Assembly (NCBI GenBank): GCA_965235115.1
Contig: OZ249436.1
Location: forward strand, 23,624,001 to 23,688,000
Reading direction: 5' to 3'
DNA from: Laetmonice hystrix
Taxonomy: Eukaryota
Length of the DNA stretch: 64,000 nt
A program made the translations under genes and the position numbers. Numbering within the stretch: position 1 is the first letter of the stretch; each line of letters begins with the position of its first letter. A model generated the notes under the pieces. It saw only the letters and a program-made list of their open reading frames with translations. It ran no database searches and had not been told where the DNA came from. Of the stretch, positions 1-64,000 are shown piece by piece.

Positions 1-216
1 ACTCTCGTATGAGTTGAAGAGTTTACTTTGGTAAAGATCACAACTATCACCGGTGATATTAAACCTTTCGTCACTGACCCCCATTTGTCAGTGACTTGCT
101 TTAAAGTCGATTCTCTACGGCCACTACCAGTTAAACTGACCGCCTCTATAATAAAATTAGCTGTAGTGAAGCAACTCCCCCACAAAGAGAGAACATTATT
201 GCCCCTCTGATGACAG

Positions 217-324
217 GTTTCCCGGGGTCACCCGGCAGGCAAGGAGAACGAGGAGTATCAGAATTTGTCGGATCGCCTGGACCGGCTGGACTTCCCGGCA
301 TCCCTGGTCAGCAGGGGGCCACTG
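217..324 (+). CDS. Collagen exon A (108 bp, 12 triplets; [36 protein letters not shown])
   Basis: cAG acceptor 214-216, GTatgt donor at 325; Gly-X-Y frame with a split Gly codon at both ends; one Gly position reads GAA (Glu). Confidence 0.9.
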
Positions 325-615
325 GTATGTTAAGAGCCTACTCATTACAATTCGACTGCAAGGGTTGCTTGTCTCGTCATCGTGTAACACTTTAATTTCT
401 CTGCTTTTTGTGTAGTATTATCGAGTTTAAACAATGTGTGTTTCAGTTGTTTGACAGGCCCCGGTTATTGTGAGCTAATAAGCTAACACATACCTTGCCA
501 GCATTGAGTTACCCGCAGTTTTTATTCTCCTTCACATCTCATTTTTAGTAATGTATGGACTTTCGTAATCAATCACAAAACACGTTTAATATGGGCTCTC
601 TGGCTCGGTTTTAAG

Positions 616-732
616 GGCTCCCCGGCATCCCAGGCCAACAAGGTGCTAGTGGTTTTGCTGGACAGTCAGGGTTCCCGGGTGAGAAGGGATCCAGGGGCTC
701 GGACGGTGGGCCAGGCAGGCAGGGACTAACAG
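616..732 (+). CDS. Collagen exon B (117 bp, 13 triplets; GLPGIPGQQGASGFAGQSGFPGEKGSRGSDGGPGRQGLT)
   Basis: ttttaAG acceptor, GTgaga donor; perfect Gly-X-Y. Confidence 0.92.
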
Positions 733-1018
733 GTGAGAACGGGAACATTTTGTAGTCCAGGTTATTTCTATATTCATGAAAACAAGAAAGAAACATGACC
801 TAATACATAAGAAGTCTTCGTGAAGAGTTAATTTTTGCTTAAGATGCACGATGCAAGATTTTGCTCATGTATACATGTTTGTATTTTGAAGTCTTCAGAA
901 CAGTGATCCTCACTTCCTGTTCCCTGTTTTATGGACGAAGCTATCCATCACACTATAGGGAGCCCGACTTTGTTAGAATGTCAGGTGTTTCATCCTACCT
1001 GTCCGTGTTGTCTCTCAG

Positions 1019-1126
1019 GTGTTCCTGGCCAGCCAGGTGTGACTGGCGAGCCAGGCCAGAGTGGACAACAAGGGTTGCCAGGACGAGATGGTGCCACTGG
1101 TTTCACGGGCAGACCAGGCAGTCCAG
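1019..1126 (+). CDS. Collagen exon C (108 bp; [36 protein letters not shown])
   Basis: tctctcAG acceptor, GTcagt donor; perfect Gly-X-Y. Confidence 0.92.
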
Positions 1127-2254
1127 GTCAGTACACCCATTACTCGAGAGACAAAGACTCTCGGAAGTGAACATAAATAAAATATCGCAGGAAATGCGAC
1201 ATGGCAATGTGAGGGTTTTTTTTCACTCTTAAGGTGCTTGCAACCTCCATTTCCTAATGGGTTCGTTTATTTTGCGTGTCTGACCTTCAAGCATGACAAA
1301 AACTATTTCTATAAAAAGGATAATTTGACCTATTTTTACTCAGTCACATGACCTCAAATTCTGGTTCTATGACCAGTTTCCCAGAAATCGGTCAAATCCC
1401 TGGAAGTTTTCAAGAGATGTTAATGATATTTGGTGGGCTTAAAGAGGGTGGAATGCTAATTCAAATTTATGGAAATTTTCTCCTGTGACGACACCGACGT
1501 CATCTACCTATTTGAAATAGGAGCATCCTACCTTCATAGTTGTGAGGCTCGATAGCAGATGTTTTCAGACATTAAACTAATTGGCTTTACCATAGTAATT
1601 ATTCATGGGGAATGGGATTAATGAGTCCTTTGAATCATGGCGTCTAGTTCCTTTTAAATACGTGTAGGTCCAAGCTGACCTTGATACACCTTTTATTGAC
1701 ACTTTTTTCGCGCAGTCTTAAGTATGTATTGATCATTAATTATGTCAGTGCTCTGTGTCTCCTTCACAAGATGAACGGGGTTGACCATGTGGACCCAATC
1801 TAGCTTTAATATTGTCCAGACTTTGAGAGGGGCTTGTAGGTATTTAGAGCACTGGTCAGTTCAGGTGGCTCCACTCAGTCCGTGCCATTTACTTTGTATT
1901 TATGACAGTTAATATTCTTTGGATTTGTCAGATACTTTTCACCTGTGCTTTTGGTGTGCAGTTATTGTGCGTTATTGATGTCTCCGCAGGAAGCGTCAAG
2001 TAACCTTATCGCCTTCAACTCTCTGTTGAGAGTCGTTCATTTTCTGTGATTGGTTGTTGTTAATCATTCAAAGATGATACAATATGGCGAGAAAACTACC
2101 CTTTGTAGCATGGAGTATGAACAAATGCCTCGAATATGTTATAATTGTACCATGGTCTAGTGGTGACATGCACACACACATAAATCTGTGTGTGGGTGTA
2201 GGGCAATAAACAGCTCAGTGCACCCCCACCCACACACACATTTGTGTGTGTGGG

Positions 2255-2555
2255 TGTATTAAATACAAAAAGTTTTTGTATTTAATACAGAAACTTTTCG
2301 TATTAAATACAAAAGGCTTTTGTATTAAATACAAAAAGTTTTTGTATTTGATACAGAAAGTTTCTGTATTTAATACAAAAACTTTTTGTATATATACAAC
2401 AACTTTGTGTATTTAATACAAAAACTTTTTGTATCTAATACAAAACGTTTTTGTATATATACAAAAACTTTCTGTATTTAATACAAAAACGTTTTGTATT
2501 TATACAGAATTTTTTTTATTTAATACAGAAAGTTTTCGTATATATACAGAAAGTT
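2255..2555. repeat. About 21-bp AT-rich quasi-palindromic tandem repeat (tgtattaaatacaaaaagttt)
   Basis: Roughly 14 degenerate units, directly visible. Confidence 0.85.
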
Positions 2556-3058
2556 ACTCTTGCATATCCAATCTAAAGTTCATTGCTTAGGGTATTGCAC
2601 TTCAAAGAATCTGTATGGCCGTCTAATTGACCAGAACGAATCAGAACGGGGGTGGGGGGTTGGGGGGGGTGGATGAAGGCTGGGCGGGGAGGTAACCGAC
2701 TGACCTAATATAGCCCAGCAGTGACCATGCACTGGTCTGGACTGGAACATCCAAAGGAGCATTTAAAAAAATTAAAACAGCTATAGCCTATTTATTTTAA
2801 GATATGAAGGGAATCTATCCATTTTTAGGCAATGAACAAGATATATATTTTGTTGAGCCTTATAAGGCCAGCTTGTTCTAAGGTGGCTCTTCTAGGTCAC
2901 AGGCTCCTGCATGACTGCAACCTGACCCATCCAACTCCCCTTTCTCGATCGTCATTGCTAATTTGGAGCCGCCCACTAGCTGCTCCCTCTTCCTTATCTC
3001 ACCCTGGTTCACACGCTGATCCAGATTACGGTGGAGACTCACCGAAGATACGTCTTTA

Positions 3059-3687
3059 GGCCGTGTTCACAATACAACACAACAAGGGTACAATCTAAAG
3101 TACCCTAAGCAATGAACTTTAGAAATCTGCCGGCAAATAACCGCTATAGCGGGAGCGCGCCAGGTATGAACGCGCGTATCTGAGGTAAAATACCCAGGGT
3201 AAGCTGCCGAGATATCTCGGGTGGTGGAGAGAAATAGCTCTGCCCACAGAAATCTTACCTCGGGTAGCTGTAATGTGAATGCGGGATTTGCCGAGAGTAG
3301 CCATCAGAGGGCGTTACGGGCGCATGGATATCGCTGAAACTCTAGCGCAAGGAGTATATTTATCAAATTCTTAGACCTTACACCTTCACTGAACACCTCA
3401 TTTTTATTTATATTGCATTTCTCTAAAAGTAGAGGCCCCGCAAACAAACTCACACTCCCCTCCGGATTAAATTACCATGTGTGCCCAATAAGTCGATTTT
3501 CATGTGACGTATTTAGTTCTAATGAATTTGATGAAATTCCACCTTTTTCCAAAACATATCATATTTAGGTTCCTCTGCTCACTACTCCTATAGCGGCAAG
3601 AAAGTTCCCGCGGCAAAGCGTGGGTAGTCTTTATCAAACCTTATCTGCCGGCAGAAGCTCCCCTGGCAACTAGGTGTGAACACGGCC
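3059..3687. mobile_element. PIF/Harbinger-like MITE nested in the 2150-3984 element
   Basis: TIR ggccgtgttcaca / tgtgaacacggcc; TTA duplicated at 3056-3058 and 3688-3690. Confidence 0.8.
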
Positions 3688-4871
3688 TTAGGGTGTAATA
3701 AAAGTGCGTGTTATTCACACACGAGGACACAGAAACGGGCGGTGTAGTTGCAAAGTTCCCAATTAAAGGGGTCACATAAACCACAAAGCAGCCCTAAGAT
3801 AATTGCTATATGATAAGCAAATGGACAGTTAATGCCATGTTAAATGTGTGGATGTGTACAGCTCAGTGCACACACACACTACACACCCCCACCCCAGGGT
3901 GTGTGTGTGTGTGCACTGAGCTATTTATTGCCCTACCCCCACACATACATTTATGTGTGTGCGTATGTCACCACCAGACCATGGTATAATTGGGTATGCA
4001 ATGTTCTTTTGGCACCATTTGTTGGGATTTGGGGCAATTTTGTTTTTGGGAGGGGTACTAAGGGGGGGGGCAGTCTGTCCATTATTTTGGACAGTGTGTA
4101 CCTGGGACACATACTGCTGTTCAATATTTTGGACATTATGCACATTACTTATGGTGAAACGGCAAATAAACTTGCCCATTTTTTTATTGTGATGTTCGCA
4201 TTGGGGTGCTTCATGACTAGCAACCCAGAAAATCCCCCGAAAAGTTGGGGGGGATTACCCACCCCCTGCCCCCTATTCTGGTGCCACTGAAGTATCAAGA
4301 CCTGGTCATAGATGCATGATGTCCAATATTCTGGACATGGCTTCCAGGCATAATACCCAGTATTTTAGACAGTGAATAAAATCAGGTGCATTCCAACAAA
4401 TACACATGCATTACAAAGCTTATGTATGCTATTTGTTTAGTTTAGTCAGCTTGGGGGAAGATTGTAGTGTGTTTCTCTTATCTCAAGATTGAGATGTCTC
4501 AGAGAGACTTCACTCATATGGTAATAACGAGGGGCCTTAGCTTAGGGAGGGTTTTCTCCCACAGTCTGCGCTGGGGAGGTGCATCGTTTTTATTCCAGTA
4601 TGGGGTTCTGCTTGGTGGATATTTCATGGGGTGATTGGAAGAGTTTGGTGGTTCTTCTGTACTTGACCAATTCTCTCGAGGATAATATTACTAAAGACTT
4701 AAAGGTAGCTAAGATGCTAAAAGGTGTTTAATGTTGTTGCTAGTTTGGAATTATTTTGGCACCGCATCTTCGTCTCCCGCCTTATGTATAATGACTGGTT
4801 TGAAAATGGCGACCAGTTATGTTACCTCACATACCCTTTTAAGTATCTTTAACGAGGTAACAGTGCCATTT

Positions 4872-6345
4872 GGGTCATTCCATGTGAAATCACCCAATTT
4901 TCAGACAAATCCCATAGTGATAGTCTTGGATTTGCTTCAATTTTTTTTGACATGTTGCCTGTGGTGCCAAATGAAAATATGCCAAGTTTTACCTCATTAT
5001 CATTTATAGTTTTTTTTATAGGGGGTCAAAAAAGGGGGCGTGGCTCCTTTTATCGCGACAAAAATGCTGCCGACAGATTTATTCCCATCTTTAACAAACG
5101 ATAGCTCAGAAACTATCAAAGATATCAACTTGATTTTTTCAACATGGATCCTTCATCATGTACTCTCTTGTTGGCAGATGCCAGATTAAAATTTAATCAA
5201 TTAGGAGTCAAGCAATTATCTACTACATTTAAGCATCTTTCTGACGAAAATGAAAAATCGTCACATTTCAGATCAGCTTTTCACCCATACCTCATAGGAT
5301 GAATTGAGTTTAGTTGTTTCTAAATGATAGTACAACTAAAGGGCTTCCTACAGTAACAAAAGCAGTTACTTAAGATCAGTAGTTTTTTGGCAAGAATAGC
5401 AGGTACCGGGTCTCAGCAGGAAAAAAACCCTATTTGGGCCCCTTTTTTGAAGATGTGGGTATCCTTCGATTTTGTTAATAATTATATCATCAGAAAGCCC
5501 TTGATGTGTACCATCAGCATACCTATTTTCATTGTTAAACTAGCACCCTTTCATCTTGAAAATAAATATTGCTTTTTAAAAATATTGACACATTTCGGAC
5601 GTCATCATGCCCACCATGATTTTCTAAAGATAATACTGAAAACACATTCCTATATGCCTATTTTCAGTGTGCAACTAGTACTCTTTCATTTTGGAAAAAA
5701 TTACTGTATTTTAAAATTTTGACATTTCGTAGGTCAGGGTCGGGGCCCATAAATTTTTGCCTAAAAATTGACGTAGCATTGACGTAAGAAGTAGAATGCT
5801 ACTTCTTATACCGATTTGACGTAGGCCCACCTCCGTCCAAGTGGAGAGCCGTCGGTAGGGACTTCTTTGGCGTGATGTGGGCCTTTATTTCAACGCAACA
5901 TCAATTTTTATTAAAACTTTAATGGGACCACATAGAGTATGTTCCTCGTGCCACCATGAAACTTCATATATGTTGATGTAACATTATAAAATACATTAAT
6001 TCAAAGTTTCGTATATTAATTCTTATTTTTGGAAGTTACGCAGGCAGGCTCCACCTGCGTAGAAATAAGCCTCTTGCGTCAGTTATGTCGGTTACTTCTA
6101 TTTGACATAAGTGATTATGGGCTATCTAAATTCTGACGTAACATTTATGGGCCCCGACCCTGGTCTGAGGATACCCTGTAAAGAAAATTCCAATGCACTG
6201 CTAGATCACCACTATTGTAGTTCTTTCATATTTCACTAGATGGCAGGCCAATCCACAGAAGCTGGCAAAAAAGTGGGAGCACATTCTAATTACAGGGTTG
6301 CCAGACAACCAGACAGATTCCAGATTGAAAATAGGCATGGTGACA
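4872..6345. mobile_element. Partial DNA-transposon-like repeat with a terminus resembling the 44180-46848 element
   Basis: Begins gggtcattccatgt, like the ends of the 44-47 kb element. No matching right end found; the right boundary is approximate. Confidence 0.4.
5736..6161. mobile_element. MITE with about 19-bp TIRs
   Basis: agggtcggggcccataaat / atttatgggccccgaccct; GGTC on both flanks (alternatively a 2-bp GT TSD). Confidence 0.75.
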
Positions 6346-6740
6346 GTACACATCAAGGGAGCACCTTCTGATGATATAATTATTATCAAAATAATTTGCA
6401 TTTACGTCACGCCACGTGACGAAACATGACGTATAATGTTACGTGACGTGTGTTACATCACGCAAATAGTATGTGATCGTTATTTCCGACCATGTAATGT
6501 GGCATAACCTGATATGTCATGTGGTGATAAAGTTACATGACGTCACGCAACTCTCATTAGGGCCTCTAATGCTGCTGGCACAAAACTATTGAACTACAAT
6601 GAGTTCTGAAATCAACCCTACAGCTACTGTCACGGGTATAGCCCAATTCTAGTTTCATAGTGAAACTTAAATGGTACGTTAGCCTCATATTCAAAGATCA
6701 GTTTGTGTATGATATTGATAGTTACGTTTTCCACCGGCAG

Positions 6741-6857
6741 GTGTCCCTGGTTTTCCTGGTCAGACGGGAGCACCCGGCATTTTCGGGAGAGATGGACTTC
6801 GAGGTGACACTGGAGCCTTTGGAGTGCCAGGGCAGAGCGGTTTTCCAGGAGCGCCAG
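6741..6857 (+). CDS. Collagen exon D (117 bp; GVPGFPGQTGAPGIFGRDGLRGDTGAFGVPGQSGFPGAP)
   Basis: cAG acceptor, GTacgt donor; perfect Gly-X-Y. This frame is not shown in the ORF track. Confidence 0.92.
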
Positions 6858-7181
6858 GTACGTGTGCACCTGTATGCAAGGTGTGCATTGTCAACAACGA
6901 TCTCTTGATTCAATAGCTCGCTAAAACTAGCTGTTATAATCAGGCCTACGATATATCAGTAACTCTACCGGTATCTGTTTTTCGACACTACATGGGGGTT
7001 ATGTGTCTCTTTAAGTGTACTTTGCCCCAAGTAAAGTAAAGCACCGCACCAAGCAGAAAATAGAAAAAAGGAGTAGGCCCTAGGCCTGGTGGCCTAAGAC
7101 TGTATAGGCTCTCCAGATACCTTTTATCCTAAGTCCCTCCACAACAATGTGTATGCCTCTGATTAGGCTTATACCGACCAG

Positions 7182-8552
7182 GGCCCGTTTCATAACTAAT
7201 AACGCAGCTGCGTTATCGCAGATGCGCAAATAGCCTCATTTGAGGTTAATGCGTTGCATAACTAAGAATGCAACGCACTATGCGTTCATAGTGCGCGTTG
7301 TCTGGCTCTACAATCGTTTAATTAATGCACACCTATAAGGGTCTGTGCTAACTTCCCATTATGAAATATAAAGCCGGCAATTCTACGAAAATACGTAACG
7401 TTGATACTTAAATTGAAAAGTAGAGGAGACTGGGGCCTGGGGCCTGTTTCATAAACAGCGTGAAAAAAGTCACGTAGTTAACGTAAGTGCAAAAAAAATA
7501 ATGTAACCACTAACGTGCCAAATTTTTTTCCGTTTCATAAAGCACTTCGTTAATTTGAGGCACATACGTTAATAATATGCACGCAGACAGCGTAAACTAC
7601 GTACATTACGTACATTACGTAAATTAGCACCGCTCTAGAAGTGCTGTTTCAAGGAAATTCCGTGATGACGTCATTTCCAGTGCGGACTTCATAAACAGCG
7701 CGAAAAATGTTACGTAGTTATTTTTCTGTGTCAATCCGTCTGATTGGGTTGATACGAGGAAAAAAACTCCCGGCGTTTACCACCCCGCTCCATAGCCATC
7801 TTTGATTAACATTTGGCGCCAATATTCAACGGATATTGATGAGTTTTAACTCTAACGAGCACCTTTGAGGTGCACGTGGATAACGTGGCATTTTGGTTCG
7901 ATTACGTGCCCAAAATGAGCATGTAACGTACGTATTTATTTTTATGAAACACATAATGTGCGATTTCAATTTCACGTTACGTAGATAAGGTACGTAGGGA
8001 GAGAAACAACTTTATGAAACGAAAATTCACGTAAAGTAGGTAAAATCAGAGTGTTGCATAAGAAAGAGGTCACAAATAGTGGTCCTTATAGGCGTTGCAC
8101 AAAGTAGCGCTCCTTAAGCGAGGTCTCTCTGTACGATCGCTAAACCGCCTAACAGTTGCTAAAATGGTTGCTAGAGGCCTCCGATAAGGCCCACCAAAAA
8201 GGTGCGCGCTAAAGGCTGGAAGAGTGGAGTGTCTCATCTACCTGGAGTCTACACGAGTGACATATGGGGTATACGTTGTATTTAGGGGTCGGAACTCTTT
8301 GTAGCATGTATAATGCAAGTCCAGATACTGAATTAACTCATAAAGAATGGTCAATTTATAGTAGAATAGGGGAGAAGCTGAGAAATTAGGTTATAGCAAA
8401 AATACCGCCGTTAAAATTGTTTGCAGAGGCGGATTGAGGGGGTTGGGGCGCACCCCCCCCCCCATAAAAAATGGCTTGCTATCTTCATCGTTCGCTAATA
8501 ACGCACTTGTGCGTTATTAGTGTGCGTTCGCTGTTAGTTATGAAACGGGGCC
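7182..8552. mobile_element. Harbinger-like MITE (CAG target) with a related nested partial copy from about 7437
   Basis: ggcccgtttcataactaa / ttagttatgaaacggggcc, flanked by CAG; internal ctggggcctgtttcataaac with ACGT-rich subrepeats. Confidence 0.65.
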
Positions 8553-8617
8553 CAGGACTGTAAAATTGTTTACCTGTATGCAGTAGGCCAACTTTTCACG
8601 TGAGTGTTTTTACATAG

Positions 8618-8725
8618 GCCGCCAGGGGGCTACAGGAAGCCCAGGAGGTTTGGGACAACAGGGTTTCCCAGGCGACCCAGGGAGTCCCGGTCTTATCGGG
8701 GCAACAGGCCTTCCTGGTATCCCAG
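8618..8725 (+). CDS. Collagen exon E (108 bp; GRQGATGSPGGLGQQGFPGDPGSPGLIGATGLPGIP)
   Basis: ttttacatAG acceptor, GTttgt donor; perfect Gly-X-Y. Confidence 0.9.
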
Positions 8726-8946
8726 GTTTGTTTTATTAGTTCATCTATTCGTAAAGAGCGAACCGTGTACATCATGTGCACGACTATAATGTTTCACCTC
8801 ATTGATAAGTGTAGTCCTATCTAAGTTACGTACCGGTTTATTAGATGGACCGGTTTTCAGATGGACCTAATGACCCGTGGGCTATCTTTCACTTGGCAAA
8901 TACATTAGCAGTCTGCTTATATTAATGTTGTCAATGTGATTGGTAG

Positions 8947-9063
8947 GGTTTCCCGGCCGGACAGGCGCCATGGGTCTGGGAGGCTTGCCTGGCGGACCCG
9001 GCCCAGTAGGACCCCAGGGAGACACCGGCACACCCGGTTTTGATGGAGCGCCAGGAGCAACAG
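8947..9063 (+). CDS. Collagen exon F (117 bp; GFPGRTGAMGLGGLPGGPGPVGPQGDTGTPGFDGAPGAT)
   Basis: tAG acceptor, GTacga donor; perfect Gly-X-Y. Confidence 0.9.
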
Positions 9064-9595
9064 GTACGAAACGAGCACCGCAAATTGCAGCATTTACGTG
9101 TATGAATGGGTCGGCACATTTAAATATATTAGCATAAATAGGTCACAAACATAATAGTAGAATATGCTACTTTAATGAACTGGATATTGTTATTTTTTTA
9201 TATTTTATATAATTTTGTCGTTTTTTCGTAATGGATGTGATGGGTCTATCATGGATCCATTTGCCGAGAGCCTAATGGGACGATTTGGTCAGCAAACACC
9301 AAAACCCCTGTTAAAAATGTATGTCAGATTAAATTGCAACGTGACAACATATAAGATTCTTGTATTATATCAGATTCGGGTTGTTTACACAGGTAGATTT
9401 AGGCCTACAAATATTTCCCCCAACTCAACCGTTTTTCCACAAATCGCACAGCTACCCTCTCTTCCTAGGACTTCCAGTGATGAGAACTCAACATGGCGAC
9501 TACATTGCTTGTCGTCCTCCTAGCTCATGATTTCAAAGTTGAAACTAGACATCATGATTGCAAGCAATACACTCATCCCATTTCCTCTTGAAAAC

Positions 9596-9848
9596 GTGGC
9601 CGAGTGGTCTAAGGTGTTGGTTCATGACACCTAGGACTATCGCCTCACACCGCTGCTGTCCGGGTTCGATTCCTGCCCTGGGCTGCATGTGTGAAAGGTT
9701 TGTCAGTCAGTTCCTTCCCGAAGGTCGGTGGTTTCCTCCCGGTCCTCCGGTTTCCTCCACCAAGAAAAACTGACTTTCCTCATCATCTTCACCGGCGTGA
9801 TATGCCCCTGGCTGTTGCAAGGCGCAAAACCCCAAATACCCACCCTAC
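9596..9848 (+). mobile_element. tRNA-derived SINE, slightly 5' truncated
   Basis: A box tggccgagtgg, B box ggttcgattcc, V/Meta-type core (ggtttcctcccggtcctccggtttcctccacc), CCCA-rich tail; 14-bp TSD cctcttgaaaacgt at 9584-9597 and 9849-9862. Confidence 0.88.
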
Positions 9849-10329
9849 CCTCTTGAAAACGTACACCACCAGGTGTGATTTGCATACCATCGAATACCAA
9901 AGATAGGTCAGGTGCTGTGACTACTGAGCCACTTTGGGTCCAAATACCTGCACAGCACCCGCACTTCTCAGTGGGTCACCCATCCATATAATGGTTTATC
10001 CCATCATTGCAAATTGCTTAAAGTTGCGTATTATTATTGGCCTAAGAAGTGAACTTGGAAATATCAGATAAAAAGGTTGTCAATGGTGGCATTGAAACCC
10101 ACTATTTATGGCTTTGAGGTTATAGTGGGCCAGCAAAAGTTGATTTTTTTTCACTTTGAGGGCATTGGTTGTTAATAGCAGGCATCCATGCTAGATCAAT
10201 CAACAGACTGTTTCCAAGTAACTCCCAAGACGCCCGGTGGTGGCGCTGTTGTTGCTAGGTCTGTGAAGCGCACCCTAGCCACGCGTTCTTACTGTGTCAG
10301 TTAGACTTATTGTCCAGATTAAGTACAGA

Positions 10330-11240
10330 TTTTGTTGGGTTTTGTGCATTGGACTGTCCCTGGGTTGAAAAAGTACCTACAGGAGCGTGGAGTTGCCGTC
10401 ACAGGGCACAAGAACTTGAAGAAGGGAACTTTAGTTTCTCTTTGCAAGAGTTTTTCAGAACAGAACTTGGACGTCGTGGATCCAAACTTCAGTACTTGGA
10501 ATGTGGCTGATGAGATATCCAAAAGGTTGAGTTCACTGGGGATCAAGGTGATTTGTTATCTCTACAAGGATTCAAGGATTCACGGATGACCTCAGCAGTG
10601 CGCCACTATTCACAGTTCGTGATATTTTTAACTATCAGATCTGCAGTCTTGGCTGATCACTATGATGGAGAGAACTTGAATGCATGGAAGAGCATCAGTG
10701 ATCGCTGTCTGACAGTTGATGGCACGTTTGCGGACTAGGATAATGGTACTCATTCATGGTATTTAAAGAAAATAACAGATGAATCAGAGAAACTGTATCC
10801 TAGTTGCGTTCAGATATCCCAGTCATGCTTGATGTCTAGAGGGGAGACAGATCAACCCAGAGAGGCATTGAAAGCAGACCTTTAAAGTTATAACAACACT
10901 TCGTTCTGTTGAGACAGGGTGTGGCGTCTATATAGTTGTTGTTAAAAGAACGTTACTGTTTGGTTATTAATAAAATGAGCCCCCTGAGCCAGACAATGAA
11001 GGGAGGTGTGAACCCTACAAAGAGGAGCGTCGGGTGCATGACTTGTTAAGGGTGGCGCACACAATGACACATTGAGATGTGTCACAAGATTGACTCAACA
11101 CAGCGAACAGTCCCAGAACAGAGAAAAATCCTTCTTTTGGAGGGCATTCTGTTATTATTTATTTCTTGCCGTGGCCGCTTTTCTTGTGGCCCATATCGTA
11201 GGTCTACTGTTGCAAAGTCCCCACGAACACGTTGGCATGT
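10330..11240. pseudogene. Degenerate DNA-transposon coding remnants (SAP-like on +, THAP-like start on -)
   Basis: WTVPGLKKYLQERGVAVTG...LVSLC resembles a SAP domain. Minus-strand MPTCSWGLCNS near 11238 resembles a THAP N-terminus. This pairing occurs in ISL2EU/Kolobok-type elements. Confidence 0.4.
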
Positions 11241-12599
11241 TCTGCTATTGTCGCCCGCTGTTTGTCTCATACAGTCGACAAAATGTGGCAATTTTCTCAT
11301 CGGCTGTATGCAAACCACTGTTCTAAGAAATTGTACTTGTTCCTGGAGTAACCCTTGACCGGTTGGTGATAGTGGTTGTGTTGTATGCAGAAGCTACCTT
11401 GTACAATTTTAAGGCTGTCCGTGCCGTAGCGTGTAATTGACAACAAATAACAATTGGGAAACTTTAATGAATAACGGAGTATCCGACTACAGGCTTCTGG
11501 GTAAATAAGGGTATGGTTATTATAACTGCTATGGTTATTATAAGAGGTTGTCTCGGTGTTTTTAGGTGTTCACTTAAACGCCGCTAGGGGGCGTGGCAGC
11601 GTCAAATCGCCCCAAGTCCTAGTCCTGACTCCGAAGGAGTGACAGTCAACGGGGTGGGTGGGAGTGGTTAAAACGTCTGCTTGCTTCCAGGGCTAAAGTT
11701 CGAATGAGAAGGTCAACCGCTGCCACCCCAGCGGCAGCGCACGCATGCGCATGGCAGGGGCGCCGATGGGGGTTGTTCTTTAGTCAATTAAGCTCAATGT
11801 ATACATTACTCCCAATGCTAGTCAATGGGCATAGGCTGCTCGCTTCACAGACCTCGGCTGGTTGCTAGGCCTTGCTGGGGACGGTGGCCATTCTTGAAAA
11901 TAGTCTATTATAGAGTGAAAAAAAGTGGGGGCGGAAGCCACCCTGAATTGGGACTTTCAAGGTCATTTGCAAGGTCAAACAACAAAGTTGGCGCAAAGGG
12001 GCATATTTTCCCTTCTTCAAAAAGACCAGTGCCGGCCGCACAGAAGGTTGATAGTGCTATCAGCATCACTATCAATACTGATAGCCATTGAGTTTTAGTG
12101 GCCAGTATCAACACCCACACTATCAGCACCTTCTGTGCGGCTGGCCCAGGGTATGTTTGCCATCTCTCCCAGTGCCAACATACCCATTTTAATCCTCTGG
12201 ATCTATTACTTTTAAACAGGTTTATCATATTTATCATACCCGTTGCTAAGGAATTATAAATAAATGTATCGGTTGCTAAGCAACATAATTTTAACGGTTC
12301 AACCACAGTCTGGCAAACAATAGATTTGGAATACACGTTTGACATATTTCCTCATTGTATTGTCATTACCAGAAGTGAAATAGCAGATGTCATGTTCACG
12401 GTCATTCGGCTCACCTCGGAACTGTCGTTGCAGATCTCTAGGCCATCGCTCGTAGGCCGCCATATTGGAATTACTTAATTATGTCACATGATCTGCAGTG
12501 GACAAAATGTCCTAAAAGTTGTCAGCCCTGGCTCTATCGCACCAAGGAGGGTTAACTCCAAATTGTCATAGTCCTAGGCCTAATAGTAATGGGGCAATA

Positions 12600-15500
12600 T
12601 AGTAGACATGCTAAGAGCTCAAAAAGGGGTGAACACTGCATTTTATAGTGCAAATGTCTAACTTGGCATGATTGGTCCTTAGGGCAAAAGGAAAAAAAAT
12701 ATCCAAAGAGACAAGTTGTCTCTATGCATAGAGGCCCCTAATTTGAATAAATTATGCTAATTAGCACCCGACGGAAGTCGATTTCTAACTTTTGAACCAA
12801 TTCACTTAGAAATACGTGTGATAGGTGGATTTCAACTAATTTGGGGGTCAGAAATCCATCTGCAGGGTTATTTTGACATTTGGCGGCCATTTTCACCCTC
12901 AAATCCAAGATGGCCGCCAGCAACCATCTGAAATCTAGCCTAAAGGTACTTCATAATTTAAACTAATTGAGGACATACTTGTGTTATGCATGGATTTTCA
13001 TTTGTGGGGGTTGGGAAACTCATTTCTGTCATTTCTTTGCAATAAGAGTCCATGTTGAAGGTAAAATCCAAGATGGCTGCTCTTGGGTAGGCCTATAGGG
13101 CCTATTAGAAAACATGATTGGCCTAGGCCTATATCAAACGCATGAAAATTGAATATAGTCCGGCAGCCAAAGGGCTGAACCTGGAAATGTGGTATAACTT
13201 TTATTTTTTGATGGATTTAAGGTGCCAAGGTCGTCCTGAGTGAGAATCCGCCTGATGCCAGCTTGGCACCCTTGAGCATTTTTTCTAATTTGCATAAATC
13301 CAATATGGCCGCCATCTTACCCATGGCGATTCACTTTTGGCATTATCTCCACCCGTAAATTGACTTTTTTCATTATATAATATTTTTCCTAGGAGGTTCT
13401 GGGACAGAGGAATCGGTTACAAGAAAAAAAAGAATGATTGACCGCGCCCTCATTTGCATAACTTAAATATGGCCGCCATCTTAACACGAATTTGAGCTAT
13501 TCTGGCTATATCTCAACGTCAAAATGGAATTTTACTCTTTATAAAGTACTGTTCAGGGGATAAATGACGTACACAATCTTTTTGCAGTGATACATATTCT
13601 AATTGGTCCACCCCTCATTTGCATAAATCCAATATGGCCGCCATCTTACCCATGGCGATTCACTTTTGGCATTATCTCCAACTGTAAATTGACTTTTTTC
13701 ATTATGTAAATTATTTTTTAGGAGGTTCTGGGAATCGGTTACTAGAAGAAAAAGAGTGATTGGCTCGCTCCCTCATTTGCATAAATTAAATATAGCCGCC
13801 ATGTTGGCCAGAACTCTGGCTATTCTGGCTAAATCTTCAGTGAGTTTACTCTTTAAAAAAGCTCATTTGCAATATGTAGTCTATTTCTTGTGGCAAGAAG
13901 GTGAAGTGGCAAGCAATCTATGTTGATATTGTTACCAATGAGGGCTCCCTTAGCCTACATGTTTTGACTGAACTTAGACTGAAACAAACACTAGAGTGAG
14001 GGCTCCCCACAGGTATTGACTGCCCTTGGGCTGGAGCAAACACTACAGTGAGGGCTGCCTCTATGTATTGACTGCCCTTCGGCTGGAGCAAGCAGTACAG
14101 TGAACGCTCCCTACATGTATTGAGTGGCGTCATACTCGAGCAAACACTACTCTACATGGATTGACTGAGTTTAGACAGGAGCAAACACTAGAGTGATGGC
14201 TCCCTACATGTATTGACTGCGCTTGGGCTCGAGCAAACGCTACAGGGAGGACTCCCTACATGTATTGACTGGCCTTATACTCGAGCAAACACTACAGTGA
14301 GGGCTCCCAACTGTCTGGCCTTTTGCGCTCACTGTTAGTCTTTGCTCGAGTATAAGGCCAGTCAGTACATGTGGTGACCCTCACTGTAGTGTTTGTACGA
14401 GTATAAGGCCAGACGGTACATGTTGGGAGCCCTCACTGTAGTGTTTGCTCCAGGCCTAGGGCAGTCAATACATGTAGGGAGCCCTCACTGTAGTGTTTGC
14501 TCCAGTCTAAGGCCAGCCAATACATGTAGAGAACCCTCACTCTAGTATTTGCTAGAGTATAAGGCCAGTCAGTCGATGTGGTGACCTTTCACTGTAGTGT
14601 TTGCTCGAGTATAAGGCCAGACGGTCCATGTTGGGAGCCCACACTGGAGTGTTTGCTCGAGTATGACGCCACTCACTACATGTAGTGAACCCTCACTGTA
14701 CGGTTTGCTGCAGCCCATGGCCAGTCATTACATGGAGGGAACCCTCCCTGTAGTGTTTGCTCGAGTATAAGGCCAGTCAGTACATGTTGTGACCCCTTAT
14801 TGTAGTGTTTGCTCGAGTATAAGGTGCCCTCACTTTAGTGTTTGCTTCAGTCTAACCTCAGTCAAAACATGTAGGGAGCCCTCACTGTACTGTTTTCCCC
14901 AGCGCTAAGCCAGTCTTTATATGGAGGGAGCTCTCACTGTAGTGTTTGCTCCAGCCCAAGCGCAGTCAATACATGTAGGGAGCCATCAGTGTAGTGTTTG
15001 CTCCAGCCTAAGACCAGCCAATACATGTAGAGAGCCCTCACTGCACATGTAGTGTTTGCTTCAGTCTAAGCTCAGTCAATCCATGTACAGAGCCCTCACT
15101 GTACTGTTTGCTCGAGTGTAAGGCCAGACGGTACATGTTGGGAGCTCTCACTGTACTGTTTGCTCCAGTCTAAGGCCAGCCAATACATGTAGAGAGCCCT
15201 CACTGTAGTGTTTGCTTCGGTCTAAGCTCAGTCAATCCATGTACAGAGCCCTCACTGTTTGCTCGAGTATGACGCCGCTCACTACATGTAGTGAACCCTC
15301 ACTGTATGGTTTGCTGCAGCCAATGGCCAGTCATTACATGGAGGGAACCGTCCTTGTAGTGTTTGCTCGAGTATAAGATCAGTCAGTGGATGTGCTGAGC
15401 CCTCACTGTAGTGTTTGCTCGAGTATAAGGCCAGGCAGTACATGTTGGGAGCCCTCACTGTAGTGTTTGTTTCAGTCTAAGCTCAGTCAAAACATGTAGG

Positions 15501-16443
15501 GAGCCCTCACGGGCAACAATATCAACAGAGATTGCTTACCACTTCACTTTCTTGCCACAAGAAATAGACTACATATTGCAAATGAGCTTTTTTAATGAGT
15601 AAAACTCATTTTGACGTGAAGATATAGCCAGAATAGCTCGAGTTCTGGCTAACATGGCGCTATATTTAATTTATGCAAATGAGGGAGCGAGCCAATCACT
15701 CTTCTTCTTCTAGGAACCGATTCCCAGAACCTCCTAAAAATAATTTACATAATGAAAAAAGACAATTTACGTTTGGAGATAATGCCAAAAGTGAATCGCC
15801 ATGGGTAAGATGGCGGCCATATTGGATTTATGCAAATGAGGGGTGGACCAATTAGAATATGTATCACTGCAAAAAGATTGTGTACGTCATTTATCCCCTG
15901 AACAGTACTTTATAAAGAGTAAAATTCCATTTTGACGTTGCGATATAGCCAGAATAGCTCAAATTCGTGTTAAGATGGCGGCCATATTTAATTTATGCAA
16001 ATGAGGGCGCGGCCAATCATTCTTTTTTTCTTGTGACCGATTCCTCTGTCCCAGAACCTCCTAAGAAAAAAATTATACACTGAAAAAAGTCAATTTACGG
16101 GTGGAGATAATGCCAAAAGTGAATCGCCATGGGTAAGCTAGATTTCAGATGGTTGCTGGCGGCCATCTTGGATTTGAGGGTCAAAATGGCCGCCAAATGT
16201 CAAAATAACCCTGCAGATGGAAATCCACCTATCACACGTATTTCTAAGTGAATTGGTTCAAAAGTTAGAAATCTACTTCCGTCGGGTGCTAATTAACATA
16301 ATTTATGCAAATTAGGGGCCTCTATGCATAGAGACAACTTGTCTCTTTGGATATTTTGTTTCCTTTTGCCCTAAGGACCAATCATGCCAAGTTAGACATT
16401 TGCACTATAAAATGCAGTGTTCACCCCCTTACCATGTCTACTA
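12600..16443. mobile_element. Academ-like non-autonomous foldback element
   Basis: tagtagacatg...catgtctacta termini, AATA TSD (12596-12599 / 16444-16447), more than 1 kb of inverted arm identity, repeated aatccaa(g/t)atggccgcc motifs. Confidence 0.8.
13950..15510. repeat. 52-bp minisatellite, orientation switches at about 14320
   Basis: Unit ccctcactgtagtgtttgctcgagtataaggccagtcaatacatgtagggag; about 7 reverse units and about 22 forward units. Confidence 0.9.
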
Positions 16444-16568
16444 AATAGAGGGTCTATGCTTAAGTGTATGGCTCCCGCTGACATCCAGCCATGCAGCATG
16501 CACTGCTCGAGACATTCGGCACGCGGGTGTGTGCCGCGGCGCCCCCCGCTAGTTCTCACACGGCCGCG

Positions 16569-16836
16569 GGGGGCCTCGGGTGGCCGAGTGGTCTAAGGTG
16601 TCGGCTCCATCATGACACCTAGGACTATCGCCTCACACCGCTGCGACCCGGGTTCGATTCCCGGCCTGGGCTGCATGTGTGAAAGGTTTGTCAGTCAGTT
16701 CCTTCCCGAAGGTCGGTGGTTTCCTCCGGGTACTCCGGTTTCCTCCACCAAGAAAAACTGACTTTCATCTCATCTTCACCGCCGTGATATGACCCTGGCT
16801 GTTGCAAGGCGTAAAACCCCAAATACCCACCCACCC
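16569..16836 (+). mobile_element. tRNA-derived SINE (same family as 9596)
   Basis: Highly similar to 9596-9848, with A/B boxes, core and tail; directly abuts a LINE. Confidence 0.88.
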
Positions 16837-18892
16837 ATCCATAGCCCTATTACAATAAACACACCATTACAAGCAATAGCCATACGCCTAACTCTGCATA
16901 AAGCCATCACTATCTGCTCCATATACATTCCCCCAAACAGTAACTTGGCCCACCAGGATCTTAATGATTTAGTGGGTCAACTACCAACTCCATATCTCCT
17001 TTTGGTAGATTTTAATGGCCACAATCCCTTATGGGGTGGCACCACAACTAATGGCAAGGGCAAGAGGATTGAAGAGTTCATTGATAATCATGCTCTATGC
17101 ATTTTTAATGATGGTTCAAGCACATACTTACATCCTGGTCATGGCACCTATACAGCCATTGACCTTGCAATAGCCGAACCAGATCTGCTGCTGGATTTCT
17201 CTTGGAGGGTCTTGGACGACCTTTGCGGGATTGACCACTTTCCCACCATCCTTACATATGAAGGACCCAGCATAGGGGAAAGGCAACAACGGTGGCAACT
17301 TAGAAAAGCCGACTGGCACTCCTGCCAGGCCCTCTGTCGGGAGGAATTCACAGCAGACACCATTAATGATCCTGAAGCAATGGATGATTTTACCTCGCTT
17401 TTAATCTCCATTGCAGACAGGACAGTTCCTAAAACCTCGACAATTCCTAAACATGTCTCAAATCCATGGTTTAATGATGAATGCAAACAGGCAATTAAAG
17501 ACCGGAAGAAAGCAGAACGCCTTTTCAACAGGCACCCAACTGCAGTGAACCTTGCCAACTTTAAAATCATGAGAGCAAGGGCACGCCGTATCTGTAAAGA
17601 GAGACGGGGGCAGAGCTGGAGAGACTATGTCTCCAGCCTGACCTCTCGTACTCCTATCAAAAAGGTCTGGAGCATGATACGGAAACCTAAAGGCAAGGGA
17701 GGTAGTTCTGGAGTCCAACACTTAAAACACCAAGACACCCTACTAATCCTTTTGGACTGAGGGTGAAACCTCATCTAGAGGAACTGGATATTGATCTGAA
17801 CGTCCTGGGGCAGACACATTTTTGCAACATTCCTCCTTGGGACCTGGAAAAGCCTGACGTCATTCTTCAGTTGGCTCAACTGAAGAAGTCAGAGACTCAT
17901 CCCCTGGCATATTTTGAACGCTTTCTTGACGTCCAGGCAAGGTATCCCTCACATTATGCCTTCTATACTGATGGCTCAAAGGATGGCAGTGATGTGTCTG
18001 CGGCAGCAGTTCATGGCAAGCACAACTTCGGCACCCGCATCTCAGGGCAAAGTTCCATCTTCTCAGCAGAGGCCCGGGCCCTGCTTCTTGCCCTTCAAAA
18101 TATTGAAGTTTCTGGCGGAAAGGATTTCCTCATTTTCTCGGATTCCTTATCCTGTCTGCAAGCACTTGCTACTTGAACACAGATCACCCAGTGATCGTTC
18201 AAATCTTGTCCAAGTTAGCAGTGCTTGCCAATGCACACTTTGATATTCACTTTTGCTGGATGCCTGGGCATGTTGGTATCCCGGGCAATGAGCATGCTGA
18301 CAGAACTGCCAAGAGGGCTCTTGAAACAGACGTCGAACTGTGTCCCATCCCAGCCTCTGACCTCAGACCTACCATCTGGGCTTATGTTAAAAACAAATGG
18401 CAGGCCGAATGGGATGAACAACGAAACAATAAATTGTATCAGATCAGTCCCATCGTGAACCAAGGTATCGTCACGGCCTGGCCCAACGTAGGCATGAAAT
18501 TGTTTTTACTCGATGCAGGATTGGTCATTCTAGATTAACCCATGTGTTTTTATTGAAGGGGAAGCCACCTCCAGAATGTTATGGCTGTCAGTGTCCTTTG
18601 ACACTAAAGCATCTTTTACTTGAGTGTGGTGATTTTACTCTGATCAGACAACGGTTTTATAGTGAGACAAGTCTCAAGGATCTTTTTAGCAATGTCAGAC
18701 CAGGAGTGATTTTAGAGTTTTTGTCAGAGGCTGGACTTCTGACTCTTTTATAGATGTGTTTTGGTGGTGTTCCCGTTGGGACCCGGGATAAAATAGGTTT
18801 CTTTGGTTTTATGGTATTTTAACTGTTTTCACCATGAAGATGGCCCCGGATGCCGATACGGCGCAAAACCACCACTACTCACTCACTCACTC
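16837..18892 (+). mobile_element. I-group (Nimb-like) LINE, 5' truncated and RT-deleted
   Basis: APE endonuclease (DFNGHN, DHFP), RNase H (FYTDGSK, SAEARA, FSDS, WMPGHVGIPGNEHAD), C-terminal CxxC...H...C, stop at 18753, (CACT)n tail. Stops and frameshifts present; no RT motifs. Confidence 0.9.
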
Positions 18893-19292
18893 AGAACGCA
18901 CTCACCAAACACAAACCGATGAACCACAACACAGGACTGAGCAGATGTGTTCACTTCGTGTTGAGGATGTTGAGGACTCATTCGGTTCTATTTATACCCG
19001 CTGACCCACCTCGTCATTTCCTTTCCTTCACTTCCTCCTCCTCAAGTGTGCATTACTTAGATGAGAAATATTATGTTGGTTGCTAACAGTAAAAATGGGT
19101 AGTACCAACACTGGATTTTACCAAACGTTTAGATTTAATGGATTACATGTACATGTATTTGGGAATATGTAATGAATATTCACTAATGAGATGCAGGCAA
19201 GTTTACTGACTTAGTACTACGCTTCTTAGTACAGCCATCCTCGTTTAGCCTTCATAAATTATGATCCTGACGTTGTCGTGGAGCTCGTATTT
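18893..19292 (-). mobile_element. Diverged 5'-end fragment of the split-direct-repeat element family
   Basis: Shares aaccgatgaaccacaac, gatgttgaggactca, tatttataccc, cctcgtcatttcctttcc, aagtttactgactta, catcctcgtttag, cttcataaa and gagctcgtattt with 39390-39742. Confidence 0.8.
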
Positions 19293-19385
19293 TGTGTAAT
19301 GTATAAGCAGAGATGTCAACAGGTGACTTAATACCTTATGTTGGGATGACGCCTCTAAGTTGTATGATGTTTTTTTGTGCTCCAG

Positions 19386-19601
19386 GTGTTGCCGGCTTGC
19401 CAGGGCGACCAGGTAACCCTGGGCAACGGGGAGCCACGGGAGCAGCCGGCGGGCCTGGAGGACAGGGGCAGCCTGGCACTACCGGACTGCCCGGCTTCCC
19501 TGGGAGAACTGGGGTGAGGGGAGAACCAGGAACCGTGGGTCGTCCGGGATCTCCAGGATCTGAAGGCTTCCCAGGCAGTCCAGGGCGCGTGGGAGCAACA
19601 G
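19386..19601 (+). CDS. Collagen exon G (216 bp, 24 triplets)
   Basis: T-rich tract plus ccAG acceptor, GTgaga donor; [18 protein letters not shown]...GRVGAT. Confidence 0.93.
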
Positions 19602-19879
19602 GTGAGAACAGGGAATAGAGAATATAATAATCTGATTTCCCATTATGCATGTCTAACATGCATTCCTCTTCCTAAAGTCAATTTTGAGGACCTTGCAGTT
19701 CTCTTCTTATCATGTTATAGTTTGTTCCAGTCTTTTTCTCACTTGGGGAGGGGACTTTCATGTTTAAATAAGTGACAAATTTGGAAATACCATGCAGCTT
19801 TTATCAGCAAAACAATATAGTTGTCTAAACGCATCCTATGCGTGACTGTAAACAATAAGTGTACAATTGTCTCCGGCAG

Positions 19880-20158
19880 GATTGGCAGGGTTCCCTGGCT
19901 CTGCTGGGGCTACAGGTTTAGCCGGCGCCCCAGGGGTGGACGGCGGTAGGGGCGCAACCGGTGTTCCAGGGGCTCCAGGCCCGGATGGTTTCCCCGGGAT
20001 CCCAGGCGCTGGCGGACAGACCGGCGCCATCGGACTGCCAGGCGCTCCAGGCCGAGATGGCACATTCGGATTACCTGGAGCACAGGGTGTAACTGGACTG
20101 CCAGGATTTAATGGAGGACAGGGGGCAACTGGTTTACCCGGCCTCCAAGGGGGTGCAG
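19880..20158 (+). CDS. Collagen exon H (279 bp, 31 triplets)
   Basis: cAG acceptor, GTatga donor; GLAGFPGSAGAT...GLQGGA. Confidence 0.93.
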
Positions 20159-20754
20159 GTATGATAAGTCTGACCAACCAACCAAGGTCACCTTACCATG
20201 ATTAGTATTTGTGATAAATTGTAGATACGGAATCAACAGCATAGCAGTAACCTGTTAGTTGGGTCATTTCTGGCACTTCCGTGACCGTGGAGTCCAAACA
20301 AAGGTTTCTCTATGGATTTGTCATCTTTGAGGGTTACTTTGAAAAATTAGCGAGGGTGACCCTCGCGAAAGTGTGGGTTAACTTTGCAAGGGGCCATAAT
20401 CCAAAATGGCTGCCGGGGGCCACCTTATGGTTTAGGCTTTTTTCTATGGTTTAGGCTACAGTGCTGATCAGCATATGCTTTCTTGGGTTTTGGGGGTCAA
20501 GGAATTCATTTTTGGTACTTTCTTAATGATTCGACCTCGTTTTGACCGAGAAATCCAAGATGGCTGCCGTTCACCATGTTGGAAACAGGAGCTTTCTGGT
20601 TTTTTTTGGGCAGGCAGGCAGGTGGCGTATACAGAGACCTAATCACTCCAGTAAGGAGGGGTACATAAGGTCCTAATCACTAAAGGCAGGTGGGTTATAT
20701 AGGTTCCTAATCACTACAGTCAGAAGGGGTATATAGGGACCTAATCACTACAGG

Positions 20755-22910
20755 CGAATGGGTTCAGTAATCTTGGGGCCTGGGTTCGATTCCTGTAGAG
20801 GACTATACGACTTTTCTCTTTAGGGACATTGTCAAAGTAATTGGGTTACCCCTGATGCCCGTGCATTTCAAAAGAAAAATACAGTCTACGCCAGTGCCAG
20901 GATTACCTTAACAGTCAATGTTCGGTAGAAATCATGTGTAGCTCTAACTAGGCAAATAAGGATTCCGTCTCATCTCGGAAGATGTGTGTAGGGGGGAGGG
21001 TCCATTGTCCTGCTCGACCACCAAAGCTTCCTTTTTTAGGGAAGTGGCGGTGGCCGAGTGGGCATGGGCGTCGATACCTTATGCTATGCGAATGGGTGCA
21101 GTAATCTTGGGGCTGGGGTTCGATTCCTGTAGAGGACTATACAACTTTTCTCTTTACGGACATTGTCAAAGTAATTGGGTTACGCCTGATGCCCGTGCAT
21201 TTCAAAAGAAAATTACCGTCAGCTGGGGGTATATAAGTTCCTAATCACTACACTACTACTACTACTACTACTACCTGCCTGTAGTGATTAGGCCCCTATA
21301 TACCCCTCCTGACTACTGATTAGGTCCCTATATACCCACCTGACTGTAGTGATTAGGACTTTATATACCCCTTCTGACTGCAGTGATTGGGTCCCTATAT
21401 ACCCCACGTGACTGTAGTGATGCCACCGTTCTTAAGGACGCCATGATCTTCCTTCTGCCTCAGATGGTTAATCTTTACTCCTGCTGCCTGGACAGTAGTA
21501 TCTTCCCGCCTGCATGGTCTACATTGTCAAAGTAATTGGGTTACCCCTGATGCCCGTGCATTTCAAAAGAAAAATACAGTCTACGCCAGTGCCAGGATTA
21601 CCTTAACAGTCAATGTTCGGTAGAAATCATGTGTAGCTCTAACTAGGAAAATGTGGATTCCGTCTCATTTCAAAAAGATGTGTGTAGGGGGGAGGGTCCA
21701 TTGTCCTGCTCGACCACCAAAGCTCCTTTTTTTAGGGGAGTGGCGGTGGCCTAGTGGGCATGGATGTCGACACCTTATGCTATGCGAATGGGTGCAGTAA
21801 TCTTAGGGCCTGGGTTCGATTCCTGTAGAGGACTATACAACTTTTCTCTTTAGGGACATTGTCAAAGTAATTGGGTTACCCCTGATGCCCGTGCATTTCA
21901 AAAGAAAAATACAGTCTACGCCAGTGCCAGGATTACCTTAACAGTCAATGTTCGGTAGAAATCATGTGTAGCTCTAACTAGGAAAATGTGGATTCCGTCT
22001 CATTTCAAAAAGATGTGTGTAGGGGGGAGGGTCCATTGTCCTGCTCGACCACCAAAGCTCCTTTTTTTAGGGGAGTGGCGGTGGCCTAGTGGGCATGGAT
22101 GTCGACACCTTATGCTATGCGAATGGGTGCAGTAATCTTAGGGCCTGGGTTCGATTCCTGTAGAGGACTATACAACTTTTCTCTTTAGGGACATTGTCAA
22201 AGTAATTGGGTTACCCCTGATGCCCGTGCATTTCAAAAGAAAAATACAGGCAGATGGCGTATACAGGGCCCTAATCACCACAGGCAGGTGGCGTATATAG
22301 GTTCCTAATCACAATATGGATTCCGTCTCATCTCGGAAGATGTGTGTGGGGGGAGGGTCCATTGTCCTGCTCGACCACCAAAGCTTCCTTTATTAGGGAG
22401 GTGGCGGTGGCCGAGTGGGCATGGGCATCGATAACTTATGCTATGCGAATGGGTGCAGTAATCTTGGGGCCGGGGTTCGATTCCTGTAGAGGACTATACG
22501 ACTTTTCTCTTTAGGGACATTGTCAAAGTAATTGGGTTACCCCTGATGCCCGTGCATTTCAAAAGAAAAATACAGTCTACGCCAGTGCCAGGATTACCTT
22601 AACAGTCAATGTTCGGTAGAAATCATGTGTAGCTCTATCTAGGCAAATAAGGATTCCGTCTCATCTCGGAAGATGTGTGTAGGGGGGAGGGTCCATTGTC
22701 CTGCTCGACCACCAAAGCTTCCTTTTTTAGGGAAGTGGCGGTGGCCGAGTGGGCATGGGCGTCGATACCTTATGCTATGCGAATGGGTGCAGTAATCTTG
22801 GGGCCGGGGTTCGATTCCTGTAGAGGACTATACAACTTTTCTCTTTACGGACATTGTCAAAGTAATTGGGTTACGCCTGATGCCCGTGCATTTCAAATGA
22901 AGAAAAATAC
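20755..22910 (+). repeat. About 335-bp tandem repeat containing a tRNA-like A/B-box module
   Basis: cattgtcaaagtaattggg recurs at 20827, 21161, 21522, 21857, 22192, 22518 and 22852; units carry tggcc(g/t)agtgg and ggttcgattcc. Further copies lie at 25050-25200 (+) and about 25385-25755 (-). Confidence 0.85.
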
Positions 22911-23340
22911 AGTCAGGTGGGGTATATATGAACCTAATCGCTACAGTCAGGTGAGGTATATAGGTTCCTAATCACTAGTCAGGTGGGGTATATAGGGCCC
23001 TAATCAGTACAGTCAGCTGGGGTATATAGGGGCCTAATCACTACAGTCAGGAGGGGTTTGGGGTACATAAGGTCCTGATCAATATTCAGGTGGGGTATAT
23101 AGGGGCTTAATCACTACAGTTGGATATATAGGTTCCTAATCACTAGTCAGGTGGGGTATATAGGGCCCTACTCACTACAGCCAGGAGGGGTACATAAGGT
23201 CCTAATCAATATTCAGGTGGAGTATATAGGGGCCTAATCACTACAGTCACATGGGGTATATAGGGCCTAATCAGTACAGTCAGCTGGGGTATATAGGGGC
23301 CTAATCACTAGTCAGGTGGGGTATATAGGGCCTAATCAAA
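22910..23340 (+). repeat. About 30-35-bp minisatellite (ggggtatatagggcctaatcactacagtca)
   Basis: About 13 degenerate units; the same motif occurs at 20620-20750, 21225-21420, 25205-25380 and 25760-25865. Confidence 0.85.
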
Positions 23341-25012
23341 CGTAATATCGAGGAGGAAATATATGATCCTCAAATACATTAAACAAATACATGTACATGT
23401 GCTATACTATATACTATATACTTTATAGACTATATCGGAAACGGCAGACTGTACAGCTCGCCTATATTTACAGTGCGTGATGCGAAGGGTGAGGGTGAAT
23501 GGGTTATGATGAGGTAGGTCGGTCGTGCTATCAATGTATAGATACCATGAATAAGAAGTTGGACTGCCGTGGGATACTACAAGTGATTGTGTTAAACAGC
23601 TTTCTTGAATTCAGATAAGGTGTTGAGCTTTTGAGTCAGAGGCGGAAGGTTGTTCCAGAGAATAGTCCCTCTGTACAAGGGACTGTGTTTGAAGAATTCA
23701 GTTTTTGGTTTGGGAGGTTTAATAGGTCGCCCCCGACTAGCTCTTGTCGGCAGGCTCGATGAGGTGGGAGGATTTATGAGTTGCGCGTACTTAAACATGA
23801 GACACATAAGTGGACGCGTTCGGCGTTTGCTAAGGTAATCTAGACCACATCTTGTGTGCAGAAGGTCAATGTTTGCAGGTCCCGGAGGGGTTAGAGTACA
23901 TATTCTCAAACCGCGGTTCTGGAGTGTCTGGATTTTGTTTTTGTCAGCAACCAGAAAGCCATCTGTTAAAAATGAGCAGTACTCTAAAAGGGGCAGAATG
24001 GTCTGTTTATATATTTGTATCGCTGCATGTTCAGTGAGTAATCGTCGTAGTTTCGCTAACTTAAAAAGTTTACCACTGACGGACTTAACGATGGATGAGA
24101 CCTGGCCTTTAAAGGTTAAGTTTTTGTCCACTTTAACCCCAAGATACTTGTAACTCTCTGCGGTTGGGAGTACTGCACCATTAAAACGAAATTGGAAATA
24201 GGAGTTGCTTTGCAGGCCTAATTGCCGTTGCGATCCGTACCAGACAATTTTCGTCTTTTTCGTGTTGACAGTCAGGCAGTTCTGCCTGCACCAAGTTGCT
24301 AAACGGTCTAGATCGGCTTGAAGTCTAACATGCACTAGGGCAGGGTCTTTGTCGGCGGTAAGTAGTGCAGTATCGACTGCGTATGTTTGTATGTCGCTTT
24401 GTAACACACAGTTAGAGATATCATTTATGTAGATAATAAACAAAAGTGGTCCTAGAATAGAACCCTGGGGGACGCCAAACTTAACAGGTACACTGGGAGA
24501 TTTAGAAGGTCCAAAAGATACCTTTTGCGTGCGTTCAAACAGATAACTGCCAATCCACTCAACAATCGATCTATGTAGTCCAAGGAGCTTTACTTTCTCT
24601 AGAAGCCGGCCATGATGGACGGAGTCGAAGGCTTTTTTAAAATCTATGTAACAAACTGCAGTTAGTTCCTTGGACTCACGCTTAACATATAGGGCGTTGA
24701 CCAGTTTGAAAACGGCATCAGTGGTGCCGCGTACAGGTCGGAACCCATACTGGGTGCTAGCAAGAATCTTATTAGCTTCTAAGTGTTGCATGATGTGATT
24801 GTGAACAACCTTCTCAAGAATTTTACCTGGGATGGGGAGTAATGAAATAGGACGCCAATTGTTAATGTCAGTAAGGTCTCCAGTCTTGGGAATAGGGACG
24901 ACATTTGCTTCTGACCATGCAGGCGGGAAGATACTACTGTCCAGGCAGCAGGAGTAAAGATTAACCATCTGAGGCAGAAGGAAGATCATGGCGTCCTTAA
25001 GAACGGTGGCAT
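23340..25012 (-). mobile_element. 5'-truncated CR1/L2-group LINE (RT ORF 23592-~25010)
   Basis: NWRPISLLP, QYGFRP, DFKKAFDSV, GVPQGSILGPLLFIIYIND, YKYLGV. The catalytic YADD reads YAVD, so the RT is probably inactive. Confidence 0.9.
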
Positions 25013-25310
25013 CACTACAGTCACGTGGGGTATATAGGGACCCAATCACGGCATGGATGTCGACACCTTATGCTATGCGAATGGGTGCAGTAATCTTAGG
25101 GCCTGGGTTCGATTTCTGTAGAGGACTATACAACTTTTCTCTTTAGGGACATTGTCAAAGTAATTGGGTTACCCCTGATGCCCGTGCATTTCAAAAGAAA
25201 AATGCAGTCAGAAGGGGTATATAAAGTCCTAATCACTACAGTCAGGTGGGTATATAGGGACCTAATCAGTAGTCAGGAGGGGTATATAGGGGCCTAATCA
25301 CTACAGGCAG

Positions 25311-25346
<36 letters not shown>

Positions 25347-26328
25347 TAGTGATTAGGAACTTATATACCCCCAGCTGACGGTAATTTTCTTTTGAAATGC
25401 ACGGGCATCAGGCGTAACCCAATTACTTTGACAATGTCCCTAAAGAGAAAAGTTGTATAGTCCTCTACAGGAATCGAACCCCGGCCCCAAGATTACTGCA
25501 CCCATTCGCATAGCATAAGGTATCGACGCCCATGCCCACTCGGCCACCGCCACTTCCCTAAAAAGGAAGCTTTGGTGGTCGAGCAGGACAATGGACCCTC
25601 CCCCCTACACACATCTTCCGAGATGAGACGGAATCCATATTTTCCTAGATAGAGCTACACATGATTTCTACCGAACATTGACTGTTAAGGTAATCCTGGC
25701 ACTGGCGTAGACTGTATTTTTCTTTTGAAATGCACGGGCATCAGGCGTAACCCAATTGTGATTAGGAACCTATATACCCTACCTGACTGTAGTGATTAGG
25801 ACCTTATGTACCCCTCGTTACTGTAGTGATTAGGTCCCTGTATACGCCACCTGCCTGTAGTGATTGAATATGAATTCCCTGACCCAAAAATCCCAGAAAG
25901 GTTGCGTTGATCAGCATTACAGCCACACCATTGAGAGGCTTGTTTCCAAGATGGTGAACGGCAGCCATCTTGGATTTCTCGGTCAAAACGAGGTCGAATC
26001 ATTAAGGAAGTACCAAAAATGAATTCCTTGACCCCAAAAACCCCAGAAAGCATATGCTGATCAGCACTGTAGCCTAAACCATAGAAAAAGTAATTTTTAA
26101 GGTGGCCTCCGGCGGCCATTTTGGATTTTGGCCCCTTGCGAAGTTAGCCCACACTTTCGTGAGGGTCACCCTTGCTAATTTTTCAAAGTAACCCTCAAAG
26201 ATGACAAATCTATAGAGAAACCTTTGTTTGGGCTCCACGGTCACGGAAGTGCCAGAAATGACCCAACTTTATGTTGTGAACTCTTCCTCTACCTCAGTAA
26301 CTGTTGTCTTCTACCTTTCCATCTGCAG

Positions 26329-26436
26329 GTCTCCCTGGGCTGCCCGGGAGAAACGGTGCCCAGGGGGGCAATGGTGCCCCAGGGCTTCCTGGTGAACGTG
26401 GGAGTCCAGGTTTCTTTGGACCACCTGGACGAACAG
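26329..26436 (+). CDS. Collagen exon I (108 bp; GLPGLPGRNGAQGGNGAPGLPGERGSPGFFGPPGRT)
   Basis: Pyrimidine tract plus tgcAG acceptor, GTatgt donor. Confidence 0.92.
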
Positions 26437-26529
26437 GTATGTAATACAAAACTGTGAATGTAAGTATCCTCTTTCCAGTATGAAAGGAACAATCTTCTCC
26501 TGCATATTGCGTGATCAGATTAGTCTAGG

Positions 26530-27760
26530 AGCCAAGGTCCAAAATAATTGATTTTGTTGCACCCCCTCAACATATTCATACACCCATATTTTTCTGAAAG
26601 TAGACAGTCTGAGGAAACATTATAGGTAGGGTGTACTCAATTTTGATGAAATCTGGGGTCAAAGGTCAAAGGTCATGAAAAATGACCCATGACCCCAAAA
26701 ATCACACTTTCCCTAATTTCTCAAAAGATTAAATACATAGAAAGGTCTTTTTGAACATATTGTTGCAGCATCCAATGAGAAAAAAGAAAATGTCTTTATT
26801 TGACCTTTGACCCCAAGGTCAAGGTCACTCAAGGTCAAAAACATCCAAATTAGGCAATATTGTGGAATTTCATTCAAAAAAGTTTCTTTTTGTAAACATA
26901 GAAAAGAGATAAATTTATGCGTTTTGGATATCAATAAAAAGAAATGGAACTTTGGATGTTGAAATTGGTATAAGGCATTTCAGAAAGTGAATTTACTGCC
27001 AAGATATGAATGTTTAAATAAAAAAAGTAAAATATATTTTACAAATGCCAATAATTCATTAGACTGTTCCATGGGACTGTGAATTCATTCATTTCTCAGA
27101 AGAATATGAGCACAGAGCAACAAAAGGGCACATATGGAGTCGTCTTTTAAAGTTAAAGAGGAAAACTTATTCATTTGACCTTTGACCCTAAGGTCAAGGT
27201 CACCATTGACCCTCAAGTTCAAAGGTCAAGGTCAGATTGCGTTTCTTTCACATTTTAATCACACATTAAAAAGAGCCTAATCTACGGATCTGGGTCATTA
27301 TTTGATAGAAATGACAATATTGGATCTGAATATGGACTGAATTTCTTTCAGAAAAAGATGATACTCTCAAAGAATTTGAGAGTTTTAAATAAAGAGAAAA
27401 ATCTTTCAAAAATACCCCAAAAAAATCCAAAAAATCAGAGGACCCCTTTCTAGAATCACGGCTTCATTACTTTCTCAAACATATATGAGTAAACAGTAAT
27501 AAAATAGCACTTTGGGATTGGTCCTCAAGTTGAAGTAGAAAAAGGTAAATTAGAAAATGTCATTGCTTAACCTTTGACCCTGAGGTCAAGGTTACCCTAA
27601 CCCAAAGGTCAAGGTAACCTTGGGGTCATGATAATCCAAGGTCACTGTTGATCAAAAAGCAGCAAAATTAGGAAACAATAGGACAATAAGAGACCAATAT
27701 GGAGATCATTTGAGTATTATATGTCTGACATTTCAAAACCAGTAAATACGAACCGCTATG
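26530..27760. repeat. Interspersed repeat rich in tgacctttgacc / ggtcaaaggtca motifs
   Basis: Motif repeated in both orientations; boundaries approximate, class unresolved. Confidence 0.45.
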
Positions 27761-30274
27761 CCAACTTCTATGGGAATCGACAAGCATTTGGTAAAGTGAC
27801 GGATCCTAAAAGCTCAACTAATTAGGTACCAGCTGGCCAACTGACACACAGACAACACTTAAACACGGCCAGTCGGCGTGCACTGCTTCTTGGAAAGTGA
27901 GACGAGTAGACATGTAGCCACAGTGTTTGAAAACCAGGCCAAATGATAGATTAGCCTTAGAAATACAGATCCAAGGACGTACTCCCCCACAGAAGATGGC
28001 GTCGGTTACATAACAAGTTAGGTTCATATGAGGCATGGCTTAAGTAACAAATATATAACAAATATAACTCATCAGCTTAATGGATTATACATGGGAAGCC
28101 TTATACATCTGCTGACATGTGCTGAGCATGTGACTACGAATCAGCTAAGAATATTCTGAAGCAAATAAAATAGGCAATGGCTGCTGCCAAAGTACTTTGG
28201 GCGGAAGACCACCAAAAGGCTATTGCCAAAGTACCAATCAAAATACAGTATTTCTACTTTGGCAGCAACAAGCCAGGGTAATTGCTGCCAAAGTACCAAT
28301 GGGCGACTGGCTTACAAACTGCTTGTTGCCCGATCCTGCCAAAGTACTTTGGAAGCAAGAAACAATGTATACGGTCAATTCGGGGTTGATGCATGTAACA
28401 AAGTACTGTGTCCGCATTATAAAGCCACACGATTGTGCAGAAAACCGTGGGCTTCAGTATCAAAGTACTTTATGAAGTCAAAACTCGGAAGAGGAGGATG
28501 GTATTGTAGGTTACATTTTATTTACATTGTAACCCGTCGATCCCCACTAAGAGGACTCTATACAAAGGTTGAAACGTGGAGACTACATAATGAAGTTGAA
28601 TAATTAATTACATCGGATGATAACAATCAACACTTTATAAATCTGTATATATAGTTGTACCCAAATCCATATACGCAGGATAGAAATTACTGTTCTGCCT
28701 TATTAGGTGGAGACAACATGGGCAGAATCAAGTAACCCAGACAACCCTCCCAGAGAACCCAACTAACCCCCAAAACCCGGGCAGACCACACTGACCCCGA
28801 GTATCCCTCCCCTTAACCCTGCCCAGCACATCTATAAGCCCCCGCAAAATACAGCTAAATTATCGTAGATGAATATTCTGCATAAAAAACGAAGACGGAG
28901 GAGTCGGGGTGGAGGTGGGACGTTCGTTCACTTCATGTCGACAGATGTTGAGGACTCAACCTTGACCGTTTGCTTGTATTTATACCCTCCGCGGCGCCTC
29001 GTCATTTCCTTTCCTCCAATTCCTGTACCAACTGCGCATGATTTTATTGATAGGAACCAATATGGTGGTCATAGAGATCCTGGTGTAAACAAACCCCTTA
29101 CGTGGATTTAGTAATGGATTGATAACGAAGTAAGTTTACTGACTTAAAGATTTCCCTACAACCATCCTCGTTTAGCTTCATAAATGATCCCGACTTCGTT
29201 GTCGTCGAGCTCGTATTTATGAAGTCAAAACTCGGAAGAGGAGGATGGTATTGTAGGTTACATTTTATTTACATTGTAACCCGTCGATCCCCACTAAGAG
29301 GACTCTATACAAAGGTTGAAACGTGGAGACTACATAATGAAGTTGAATAATTAATTACATCGGATGATAACAATCAACACTTTATAAATCTGTATATATA
29401 GTTGTACCCAAATCCATATACGCAGGATAGAAATTACTGTTCTGCCTTATTAGGTGGAGACAACATGGGCACTAAGCTGAATCGGAGATACAGCTGGAGC
29501 CACCCAAAAAGGCAGACGAATAATCTTGGGCAGTCCACCTGACCATCCGAGCGCCTGAGAAGAAGCTTTGCCATTCTGACTGTCAATACATCACATCAAC
29601 TCTTAAATGTGAGCTTGCCCCGTTAGACGTCTTATATACCTCCCGCACTAAAAACCAGGGATAAAATCCCAACCAATAGGCTAGGTAAAAACCCAGGAAA
29701 AGCGTAGAAGTGTAGGCTACGTGAGCCCTCCAATCGGTAACGCAACGAAGCCAACGGCGCTGAGAGGCCATGGAGGGCCTCAAAGTATACTGTTCCATGA
29801 TCTGCTGCAAGGTGAAGCCGGTGTACCTTGGAATGCTTCTCACTGACTGACCACTAGAAGTCATGCAAATCGGAATTCTGGTGCCCTAATTACCATGCAA
29901 CCAGGATACAAGTCACTGAAACGGTCCATTTCTGGCCAACTGGAAGACGGCCTCCCTTGCAGACCTGAAGAAGAGTCAACCACGGAGCAGTAAGCTTGTA
30001 CTTCCACTGTATGCCTAATGACGGAATCCGACCTGAGCCTAACATCAGACTCCTACTCAATCCACACCGACGAAGAACCGCTCCTAGATGAAGCACCTGA
30101 TGACGCACCACAGCGGCCCCTCCTGTACTGTACCAAGATGCGAAGCGACCACTGGAAGAGCAATAAATATTCCAAGCAGTAATTTTGAACAAGAAGACTA
30201 AGTGATACACTTTAGAAAGGCACATGAACAGACACGGCATCCATAGACCAATAGTTCCTGGGGAACATACTCCC

Positions 30275-30720
30275 CATAATAGTAATAATAGTAATAATAG
30301 TAATAATAGAATAATAGTAATAATAGTAAAAGCGGAGGGATATGGCCCTCATTAATAACAAAAATAGTAACAATACAGTAAAGAATACAAATAACTAAAA
30401 TAGCAATACAATGAATAACAAAATAATAATAATGAAAGGAATGGCAATAATAAAAAAGGATAATCATAAAATGAATATTAATAAAAATATCAATAACAAA
30501 AAAAAATGAATAACAGTAAATAAAATAAATAACAACCATGATAATAAAATGAATAATAATAACAATAATCTTTAAAACGTAAAATGGATAATTGAAATAA
30601 GAGCAATAATAATAGTAATAATAATAAAATGTATAATACTACTAAGTAATCACAATAGAAATAAATATAATAAAATGAATAATAATGTGCATCATAATAT
30701 AAAATAATAAAAATTAAATA
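30275..30720. repeat. (AAT)n-like low-complexity tract; second copy at about 35492-35937
   Basis: Directly visible; the source of the spurious Tyr/Ile/Leu-rich ORFs. Confidence 0.9.
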
Positions 30721-31374
30721 ACCAGGAAACCAAGAGTGACAGATCTTCAATACAACCCCACGATTACCAGTAATAAAATGAAGTGACGGAACCCATGTGT
30801 GAGCCACAGAACTCACAAAAACCCCACTTGCTACAGCAACAATAACATAAACGCAAGTGGCAGAACCAACCAAATACCACTTAACCGCGGTAACAATATT
30901 GCCTTTTAGGTGGAATCAAACCCAGAGGTAACGTTCACATCCTGCCCCATCTCCGTCAGCCAGCCAGTGGGTCGCAGCCTCCAGAAAAGCATCTGATTAC
31001 GCATGACAACGTCCCCTCCTTGGCACTGCCCATCCTCTGGAGCGTCCTCGGAGCCCGACGGACAAATTGGACTCCGGTCCCGAGCCAAAGACGCACGTCC
31101 CCGACCCCTCCGTAGCCGTGGCCTACCATGTCAGGAGCAAAACTGGAAAGGCAAAAAATTTTCAACGCAGTCATCTGGATTAAGAGGAACATAAGATGCA
31201 CCAGTTGAGACACTAGAAGGTAACAAAGGCACAAATGACAAAGTAACTCATGGGCACCCAGATTGGACCCTGAAGAAAAAAACACAGGAGAGATTACAAT
31301 AAACGTAGGGGTACCCAGAAGACATTCATAGATTTGGGGGGGGGGCGAGGAACCCCAAACCTCTCCTCCAAATA

Positions 31375-31830
31375 ACTCTGGGGGGTCCGGGACCAAAAGG
31401 CACCCGGACAAAGCCCAGGAAACGGGTGGAGGGGCCAACGGCACACCCTCCAACCGGGGATAATACCTCTGGGGGGTCCGGGACCAAAAGGCACCCGGAC
31501 AAAGCCCAGGAAACGGGGGGAGGGGCCAACGGCACACCCTCCAACCGGGGGATAATACCTCTGGGGGGTCCGGTACCAAAAGGCACCCGGACAAAGCCCA
31601 GGAAACGGGGGGAGGGGCCAACGGCACACCCTCCAACCGGGGGATAATACCTCTGGGGGGTCCGGGACCAAAAGGCACCCGGACAAAGCCCAGGAAACGG
31701 GGGGAGGGGCCAACGGCACACCCTCCAACCGGGGGATAATACCTCTGGGGGGTCCGGGACCAAAAGGCACCCGGACAAAGCCCAGGAAACGGGGGGAGGG
31801 GCCAACGGCACACCCTCCAACCGGGGGGGA
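31375..31830. repeat. About 91-bp GC-rich minisatellite, 5 units
   Basis: Unit ctctggggggtccgggaccaaaaggcacccggacaaagcccaggaaacggggggaggggccaacggcacaccctccaaccgggggataatac. Confidence 0.92.
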
Positions 31831-34800
31831 GTGGGGTCCACATTCCATACGGAACCACACGAACCCCAAATACCTCCCCCCAGGAAAACATAGGGGGGGG
31901 GAAGGGCCGCGGGTCAATACAGAACAGCACGGCAACACCTTCCAAAGCCCTGAACAACCGGGGGATGGAGGAGGAACCGGGGCCCCCAGAAACACACCCA
32001 GCCCACTAAGCAGAAAATACATATATGAGAAGCAACTTGAAAGGGAAACAGGTTGCAAGGTACATATGACCAACAAGCGTATCATGTATTGTAAAGGAAT
32101 TAACTAAAACAAAGTTATACTCCGTCCAGTCCCGCTCACACTGAACGCGGCACCTCGAAGGGAGCGGTACGGTTTATACCTGCCTCTGTAGTGGATACCA
32201 TCAAGGAGAAAATCCTCCTCGGTAATATACCTCCCAGCCGAGTAGGGGGAAGGGTCAGAACCAGCACGAAGCCATCTCGAAGAGTGTAGTTAGGAAGAGC
32301 ATAATCATCCAAACCAAATAACGTAATCACAGGATGAAGTAACTAAACGTAACGAAGTCTTGAAGAACGCTGTACAAATCGAAAAGTTATAATATATGCA
32401 GCCAAGTTGATAAACTTAACATGACTAAAAAAAAAATTTTTGCTCAGACCAATTCTCATAACGGGAAGAGTTCCGAAGCAGATGTACATGGATCCTCTGG
32501 TCAAATTGCAAAAGGAACTAATACGACTAATATCAAATGTACCCAGTTAGCACCTACCGTAAACTCCAAATAAGCGAATATTAATAGTATAATAAAACAA
32601 AAATTTGCATAATGAAGCAAATTCATGCATAATTCGATACCGGTATACAACCTCGTCCTTTTAGAAATACATGTATATTTTGAATCATACAAAAAGCAAC
32701 TCAGAAGAAGCTAGTAGTAGGAAACATCTATTAGTTAACATGCACCAGCGTAGGGATCCTTCACTGCATGCATAACTGCTCTGATTTAACATGTCTGGTC
32801 AGCATAACAATATATTCAACGCGATACATACCAAAATGTACTCCAAAGGTAGCAAAACATTAAATTATGAAAAGGAATCGGACGAAAACTTGAAACTATA
32901 GTAAGCTTTATATATGCCGATATGCATTTAAAGTGAAGAAATAACACAAATTACTGCGCCTGAGTATAGTACTAAAGACTAAACCGTCTTGAAATCCGGG
33001 ATGAAAATACTGAAGGATACCCCGTTAAAAAGCAACAAAATTCTAAAACGTAATGTGAAGACTGAACTGAAGTATCCATGGCGAAAGACAAGAATCCCGT
33101 TTAGCAGACAATTATGCCAAACATTGATTCTCACCATGACACATTGAAGCATTGCCTAAAAGAAATATGGATAAATGAGGACATACCAAACAGCTCAGTT
33201 AAAGAAATGGATATCAAAGGTCGACTAACTTACAAACGAAAAGTGTATGAAACCAAACTCCCATAATAGCACTGACCAGCAGAGGCTAAAATTACTAAAA
33301 ATAGTACAAAGTAGGACAGACAGTACAGGTGAATAACAGTGGTTGTCCTACCTATGACGTCTTCACTGATAAATGCTATTAGATGAAACGTTGACCAAAA
33401 GGAAAGTGTCCCGTCTGTCTACCAAAAATAGGTACCCACCCAGTGGTGTTTGAAACGCATGCGGTCCATACAGACCCTGTCAACCTGCACGACTAACCCC
33501 GGTCAAATCACGCTACTGAACTGGTCCTAAAGCAGATGCACCGACATAAGCCCCAAGACACTTTTCAATAGAATTACACTGTACCACTGCGAAAACTACC
33601 AAGAAGCGAGCTTTAAGATTAAGATAACACTAAATGGTAAGCAAAACATCAAGCTGATAAATACATAAGGCTCCTCTTAAACCAACTAATGTAACCAAGT
33701 AGGCCTATTACAGTTCGACCCCGTTATAACCTGGTGGAATGGGGTGGGGTGGGCCGGGTTCGGAAAGGAATATGCGTCATGGCAAAGAACATAAGTCCCT
33801 AACATAAAGTAAAAGTCTTGATACTATGCCTGAAGAACATAAATCATTCCCGCCCATATTAGTAGACCAATATTACTTTGAGCAAGACGAACTAAGGACA
33901 GGCACAAAACGCTAAACCGGCCTACTACCCAACACGATGTAAAACTAAGACTCCACGTCAAAGCTGTCAGATACTGAACCATAATTGTTGAGAATAGAAT
34001 GTGTTCTGGAAACGGACGTGGCTGACACCGACTACGGCAAGTTTAGGCTACATAATACAGTTGAGTGGAATGGAAACCAAATTAGAACGAACTCACCAAA
34101 CTCTAACCGATGAACCACAACGCAGGCCTGGCACGCACGTTCGTTCACTTCATGTCGACAGATGTTGAGGACTCAACCTTGACCGTTTGCTTGTATTTAT
34201 ACCCTCCGCGGCGCCTCGTCATTTCCTTTCCTCCAATTCCTGTACCAACTGCGCATGATTTTATTGATAGGAACCAATATGGTGGGCATAGAGATCCTGG
34301 TGTAAACAAACCCCTTACGTGGATTCAGTAATGGATTGATAACGAAGTAAGTTTACTGACTTAAAGATTTCCCTACAACCATCCTCGTTTAGCTTCATAA
34401 ATGATCCCGACTTCGTTGTCGTCGAGCTCGTATTTATGAAGTCAAAACTCGGAAGAGGAGGATGGTATTGTAGGTTACATTTTATTTACATTGTAACCCG
34501 TCGATCCCCACTAAGAGGACTCTATACAAAGGTTGAAACGTGGAGACTACATAATGAAGTTGAATAATTAATTACATCGGATGATAACAATCAACACTTT
34601 ATAAATCTGTATATATAGTTGTACCCAAATCCATATACGCAGGATAGAAATTACTGTTCTGCCTTATTAGGTGGAGAAAACATGGGCACTAAGCTGAATC
34701 GGAGATACAGCTGGAGCCACCCAAAAAGGCAGACGAATAATCTTGGGCAGTCCACCTGACCATCCGAGCGCCTGAGAAGAAGCTTTGCCATTCTGACTGT

Positions 34801-36591
34801 CAATACATCACATCAACTCTTAAATGTGAGCTTGCCCCGTTAGACGTCTTATATACCTCCCGCACTAAAAACCAGGGATAAAATCCCAACCAATAGGCTA
34901 GGTAAAAACCCAGGAAAAGCGTAGAAGTGTAGGCTACGTGAGCCCTCCAATCGGTAACGCAACGAAGCCAACGGCGCTGAGAGGCCATGGAGGGCCTCAA
35001 AGTATACTGTTCCATGATCTGCTGCAAGGTGAAGCCGGTGTACCTTGGAATGCTTCTCACTGACTGACCACTAGAAGTCATGCAAATCGGAATTCTGGTG
35101 CCCTAATTACCATGCAACCAGGATACAAGTCACTGAAACGGTCCATTTCTGGCCAACTGGAAGACGGCCTCCCTTGCAGACCTGAAGAAGAGTCAACCAC
35201 GGAGCAGTAAGCTTGTACTTCCACTGTATGCCTAATGACGGAATCCGACCTGAGCCTAACATCAGACTCCTACTCAATCCACACCGACGAAGAACCGCTC
35301 CTAGATGAAGCACCTGATGACGCACCACAGCGGCCCCTCCTGTACTGTACCAAGATGCGAAGCGACCACTGGAAGAGCAATAAATATTCCAAGCAGTAAT
35401 TTTGAACAAGAAGACTAAGTGATACACTTTAGAAAGGCACATGAACAGACACGGCATCCATAGACCAATAGTTCCTAGGGAACATACTCCCCATAATAGT
35501 AATAATAGTAATAATAGTAATAATAGAATAATAGTAATAATAGTAAAACCGGAGGGATATGGCCCTCATTAATAACAAAAATAGTAACAATACAGTAAAG
35601 AATACAAATAACTAAAATAGCAATACAATGAATAACAAAATAATAATAATGAAAGGAATGGCAATAATAAAAAAGGATAATCATAAAATGAATATTAATA
35701 AAAATATCAATAACAAAAAAAAATGAATAACAGTAAATAAAATAAATAACAACCATGATAATAAAATGAATAATAATAACAATAATCTTTAAAACGTAAA
35801 ATGGATAATTGAAATAAGAGCAATAATAATAGTAATAATAATAAAATGTATAATACTACTAAGTAATCACAATAGAAATAAATATAATAAAATGAATAAT
35901 AATGTGCATCATAATATAAAATAATAAAAATTAAATAACCAGGAAACCAAGAGTGACAGATCTTCAATACAACCCCACGATTACCAGTAATAAAATGAAG
36001 TGACGGAACCCATGTGTGAGCCACAGAACTCACAAAAACCCCACTTGCTACAGCAACAATAACATAAACGCAAGTGGCAGAACCAACCAAATACCACTTA
36101 ACCGCGGTAACAATATTGCCTTTTAGGTGGAATCAAACCCAGAGGTAACGTTCACATCCTGCCCCATCTCCGTCAGCCAGCCAGTGGGTCGCAGCCTCCA
36201 GAAAAGCATCTGATTACGCATGACAACGTCCCCTCCTTGGCACTGCCCATCCTCTGGAGCGTCCTCGGAGCCCGACGGACAAATTGGACTCCGGTCCCGA
36301 GCCAAAGACGCACGTCCCCGACCCCTCCGTAGCCGTGGCCTACCATGTCAGGAGCAAAACTGGAAAGGCAAAAAATTTTCAACGCAGTCATCTGGATTAA
36401 GAGGAACATAAGATGCACCAGTTGAGACACTAGAAGGTAACAAAGGCACAAATGACAAAGTAACTCATGGGCACCCAGATTGGACCCTGAAGAAAAAAAC
36501 ACAGGAGAGATTACAATAAACGTAGGGGTACCCAGAAGACATTCATAGATTTGGGGGGGGGCGAGGAACCCCAAACCTCTCCTCCAAATAA

Positions 36592-37138
36592 CTCTGGGGG
36601 GTCCGGGACCAAAAGGCACCCGGACAAAGCCCAGGAAACGGGTGGAGGGGCCAACGGCACACCCTCCAACCGGGGATAATACCTCTGGGGGGTCCGGGAC
36701 CAAAAGGCACCCGGACAAAGCCCAGGAAACGGGGGGAGGGGCCAACGGCACACCCTCCAACCGGGGGATAATACCTCTGGGGGGTCCGGTACCAAAAGGC
36801 ACCCGGACAAAGCCCAGGAAACGGGGGGAGGGGCCAACGGCACACCCTCCAACCGGGGGATAATACCTCTGGGGGGTCCGATACCAAAAGGCACCCGGAC
36901 AAAGCCCAGGAAACGGGGGGAGGGGCCAACGGCACACCCTCCAACCGGGGGATAATACCTCTGGGGGGTCCGGGACCAAAAGGCACCCGGACAAAGCCCA
37001 GGAAACGGGGGGAGGGGCCAACGGCACACCCTCCAACCGGGGGATAATACCTCTGGGGGGTCCGGGACCAAAAGGCACCCGGACAAAGCCCAGGAAACGG
37101 GGGGAGGGGCCAACGGCACACCCTCCAACCGGGGGGGA
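36592..37138. repeat. About 91-bp GC-rich minisatellite, 6 units
   Basis: Same unit as 31375-31830, with one extra copy. Confidence 0.92.
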
Positions 37139-39499
37139 GTGGGGTCCACATTCCATACGGAACCACACGAACCCCAAATACCTCCCCCCAGGAAAACATA
37201 GGGGGGGGAAGGGCCGCGGGTCAATACAGAACAGCACGGCAACACCTTCCAAAGCCCTGAACAACCGGGGGATGGAGGAGGAACCGGGGCCCCCAGAAAC
37301 ACACCCAGCCCACTAAGCAGAAAATACATATATGAGAAGCAACTTGAAAGGGAAACAGGTTGCAAGGTACATATGACCAACAAGCGTATCATGTATTGTA
37401 AAGGAATTAACTAAAACAAAGTTATACTCCGTCCAGTCCCGCTCACACTGAACGCGGCACCTCGAAGGGAGCGGTACGGTTTATACCTGCCTCTGTAGTG
37501 GATACCATCAAGGAGAAAATCCTCCTCGGTAATATACCTCCCAGCCGAGTAGGGGGAAGGGTCAGAACCAGCACGAAGCCATCTCGAAGAGTGTAGTTAG
37601 GAAGAGCATAATCATCCAAACCAAATAACGTAATCACAGGATGAAGTAACTAAACGTAACGAAGTCTTGAAGAACGCTGTACAAATCGAAAAGTTATAAT
37701 ATATGCAGCCAAGTTGATAAACTTAACATGACTAAAAAAAAAATTTTTGCTCAGACCAATTCTCATAACGGGAAGAGTTCCGAAGCAGATGTACATGGAT
37801 CCTCTGGTCAAATTGCAAAAGGAACTAATACGACTAATATCAAATGTACCCAGTTAGCACCTACCGTAAACTCCAAATAAGCGAATATTAATAGTATAAT
37901 AAAACAAAAATTTGCATAATGAAGCAAATTCATGCATAATTCGATACCGGTATACAACCTCGTCCTTTCAGAAATACATGTATATTTTGAATCATACAAA
38001 AAGCAACTCAGAAGAAGCTAGTAGTAGGAAACATCTATTAGTTAACATGCACCAGCGTAGGGATCCTTCACTGCATGCATAACTGCTCTGATTTAACATG
38101 TCTGGTCAGCATAACAATATATTCAACGCGATACATACCAAAATGTACTCCAAAGGTAGCAAAACATTAAATTATGAAAAGGAATCGGACGAAAACTTGA
38201 AACTATAGTAAGCTTTATATATGCCGATATGCATTTAAAGTGAAGAAATAACACAAATTACTGCGCCTGAGTATAGTACTAAAGACTAAACCGTCTTGAA
38301 ATCCGGGATGAAAATACTGAAGGATACCCCGTTAAAAAGCAACAAAATTCTAAAACGTAATGTGAAGACTGAACTGAAGTATCCATGGCGAAAGACAAGA
38401 ATCCCGTTTAGCAGACAATTATGCCAAACATTGATTCTCACCATGACACATTGAAGCATTGCCTAAAAGAAATATGGATAAATGAGGACATACCAAACAG
38501 CTCAGTTAAAGAAATGGATATCAAAGGTCGACTAACTTACAAACGAAAAGTGTATGAAACCAAACTCCCATAATAGCACTGACCAGCAGAGGCTAAAATT
38601 ACTAAAAATAGTACAAAGTAGGACAGACAGTACAGGTGAATAACAGTGGTTGTCCTACCTATGACGTCTTCACTGATAAATGCTATTAGATGAAACGTTG
38701 ACCAAAAGGAAAGTGTCCCGTCTGTCTACCAAAAATAGGTACCCACCCAGTGGTGTTTGAAACGCATGCGGTCCATACAGACCCTGTCAACCTGCACGAC
38801 TAACCCCGGTCAAATCACGCTACTGAACTGGTCCTAAAGCAGATGCACCGACATAAGCCCCAAGACACTTTTCAATAGAATTACACTGTACCACTGCGAA
38901 AACTACCAAGAAGCGAGCTTTAAGATTAAGATAACACTAAATGGTAAGCAAAACATCAAGCTGATAAATACATAAGGCTCCTCTTAAACCAACTAATGTA
39001 ACCAAGTAGGCCTATTACAGTTCGACCCCGTTATAACCTGGTGGAATGGGGTGGGGTGGGCCGGGTTCGGAAAGGAATATGCGTCATGGCAAAGAACATA
39101 AGTCCCTAACATAAAGTAAAAGTCTTGATACTATGCCTGAAGAACATAAATCATTCCCGCCCATATTAGTAGACCAATATTACTTTGAGCAAGACGAACT
39201 AAGGACAGGCACAAAACGCTAAACCGGCCTACTACCCAACACGATGTAAAACTAAGACTCCACGTCAAAGCTGTCAGATACTGAACCATAATTGTTGAGA
39301 ATAGAATGTGTTCTGGAAACGGACGTGGCTGACACCGACTACGGCAAGTTTAGGCTACATAATACAGTTGAGTGGAATGGAAACCAAATTAGAACGAACT
39401 CACCAAACTCTAACCGATGAACCACAACGCAGGCCTGGCACGCACGTTCGTTCACTTCATGTCGACAGATGTTGAGGACTCAACCTTGACCGTTTGCTT

Positions 39500-39590
39500 G
39501 TATTTATACCCTCCGCGGCGCCTCGTCATTTCCTTTCCTCCAATTCCTGTACCAACTGCGCATGATTTTATTGATAGGAACCAATATGGT
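39500..39590 (-). promoter_or_regulatory. Putative Pol II promoter in repeat A (TATAAATA, CCAAT)
   Basis: tatttata on + equals TATAAATA on -, and is conserved in the diverged 19-kb copy. A GTGAGT donor lies about 100 nt downstream and is also conserved. Confidence 0.45.
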
Positions 39591-40629
39591 GGTCATAGAG
39601 ATCCTGGTGTAAACAAACCCCTTACGTGGATTCAGTAATGGATTGATAACGAAGTAAGTTTACTGACTTAAAGATTTCCCTACAACCATCCTCGTTTAGC
39701 TTCATAAATGATCCCGACTTCGTTGTCGTCGAGCTCGTATTTGTCAGCAACTTTATCAGGAACTCTTATTGCACATGTGGACGAAGAACTTTGTCTGGAA
39801 GCGCTGTTACCAAAGTCTATGGGTACACATACACTGAAGTGTGAAAGCACAAAAGTTGTTAGGGGACGTTCAGACTATTACCGCGTTATATCAGTGGCAG
39901 ATCCGGGGGTAGGGAGTTAACCCCCTAGCCAATTTTGTCTTTTTTCACCATTGAACGGTCTTAATTGTCCATGACTACTCCCCTCCCCCAGAAAATTCTT
40001 CCCATAACCCCGCCCCCTTTCTAAATCCCGCATCCGCCCTGTATCAATACGGTTTTTAATACCAAAGTAGGCCTACTTTGACAGGAAAAAGTGTGATTAG
40101 GCCTATACTACAATTTCTAAGCATGACCTACTGAGCCAACGTCCTTTTTGTCTGGAAACATGAAATCTCTGGACCTGAGATTTAGTTTTGACACACTTTT
40201 TCATGACACACAGGGACATTTTCGATGGCGAAGTACTTTGTCAGGTGACGCTGTCTTAACGTGACGTTTATTGACAGAATAAAGGCAGGAAGTCAAGCGG
40301 TACTATATTTTGAACATGAGCTTTATTGCCAACGACCCTTCACATTGGACATAGAGAATTACAACTGTCGGTGTTGAGAAAATCTTAGGTGTAAAAGCAA
40401 AAGGTATACTCGTAGTTTGCTGACGTAGTCAAGGTAACGTAGGCCTACTTATATACATGTAGGCCTATATAATTTGGAGATGCCAATTAACATGCGAAAC
40501 TGTGTAACCCTGAAAAAAAGCCTTTCAGAACTTCTTTCGCGAGTTACAGTAAAACAGCCTGCGGTAATTTGGCCTGAATCTGTATAGTAATATGGAACAC
40601 TTGGAAAAAGTGGAAACCAGTGCGTGGCA

Positions 40630-41255
40630 ACAGTAATTTGGTAATCGCAAAGCAGCCTAACCCCCTACCCCTTGCTGCCACAGTACTTTGGTAATAGCAA
40701 AACAGCCTAACCCCCTACCCCTTGCTGCCACAGTACCTTGGCAATAACAATGCAGCCTAACCCCCTACCCCTTGCTGCCACAGTACCTTGGCAATAACAA
40801 TGCAGCCTAACCCCCTGCCCCTTGCTGCACCATTACTTTGGCAATAACAATGCAGCCTAACGCCCTACCCCTTGCTGACACAGTACCTTGGCAATAACAA
40901 TGCAGCCTTACCCCCTACCCCTTGCTGCCACAGTACTTTGGTAATAGCAAAGCAGCCTAACCCCCTACCTCGATCATCTTGCTGCCACAGTACTTTGGTA
41001 ATAGCAAAGCAGCCTAACCCCCTACCCCTTGCTGCCACAGTACCTTGGCAATAACAATGCAGCCTAACGCCCTACCCCTTGCTGCACCATTACTTTGGCA
41101 ATAACAATGCAGCCTAACGCCCTACCCCTTGCTGCCACAGTACCTTGGCAATAACAATGCAGTCTAACCCCCTACCCCTTGCTGCCACAGTACCTTGGCG
41201 ATAACAATGCAGCCTAACGCCCTACCCCTTGCTGCCACATTACTTTGGCAATAAA
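40630..41255. repeat. 50-bp minisatellite, about 12 units
   Basis: Unit gcagcctaaccccctaccccttgctgccacagtaccttggcaataacaat with a 50-bp period. Confidence 0.92.
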
Positions 41256-41256
41256 A

Positions 41257-41727
41257 ATGCCTCGGGGAAGCATTGAGGAGGTATGGGAAGAATGCACTTT
41301 CAACCATCACCGACATTTCGGCAAATATTCGGAAATGCAACCCCACATCGGGAATGTATCACCGACAGGTCGCTGAGAGGTCGCCGTACATGCGGCGGAG
41401 ATCAAAATATCCCCGGAGGTTCCCTGATCCTTCGCCGAAACAGCACACGCGGTTCAGGGGGACGAAGGTTTCGCGGAAGCTCAGGGGAAGCATCCCCGGG
41501 GTTTCCCCGGGGCTCGGGAAAGGTACGGGGATGCCTCCCCGGCCTGTTTTACCGACAAAACGTCGGGAACACATCAGGAAAAATTTCAATGCAGGCATTG
41601 AAATTTTTCGCAGTTCTCCCGATGCCTCCCGATGGTTCCACATGGCTCCTGACGCTCCCGAGGCTTCCTCGAAACACCGGGAAACCTGTTCCCGATGCCT
41701 CCCCGAGGCCAAAAATGCCCAGTGGGA
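41257..41727. mobile_element. Partial GC-rich MITE-like repeat
   Basis: Repeated cggggaagcat / atgcctccc motifs in both orientations; ends cagtggg; left end not found. Confidence 0.4.
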
Positions 41728-43628
41728 CTGAGCCTTTAGATCCATTGAGCATGTGTCCACGATTCAGCTAATCATCTTCTTTGTAGTTCAACAATTTAGA
41801 CACTTTAGATCCACTGAACATGTGTCCTCGAAATAACACTTTAACAATTTAGACACTAACTGTGCATCCCCGACTCAGTTAAGCACTTTCTTTATCGAAT
41901 AACATAATACATAGTTTAAGAAGTTATACACTGTACATCATTTAGAGCGAAGATGGCTGAAGGCAGCATCAGCACCCATAACGCCAAACATCAGCCTCAA
42001 ATGCAGCAATTGTAACAGGGTTTGGCTTTCGATGATAGGACTGTATAGCCATAGCAGGTGCTGCCACTCCAAAGAAGACTGAATCCATGGGGCAAAATTC
42101 CATTGTCTCTCAAGACAGACGGAAGCCAACAATACACTAACTGTACATCCACTGAGCATGTGTCAGCTAAGCACTTTCTTTATCGATATAATATAACATA
42201 ATATATAGTTTAAGAAGATATACACTGTACATCCACTGAGCATGTGTCCACGACTCAGCTGAGCACTTTCTTTATAAAATTATATAACATTTTAACTAGC
42301 TATACACTAACTGTACATCTACTGATGTTAACTTGATAGTACTAGAGTCCGTCTATACCATATTGATATTTTTAGACTGCACTTTATTAGACTGCAATTA
42401 ATGATTATCAATCAAAAACGGGACTTAGCGGTTGATAGTCTTTCCAACATCTCGCAAAAAGGACGCATGCTGACACCTTGCGGAAATCTACAGAACTAAC
42501 TGCCACGTGGTACGCTACGTCATGAAGGGACAAGAAGTTTGGTAGGCCTAGGCCTACACCGGAGACTGAAGGCATAGACAAGCTAAACTTACCACGAGTT
42601 CGGCCCACAACAAGGAGTATGCAAGGACTTTGTGCAGCAGTGGGGTTGCAACTACCGAAAGGTTAAGAATTTGGATCAACGAAGGAGCTTTCATGTTTTC
42701 CCCTCTAAAATAAAAAGGCCTGTCAGTGTAATTCTGAAGAGGTGGGTGCACAACATGCGTCGAGGTGCTGGATTTGTTCAAACAGCGAACCACCTGCTGT
42801 GCTCAGCTTATTAATATTATACTATTATTCTACCCATAGTGTGAATGTCTTGTCACTAACTAAACCTGTCAGTTTTAAACTCCCACCTAACTAATTAGGC
42901 CTAAACTGCGTTTCTGCTGTGACTAGAGAGTGTAGTCTAGTCTAGGGCTAGGCCACTACATCTAGTTAACGTAGGTTCTAGTGTCCAGTCACCAGTGGCA
43001 GTGACATATTTAGAAAATACTGGCTGAAGGAGGGGACAAACGGCCCAATATACCGCCAATTTCCACTTTAAAAATTCTGAAGGGGGGGGGGCAATAATTT
43101 ACCAAAGACCGGTTTTCCGAGACAATCCTTACTAAGTCAGTGGGGGATCTAGGATTTTGATAAGGGGGGGGGGGGCACCATAGCTTCGCGCCTCCGGAGT
43201 TCGCATGGGGAACACCCCCTTTTCCAAATCCCTGGATCCGCCCCTGACTGGGTCCTGACGAATCCCTCTCACTTTTGTGGGGCACTATTAAAATTAATCC
43301 ATTATAGAACTAGATATCATTGCTACCGACGTATTTAACAGGTCCCTATTTAACCTATCAGGTCGCCACATGAGCAGGCCGCCTACTTGTCAACACTTTG
43401 TATAACGAGCACCGATACATATTCAGGGCTGATTGTGTCCCTTCATGACGTAGTACACAGATGTATCCAAGTCGTTGCTATCATTGCCGCAAGAGGGCAC
43501 GTGGTGCGTCAATGGCGCCAACTATGAATCTGCATTAAAGTTCTTGTTCAAGAAAAGCGTTCCTTTAAGTGTTCACATTGGAGGGTGATAATAGTGCTTT
43601 GCGCTGAATGTCTGGGATGGGGTTTCAG

Positions 43629-43754
43629 GTGCTACCGGCCGAAGAGGCGTACCTGGACAAGACGGAAGCTCCGGGTTTGATGGTTCCCCAGGAGCAACAG
43701 GTGTGCCCGGTTTCCCCGGCAGTGCTGGGCTGAGAGGGCTTCCCGGAGGACCTG
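43629..43754 (+). CDS. Collagen exon J (126 bp; GATGRRGVPGQDGSSGFDGSPGATGVPGFPGSAGLRGLPGGP)
   Basis: tttcAG acceptor, GTaggt donor. Confidence 0.9.
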
Positions 43755-43866
43755 GTAGGTCACCAAGTGGTATTGCAGTATCAAAGAATTCAGTCATAAT
43801 TCCTGCAATTCTGCAATTTATATGTTTCCCATGTTTACCATTGTTGTTTTTCTTTTTTGTCTCCAG

Positions 43867-43974
43867 GTCTGCCGGGAATTCCAGGCTTTGTTGGAGCGAC
43901 AGGATTGCCCGGGTTTAATGGTGTTGATGGCCAGACTGGAATCCCCGGACAGCCAGGCCTGCGCGGCGTGGAAG
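43867..43974 (+). CDS. Collagen exon K (108 bp; [36 protein letters not shown])
   Basis: Strong T tract plus ccAG acceptor, GTaggt donor. Confidence 0.92.
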
Positions 43975-44179
43975 GTAGGTTTCCTCAACTGATTATTATG
44001 CAACAGTGGCGTTGTTATATCATCCTCACCAATTAAATCATTAGTCACAGACGATAAGAAAGGAAACTAGTCACCATGATTCCATGCAATCATTTATCCC
44101 ATTTCCCCTTGTCAATCAGTGTAACAGGCATAGGAAACATTACACAGATGAAGGGATATATTTTTAGGATGTACTTGAT

Positions 44180-46848
44180 GGGCCATTCCATGTCAATTCA
44201 ACAAGGGGTCCCCGGGTGACCCCCTCCGAATTCAACCATTTTTGGCATACATGATCTACAACATATACTATGAAGCCCTGCAAAATTTTAGGGCAAAATA
44301 TCCAATAAGATATGACCCTTTCAACATGCCTGGGGGTGCAAATTTCGCAAGCTTTTTTTTCCGTGATATTTTTCACGTCATGTTCAAGGCCTTATAACTT
44401 TTGATCCAGAAGAAGTAGAGCTCTGAAATTTTTAGTATAGATTCATCTCACAGGCTGCTGGCAGGAGACATCGACAGATACTTTTTATATTAATTGACAT
44501 GTGATACAGATCAAGTCAAAAATCATGATTTCATCAATACGAATGTTTGCGAACCCACATTTGGCCACGAGCCAAGCAAAAACAAACTGCTTAAATCCCT
44601 TGTAACTCTGTGTACAACATCTCTAGAACTTTGTCTACTAGTGTGTGTAATATAAAGTCATTATAACTTCTGAGATATAGGCATCCCAATTCGTAAAAAA
44701 TGGAATTATAATGCAGTTTCAAGTACATTTTTCAAAAGGAGAGATAGGTCGTACATTTAAGTATTATATCGGGTGGATAAAAAAAAACGCCCCGAACTTT
44801 AAACTCCAATATTTTAAAAAGTATTGATTGTAATTCAATGAAATTTTTCTTACTATCACTTCATGATGTTGTCTCTTAGTTGTTAATGTTACAACTCAAT
44901 AGCTTGGATAATATTTCCGTAGCGCTAAAAACAAAAATCATTGTACAAAAGCGCAATGCCGGACTAAAGCGAGTGGTAGTCGCACCAGAGTCCCTGGCCT
45001 CACACTAGAGTAGGTGGTCAATCGGTCCCCCGTTTTCACTTCATACTGCTCTCAGTCTCTTTTTACATGCGCCAATGCACTTCCTGATCTCTGATAGGGA
45101 ATTATCATCCCATTATTGGGAAATAAGCAGCGTTCTGAACGTGTTGCTAAACGTGATAATGATACGATTTCCCTTAAACTTCTGGTTACAGTCATATCGT
45201 CCTAATGTTGCAGTTTCCCTGTAGGGTTTGGCAAATTAAACATCGAGGTTTCTCTAGAAATACTAGGAATAGCACATAATTTATTATATCTAGTGGTTCA
45301 CAACATTTTACATATTGTAAAACATGCAAAAACTAAATATTGAAAACTTTTTTACCCAAGGTACAATGCGGTGCATCAAACAGGTGTCAAATTGGACACC
45401 TGGCAGCTGCATGATATTTGACCTAATTCCGGCATTGTGTTTTTAGACACTGATTTTTGTTTTTAGCGCCACGGGATTAATATCAAAGCTATTGAGCTGA
45501 AACTTTAACATACAAGAGATAATATCATGAAGTTATATTAAGAGAAATTTTATTGAATTATAATGCAAAGTTATTGAAATATTAAAGTTTAAAGTTCGGG
45601 GCGGTTTTTTTTATCCACCCGATATTTCAAATGGAAGGGTGGAATTTACTCTTTCCTTTGATATCAAGCACATCTTGCTTCCTGAAGCCTTCTGTAACTA
45701 ACTGACATTTTAAAAAGAGGTATTTTCACTATTCGCGACATATTATGTATACAGTAATACAAACATATAATATTGAATATTATTACAGCTTCCCAACATT
45801 GATGCACACCTCGGGCACACCTTTTGGCCTTGTTTTATGTCCTTTTGTGTTAGTTTACTCAAACTTTGAGACCCTATAACTCAACGTTCACACCAGATCA
45901 CTCTGAACATGCTGTCAAAACATGTGGTCACTGCAGTGCTGCCACCTGCCAGCTAAGCCACATATTGGAGCATTGGAGAACTCACCTTTGTCTTTCTTGA
46001 TGAAGTAGAGTGTGACGAGGAACAAGTGGAACGAGGCAAAAAGCCGCCCACAAAAATCTTCAGTGGCCTACTGGAACATATTATCACCGCCTGGTTCATA
46101 GTTACAGACTCTGGCTCTTAAATAATTATCTATGTAGTACTACATAATAATTATGTCGCAAATGGTAAAAACACCTCTTTTTGAATTGTCAGTTAGTTTC
46201 AGAAGCAAGATGAAAGAGAAAATTCCACTCTTTCATTTGAGATATAATACTTAACTGTGCGACCTATCCCTCCTTTTGAAAAAAGTGCTTGAAACTGTAC
46301 TATATTTTCATTTGTTACGAATTGGGATGCCCATATCTCAGAAGATGTAATCAACAGAGAGTTCATATTATACACACTGATAGACAGGATGCTAGAGATG
46401 TTGTACACAGAGTTTCAAGGGATTTAAGCAGTTTGTTTTTGTCTGGCTCGTGGCCAAATGTGGGTTCGCAAATATTCGTGTTGATGAAATCATGATTTCT
46501 GACTTGATCTGTACCACATGTCAATAACTTTAAAAAGGATCGATTGATATCTCCTGATAGCAGCCTGTGAGATGAACGAATCCTGAAAATTTCAGAGGTC
46601 TACTTCTTCTGGATCAAAAGTTATAGGGACTTGAACATGACATGAAAAATAACACGCGAAAAAAAGCTTGCGAAATTCGCACCCCCGAGGCATGTTTTAA
46701 GGGTCATATCTTCAAAACTATTGGATATTTTGCCCTAATATTTTGCAGGGGTTCATAATATAGTACCTGTATGCAAAGAATGGTTGAATTCTAAGGGGGT
46801 CATGCGGGGATTTTTCTGAAAATTTGACGATTTGACATGGAATGACCC
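44180..46848. mobile_element. Long-TIR foldback DNA element with a 4-bp TSD (Sola-like)
   Basis: gggccattccatgtcaa / ttgacatggaatgaccc; TGAT duplicated (44176-44179, 46849-46852); arms about 700 bp once the nested insertion is removed. Confidence 0.8.
44769..45622. mobile_element. Tc1/mariner-like MITE nested in the left arm of the 44180 element
   Basis: tcgggtggataaaaaaaa / ttttttttatccacccga; TA TSD; TIRs about 200 bp. The host arm sequence resumes after it. Confidence 0.82.
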
Positions 46849-47149
46849 TGATGTAATCCACTCAGCTATTGTGACTCACAGTTATGTCGGTACTAGGGTC
46901 CTATTTCAAAAAAGTTTATGACGTCATACGTCACGTGACCTACATAAACAATGGTGCCAAATGAAAGACCATATATGACTTCCTATTCGTGTTCAAGAGT
47001 AACTATGGCTCTATCTGGCACCGTTTACAAGTTAAAGCCATGACAAAATGTCAATGACATCCTTATGACGTCATAGGTCACGTGACCTGGAAAATGAAGG
47101 TGTATAATGAAAGATCATATATGACTTCCTATTAGTGTTTAATAGTAAC

Positions 47150-47500
47150 GGTACCTGTAAGTTAGAAACACGTTCCGTAAGTTCTGTGGCCGTCCGGAAC
47201 ACGTCCAATACGTCTACATACGTCAATATGCGTTGGAGATAAGTTACAAATACGTTCAAAGCACGTTACTCATACGTTGGACATAAGTTGTGGGTACGCT
47301 AGACATTATCTTATAACGTATGTCGACTTATGAGTAACTTACAAGTAACGTGTTTAAACGTGTGTCAACGATCGCATAACTTACCTACAACTTATGTCCC
47401 GCGTACGTTGGCATACGTCGAAAATTTTGTGCATGCACAAAATTTCTCGACGACCTCACGTCGGCATATGCTGGCTAAATCGTCAAAGTGTGACAAGGCC
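47150..47500. mobile_element. Partial Harbinger-like MITE (right end gtgtgacaaggcc)
   Basis: ACGT-rich subrepeats; terminus resembles those at 54350 and 59160; left end missing. Confidence 0.4.
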
Positions 47501-47829
47501 TTTATAGCGATGATTCTTCAGTGTGATACACATCAGCCGAGGCTCCATCTGATCTTAACCAAAAAACGGCAACGGCAACGGCAACCTGTACGCCTAGGCT
47601 TGCCGTTCCCGTACACGTAGGCGTTCGCAAATCTTAACCTCTCTACTACTACAGGACTAAGGACTCCTGAACAGACTGGTTCAGAGAAGTGGGAAAGGGA
47701 AGCTAGGGCGAAGGCCATAAGAACAGGCGCTGGACTCAGATGAGGTACTGGAAATAAATAAACGATTAATACCCAACAAGAAAGTTGGAATCTAGCCACC
47801 TGTAATATAAAACAAACGTACTAAAGGGG

Positions 47830-48350
47830 GATGACAAGCTAAGGCCGGTACCTCCACATAATACAAAACCACTTGGGTCAGACCACTTGGGCCAATAAAG
47901 AAGATGGCAAGCTAAGGCCGGTACCTCCATTAATAGTAAACGACCACTTGGGTCAGACGACTTGGGTCAATAAGGAGGATGGCAATCTGAGGCCGGTACC
48001 TCACTTAATAGTAAACGACCACTTGGGTCAGACCACTTGGGCCAATAAGGAGGATGGCAATCTAAGGCCGGTACCTCCACTTAATAGTAAACGACCACTT
48101 GGGTCAGACCACTTGGGCCAATAAGGAGGATGGCAATCTGAGGCCGGTACCTCCACTTAATAGTAAACGACCACTTGGGTCAGACCACTTGGGTCAATAA
48201 GGAGGATGGCAATCTGAGGCCGGTAACTCCACTTAATAGTAAACGACCACTTGGGTCAGACCACTTGGGTCAATAAGGAGGATGGCAATCTGAGGCCGGT
48301 ACCTCCACTTTTTTTTATTAATATTAGTAAACAACTACCTGGGTTAGATC
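47830..48350. repeat. About 76-bp minisatellite, 6-7 units
   Basis: Unit gaccacttgggtcagaccacttgggccaataaggaggatggcaatctgaggccggtacctccacttaatagtaaac. Confidence 0.92.
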
Positions 48351-48399
48351 ACTTTCACTAGGGTGTGCAAGTGGGTCAAGAGAAAACATGAGAAAACCC

Positions 48400-49760
48400 G
48401 AGAACGGCCGGCTTTGGTCCTAACGTGTCGTAACCTCGTCACTTTAGCATTGCGACTCCCATAGGAGCCGCCAACTCTCAACTTCTAAATATTATTATTT
48501 CATAGTTAGGGCGCTTTCATTCTTGTAACTTACAAAACAAGAGCACCAACCTGTTTTACATATGAAAGAATACATTTCATGTCTTAGATGTCAAAACTGA
48601 CAAAAATCTGGTCGATGTTTGAAAGTGTGTTTTCTCATCCCATGTTAAACCAATGGAGAAATTGTGACGTAACAATCGTTTAGGGACCAACGTGACGCGT
48701 TTCGAGGCTATTTCGGGTCATTTAGGGGGTCAAGGACGCGAGACTTGCACGCCCTCTTCGAGCCAAGCACTGTCCCCCAAGATGCATTGCGCTAGACGAA
48801 AGCAAGGCTCGCACCTGCCGGGGGGGGGGGGTTCCCAACGACATGCTGCTTGCATGGCTTGCGGGCTACTACAACTGAATCAGTGAAGAATCGTAGGAAG
48901 TATGCTCAGAATCAGGATAGATCGAAACGCCGCGTCTATATTGGGGCTGCTTTTAATCGCTGGGTGAATTTACTGGAAGTTATTGGCTTTCGAGCAGCTT
49001 ACAATGCCGGTGTTGCTTCAGTGCTAGGGTACCACACAGCCACGTAGTGAGCCCCGGCCCTGCTGCTGGCGTGTTCCCAGTATGTCCAAACCGTCATACC
49101 TCCCCGCAGAACACATTTCATCGGCCTTTGACCAGCTTAAGGCACCGACCCAAAGTACCATCATTCTTTTTATGGAGTACATTTCCAACCAGTGCGGCAG
49201 ATGGTCAACCTACGACTGGTCTATTTATGGCCGTGCACGGTGAGTACGCCGGGCGGTAGCGCCGGGCGGCCAGCCGCGAGGCGAGGCCCAGGCGGCAGAA
49301 CAGGAGATTGCAACCGGTGAAACCCTCTTATGCTGGATTGTCAGCAGCAAAACATATCACCCTCGGAGGCCCTCTCGTTCCCCCTCGTGTCTACATAATG
49401 TGAATATGACAGATATATTTCGTTGTATTATAAAATATGAGTTAGGTCTGGGCTACTTTGCTGGGTGATCGAAATAGGCTTGCTGAACGATGAGGACGCC
49501 ATCTTGTTTGGTTGCGTCATCAGACACTGCGTAGAAAGTCACGTGAGGGAATTCCCTTCCAGTTCAAATCCAATGGTGGTGGAATCATTGCACGTTTTTC
49601 TTTCGATTGATCGCGATTTTCGGTTATACTGCAAGTAGCACGCAGGTATTGTCCCTATTGGACATGGCAAATATTTGTACACGTCTTTGTTAACATGCAG
49701 GAAGTAATATTAGAAAATCGTTAAAATTTTCCTACATTCCACGCTATACTATGACTTTAA
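48400..49760. mobile_element. Possible Kolobok-like non-autonomous remnant
   Basis: Ends ...ctttaa. The peptide RSKRRVYIGAAFNRW (about 48920-48963) resembles a motif I associate with Kolobok-type elements (unverified). Left end not found. Confidence 0.35.
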
Positions 49761-50164
49761 GAATGCGGAAGAGCCTATTTACACGCGGGGATGAAAACAC
49801 TTGACGGCAGTGAAAAAGTAATATTGACTGGTCAATATTACTTTTTCCGTGCAATATTAGTTTTTATCTGTGGTCACAGGACAGGGAACTGACCAATCAG
49901 GACAGGGAAAGTGCGGCAGCCATAAAATAATAAACAATACTGGACATCATGAAAACAATAAACCCAGCAGAAGCTGGACACAAGTATGACTAGGCTAGAC
50001 TAGAGTAACACTTAACTCTGCTGACTCCTGTGTGATCCTTAACCTCAAACATCGTGTAACTGGTAAGTGACCAGTTGAACGTTCAAGATTGAAGATGCCG
50101 AGCTGTCTGTCCAAAATATTCGTCAGTCCGTGGCACGGAGACGTCAGCATTACCACTGGTTTAC

Positions 50165-51460
50165 ATTTTTTTTATTGTGCATATATAACCAGGGTATCCT
50201 ACTCGGCTAACAGCCGCCATTAATGTAAGACCCTGTTGAAAAATATTTACAACATTAACATAATAAGCGATATAACAATACAATAAAGGAATTAATACAT
50301 GCAACTATATACATCACATATAATACAACCAAATTCTTCACATACGGATATAATATTATGATATATTAATTTCACTAGTAGTTTTCATTTAAGAACACAT
50401 TGTTATAATATTTTTTAATTTAATTTTTAAACTAAGTCTTGTCACTCAATGTTCTAATGTGTACGGGTAAATCATTCCATAGTAAAGGTCCAGTATAACA
50501 ATTACATTTCTTAAAAAGTTCGCTTTTGGGCCTAGGTACTTGTAACAATATTGCATCATGAGATCTTGTAGAAATATCTAATCTGTCTATACTCGCAGAA
50601 TTATCTTGGATTTGTGAAAAAGTTGTCTTTTGGAGCTTGATTAATCTTCTATATTTACATGGTAATAGGTGAGCATCATTATGTAATGCAACTGTACTAT
50701 AAAATCTATCTTTAGTCAATGCAATTTTTAATCCATTATTTTGAATAACCTGTAGCTTGTGTTTACAGTACTCAGTACAAGTTCCATGGAAAATATTGCC
50801 GTATTCTAAATAGGGAAGGATCATTGTTTTAAAAATAGTTAATGCTGTTTTCTTGTCTAGATATCTTCTTAACCTTGCTAATATGTACACCTTATGTCCG
50901 GCTTTCCTAATACAGCTCTTAATATATTCATTAAACTTTAATTTACTATCTATAATTACTCTAAGATAAGAAAATTTCGGAACGCACTCTTAATTCCTCC
51001 CCATCAATGTTAACATGGATATTATCGTCGTCAGTACCGTTTTTACCAAAGAACATGAATTTAGTTTTATTTAAGTTAACTGTGAGCTTATTAGTTATAA
51101 ACCAGGCATTCAATTTTCTAATATCCGCAGTAACTTGAGATTTTAAGTCTTGTATACTGTTTGCATGCGCAACTAAGCCAGCATCATCTGCAAACATGAT
51201 TAAATCCGATGTAATCTCGCTGTCCCTTATGTCATTTACGTATAATAAATAAATCAGGGGCCCAAGGACTGTACCTTGCGGAACACCATAGTTAATAACA
51301 TTACATTCAGATTCAATTTCATTGCAACTTACAAACGGTGTTCTGTCTTTCAGATATTCAATAATCCAATTTTTACATTTATCTTTTATACCTACTTTTT
51401 CTAGTTTGGAACCCAAAATATCAAGGTTTACAAAATTGAACGCTTTCGACAAATCGAAAA
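50165..51460 (-). mobile_element. 5'-truncated, frameshifted CR1/L2-group LINE
   Basis: SKAF, YGVPQGTVLGPLIYLLYVND, FADD and KTKFM in 50961-51452; C-terminal part in 50432-50890; 3' stem-loop, then AATAAA and an A tail at about 50165-50240. Confidence 0.88.
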
Positions 51461-53249
51461 CGTGTTCTAATCATGGCGCTGGTAGATTATGAGCCTCTGA
51501 ACGTCACAAATACCTGCTTTACCCCAATTTTCCACCCCTCGTTTCAGACTAGCCTACTGTCCACTCAATTGCGTCCATTTTTGGAAAGGTGTCCAAACAT
51601 GACGGGGGTTGTCACGTGGTCTGAAGCGAGGCCGTGTCACTCTAATCATTTTCCTGTTGATACACAGAAACTATTCTGCTATAAGGTGTTGCGCTATGAA
51701 AATATAGTGGCATCAGACCACTTTAGGAGCAGGAATTTCTTATTGCGCTATCGTTGCACTTTCGTTTCCTATCGGGCGTGACACAACAACATTTTATAAT
51801 GCAATAACTTTTTATATCGCCTTAATTTTTATCACCTTAATCTCAGTGTGCCAACGGTATTAGAGTTAGCTGAAAATAGCTTCTTTTTCCATTAACAAAA
51901 ATTTTAGTTAAAGATAAACTGGCGTCATAGGCCAAAATTTTAAAAATAATACCAAAGTTCTAATAATTTTGTATAGCATAGTCATAGTATAAGCTTCAAA
52001 ATAAAGCATTAAAAATGATCGGTCACCATGCTAATTTTCGGAAAAATGATGGGTAAAGATTGATCAATTTAACATAGGATTCAATGGGGAAATATACCTT
52101 CTGGGACGATTTCACTTCCGTTGACTTAACATTTTTCCAAGTTTTACATAATAATAGATAGCTAAATGGACCACTCTTCGAAACTTCAAGGTCACGTGGT
52201 TCAGTGAAAATAGGTCAAATTGCGTATCCCTTCCTCTATTTTGAGTAGCTTTCATTGGAAAGGGGTATCGATTTAACCGATTTGTGATGTCTGACCCAGT
52301 TCTCCCTAAGGTTAAAGGTCAAAAGTCAAATCAAGTAAAAGCTTTAGGCAACAACCTTGCCTGATTAAAATGGCATGAGACGTTTTTGAAATTCCCGATA
52401 CGAGTTAGAAAATGGGCCTCAATGCAGAAAACACAACCGACTTGACGTGATATGACGTCATGCTTCAAACTGGCAGTTCTCTCTGGCGTCCTCAATATGC
52501 CTACCAAGTTTCGTATTGATATCTTCAAAAGTGAGCAAGATGTGATGCTAAAGTAAATGATTACTATTACGGGAATAATAATAATACACAATAAACCACA
52601 CAATTTCAAAAGTCCATCCCGTTGATGGGGGATGGGATAATAACGAAACTCTACAACAACAAGATCCCATTTCCCTTTGCATGCAGAGAAATGGGATAAT
52701 AATAGTATAGACAAACGCATACACAAACACAATCCCGTTCCCCTCTGGGAATAATAGTACATGTAGTGTAGACTTATTCATACGATTTCAGAATCCCATT
52801 TCCCCTGTTGGGGGAAATGGGGTAATAAGTCATTTAGGGGACAATTGGCAAGGGGGTAATGGGGCAATGATCACAGTAGGTTGTAGTTGTAAAATATCTT
52901 TCACAATCTGGTCATGGACTGAAAACTGTTACTTTGACTATCTACACTCTAAAAATAGGTTGGTTAAAACAACCAGGATCCTGGTTAAAATCAACCAGTC
53001 TTCTGCATGGATATGTGTCCAATCGATCTCATGGTCAAAATAACCAATCCAATATCGTTACCCTATTAACCAAAATGTGGATTGGTCGTTTGTTGACCAA
53101 TATGCACAGTCATCACAACCATTATTTTGGTTAATACCCAACAGGCAAAACTCATGGATTTCCCGTGGAATACACGTGGATATGACCTGTGGAATACGCC
53201 TGTATGTAATTTAAAACAGTATCCACGTGGATATGTCTATTTTATTGAG

Positions 53250-54635
53250 CCGATACGCATGTTCTCCTCTTCTTCAAGAACAGAGACCTTGCTAATTCCG
53301 CCCAGTGGTGGGCGTAAGAAATGGAGACTTTCTTCTTGAAAAATGAGAGCAGGTGTATACATTTTGACAAGGAAACTAAATTCTATCCTATCCCTATCCC
53401 TATCCCTGACCTTAACCCTAACCCCTATCCCTATCCCTATCCCTGACCTTTAAGCCCCTGTCACACTTTCCCGGATCGCGCGCCGGGTCTTGCCGGATCG
53501 GGGCTACGGGCGCATCCGGCATGATCCGTGGTCATATCCGGCGTGATCTGTGATGTTCCGTAGCTAGCCGTGGCAACCCTTACCGATCCGTAGCGGCGTT
53601 TCGATCCGTGGAAAAACATGTTCAAAACTTTTTCGATTTTGACCACGGATAAAAACCCCGTAGCGGACCCGTAGCAACCCGTAGATGACACGTAGTAACC
53701 CGTAGACGATACGTAGCAACCCTTAGTGGACACTTAGCGCTTCCCTAGTAAGCCCTGATCACGTGATCGGTGACGGATCGACTACGGGTTGTTAGGTATG
53801 CTTCCCGGGTTGGTACGTATAAGTAAGTATTAGTTCGTATAGGAACGGATCACACCAAGTATTGGTACGTATCCACTACGGCTTGTTACGGGTTGATACG
53901 GTGTGCTACGGCTGGTACGGGTTGGTATGGCTTGCTACGGGTTGCAACTAATCAAAGTGGCCAACGCGTGGGTCACGTGGTGACGCTTGCCTAGGCCTAT
54001 ATATTAGCCAGCATCCCAACCTGTTCAACCCGTAATGACTCGTCGGAGATACGTAACAGCCCGTAGTAAGCCGTAGTGGAACCGCATCGACCCGTACGAG
54101 AGCCGTAGGGAGCCGTAGCTATCCGTAATTTATCCGTACCTATACGGAGTAGACTCGGGAAGCTATCCGTAACAATCCTTCACAACCCGTAGCAATGTCG
54201 TAGTAACCCCTACTGGAGCCGTGCCAACCCGTATCAACCCGTTCTGGATACGGACTTTCACGCATCATCGCCTTTCCAGGTCACGGAAGCTGCCGGATAG
54301 CCTTGCGCTACGGATCATTCCAAACCGTCGCTTGATCCGGGAAAGTGTGACGGGGGCTTAACCCTAACCCCTGCCCAAACATTTCGTGGAAAGTTATCAT
54401 GGGGGAAGAACCCATTGGCTTAACTACCTAGGTGAGATATTCACCTGCTGACCTGCTCGCTGAAGCGGAACCGAGGCGGCAAGGTGATTGGACACCTAGC
54501 TAGTCTCCATTGGAAGAAGAAAGTCTCCATTTCTTACGCCCACCACTGGGCGGAATGGACAAGGTCTCTGTTCTTGAAGGAGTGGAGACTAACGCCAGTG
54601 TCTCTTCTTGAAGAAGAGGAGAACATGCGTATCGG
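53250..54635. mobile_element. TIR element (about 90-bp inverted repeats)
   Basis: ccgatacgcatgttctcctcttcttcaagaa...ccgcccagtggtgggcgtaagaaatggagactttctt is inverted at 54515-54635. Confidence 0.65.
53453..54358. mobile_element. Harbinger-like MITE inserted in a TAACCC/TATCCC tract
   Basis: agcccctgtcacactttcccggatc / gatccgggaaagtgtgacgggggct; TWA-type flanks; ccgta/tacgg subrepeats. Confidence 0.8.
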
Positions 54636-54977
54636 GTGTTTTATTTTAGCCATGATATCGCTGCCATGGTTGAGTGGTTACTGACTCGTATGCTTTTTGG
54701 CGCTGCTGGTGGAATTCGAACCGTGGATGTCCTGATCACACGTCTGCGTCTCTGCCCATTCGGCCACGCTTTTAACTTGTATACTGCACCGTTGAAATCC
54801 TGTTTTTCCTCGTGTTGCTATCAATAAACCCCCCGAGCGTTAACGGGGGGGGGGTATTGATAGCACCCCTCGGTTGATTATTTTTTCTCGAAAGAAACCA
54901 AGGAGTTCTAGACACAAAATTAACTTATTATGTAAATAAATTGTTGAAAGTAAACAAAGAATATAGACGGGTGTTCA

Positions 54978-55039
54978 TAGCCTGGTCCCCTGCCTACCAG
55001 ATATACGTAGCAGTCAATATAGACCTGGGGACCAGGCTA
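54978..55039. mobile_element. 62-bp mini-transposon with TAG termini and a 9-bp TSD
   Basis: tagcctggtcccc / ggggaccaggcta; gggtgttca duplicated at 54969-54977 and 55040-55048. Confidence 0.85.
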
Positions 55040-55305
55040 GGGTGTTCAGGGAACACGAGGCCCGTCGACTGGGTGTGCGAGATTGATCAGTGACCAAGTT
55101 TTATTGGTTGAAACTGAAACCAAACATATTGGTTAGCTGCCAATGCACTGTATTGGTCAAAAAGTATCAAGTTGCTTGGTTCAAACAACCAATATACGGC
55201 TAATCAACCATATTGGTTATTTCGTTACAAGCCATGTGACAAGATCAAAACAAGTGCATTTCCTGTCGCCCATACAATAACTTGAATAAACTTTCTCACT
55301 TGTAG

Positions 55306-55458
55306 GGCTGCCCGGATTCAATGGATCACCCGGTCGTACAGGAGCAACAGGACTGAATGGGTTCCCAGGGTCACTTGGGTCTACAGGCCCAACAGGGTTT
55401 CCAGGCGGAGTTGGGGCCACCGGATCAGCTGGACTGCCTGGATTTCCAGGTCAACAGG
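55306..55458 (+). CDS. Collagen exon L (153 bp, 17 triplets)
   Basis: ttgtAG acceptor, GTacgt donor; GLPGFNGSPGRTGAT...GFPGQQ. Confidence 0.92.
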
Positions 55459-55605
55459 GTACGTCTGAAATGGCTTAACAAAACCTGAATTCAGTGAAAG
55501 TGCTTATAAATAGGTGCGATGCAATGAAGATGAATTGAATACAGTATTTTGTAATTCGATCTTGTCGTCTCTATGGTAATTTATCGTCCTTTGTCCATTA
55601 TGTAG

Positions 55606-55731
55606 GTGCCACTGGCAGACAAGGATTTGACGGAATTCCAGGTCTTCCTGGGAGTACAGGATTGCTGGGTGCTCCAGGATCCGCAGGCCAGCCCGGTATT
55701 CCTGGAATTCCGGGTATTGATGGACTCACAG
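55606..55731 (+). CDS. Collagen exon M (126 bp; [42 protein letters not shown])
   Basis: tgtAG acceptor, GTcagg donor. Confidence 0.9.
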
Positions 55732-55940
55732 GTCAGGAGAAGTCCCCCAATTCAATTAACAATTTTTTATATATGATTATTAGGTGTCTTTGTAGACTCT
55801 TGATTTATTTTTAGCCTTTCATTTCTCGACATTTTGAACTTTACTCTTTTGGATATTTTGATTAAATGTTGCTCCTGTTGCTAAATATTCATTGACTGAG
55901 GATATTTGCACGAATCAAAGAGTTTCTTTGATCACTATAG

Positions 55941-56048
55941 GGGCGACAGGGGCGCTGGGCTTTGATGGACAGCCGGGCCTTGCTGGTTCCCGAGGAGTTC
56001 CTGGTGCTCCCGGCATCCCAGGCTTCCCAGGAACAGATGGACGTACAG
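55941..56048 (+). CDS. Collagen exon N (108 bp; GATGALGFDGQPGLAGSRGVPGAPGIPGFPGTDGRT)
   Basis: tatAG acceptor, GTacta donor. Confidence 0.9.
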
Positions 56049-56207
56049 GTACTAAGATTCATAATTTCTAATGGCTTTATTTAGTGGATAATGCAGTAGT
56101 TATAAGAGGTCATCAGTGTAATGTCATTATAATATTATAACATACACTGTCGAGTCCTTCCCCACTAAATGCACTTTAGCACACTGCTGGAAGTATAAAT
56201 AATGCCG

Positions 56208-56275
56208 TTTATGAAGTCAAAACTCGGAGAGGAGGACGGTGTTTGTAGGTAACATCATAACCCGTTCATCCCCGT
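56208..56275 (-). mobile_element. Terminal fragment of repeat B of the split-direct-repeat family
   Basis: tttatgaagtcaaaactcggagaggaggacggtgtttgtagg...taacccgt matches 28469 onward. Confidence 0.7.
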
Positions 56276-56282
56276 TTACGAT

Positions 56283-57915
56283 TTATAGCCTTAGTGTGAG
56301 CACTCTTCAAAAATTTAAGGTCACGTGATTCAGCAAAAATAAGTCAAATCGCTTAACCTTGGACACCTGTTGCACAAGTCTTGTTAGAGAGTCTTTCTGC
56401 CCAGTATTGTCAAATTTGACCAAAAAGCAGTAGCTGTTTAACCGATTTGTGACCTAGGACCCAGTTTTCACTAACGTCAAAGGTCAAATGAATGGTCAGA
56501 TGTACGCAAGACCCTTGCCTGATTAAAATGCCATGATGGGGTTTTGGAATTCCCAATATGAACTTTTAAAATGACCCCAATGTCCAAAATACGTTTGACG
56601 TCATGACGTCATGACGTGATGTCACATGACATCATGAATGATTATCAGACCTGACCTTGTCATGATCAAGAGGTGTCCAAGTTTGATTGAGATATCTTGA
56701 AAAATGGCTCAGATAGGCGTGCTGTTTATGCCTACTACTACTCCTGAAAATAATAATATTCCATTCACTGGGTGAGAGAGATCAATTCTTCAGGAGTAGT
56801 CATTTTTCAGATTTTAAACAATGAAGGTCAAAGGAAAAAATCTTGTGACTCGCTTTATGTAGGTCAAATCGCATATTCTATAAATAACTTTTACTGAGGA
56901 CGCTATTGTCCTTCATTGACTTCAGTTTTAGGGAATTTCTCAAAAAAATTGAAAGAAAAATAGAGATTTAAGTGATTTCTCCATTTTGACCTCGTTCTCC
57001 TATAGGTCAAAAGTGAGAGGTCAAATTGCCCACAAAAACTTAGCACCTACTTACCTAATAACGATGTTGACGTTACGTCATATGACGTCATGGGTCACAT
57101 GGCCAACTCATCTTCCCACGCCCAACCTATGTAGCAAGTTTCAGTAAGATATCTTAAAAAATAAGATAGATACGTTGTGGAGTACCACAATGGATCGCAT
57201 CTCCGGGGTGTCCCGTCCAACATGTTCTAGGGATAACTATGGTAATCTTGCACCCGTGACATCTTATGAGCTTTAGAAGATGAAAGTTATAACCCTGAGA
57301 AAATATGAAAGAAATCATGACGTCACAGGTCACGTGACCTAAAAGATAATGATACCAAGGGAAAGAGCATATATAACTTCCTATCTGTATTCAACAGTAA
57401 CCATGACCCTATCTGGTACCGTTTACACGCTCTAGGCATAGATATCTAAATTGACAACTGTTCGAAACTTTAAGGTCACGTGATTCAGCGAATATAAGTC
57501 AAATCGAATATCCTTGGAGGATTATTGAGAAGCTCAGAGAGTCATACTGTTAAATAATGTCAAGTTTTATCAAAAATTGAAGAAGTAGCGATTTAACCGA
57601 TTTGTGACCAAGGATCCAGTTCTCCCCAAGGTCAAAGGTCAAATCAAGTGTCAGATTGAGGCATTATCCTTGCCCGATTAAAATGGTATAAAGGGTTTTA
57701 ATATCATTTTTTTTATGTGCATAGAAAATGGCCTCAATGTGCAAAACACACTTCACGTCATGACGTCATGACGTGACGTAACATGACGTCATAACTCGTT
57801 GTCCGACCAGACCTTGTCATGGTCAAGATATGTCTCAAGTTTTGTTGAGATAATTATCTTGAAAAATGACTGAGATAGACGTACTGTTGTTTATCACTAC
57901 TACATCGCCAAAAAT
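56283..57915. repeat. Interspersed repeat with tgacgtca, ggtcacgtga and aaggtcaaa motifs; relatives at about 46890-47150 and 52170-52560
   Basis: Internal direct duplication (56310-56740 vs 57465-57905); class unresolved. Confidence 0.6.
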
Positions 57916-58494
57916 AATAATAAACGAGTTGTAAACGCGAGCGGCACGTGTGACGTCACCACGAGCCCCAAATAGCAGAAAATAGTTGGGGAATCCCTCA
58001 CACACGGGCGTGACACGCGCGTTTCAAACGTGTAGCTGCTGTCTGAAGGCCAAATGTGGTCGCCGGACCAGAACCAGACAACATTACGTAAGTGAATAGT
58101 GACGAACGCAAAGCGCACCTAAGCAGAGTTTACTCACATTACGCACTGCACCCGGACGACCCTGCAAATCCGTCTGTAATTCGTTCGACATAACCAAAAT
58201 TTAACTCAATAAAAAGACGGTCGGTAAATATTCCTGAATTATAGCTGATAAGACGATAGTGCCATGAACGTCAATGTCCTTTTTCATTGATTGCATAACC
58301 TGAAATATATTCAGCCCTGAATATCCGATTTAACGAGCCTACCCATAAGGCAGCACATTGGTGCGTATTTTTACTGGGAGCTCATTTTTGCTCACATATC
58401 TGGAAACGTTGTACAGTTGACTCATATGCATAGCCTTACGCGCTTACGCGAAGTTATTATGTTGGCAGGACTAGCTTAGTGTGATGAGAACACA

Positions 58495-59165
58495 GTAGGA
58501 ATATTTAGAATGTTGTTAGAATGCAGTCAGAATATTTAGAATGCACCTCGAATGCCGTACGAGTGCGGTTCGATTGCTGCCCAAAATACTGCCCAAAGTC
58601 TAGTTGGAAGGTGGCTCGTATGCTGTACGAATTCACTTCAAATGCAGTCCGAACGCACCCGGAATGGCCGCCGAATATGGTTCGAACGTCCCAAATTCAA
58701 ACAGAATGCAGCTTGAATACTTAGAATGCACTTCGAATGTACTTAGAATGTAACACAAATGTCCTGGGTATAGATTCCGGTAGCAATCGAGATGCATTCG
58801 AGGTGCATTCCGGCTCATTCGATCCGCATTCGGGACATTCTGGCAGGATTTGAAGTGGCTTGCCGTTTCGATTATCTCTCAAATGCAATCTGAATGTTTC
58901 GAATGCTGTTGGAATGCCGTAAGAATATTTAGAATGCAGTCAGAGTGCAATTAGAATACACTTCGAATGTCATTCGATATTTTCCACTTCGAATGCACCT
59001 CGAAAGTTTTGAGTATGAGCAAAACATTCAGGCCGGCCACAAGAATTGGCCCGAATATTTGGAATGCAGTCAGAATGCAGTCAGAACTTCGAATATCCAG
59101 GAATATACCAAGAATTTTCATTCCGACAGCATTCTTGCTCATTCCGTCTCTAGTGTGACTAGGGT
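58495..59165. mobile_element. Partial Harbinger-like MITE with gaatgc/ttcgaa subrepeats
   Basis: Right end gtgtgactaggg; left end missing. Confidence 0.45.
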
Positions 59166-59980
59166 ATAACAGCCAATTAGACAGAGAAGTGGTAATGGTC
59201 TTGACCATTACAATAGTAAATGGGAAGTGAAGTGTGACATTATACTGGCGGAAAATCTGCATTTATTCATGCCTACACGATCAAACTAGGTCCTCTCGGG
59301 ACCTACAACTTTTTTCAGTTCGGATTTTCTAAGGCTCTGTAATGTATATTTAGATCATATCAAGACATGAGTATTTTGACATTCTTGATATTTATTGCGC
59401 AAGAGTGGAAAATTACTTAATTTGGAATGCGGTGTGGACCCCATCAGCACGGCAAATCAAGAGGTCACACTGCCATGTATCTATTGTGTAGAGAACAAGG
59501 CCTACAGATAAGCCAGTTGCATTCCTTAAAAATACCCACCAGTGAGAATTATATTTACATTTCCAGGAGTGTGATAAAATAGATAGATTTCAGTCCGCCA
59601 TTTAATCTCAGCTGGCCTATTACCATGATTACCGTGGTATAATCTGCCTCAAGTGAATGGAAGTGAATGATGTATCTGCAAAATCTTTGTAGCAGACAAA
59701 CCAAAGAACAAAAGTCCTTAATCCAAAAGTCCATCTGTCCTTAATTAAAAACCTGAGACAAACTGTTCATCCACTCATCTATTATCCATAGGAGGGACTA
59801 TTCCGACTAGAAAGCATTGTCTTCTGGTGTAGGAGTTTATTGCTGAGATATTATCATCTTAAGCACAAATGGACTGAGTAAATGAAAAAAGGAGTTCTTG
59901 CCCTTGCATATCCTACCATCATGCATGCTCGATGTAAGCTTGACGCTATACATAATGTTTCCAAAATATCGTTTTCTTAG

Positions 59981-60259
59981 GTGCAACGGGACCATTCGGA
60001 TTACCAGGAGGTCCAGGACTTGACGGGCGACCAGGTACAAACGGTCTCCCAGGTGAACGTGGGGCGACGGGGGTACCTGGTTTCCCAGGCGAGCGTGGGT
60101 TTGTTGGAGGCCCAGGGCTGACTGGAGCCACAGGGTTTGGTGGCCTGCCTGGTCAGGACGGTACAGCAGGTTTCCGAGGAGCCACAGGGGCCACCGGCCT
60201 GAGCGGATTCCCAGGAGGACCAGGAGGACCAGGTGCAACTGGAGCAGGAGGAAGCCCAG
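59981..60259 (+). CDS. Collagen exon O (279 bp, 31 triplets)
   Basis: ttttcttAG acceptor; Gly-X-Y runs to GAGGSP. The donor GTctgg is weak, but it gives a multiple of 9 and the same size as exon H. Confidence 0.88.
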
Positions 60260-61715
60260 GTCTGGTGATGAATTTTTGTTGATAGAATTTAGAAATGAGA
60301 TATTTCAAGAATTTTCTAATTATTTAGTGCACCCCAAAAGCCAACTTTAGCCATGTCCCAGGTCAAACGGGTTTAAAAAAAGAGCAAGCTCTATTCAGAG
60401 ATTTCAATGTTGAAATCAAGTTATTGAGGTCCCTACAGTGTTCGTGCATCTCCATTTTGCTTTCAAAATGGAAGGATATTGTCACGGTTAGAGCACTGTC
60501 ACGGTCAGAGCACCAAGGTCTACAGATATTCTAGGGTTCAAATTTGATATGAACTATTACATCACAAGAAAATTAAAAATTAAAAAATTAAAAATTAAAA
60601 ATAACGACGTCACCGTACCACTTCAGAAGTGTTCTTCAGACCAATAACTGGCAATTTTCTTTTTTTGACCTAAAGTATTTTGTTTTTTCTTGGACAAAAG
60701 TTTAAAGGGGCATGCTATGGAACACGTTTTGGAGGATTTCCGGCAATTATCCAACATGACCGTGTACTAGGGATCCAAGTAAATAATCCTACCACAGCAT
60801 TTTGTCCTCCGACGTGTTTTTGCTGCGTATGCAGCACAAGTAGGTTCTATACGACCAAACTCATAGATTTCTCCCGATAGCACATCTCCCGCCATATTTT
60901 GGTAGACAACCTCCCATCAACCCGTGTAATCGCGTACTGCGTCACATCCTGCATGTGCACTCTCTGCATGTGCTTCATTTAGTTGTAAACAATTCACCAG
61001 TTGCACTTGATCGTCTGGCATCAGAATGCCACCCATAAAATATTTTACGAAATAGGCAGAGAAGCGGGCAAGGGAGCTTCATAAACTTCGATTTCTCATG
61101 CAAAATGAAACTGATAAGTCTGTCTTTGTTTACCAAGCAATTTTAATGAAGGATCTCTTTATGAAAACAGCAAAAGTTCTATGAAATACCGATTTTTCAC
61201 CCCCCGTGGGGACCGGGGTAAGAATGTTCCCCAGCCCCCCCTGGCTGTTCGTAAGAGGCGAATAAATGGGGCGACTTGTTTGCCGTGAGTCGCGACCCGT
61301 GTCGGTGGAGGAAGAGGTCCTGGTACCTGAGGACGGTGAATTGCTGCGGCTTTTCACAGGTCCAACACGGTGCTTTGGCTCCTACTTCACCTAGACGGGA
61401 GGTTGGAGAGGCCCGATCCAATCAATCGGCTGGTCACGCCTTGCCCTAGGATTTTTTCTATTGAGTACCCTTTACAGTGGATTTAATTCTCTAATACAAT
61501 AGGCAACATCTATCGTAACTATTTCTTCATTATTTCTAGAAGGCGGTGGCTTAGGGTCAATCAAGTAATGGCAACACCCTCTTTCGTTCCATTGCTTGAG
61601 TATACCAACCCTATATCCTTGGTTTGCAAATGCTGGTTACCGCAGCTCTGCACTTCCCCTTGTTGGGCTCCGTGGAGGGTGGGGAATAGGGTTGGTGAAA
61701 CACTCTAACACAAAC

Positions 61716-63011
61716 ATGGCATCAAACAATCCCCCAAAAAGAAAACTACTGAAACTAACGGACTCTGACTCGGACCGGTCTATGGAGAATGAACACTTGA
61801 CGGAATGGCCTCGTTTTATCATTGTTGAATCGGCAGAAGCTGAACGACCAATATCTAAGCTATCCCCTTTTGCCATACATAAAGGCATATTGGGGATAGC
61901 TGGAACAGTCAAAGATTGTAAACGTTTGAGGTCTGGCCAACTGTTGGTGGAGTGTGCCACGAAGGCCCAATCTGCAAACCTGCTAAGTGCCACAGTACTT
62001 GCAGGTTACAGTATTAAGGCCTCTCGTCACCGGACGCTCAACTCCAGCAAGGGTGTTATACGAACTAACTCTCTTGACACTACAACTGAACAGGAGATCC
62101 TTGCTGGGTTGAGCTGGCAAGGTGTGTCGGAAGTCAGAAGATTGATAGTGAAACGAGATGGTAACACCATCAAGACACACACATATTTTCTGACATTCGA
62201 CAGGCCCACTCTACCAGATGAACTCGAGATTGGCTTTCTAAAGGTAAAAGTCGATCCCTATATCCCAAATCCTCTGCGTTGCTTTAAGTGCCAGAGGTTT
62301 GGGCATGGGACCGACTCATGTAGAAATGAACAAAAATGTTCTCAGTGCGCTGAAACAGGACATGACCATACAGGCTGTAAAAAGCCTGCTAAATGTGCCA
62401 ACTGCGGGCAAGGTCATTCCACTGTTTCACGCGAGTGCTCCGTGTGGAAAAAGGAGAAGGAAATCCTGAAGGTTAAAACTGAGAGAAAACTTAGTTTCCC
62501 AGAGGCACGCAAACTGGTGGAGCAATATCTGCTTCCACCAACAGTTAAAACCTATGCTGCCGCTGTTAAACCTACCACACGGACTTTCGCTTGTCAAACG
62601 GAGATGGTGTGGGTCAAGGGGGATAAACCTGTGACCTACCCTGATCCCGATGACAGCACAAATGAACTGCCTAAGAAAGCTGTCTCGAGTCAGCCACCTA
62701 AAAAGTCCACCTCAACACAGAGCCAGACAACCTCGGTTCCTCCTCCACAGGCCGGGCCGAGTACCAAAGAACCAACTCCGAAAAAAGATCAACCAAGTAC
62801 TAAAGAGTCATCTACAAAGAAAGATCAACCAAAAAAGAAAATAATGACAGATCGGCTGCCCAAGGCAGCCTCCAACAATAGTGCAATAGCACTTACAAAC
62901 AAATTTCAGCATCTTCAAGATGTTGAAATGGCTGATGCTACGACTTGTCGTAGTCGCAGCCTTTCCCCCAAAATAAAATCTAGGGGGCGTTTGCCTGTTA
63001 AACCACCTTGA
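61716..63011 (+). CDS. LINE ORF1, gag-like nucleic-acid-binding protein (431 aa from the ATG)
   Basis: Three zinc knuckles (CFKCQRFGHGTDSC, CSQCAETGHDHTGC, CANCGQGHSTVSREC), preceded by PYIPNPLR. Confidence 0.9.
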   Translation: MASNNPPKRKLLKLTDSDSDRSMENEHLTEWPRFIIVESAEAERPISKLSPFAIHKGILGIAGTVKDCKRLRSGQLLVECATKAQSANLLSATVLAGYSIKASRHRTLNSSKGVIRTNSLDTTTEQEILAGLSWQGVSEVRRLIVKRDGNTIKTHTYFLTFDRPTLPDELEIGFLKVKVDPYIPNPLRCFKCQRFGHGTDSCRNEQKCSQCAETGHDHTGCKKPAKCANCGQGHSTVSRECSVWKKEKEILKVKTERKLSFPEARKLVEQYLLPPTVKTYAAAVKPTTRTFACQTEMVWVKGDKPVTYPDPDDSTNELPKKAVSSQPPKKSTSTQSQTTSVPPPQAGPSTKEPTPKKDQPSTKESSTKKDQPKKKIMTDRLPKAASNNSAIALTNKFQHLQDVEMADATTCRSRSLSPKIKSRGRLPVKPP

Positions 63012-64000
63012 TGGCAGGCAAATGCTTCCTTCAATGGAATTGTCGAGGTTTTAGAGCCAATTTTAATGAGCTCAGACTTTTAGCAGAAAACCTCAATCCT
63101 CTTGCCTTTTGCCTACAAGAAACATTTCTTACTGCCCGAGACAAGGTCTCATTTAAGGGCTATCACACTTTCTTTGGTTTTGCACCAGATGGTGACCGTG
63201 CTATTCTGGTTCGACAAGACCTCATCCATAGCCCTATTACAATAAACACACCATTGCAAGCAATAGCCATACGCCTAACTCTACATAAAGCCATCACTGT
63301 CTGCTCCATATACATTCCCCCAAACAGTAACTTGGCCCACCAGGATCTTGATGATTTAGTGGGTCAACTGCCAACTCCGTATCTCCTTTTGGGAGATTTT
63401 AATGGCCACAATCCCTTATGGGGTGGCACCACAACTGATGGCAAGGGCAAGAGGATTGAAGAGTTCATTGATAATCATGCTCTATGCATTTTTAATGATG
63501 GTTCAAACACATACCTACATCCTGGTCATGGCACCTATACAGCCATTGACCTTGCAATAGCCAAACCAGATCTGCTGCTGGATTTCTCCTGGAGGGTCTT
63601 GGACGACCTTTGCGGGAGTGACCACTTTCCCACCATCCTTACATATGAAGGACCCAGTATAGGGGAAAAACAACAAAGGTGGCAACTTAAGAAAGCCGAC
63701 TGGCACTCCTTCCAGGCCCTCTGTCGGGAGGAATTCAGAGCAGACAACATTAACGATCCTGAAGCAATGGATGATTTTACCTCGCTTTTAATCTCCATTG
63801 CAGACAGGACGGTTCCTAAAACCTCGACAATTCATAAACATGTCTCAAATCCATGGTTTAATGATGACTGCAAACAGGCAATTAAAGACCGGAAGAAAGC
63901 AGAACGCCTTTTTAACAGGCACCCAACTGCAGTGAACCTTACCAACTTTAAAATCATGAGAGCAAGGGCACGCCGTATCTGTAAAGAGAGACGGAGGCAG
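63011..64000 (+). CDS. LINE ORF2 N-terminus (APE endonuclease), partial
   Basis: MAGKCFLQWNCRG...CLQET...GDFNGHN...SDHFP; no stop seen before the window end; the ATG overlaps the ORF1 stop (TGATG). Confidence 0.9.
   Translation, partial: MAGKCFLQWNCRGFRANFNELRLLAENLNPLAFCLQETFLTARDKVSFKGYHTFFGFAPDGDRAILVRQDLIHSPITINTPLQAIAIRLTLHKAITVCSIYIPPNSNLAHQDLDDLVGQLPTPYLLLGDFNGHNPLWGGTTTDGKGKRIEEFIDNHALCIFNDGSNTYLHPGHGTYTAIDLAIAKPDLLLDFSWRVLDDLCGSDHFPTILTYEGPSIGEKQQRWQLKKADWHSFQALCREEFRADNINDPEAMDDFTSLLISIADRTVPKTSTIHKHVSNPWFNDDCKQAIKDRKKAERLFNRHPTAVNLTNFKIMRARARRICKERRRQ

What the first reader, a model, noticed from the sequence alone, without database searches (positions are those of the whole stretch)
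28469..39742. Young, non-coding split-direct-repeat (Ngaro/PAT-like) retroelement
Seen: on the minus strand the order is A-internal-B/A-internal-B/A-195-bp spacer-B, with near-identical A (299 bp) and B (256 bp) copies. Collapsing the duplicated unit gives A1-internal-B1A2-B2. The element begins and ends in TTT with no longer TSD, and rejoining the flanks restores caaagtactttgtcagcaac, similar to the host motif at 28188 and 28255. A holds a TATA box; B holds AATAAA near the B/A junction. Established: Ngaro and PAT tyrosine-recombinase retrotransposons have A1...B1A2B2 split direct repeats and integrate without a standard TSD. Inference: this is a recently mobile non-autonomous member whose ~4.7-kb interior encodes no RT, RNase H or recombinase, so it must be mobilised in trans.
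Basis: partly seen in the sequence, partly recalled or inferred. Interest (0 to 1): 0.8.

Follow-up and report, generated by a model that had tools for sequence, protein, structure and literature searches.

The report
Gene-less split-repeat jumping element, doubled
An intron of a collagen-like gene holds a young, multi-copy, protein-less mobile element, assembled here as a head-to-tail double, whose split terminal repeats and shared TTT ends suggest that it likely moves like a tyrosine-recombinase retrotransposon on borrowed enzymes; this is a known kind of element, with a predicted hairpin between its two repeats as the one open lead.

Summary
The layout is real: on the minus strand A-interior-B/A-interior-B/A-195 bp-B, with A (299 bp) and B (256 bp) copies 99.3-100% alike, TTT at both ends and both junctions, and no longer duplication. 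Contigs of one sample show many copies, varied flanks at the B end and paralogous empty sites. Two relics in the window stop at the same termini. The interior encodes nothing recognisable. Best reading (0.72): a TOC1-like non-autonomous split-direct-repeat retroelement, later doubled by unequal recombination. Its helper was not found (no genome held), so Ngaro versus PAT cannot be decided. The serious rival (0.14) is a tandem of Helentron-type elements: the ends carry an asymmetric inverted repeat, but the 5' hairpin test fails. New here: the end of B pairs with the start of A (z -4.0 to -5.3) and is predicted to hide the internal poly(A) cleavage zone. The scan noted this kind before on other DNA: this genome (e1-7880516), another genome (e1-7810804), and A-B pairing in sea-urchin Ngaro (e1-9998703). 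New member of a known kind; interest 0.3.

The parts
28469..28724 (-). Terminal repeat B (B2 of the model), 256 bp; starts at TTT on the plus strand; AATAAA at minus 28522-28517 in the loop of a 7-bp stem
28725..28919 (-). 195-bp spacer, unrelated to the interior, A or B
   Evidence: 180 of 300 shuffles score as well against the interior; multi-copy
28920..29218 (-). Repeat A (A2 of the model), 299 bp; TATAAA at minus 28984
29150..29262 (.). B/A junction with shared TTT (29216-29218) and an imperfect inverted repeat between the A arm (about 29155-29185) and the B arm (about 29215-29258)
29216..29471 (-). Repeat B (internal copy, B1 of the model)
29472..34136 (-). Interior, unit 1 (4665 bp), no recognisable coding; T-rich on the minus strand (37% T); AAT-rich tract 30276-30686; 92-bp GC-rich tandem repeat x5 at 31371-31827
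34137..34435 (-). Repeat A, middle copy (likely crossover copy of the dimer)
34433..34688 (-). Repeat B, copy at the second junction
34689..39443 (-). Interior, unit 2 (4755 bp); 92-bp repeat x6 at 36587-37135
39444..39742 (-). Terminal repeat A (A1 of the model); ends in TTT on the plus strand
28168..28471 (.). Left part of the high-copy host repeat that received the insertion; it continues at 39743
   Evidence: summed depth rises from 29-74 to thousands near 28168; contigs leave at 28471 into sequence like the right flank
18893..19292 (-). Relic of an older subfamily: end of interior plus a whole A repeat, 72-78% alike in blocks, ending at the same terminus; cut on its inner side by the 3' tail of a LINE
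56208..56275 (-). Relic B terminus beginning exactly at TTT in an unrelated flank; lacks the AATAAA

Best explanation
This is a young, multi-copy, protein-less mobile element with split direct repeats that likely copies itself through RNA and likely inserts by recombination at a TTT, using the reverse transcriptase and tyrosine recombinase of a helper element that was not found. Shown: the repeat layout, the TTT ends, the empty site, many copies and the lack of recognisable genes. Inferred steps: (1) transcription on the minus strand starts about 30 nt after the TATA box, near the inner end of A1, and ends after the AATAAA near the outer end of the last B; (2) the missing outer parts of A and B are rebuilt from the internal B/A junction during reverse transcription, which is why paired repeats are identical; (3) a circle forms whose junction carries one TTT; (4) the recombinase joins that TTT to a genomic TTT, leaving one at each end. 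The 5967-bp monomer was probably doubled after insertion by unequal exchange between its repeats, the reciprocal of the event that leaves solo A-B blocks. The end of B is complementary to the start of A; in the RNA this pairing is predicted to form only where B is followed by A, and would hide the cleavage zone of the internal poly(A) signal so that the full-length RNA reads on to the terminal B.
For: Layout A1-interior-B1A2-B2 is the defining pattern of split-direct-repeat DIRS-order elements (PMC8969392, PMC9210276, PMC6681497, passages). One trinucleotide at both ends and at the junction, with no duplication, is the described mark of recombinase integration in DIRS1-like elements (PMC3266345, PMC7192593, passages) and is seen here. 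Contigs of one sample: 11 contigs of run X2 leave at 28469 into unlike flanks (agreement 0.43); contigs in X1, X2 and X3 run past 28471 into sequence like the right flank (X2: 25 of 30 letters, counted by eye), i.e. empty paralogous sites; single B or A contigs have depth 3788 (X1) and 1729 (X2) against 74 and 29 for the unique flank, roughly 50-60 fold. Diverged variants keep both the B-to-interior exit at 28724 and a B-to-spacer exit. In X4, contigs over B/A, spacer and spacer+A have depth 102, 48 and 83, close to the 2:1 that the layout predicts (weak hint). Both relics stop at the same TTT termini. The spacer is not a piece of the interior. TATA box kept in the relic A. Junction fold z -4.04 (minus, RNA), 0 of 200 shuffles; A arm with B arm -33.8 kcal/mol, 0 of 500 shuffles, and relic A with relic B -25.4, 0 of 500. 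Predicted unpaired share of the cleavage zone 0.32-0.45 at internal B against 0.58-0.73 at terminal B. Private substitutions: 3 in 1665 repeat bases, 3 in 9330 interior bases, p 0.049, a weak hint that the doubling is later than the insertion.
Against: No RT or recombinase gene, no helper and no circle were seen; the class rests on architecture alone. The order of A and B at other loci was not read: contigs are too short and no genome is held. Among the 24 loose-end rows shown (351 not shown) none is at the A terminus 29218, so that end rests on the relic and the empty site. All four runs are one sample, possibly the source of the window, and contig depth is not a copy number. The termini also fit part of the Helitron2/Helentron signature. 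The junction folds as well on the plus strand (z -4.50) and as DNA (z -5.31), so folding does not pick the strand or RNA; the folded window was chosen after the repeat was seen; two subfamilies are too few to show covariation, and the two changes visible by eye in the arms favour opposite strands. The relic B lacks the AATAAA. TATA and AATAAA each arise by chance in 6-18% of shuffles.
Confidence: 0.72

Rival explanations
1. A head-to-tail tandem of non-autonomous Helentron/Helitron2-type rolling-circle elements read on the plus strand: one short (B-spacer-A, 750 bp) and two long (B-interior-A, 5.2 kb), sharing TTT junctions.
For: A 9-10 bp perfect inverted repeat lies at the very start of B and ends 34 nt before the end of A, the asymmetric placement described for Helitron2 and HINE elements (PMC3627910, PMC4067079, PMC5148889, passages); T-rich target without duplication; an 8-bp palindrome 6-14 nt from the A end; internal microsatellite and tandem repeat; tandem insertions are reported for Helitrons. 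Earlier notes list Helentron-type elements in this genome (unchecked).
Against: No 5' hairpin involving the terminal repeat (first 40 nt z -0.17, repeat unpaired) and no strong 3' hairpin (z -0.36; relic -1.94 with another structure). The complementarity runs over about 28 pairs, longer than 8-15 bp. The spacer of the short unit is unrelated to the long interior, yet both share 256 and 299 bp at 99.3-100%, and diverged variants keep both exits. No Rep/Helicase trace.
Confidence: 0.14
2. The family is real but the doubling is an assembly error: two alleles or a graph loop through the A/B repeats written in tandem. This rival concerns only the dimer.
For: Units are 99.9% alike; 2 of their 8 differences are one-base homopolymer indels; the private T at 29109 is in none of the laid contigs of the four runs, though contigs drop rare variants.
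Against: 5 substitutions and a 92-bp repeat unit with its own variant distinguish the units; the window lies on a piece of more than 23 Mb, which suggests long reads (inference); unequal exchange between such repeats is implied by the solo AB repeats of Cafeteria Ngaros (PMC8547959, section 11).
Confidence: 0.15
3. A DNA-only element moved by a tyrosine recombinase (Crypton-like excision as a circle and reinsertion at TTT), with no RNA step.
For: Shared short terminal motif, no genes, junction pairing strongest as DNA; Cryptons recombine a short terminal motif with a like target (bioRxiv 2022.05.23.493040, passages).
Against: It does not explain two pairs of 250-300 bp identical repeats, nor the TATA box and poly(A) signal at the ends that the retro model requires.
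Confidence: 0.07
4. A Penelope-like element with pseudo-LTRs, or an ordinary LTR element in tandem.
For: Partial tandem structure; Penelope-like elements form pseudo-LTRs from a second truncated copy (PMC8969392, passages).
Against: Both termini are fixed to the base in two independent relics; no TG..CA ends and no target duplication; unique spacer; no Rfam family, hammerhead ribozymes included, at the gathering score in the window.
Confidence: 0.03

Closest known systems
TOC1 of Chlamydomonas reinhardtii
   Same: Non-autonomous version of a tyrosine-recombinase retroelement, TOC3 (PMC5613634, passages); TOC elements have split direct repeats (PMC3266345, passages). Recalled, from no call: about 5.7 kb, a spacer between the terminal repeats, an internal 76-bp tandem array, no target duplication, much as here (5967 bp, 195-bp spacer, 92-bp array).
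   Different: Animal host; no helper identified; present here as a dimer; no sequence comparison was possible (the original paper is not held).
Ngaro retrotransposons (DIRS-53_XT of Xenopus; Cafeteria burkhardae types 1-4)
   Same: A1-interior-B1A2B2; repeats of like size (236 and 152 bp in DIRS-53_XT, PMC9210276 passages); solo AB blocks from recombination between repeats (PMC8547959 section 11).
   Different: Ngaros encode Gag, RT/RNase H and recombinase; this element encodes none. Cafeteria deletion variants lose only ORF1.
VIPER and SIRE of Trypanosoma cruzi
   Same: Same repeat order; SIRE equals A2-short unique region-B2, the counterpart of the 750-bp terminal block here (PMC6681497, passages).
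   Different: Kinetoplastid lineage; VIPER is coding; whether this family has free A-spacer-B copies was not shown.
HINE / DINE-1 non-autonomous Helentrons and Helitron2
   Same: Asymmetric terminal inverted repeat, T-rich target, no duplication, internal tandem repeats (PMC4067079, PMC3627910, passages).
   Different: No 5' hairpin, weak 3' hairpin, long split direct repeats with an unrelated spacer.

Membership tests
Non-autonomous split-direct-repeat DIRS-order element (TOC1 type) | A1-interior-B1A2-(spacer)-B2 with near-identical paired repeats | tested here: met
   met once the doubled unit is counted once
Non-autonomous split-direct-repeat DIRS-order element (TOC1 type) | No target-site duplication; one short motif shared by both ends, the junction and the empty site | tested here: met
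   paralogous empty sites
Non-autonomous split-direct-repeat DIRS-order element (TOC1 type) | Dispersed copies with the same termini | tested here: met
   11 unlike flanks at 28469 in X2; relics at 19292 and 56208
Non-autonomous split-direct-repeat DIRS-order element (TOC1 type) | Same A..BA..B order at other loci | tested here: inconclusive
   junction and spacer contigs are abundant but no contig spans the blocks
Non-autonomous split-direct-repeat DIRS-order element (TOC1 type) | Autonomous RT plus recombinase partner with matching termini | not testable with these tools
   no genome held; exact terminal patterns gave 18 of 18 chance matches in metagenomes and 0 in viral contigs
Non-autonomous split-direct-repeat DIRS-order element (TOC1 type) | RNA and circular DNA intermediates | not testable with these tools
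   only contigs were served
Ngaro (autonomous) | RT/RNase H open reading frame | tested here: not met
   the control LINE RT of the window scored RVT_1 at 6e-36
Ngaro (autonomous) | Tyrosine recombinase open reading frame | tested here: not met
Ngaro versus PAT-like versus VIPER | RT phylogeny and presence or absence of the methyltransferase domain | not testable with these tools
   no coding sequence; split repeats arose more than once (PMC4157794, passages)
Helitron2 / Helentron (HINE) | Asymmetric inverted repeat: at the 5' end and some 20-60 bp from the 3' end | tested here: met
   9-10 bp perfect core, ending 34 nt from the A end
Helitron2 / Helentron (HINE) | 5' hairpin that involves the 5' inverted repeat | tested here: not met
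   z -0.17 (40 nt) and 0.15 (80 nt), repeat unpaired; relic z -0.63
Helitron2 / Helentron (HINE) | 3' hairpin or palindrome behind the 3' inverted repeat | tested here: inconclusive
   8-bp palindrome present, 6 bp kept in the relic; fold z -0.36 and -1.94
Helitron2 / Helentron (HINE) | T-rich target without duplication | tested here: met
Helitron2 / Helentron (HINE) | Rep/Helicase partner with the same ends | not testable with these tools
   no genome held; none inside the element

The most novel reading that the evidence does not exclude
The A-B pairing is a built-in poly(A) switch of split-direct-repeat retroelements: the same B repeat is silent as a poly(A) site when followed by A, because A's first 65 nt clamp its cleavage zone, and active when terminal. 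That would solve how one RNA can carry B twice yet end only in the second, and this gene-less family, stripped to its cis signals, would be the minimal substrate for testing how these elements start and finish reverse transcription.
Probability: 0.25. Interest if true: 0.6.

Novelty: new member of a known kind. Interest (0 to 1): 0.3.

Why it matters
As an element it is a tidy animal example of a TOC1-like passenger of recombinase retrotransposons, a kind with few described cases in the papers I could read. Its use is as a stripped-down model: how split-repeat elements rebuild their ends is known only as a model (PMC6681497, passages), and even for DIRS-1 the start of reverse transcription is stated to be unknown (PMC7192593, passages). 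The junction pairing gives a specific, testable cis signal. Three searches found no description of such pairing or of a poly(A) switch: 0 papers with all five terms; 0; 15 of 30 listed, seen as listings except those read for other terms. The primary Goodwin and Poulter papers and the TOC1 papers are not in the library, so this is not a claim that it is unpublished.

Tried and rejected
Whole-genome search: no genome held. RNA evidence: no RNA holder listed. Rfam at gathering scores and ARAGORN: 0 hits in the window. Pfam on 6 full read-through frames: 0 families; on 36 shorter read-through pieces (the AAT tract and the 92-bp array left out): 7 weak hits, E 0.05-0.26, all below curated cut-offs, rejected. 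phmmer of one 259-residue minus-strand frame of the 3' interior against 1.84 billion proteins: 1 hit, E 1.5e-5, a bacterial-type peptidase C10 with leucine-rich repeats; the match is 30 residues at 37-40% counted three times over that protein's own repeats, rejected as chance; the other five frames were not searched there. Word-index searches of a 100-residue and a 137-residue frame against longer proteins: 0 of 39 and 0 of 114 candidates at E<=0.1 (weak tests). ESM Atlas on the 349-residue frame across the 92-bp array: best 0.79, unnamed, low recognition; that frame is also shifted between the two units. Longest stop-free stretches against shuffles: 180, 25 and 11 of 300 for three regions; the last was followed up without result. 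Metagenome scan for the 18-nt junction: 18 loci, none extends beyond 23 nt of similarity. Viral contigs: 0. Look-alike search in earlier findings by sequence: 0, so the 8.1-kb element noted in this genome could not be tied to this family. Long target-site specificity rejected: the flanks of the two relics and of 11 contigs share nothing beyond TTT that I could see. Insertion of a second full copy into the junction rejected as the origin of the dimer: it would leave two spacers, and there is one.
Full report
Observation. On the plus strand the order is B (28469-28724), a 195-bp spacer, A (28920-29218), B (29216-29471), a 4665-bp interior, A (34137-34435), B (34433-34688), a 4755-bp interior and A (39444-39742). 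Each A/B junction overlaps by TTT, and both outer ends are TTT with no longer duplication. A copies differ at 1-2 of 299 sites, B copies at 0-1 of 256; the two 5.2-kb units differ by 5 substitutions, 2 homopolymer indels and one 92-bp repeat unit. The element lies between exons of a collagen-like gene in an invertebrate; earlier notes call the host a probable annelid, which I did not test.

It is a mobile family. No genome is held, so I laid the contigs of four public runs, all one sample, on 27700-29250. The unique flank has depth 74, 29 and 70 in X1-X3; single contigs in B or A reach 3788 (X1) and 1729 (X2), about 50-60 times the flank, which points to tens of close copies, though depth is not a copy number. 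Eleven X2 contigs leave at 28469, the first T of B, into unlike flanks. Contigs of X1, X2 and X3 pass the TTT at 28471 and go on into sequence like the right flank (25 of 30 letters in X2, counted by eye): the target is a high-copy host repeat, and its paralogues hold one TTT where this locus has two. Only 24 loose-end rows were shown, 351 were not, and none of those shown lies at the A terminus. That terminus is supported by a relic at 18893-19292, 72-78% alike in blocks, which ends at the same base; a second relic at 56208 starts at the same TTT as B (0 matches in 100 shuffles for either pattern).

It has no recognisable gene. Pfam finds nothing in 6 of 6 read-through frames and only sub-threshold noise in 36 shorter pieces, while a LINE RT of the window scores 6e-36. 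Searches of three frames against large protein sets gave one hit, a chance match to the repeats of a bacterial-type peptidase. The long frames across the 92-bp array are stop-poor GC-rich repeat, shift between the two units and have no named look-alike. Very decayed remnants cannot be excluded.

How it likely works. Counting the doubled unit once gives A1-interior-B1A2-spacer-B2 on the minus strand, 5967 bp, the pattern of PAT-like, Ngaro and VIPER elements (PMC8969392, PMC9210276, PMC6681497; passages). A trinucleotide at both ends and at the junction is the described footprint of recombinase integration of a circle in DIRS1-like elements (PMC3266345, PMC7192593; passages); I extend it to this element by inference. 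The TATA box lies 65 nt from the inner end of A and the AATAAA 48 nt from the outer end of B: an RNA so defined lacks the outer parts of both repeats, which the internal B/A junction can restore. Each motif alone is weak (6-18% by chance); the TATA box is kept in the relic A, the AATAAA is not kept in the relic B. Diverged variants keep both exits from B, into the interior and into a spacer, and X4 depths of 102, 48 and 83 over B/A, spacer and spacer+A fit a 2:1 ratio (a weak hint). The enzymes must come from elsewhere; the helper was not found.

The doubling. One spacer only rules out a second full copy landing in the junction. Unequal exchange between repeats gives exactly this dimer and, reciprocally, solo A-B blocks like those reported for Cafeteria Ngaros (PMC8547959, section 11 read). 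Private substitutions are denser in the repeats (3 in 1665) than in the interiors (3 in 9330; p 0.049), a weak hint that the doubling came after insertion. An assembly error cannot be excluded without long reads (0.15).

The junction pairing. The last 45 nt of B are complementary to positions 34-65 of A (minus-strand numbering). The junction folds at z -4.04 as minus RNA, -4.50 as plus RNA and -5.31 as DNA, 0 of 200 shuffles each; the outer ends alone reach z -1.93 and -0.61. The arms of the two relics also pair (minus strand -25.4 kcal/mol, 0 of 500; plus strand -22.7, 15 of 500), though they may come from different subfamilies. Where B is followed by A, the zone 7-30 nt after the AAUAAA is predicted 0.32-0.45 unpaired, against 0.58-0.73 at the terminal B; the hexamer itself stays open in both. 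This suggests a switch that silences the internal poly(A) site, but it is a prediction: the strand is not fixed by folding, covariation could not be tested, and the arms could equally be recombinase or template-switch signals.

The serious rival. Read on the plus strand, the same inverted repeat sits at the first base of B and ends 34 nt before the end of A, as the asymmetric repeats of Helitron2 and HINE elements do, and these also use T-rich targets and form tandems (PMC3627910, PMC4067079, PMC5148889; passages). Against it: no 5' hairpin and a weak 3' hairpin, and a short unit whose spacer is not a piece of the long interior although both share 555 bp of ends at over 99%. I give it 0.14; the order of blocks across the genome would settle it.

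Comparison and verdict. It works like a TOC1-type passenger of a recombinase retrotransposon (TOC1 as non-autonomous TOC3: PMC5613634, passages; its size, spacer and 76-bp array are recalled, one search found the paper not held). It is not filed as Ngaro or PAT: the genes that define them are absent, and split repeats arose more than once (PMC4157794, passages). Also seen as passages without changing the reading: PMC13465315, PMC3783388, PMC12477816 and bioRxiv 2022.05.23.493040. No supplements were read; Repbase and Dfam were not available and may already hold such families. The scan noted this kind before, in this genome and in another. Verdict: real, young, ordinary in kind; new member of a known kind, interest 0.3, with the poly(A)-switch reading at probability 0.25 and interest 0.6 if true.

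Noticed in passing
window 615-60267 (+): Host gene: 15 plus-strand runs of 10 or more Gly-X-Y triplets, exons of a long collagen-like gene; the element and both relics lie between these exons, antisense by the inferred element strand.
   Followed up: partly
window 18893-19292: Older relative's A terminus plus 50 bp of interior, directly after the 3' end of a LINE that ends in short ACTC repeats.
   Followed up: yes
window 56208-56275: Isolated B terminus of an older relative, then another repeat family that recurs at 52154-52400 and 57438-57922.
   Followed up: yes
window 61569-64000 and 16833-18890 (+): LINE with a 480-residue ORF1-like frame running to the window end; its next part is 96% alike to the broken copy at 16833-17613. 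May be a young full-length copy.
   Followed up: no
window 23592-25067 (-): 491-residue frame with a LINE-type reverse transcriptase (RVT_1, 6e-36); a second fragment of this type at 50432-51470.
   Followed up: partly
window 40630-41260 and 28168-28468: A 50-bp tandem array (12.5 copies) carries the same palindromic motif as the high-copy host repeat that received the element, plus a telomere-like run; possibly a Helentron-type repeat.
   Followed up: partly
window 28508-28533 and the other B copies: The AATAAA of B sits in the 12-nt loop of a 7-bp stem; this bin has the highest summed contig depth of the laid stretch, i.e. it is shared by many subfamilies.
   Followed up: partly
window 13954-15510 and 20615-25865: Large tandem arrays (52-bp units in both orientations; 335-bp and 34-bp units, partly inverted around the RT fragment).
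   Followed up: no
run X4: X4 is a tenth the size of the other runs, covers the element and the host repeat but not the unique intron flank; its type is not on record.
   Followed up: no
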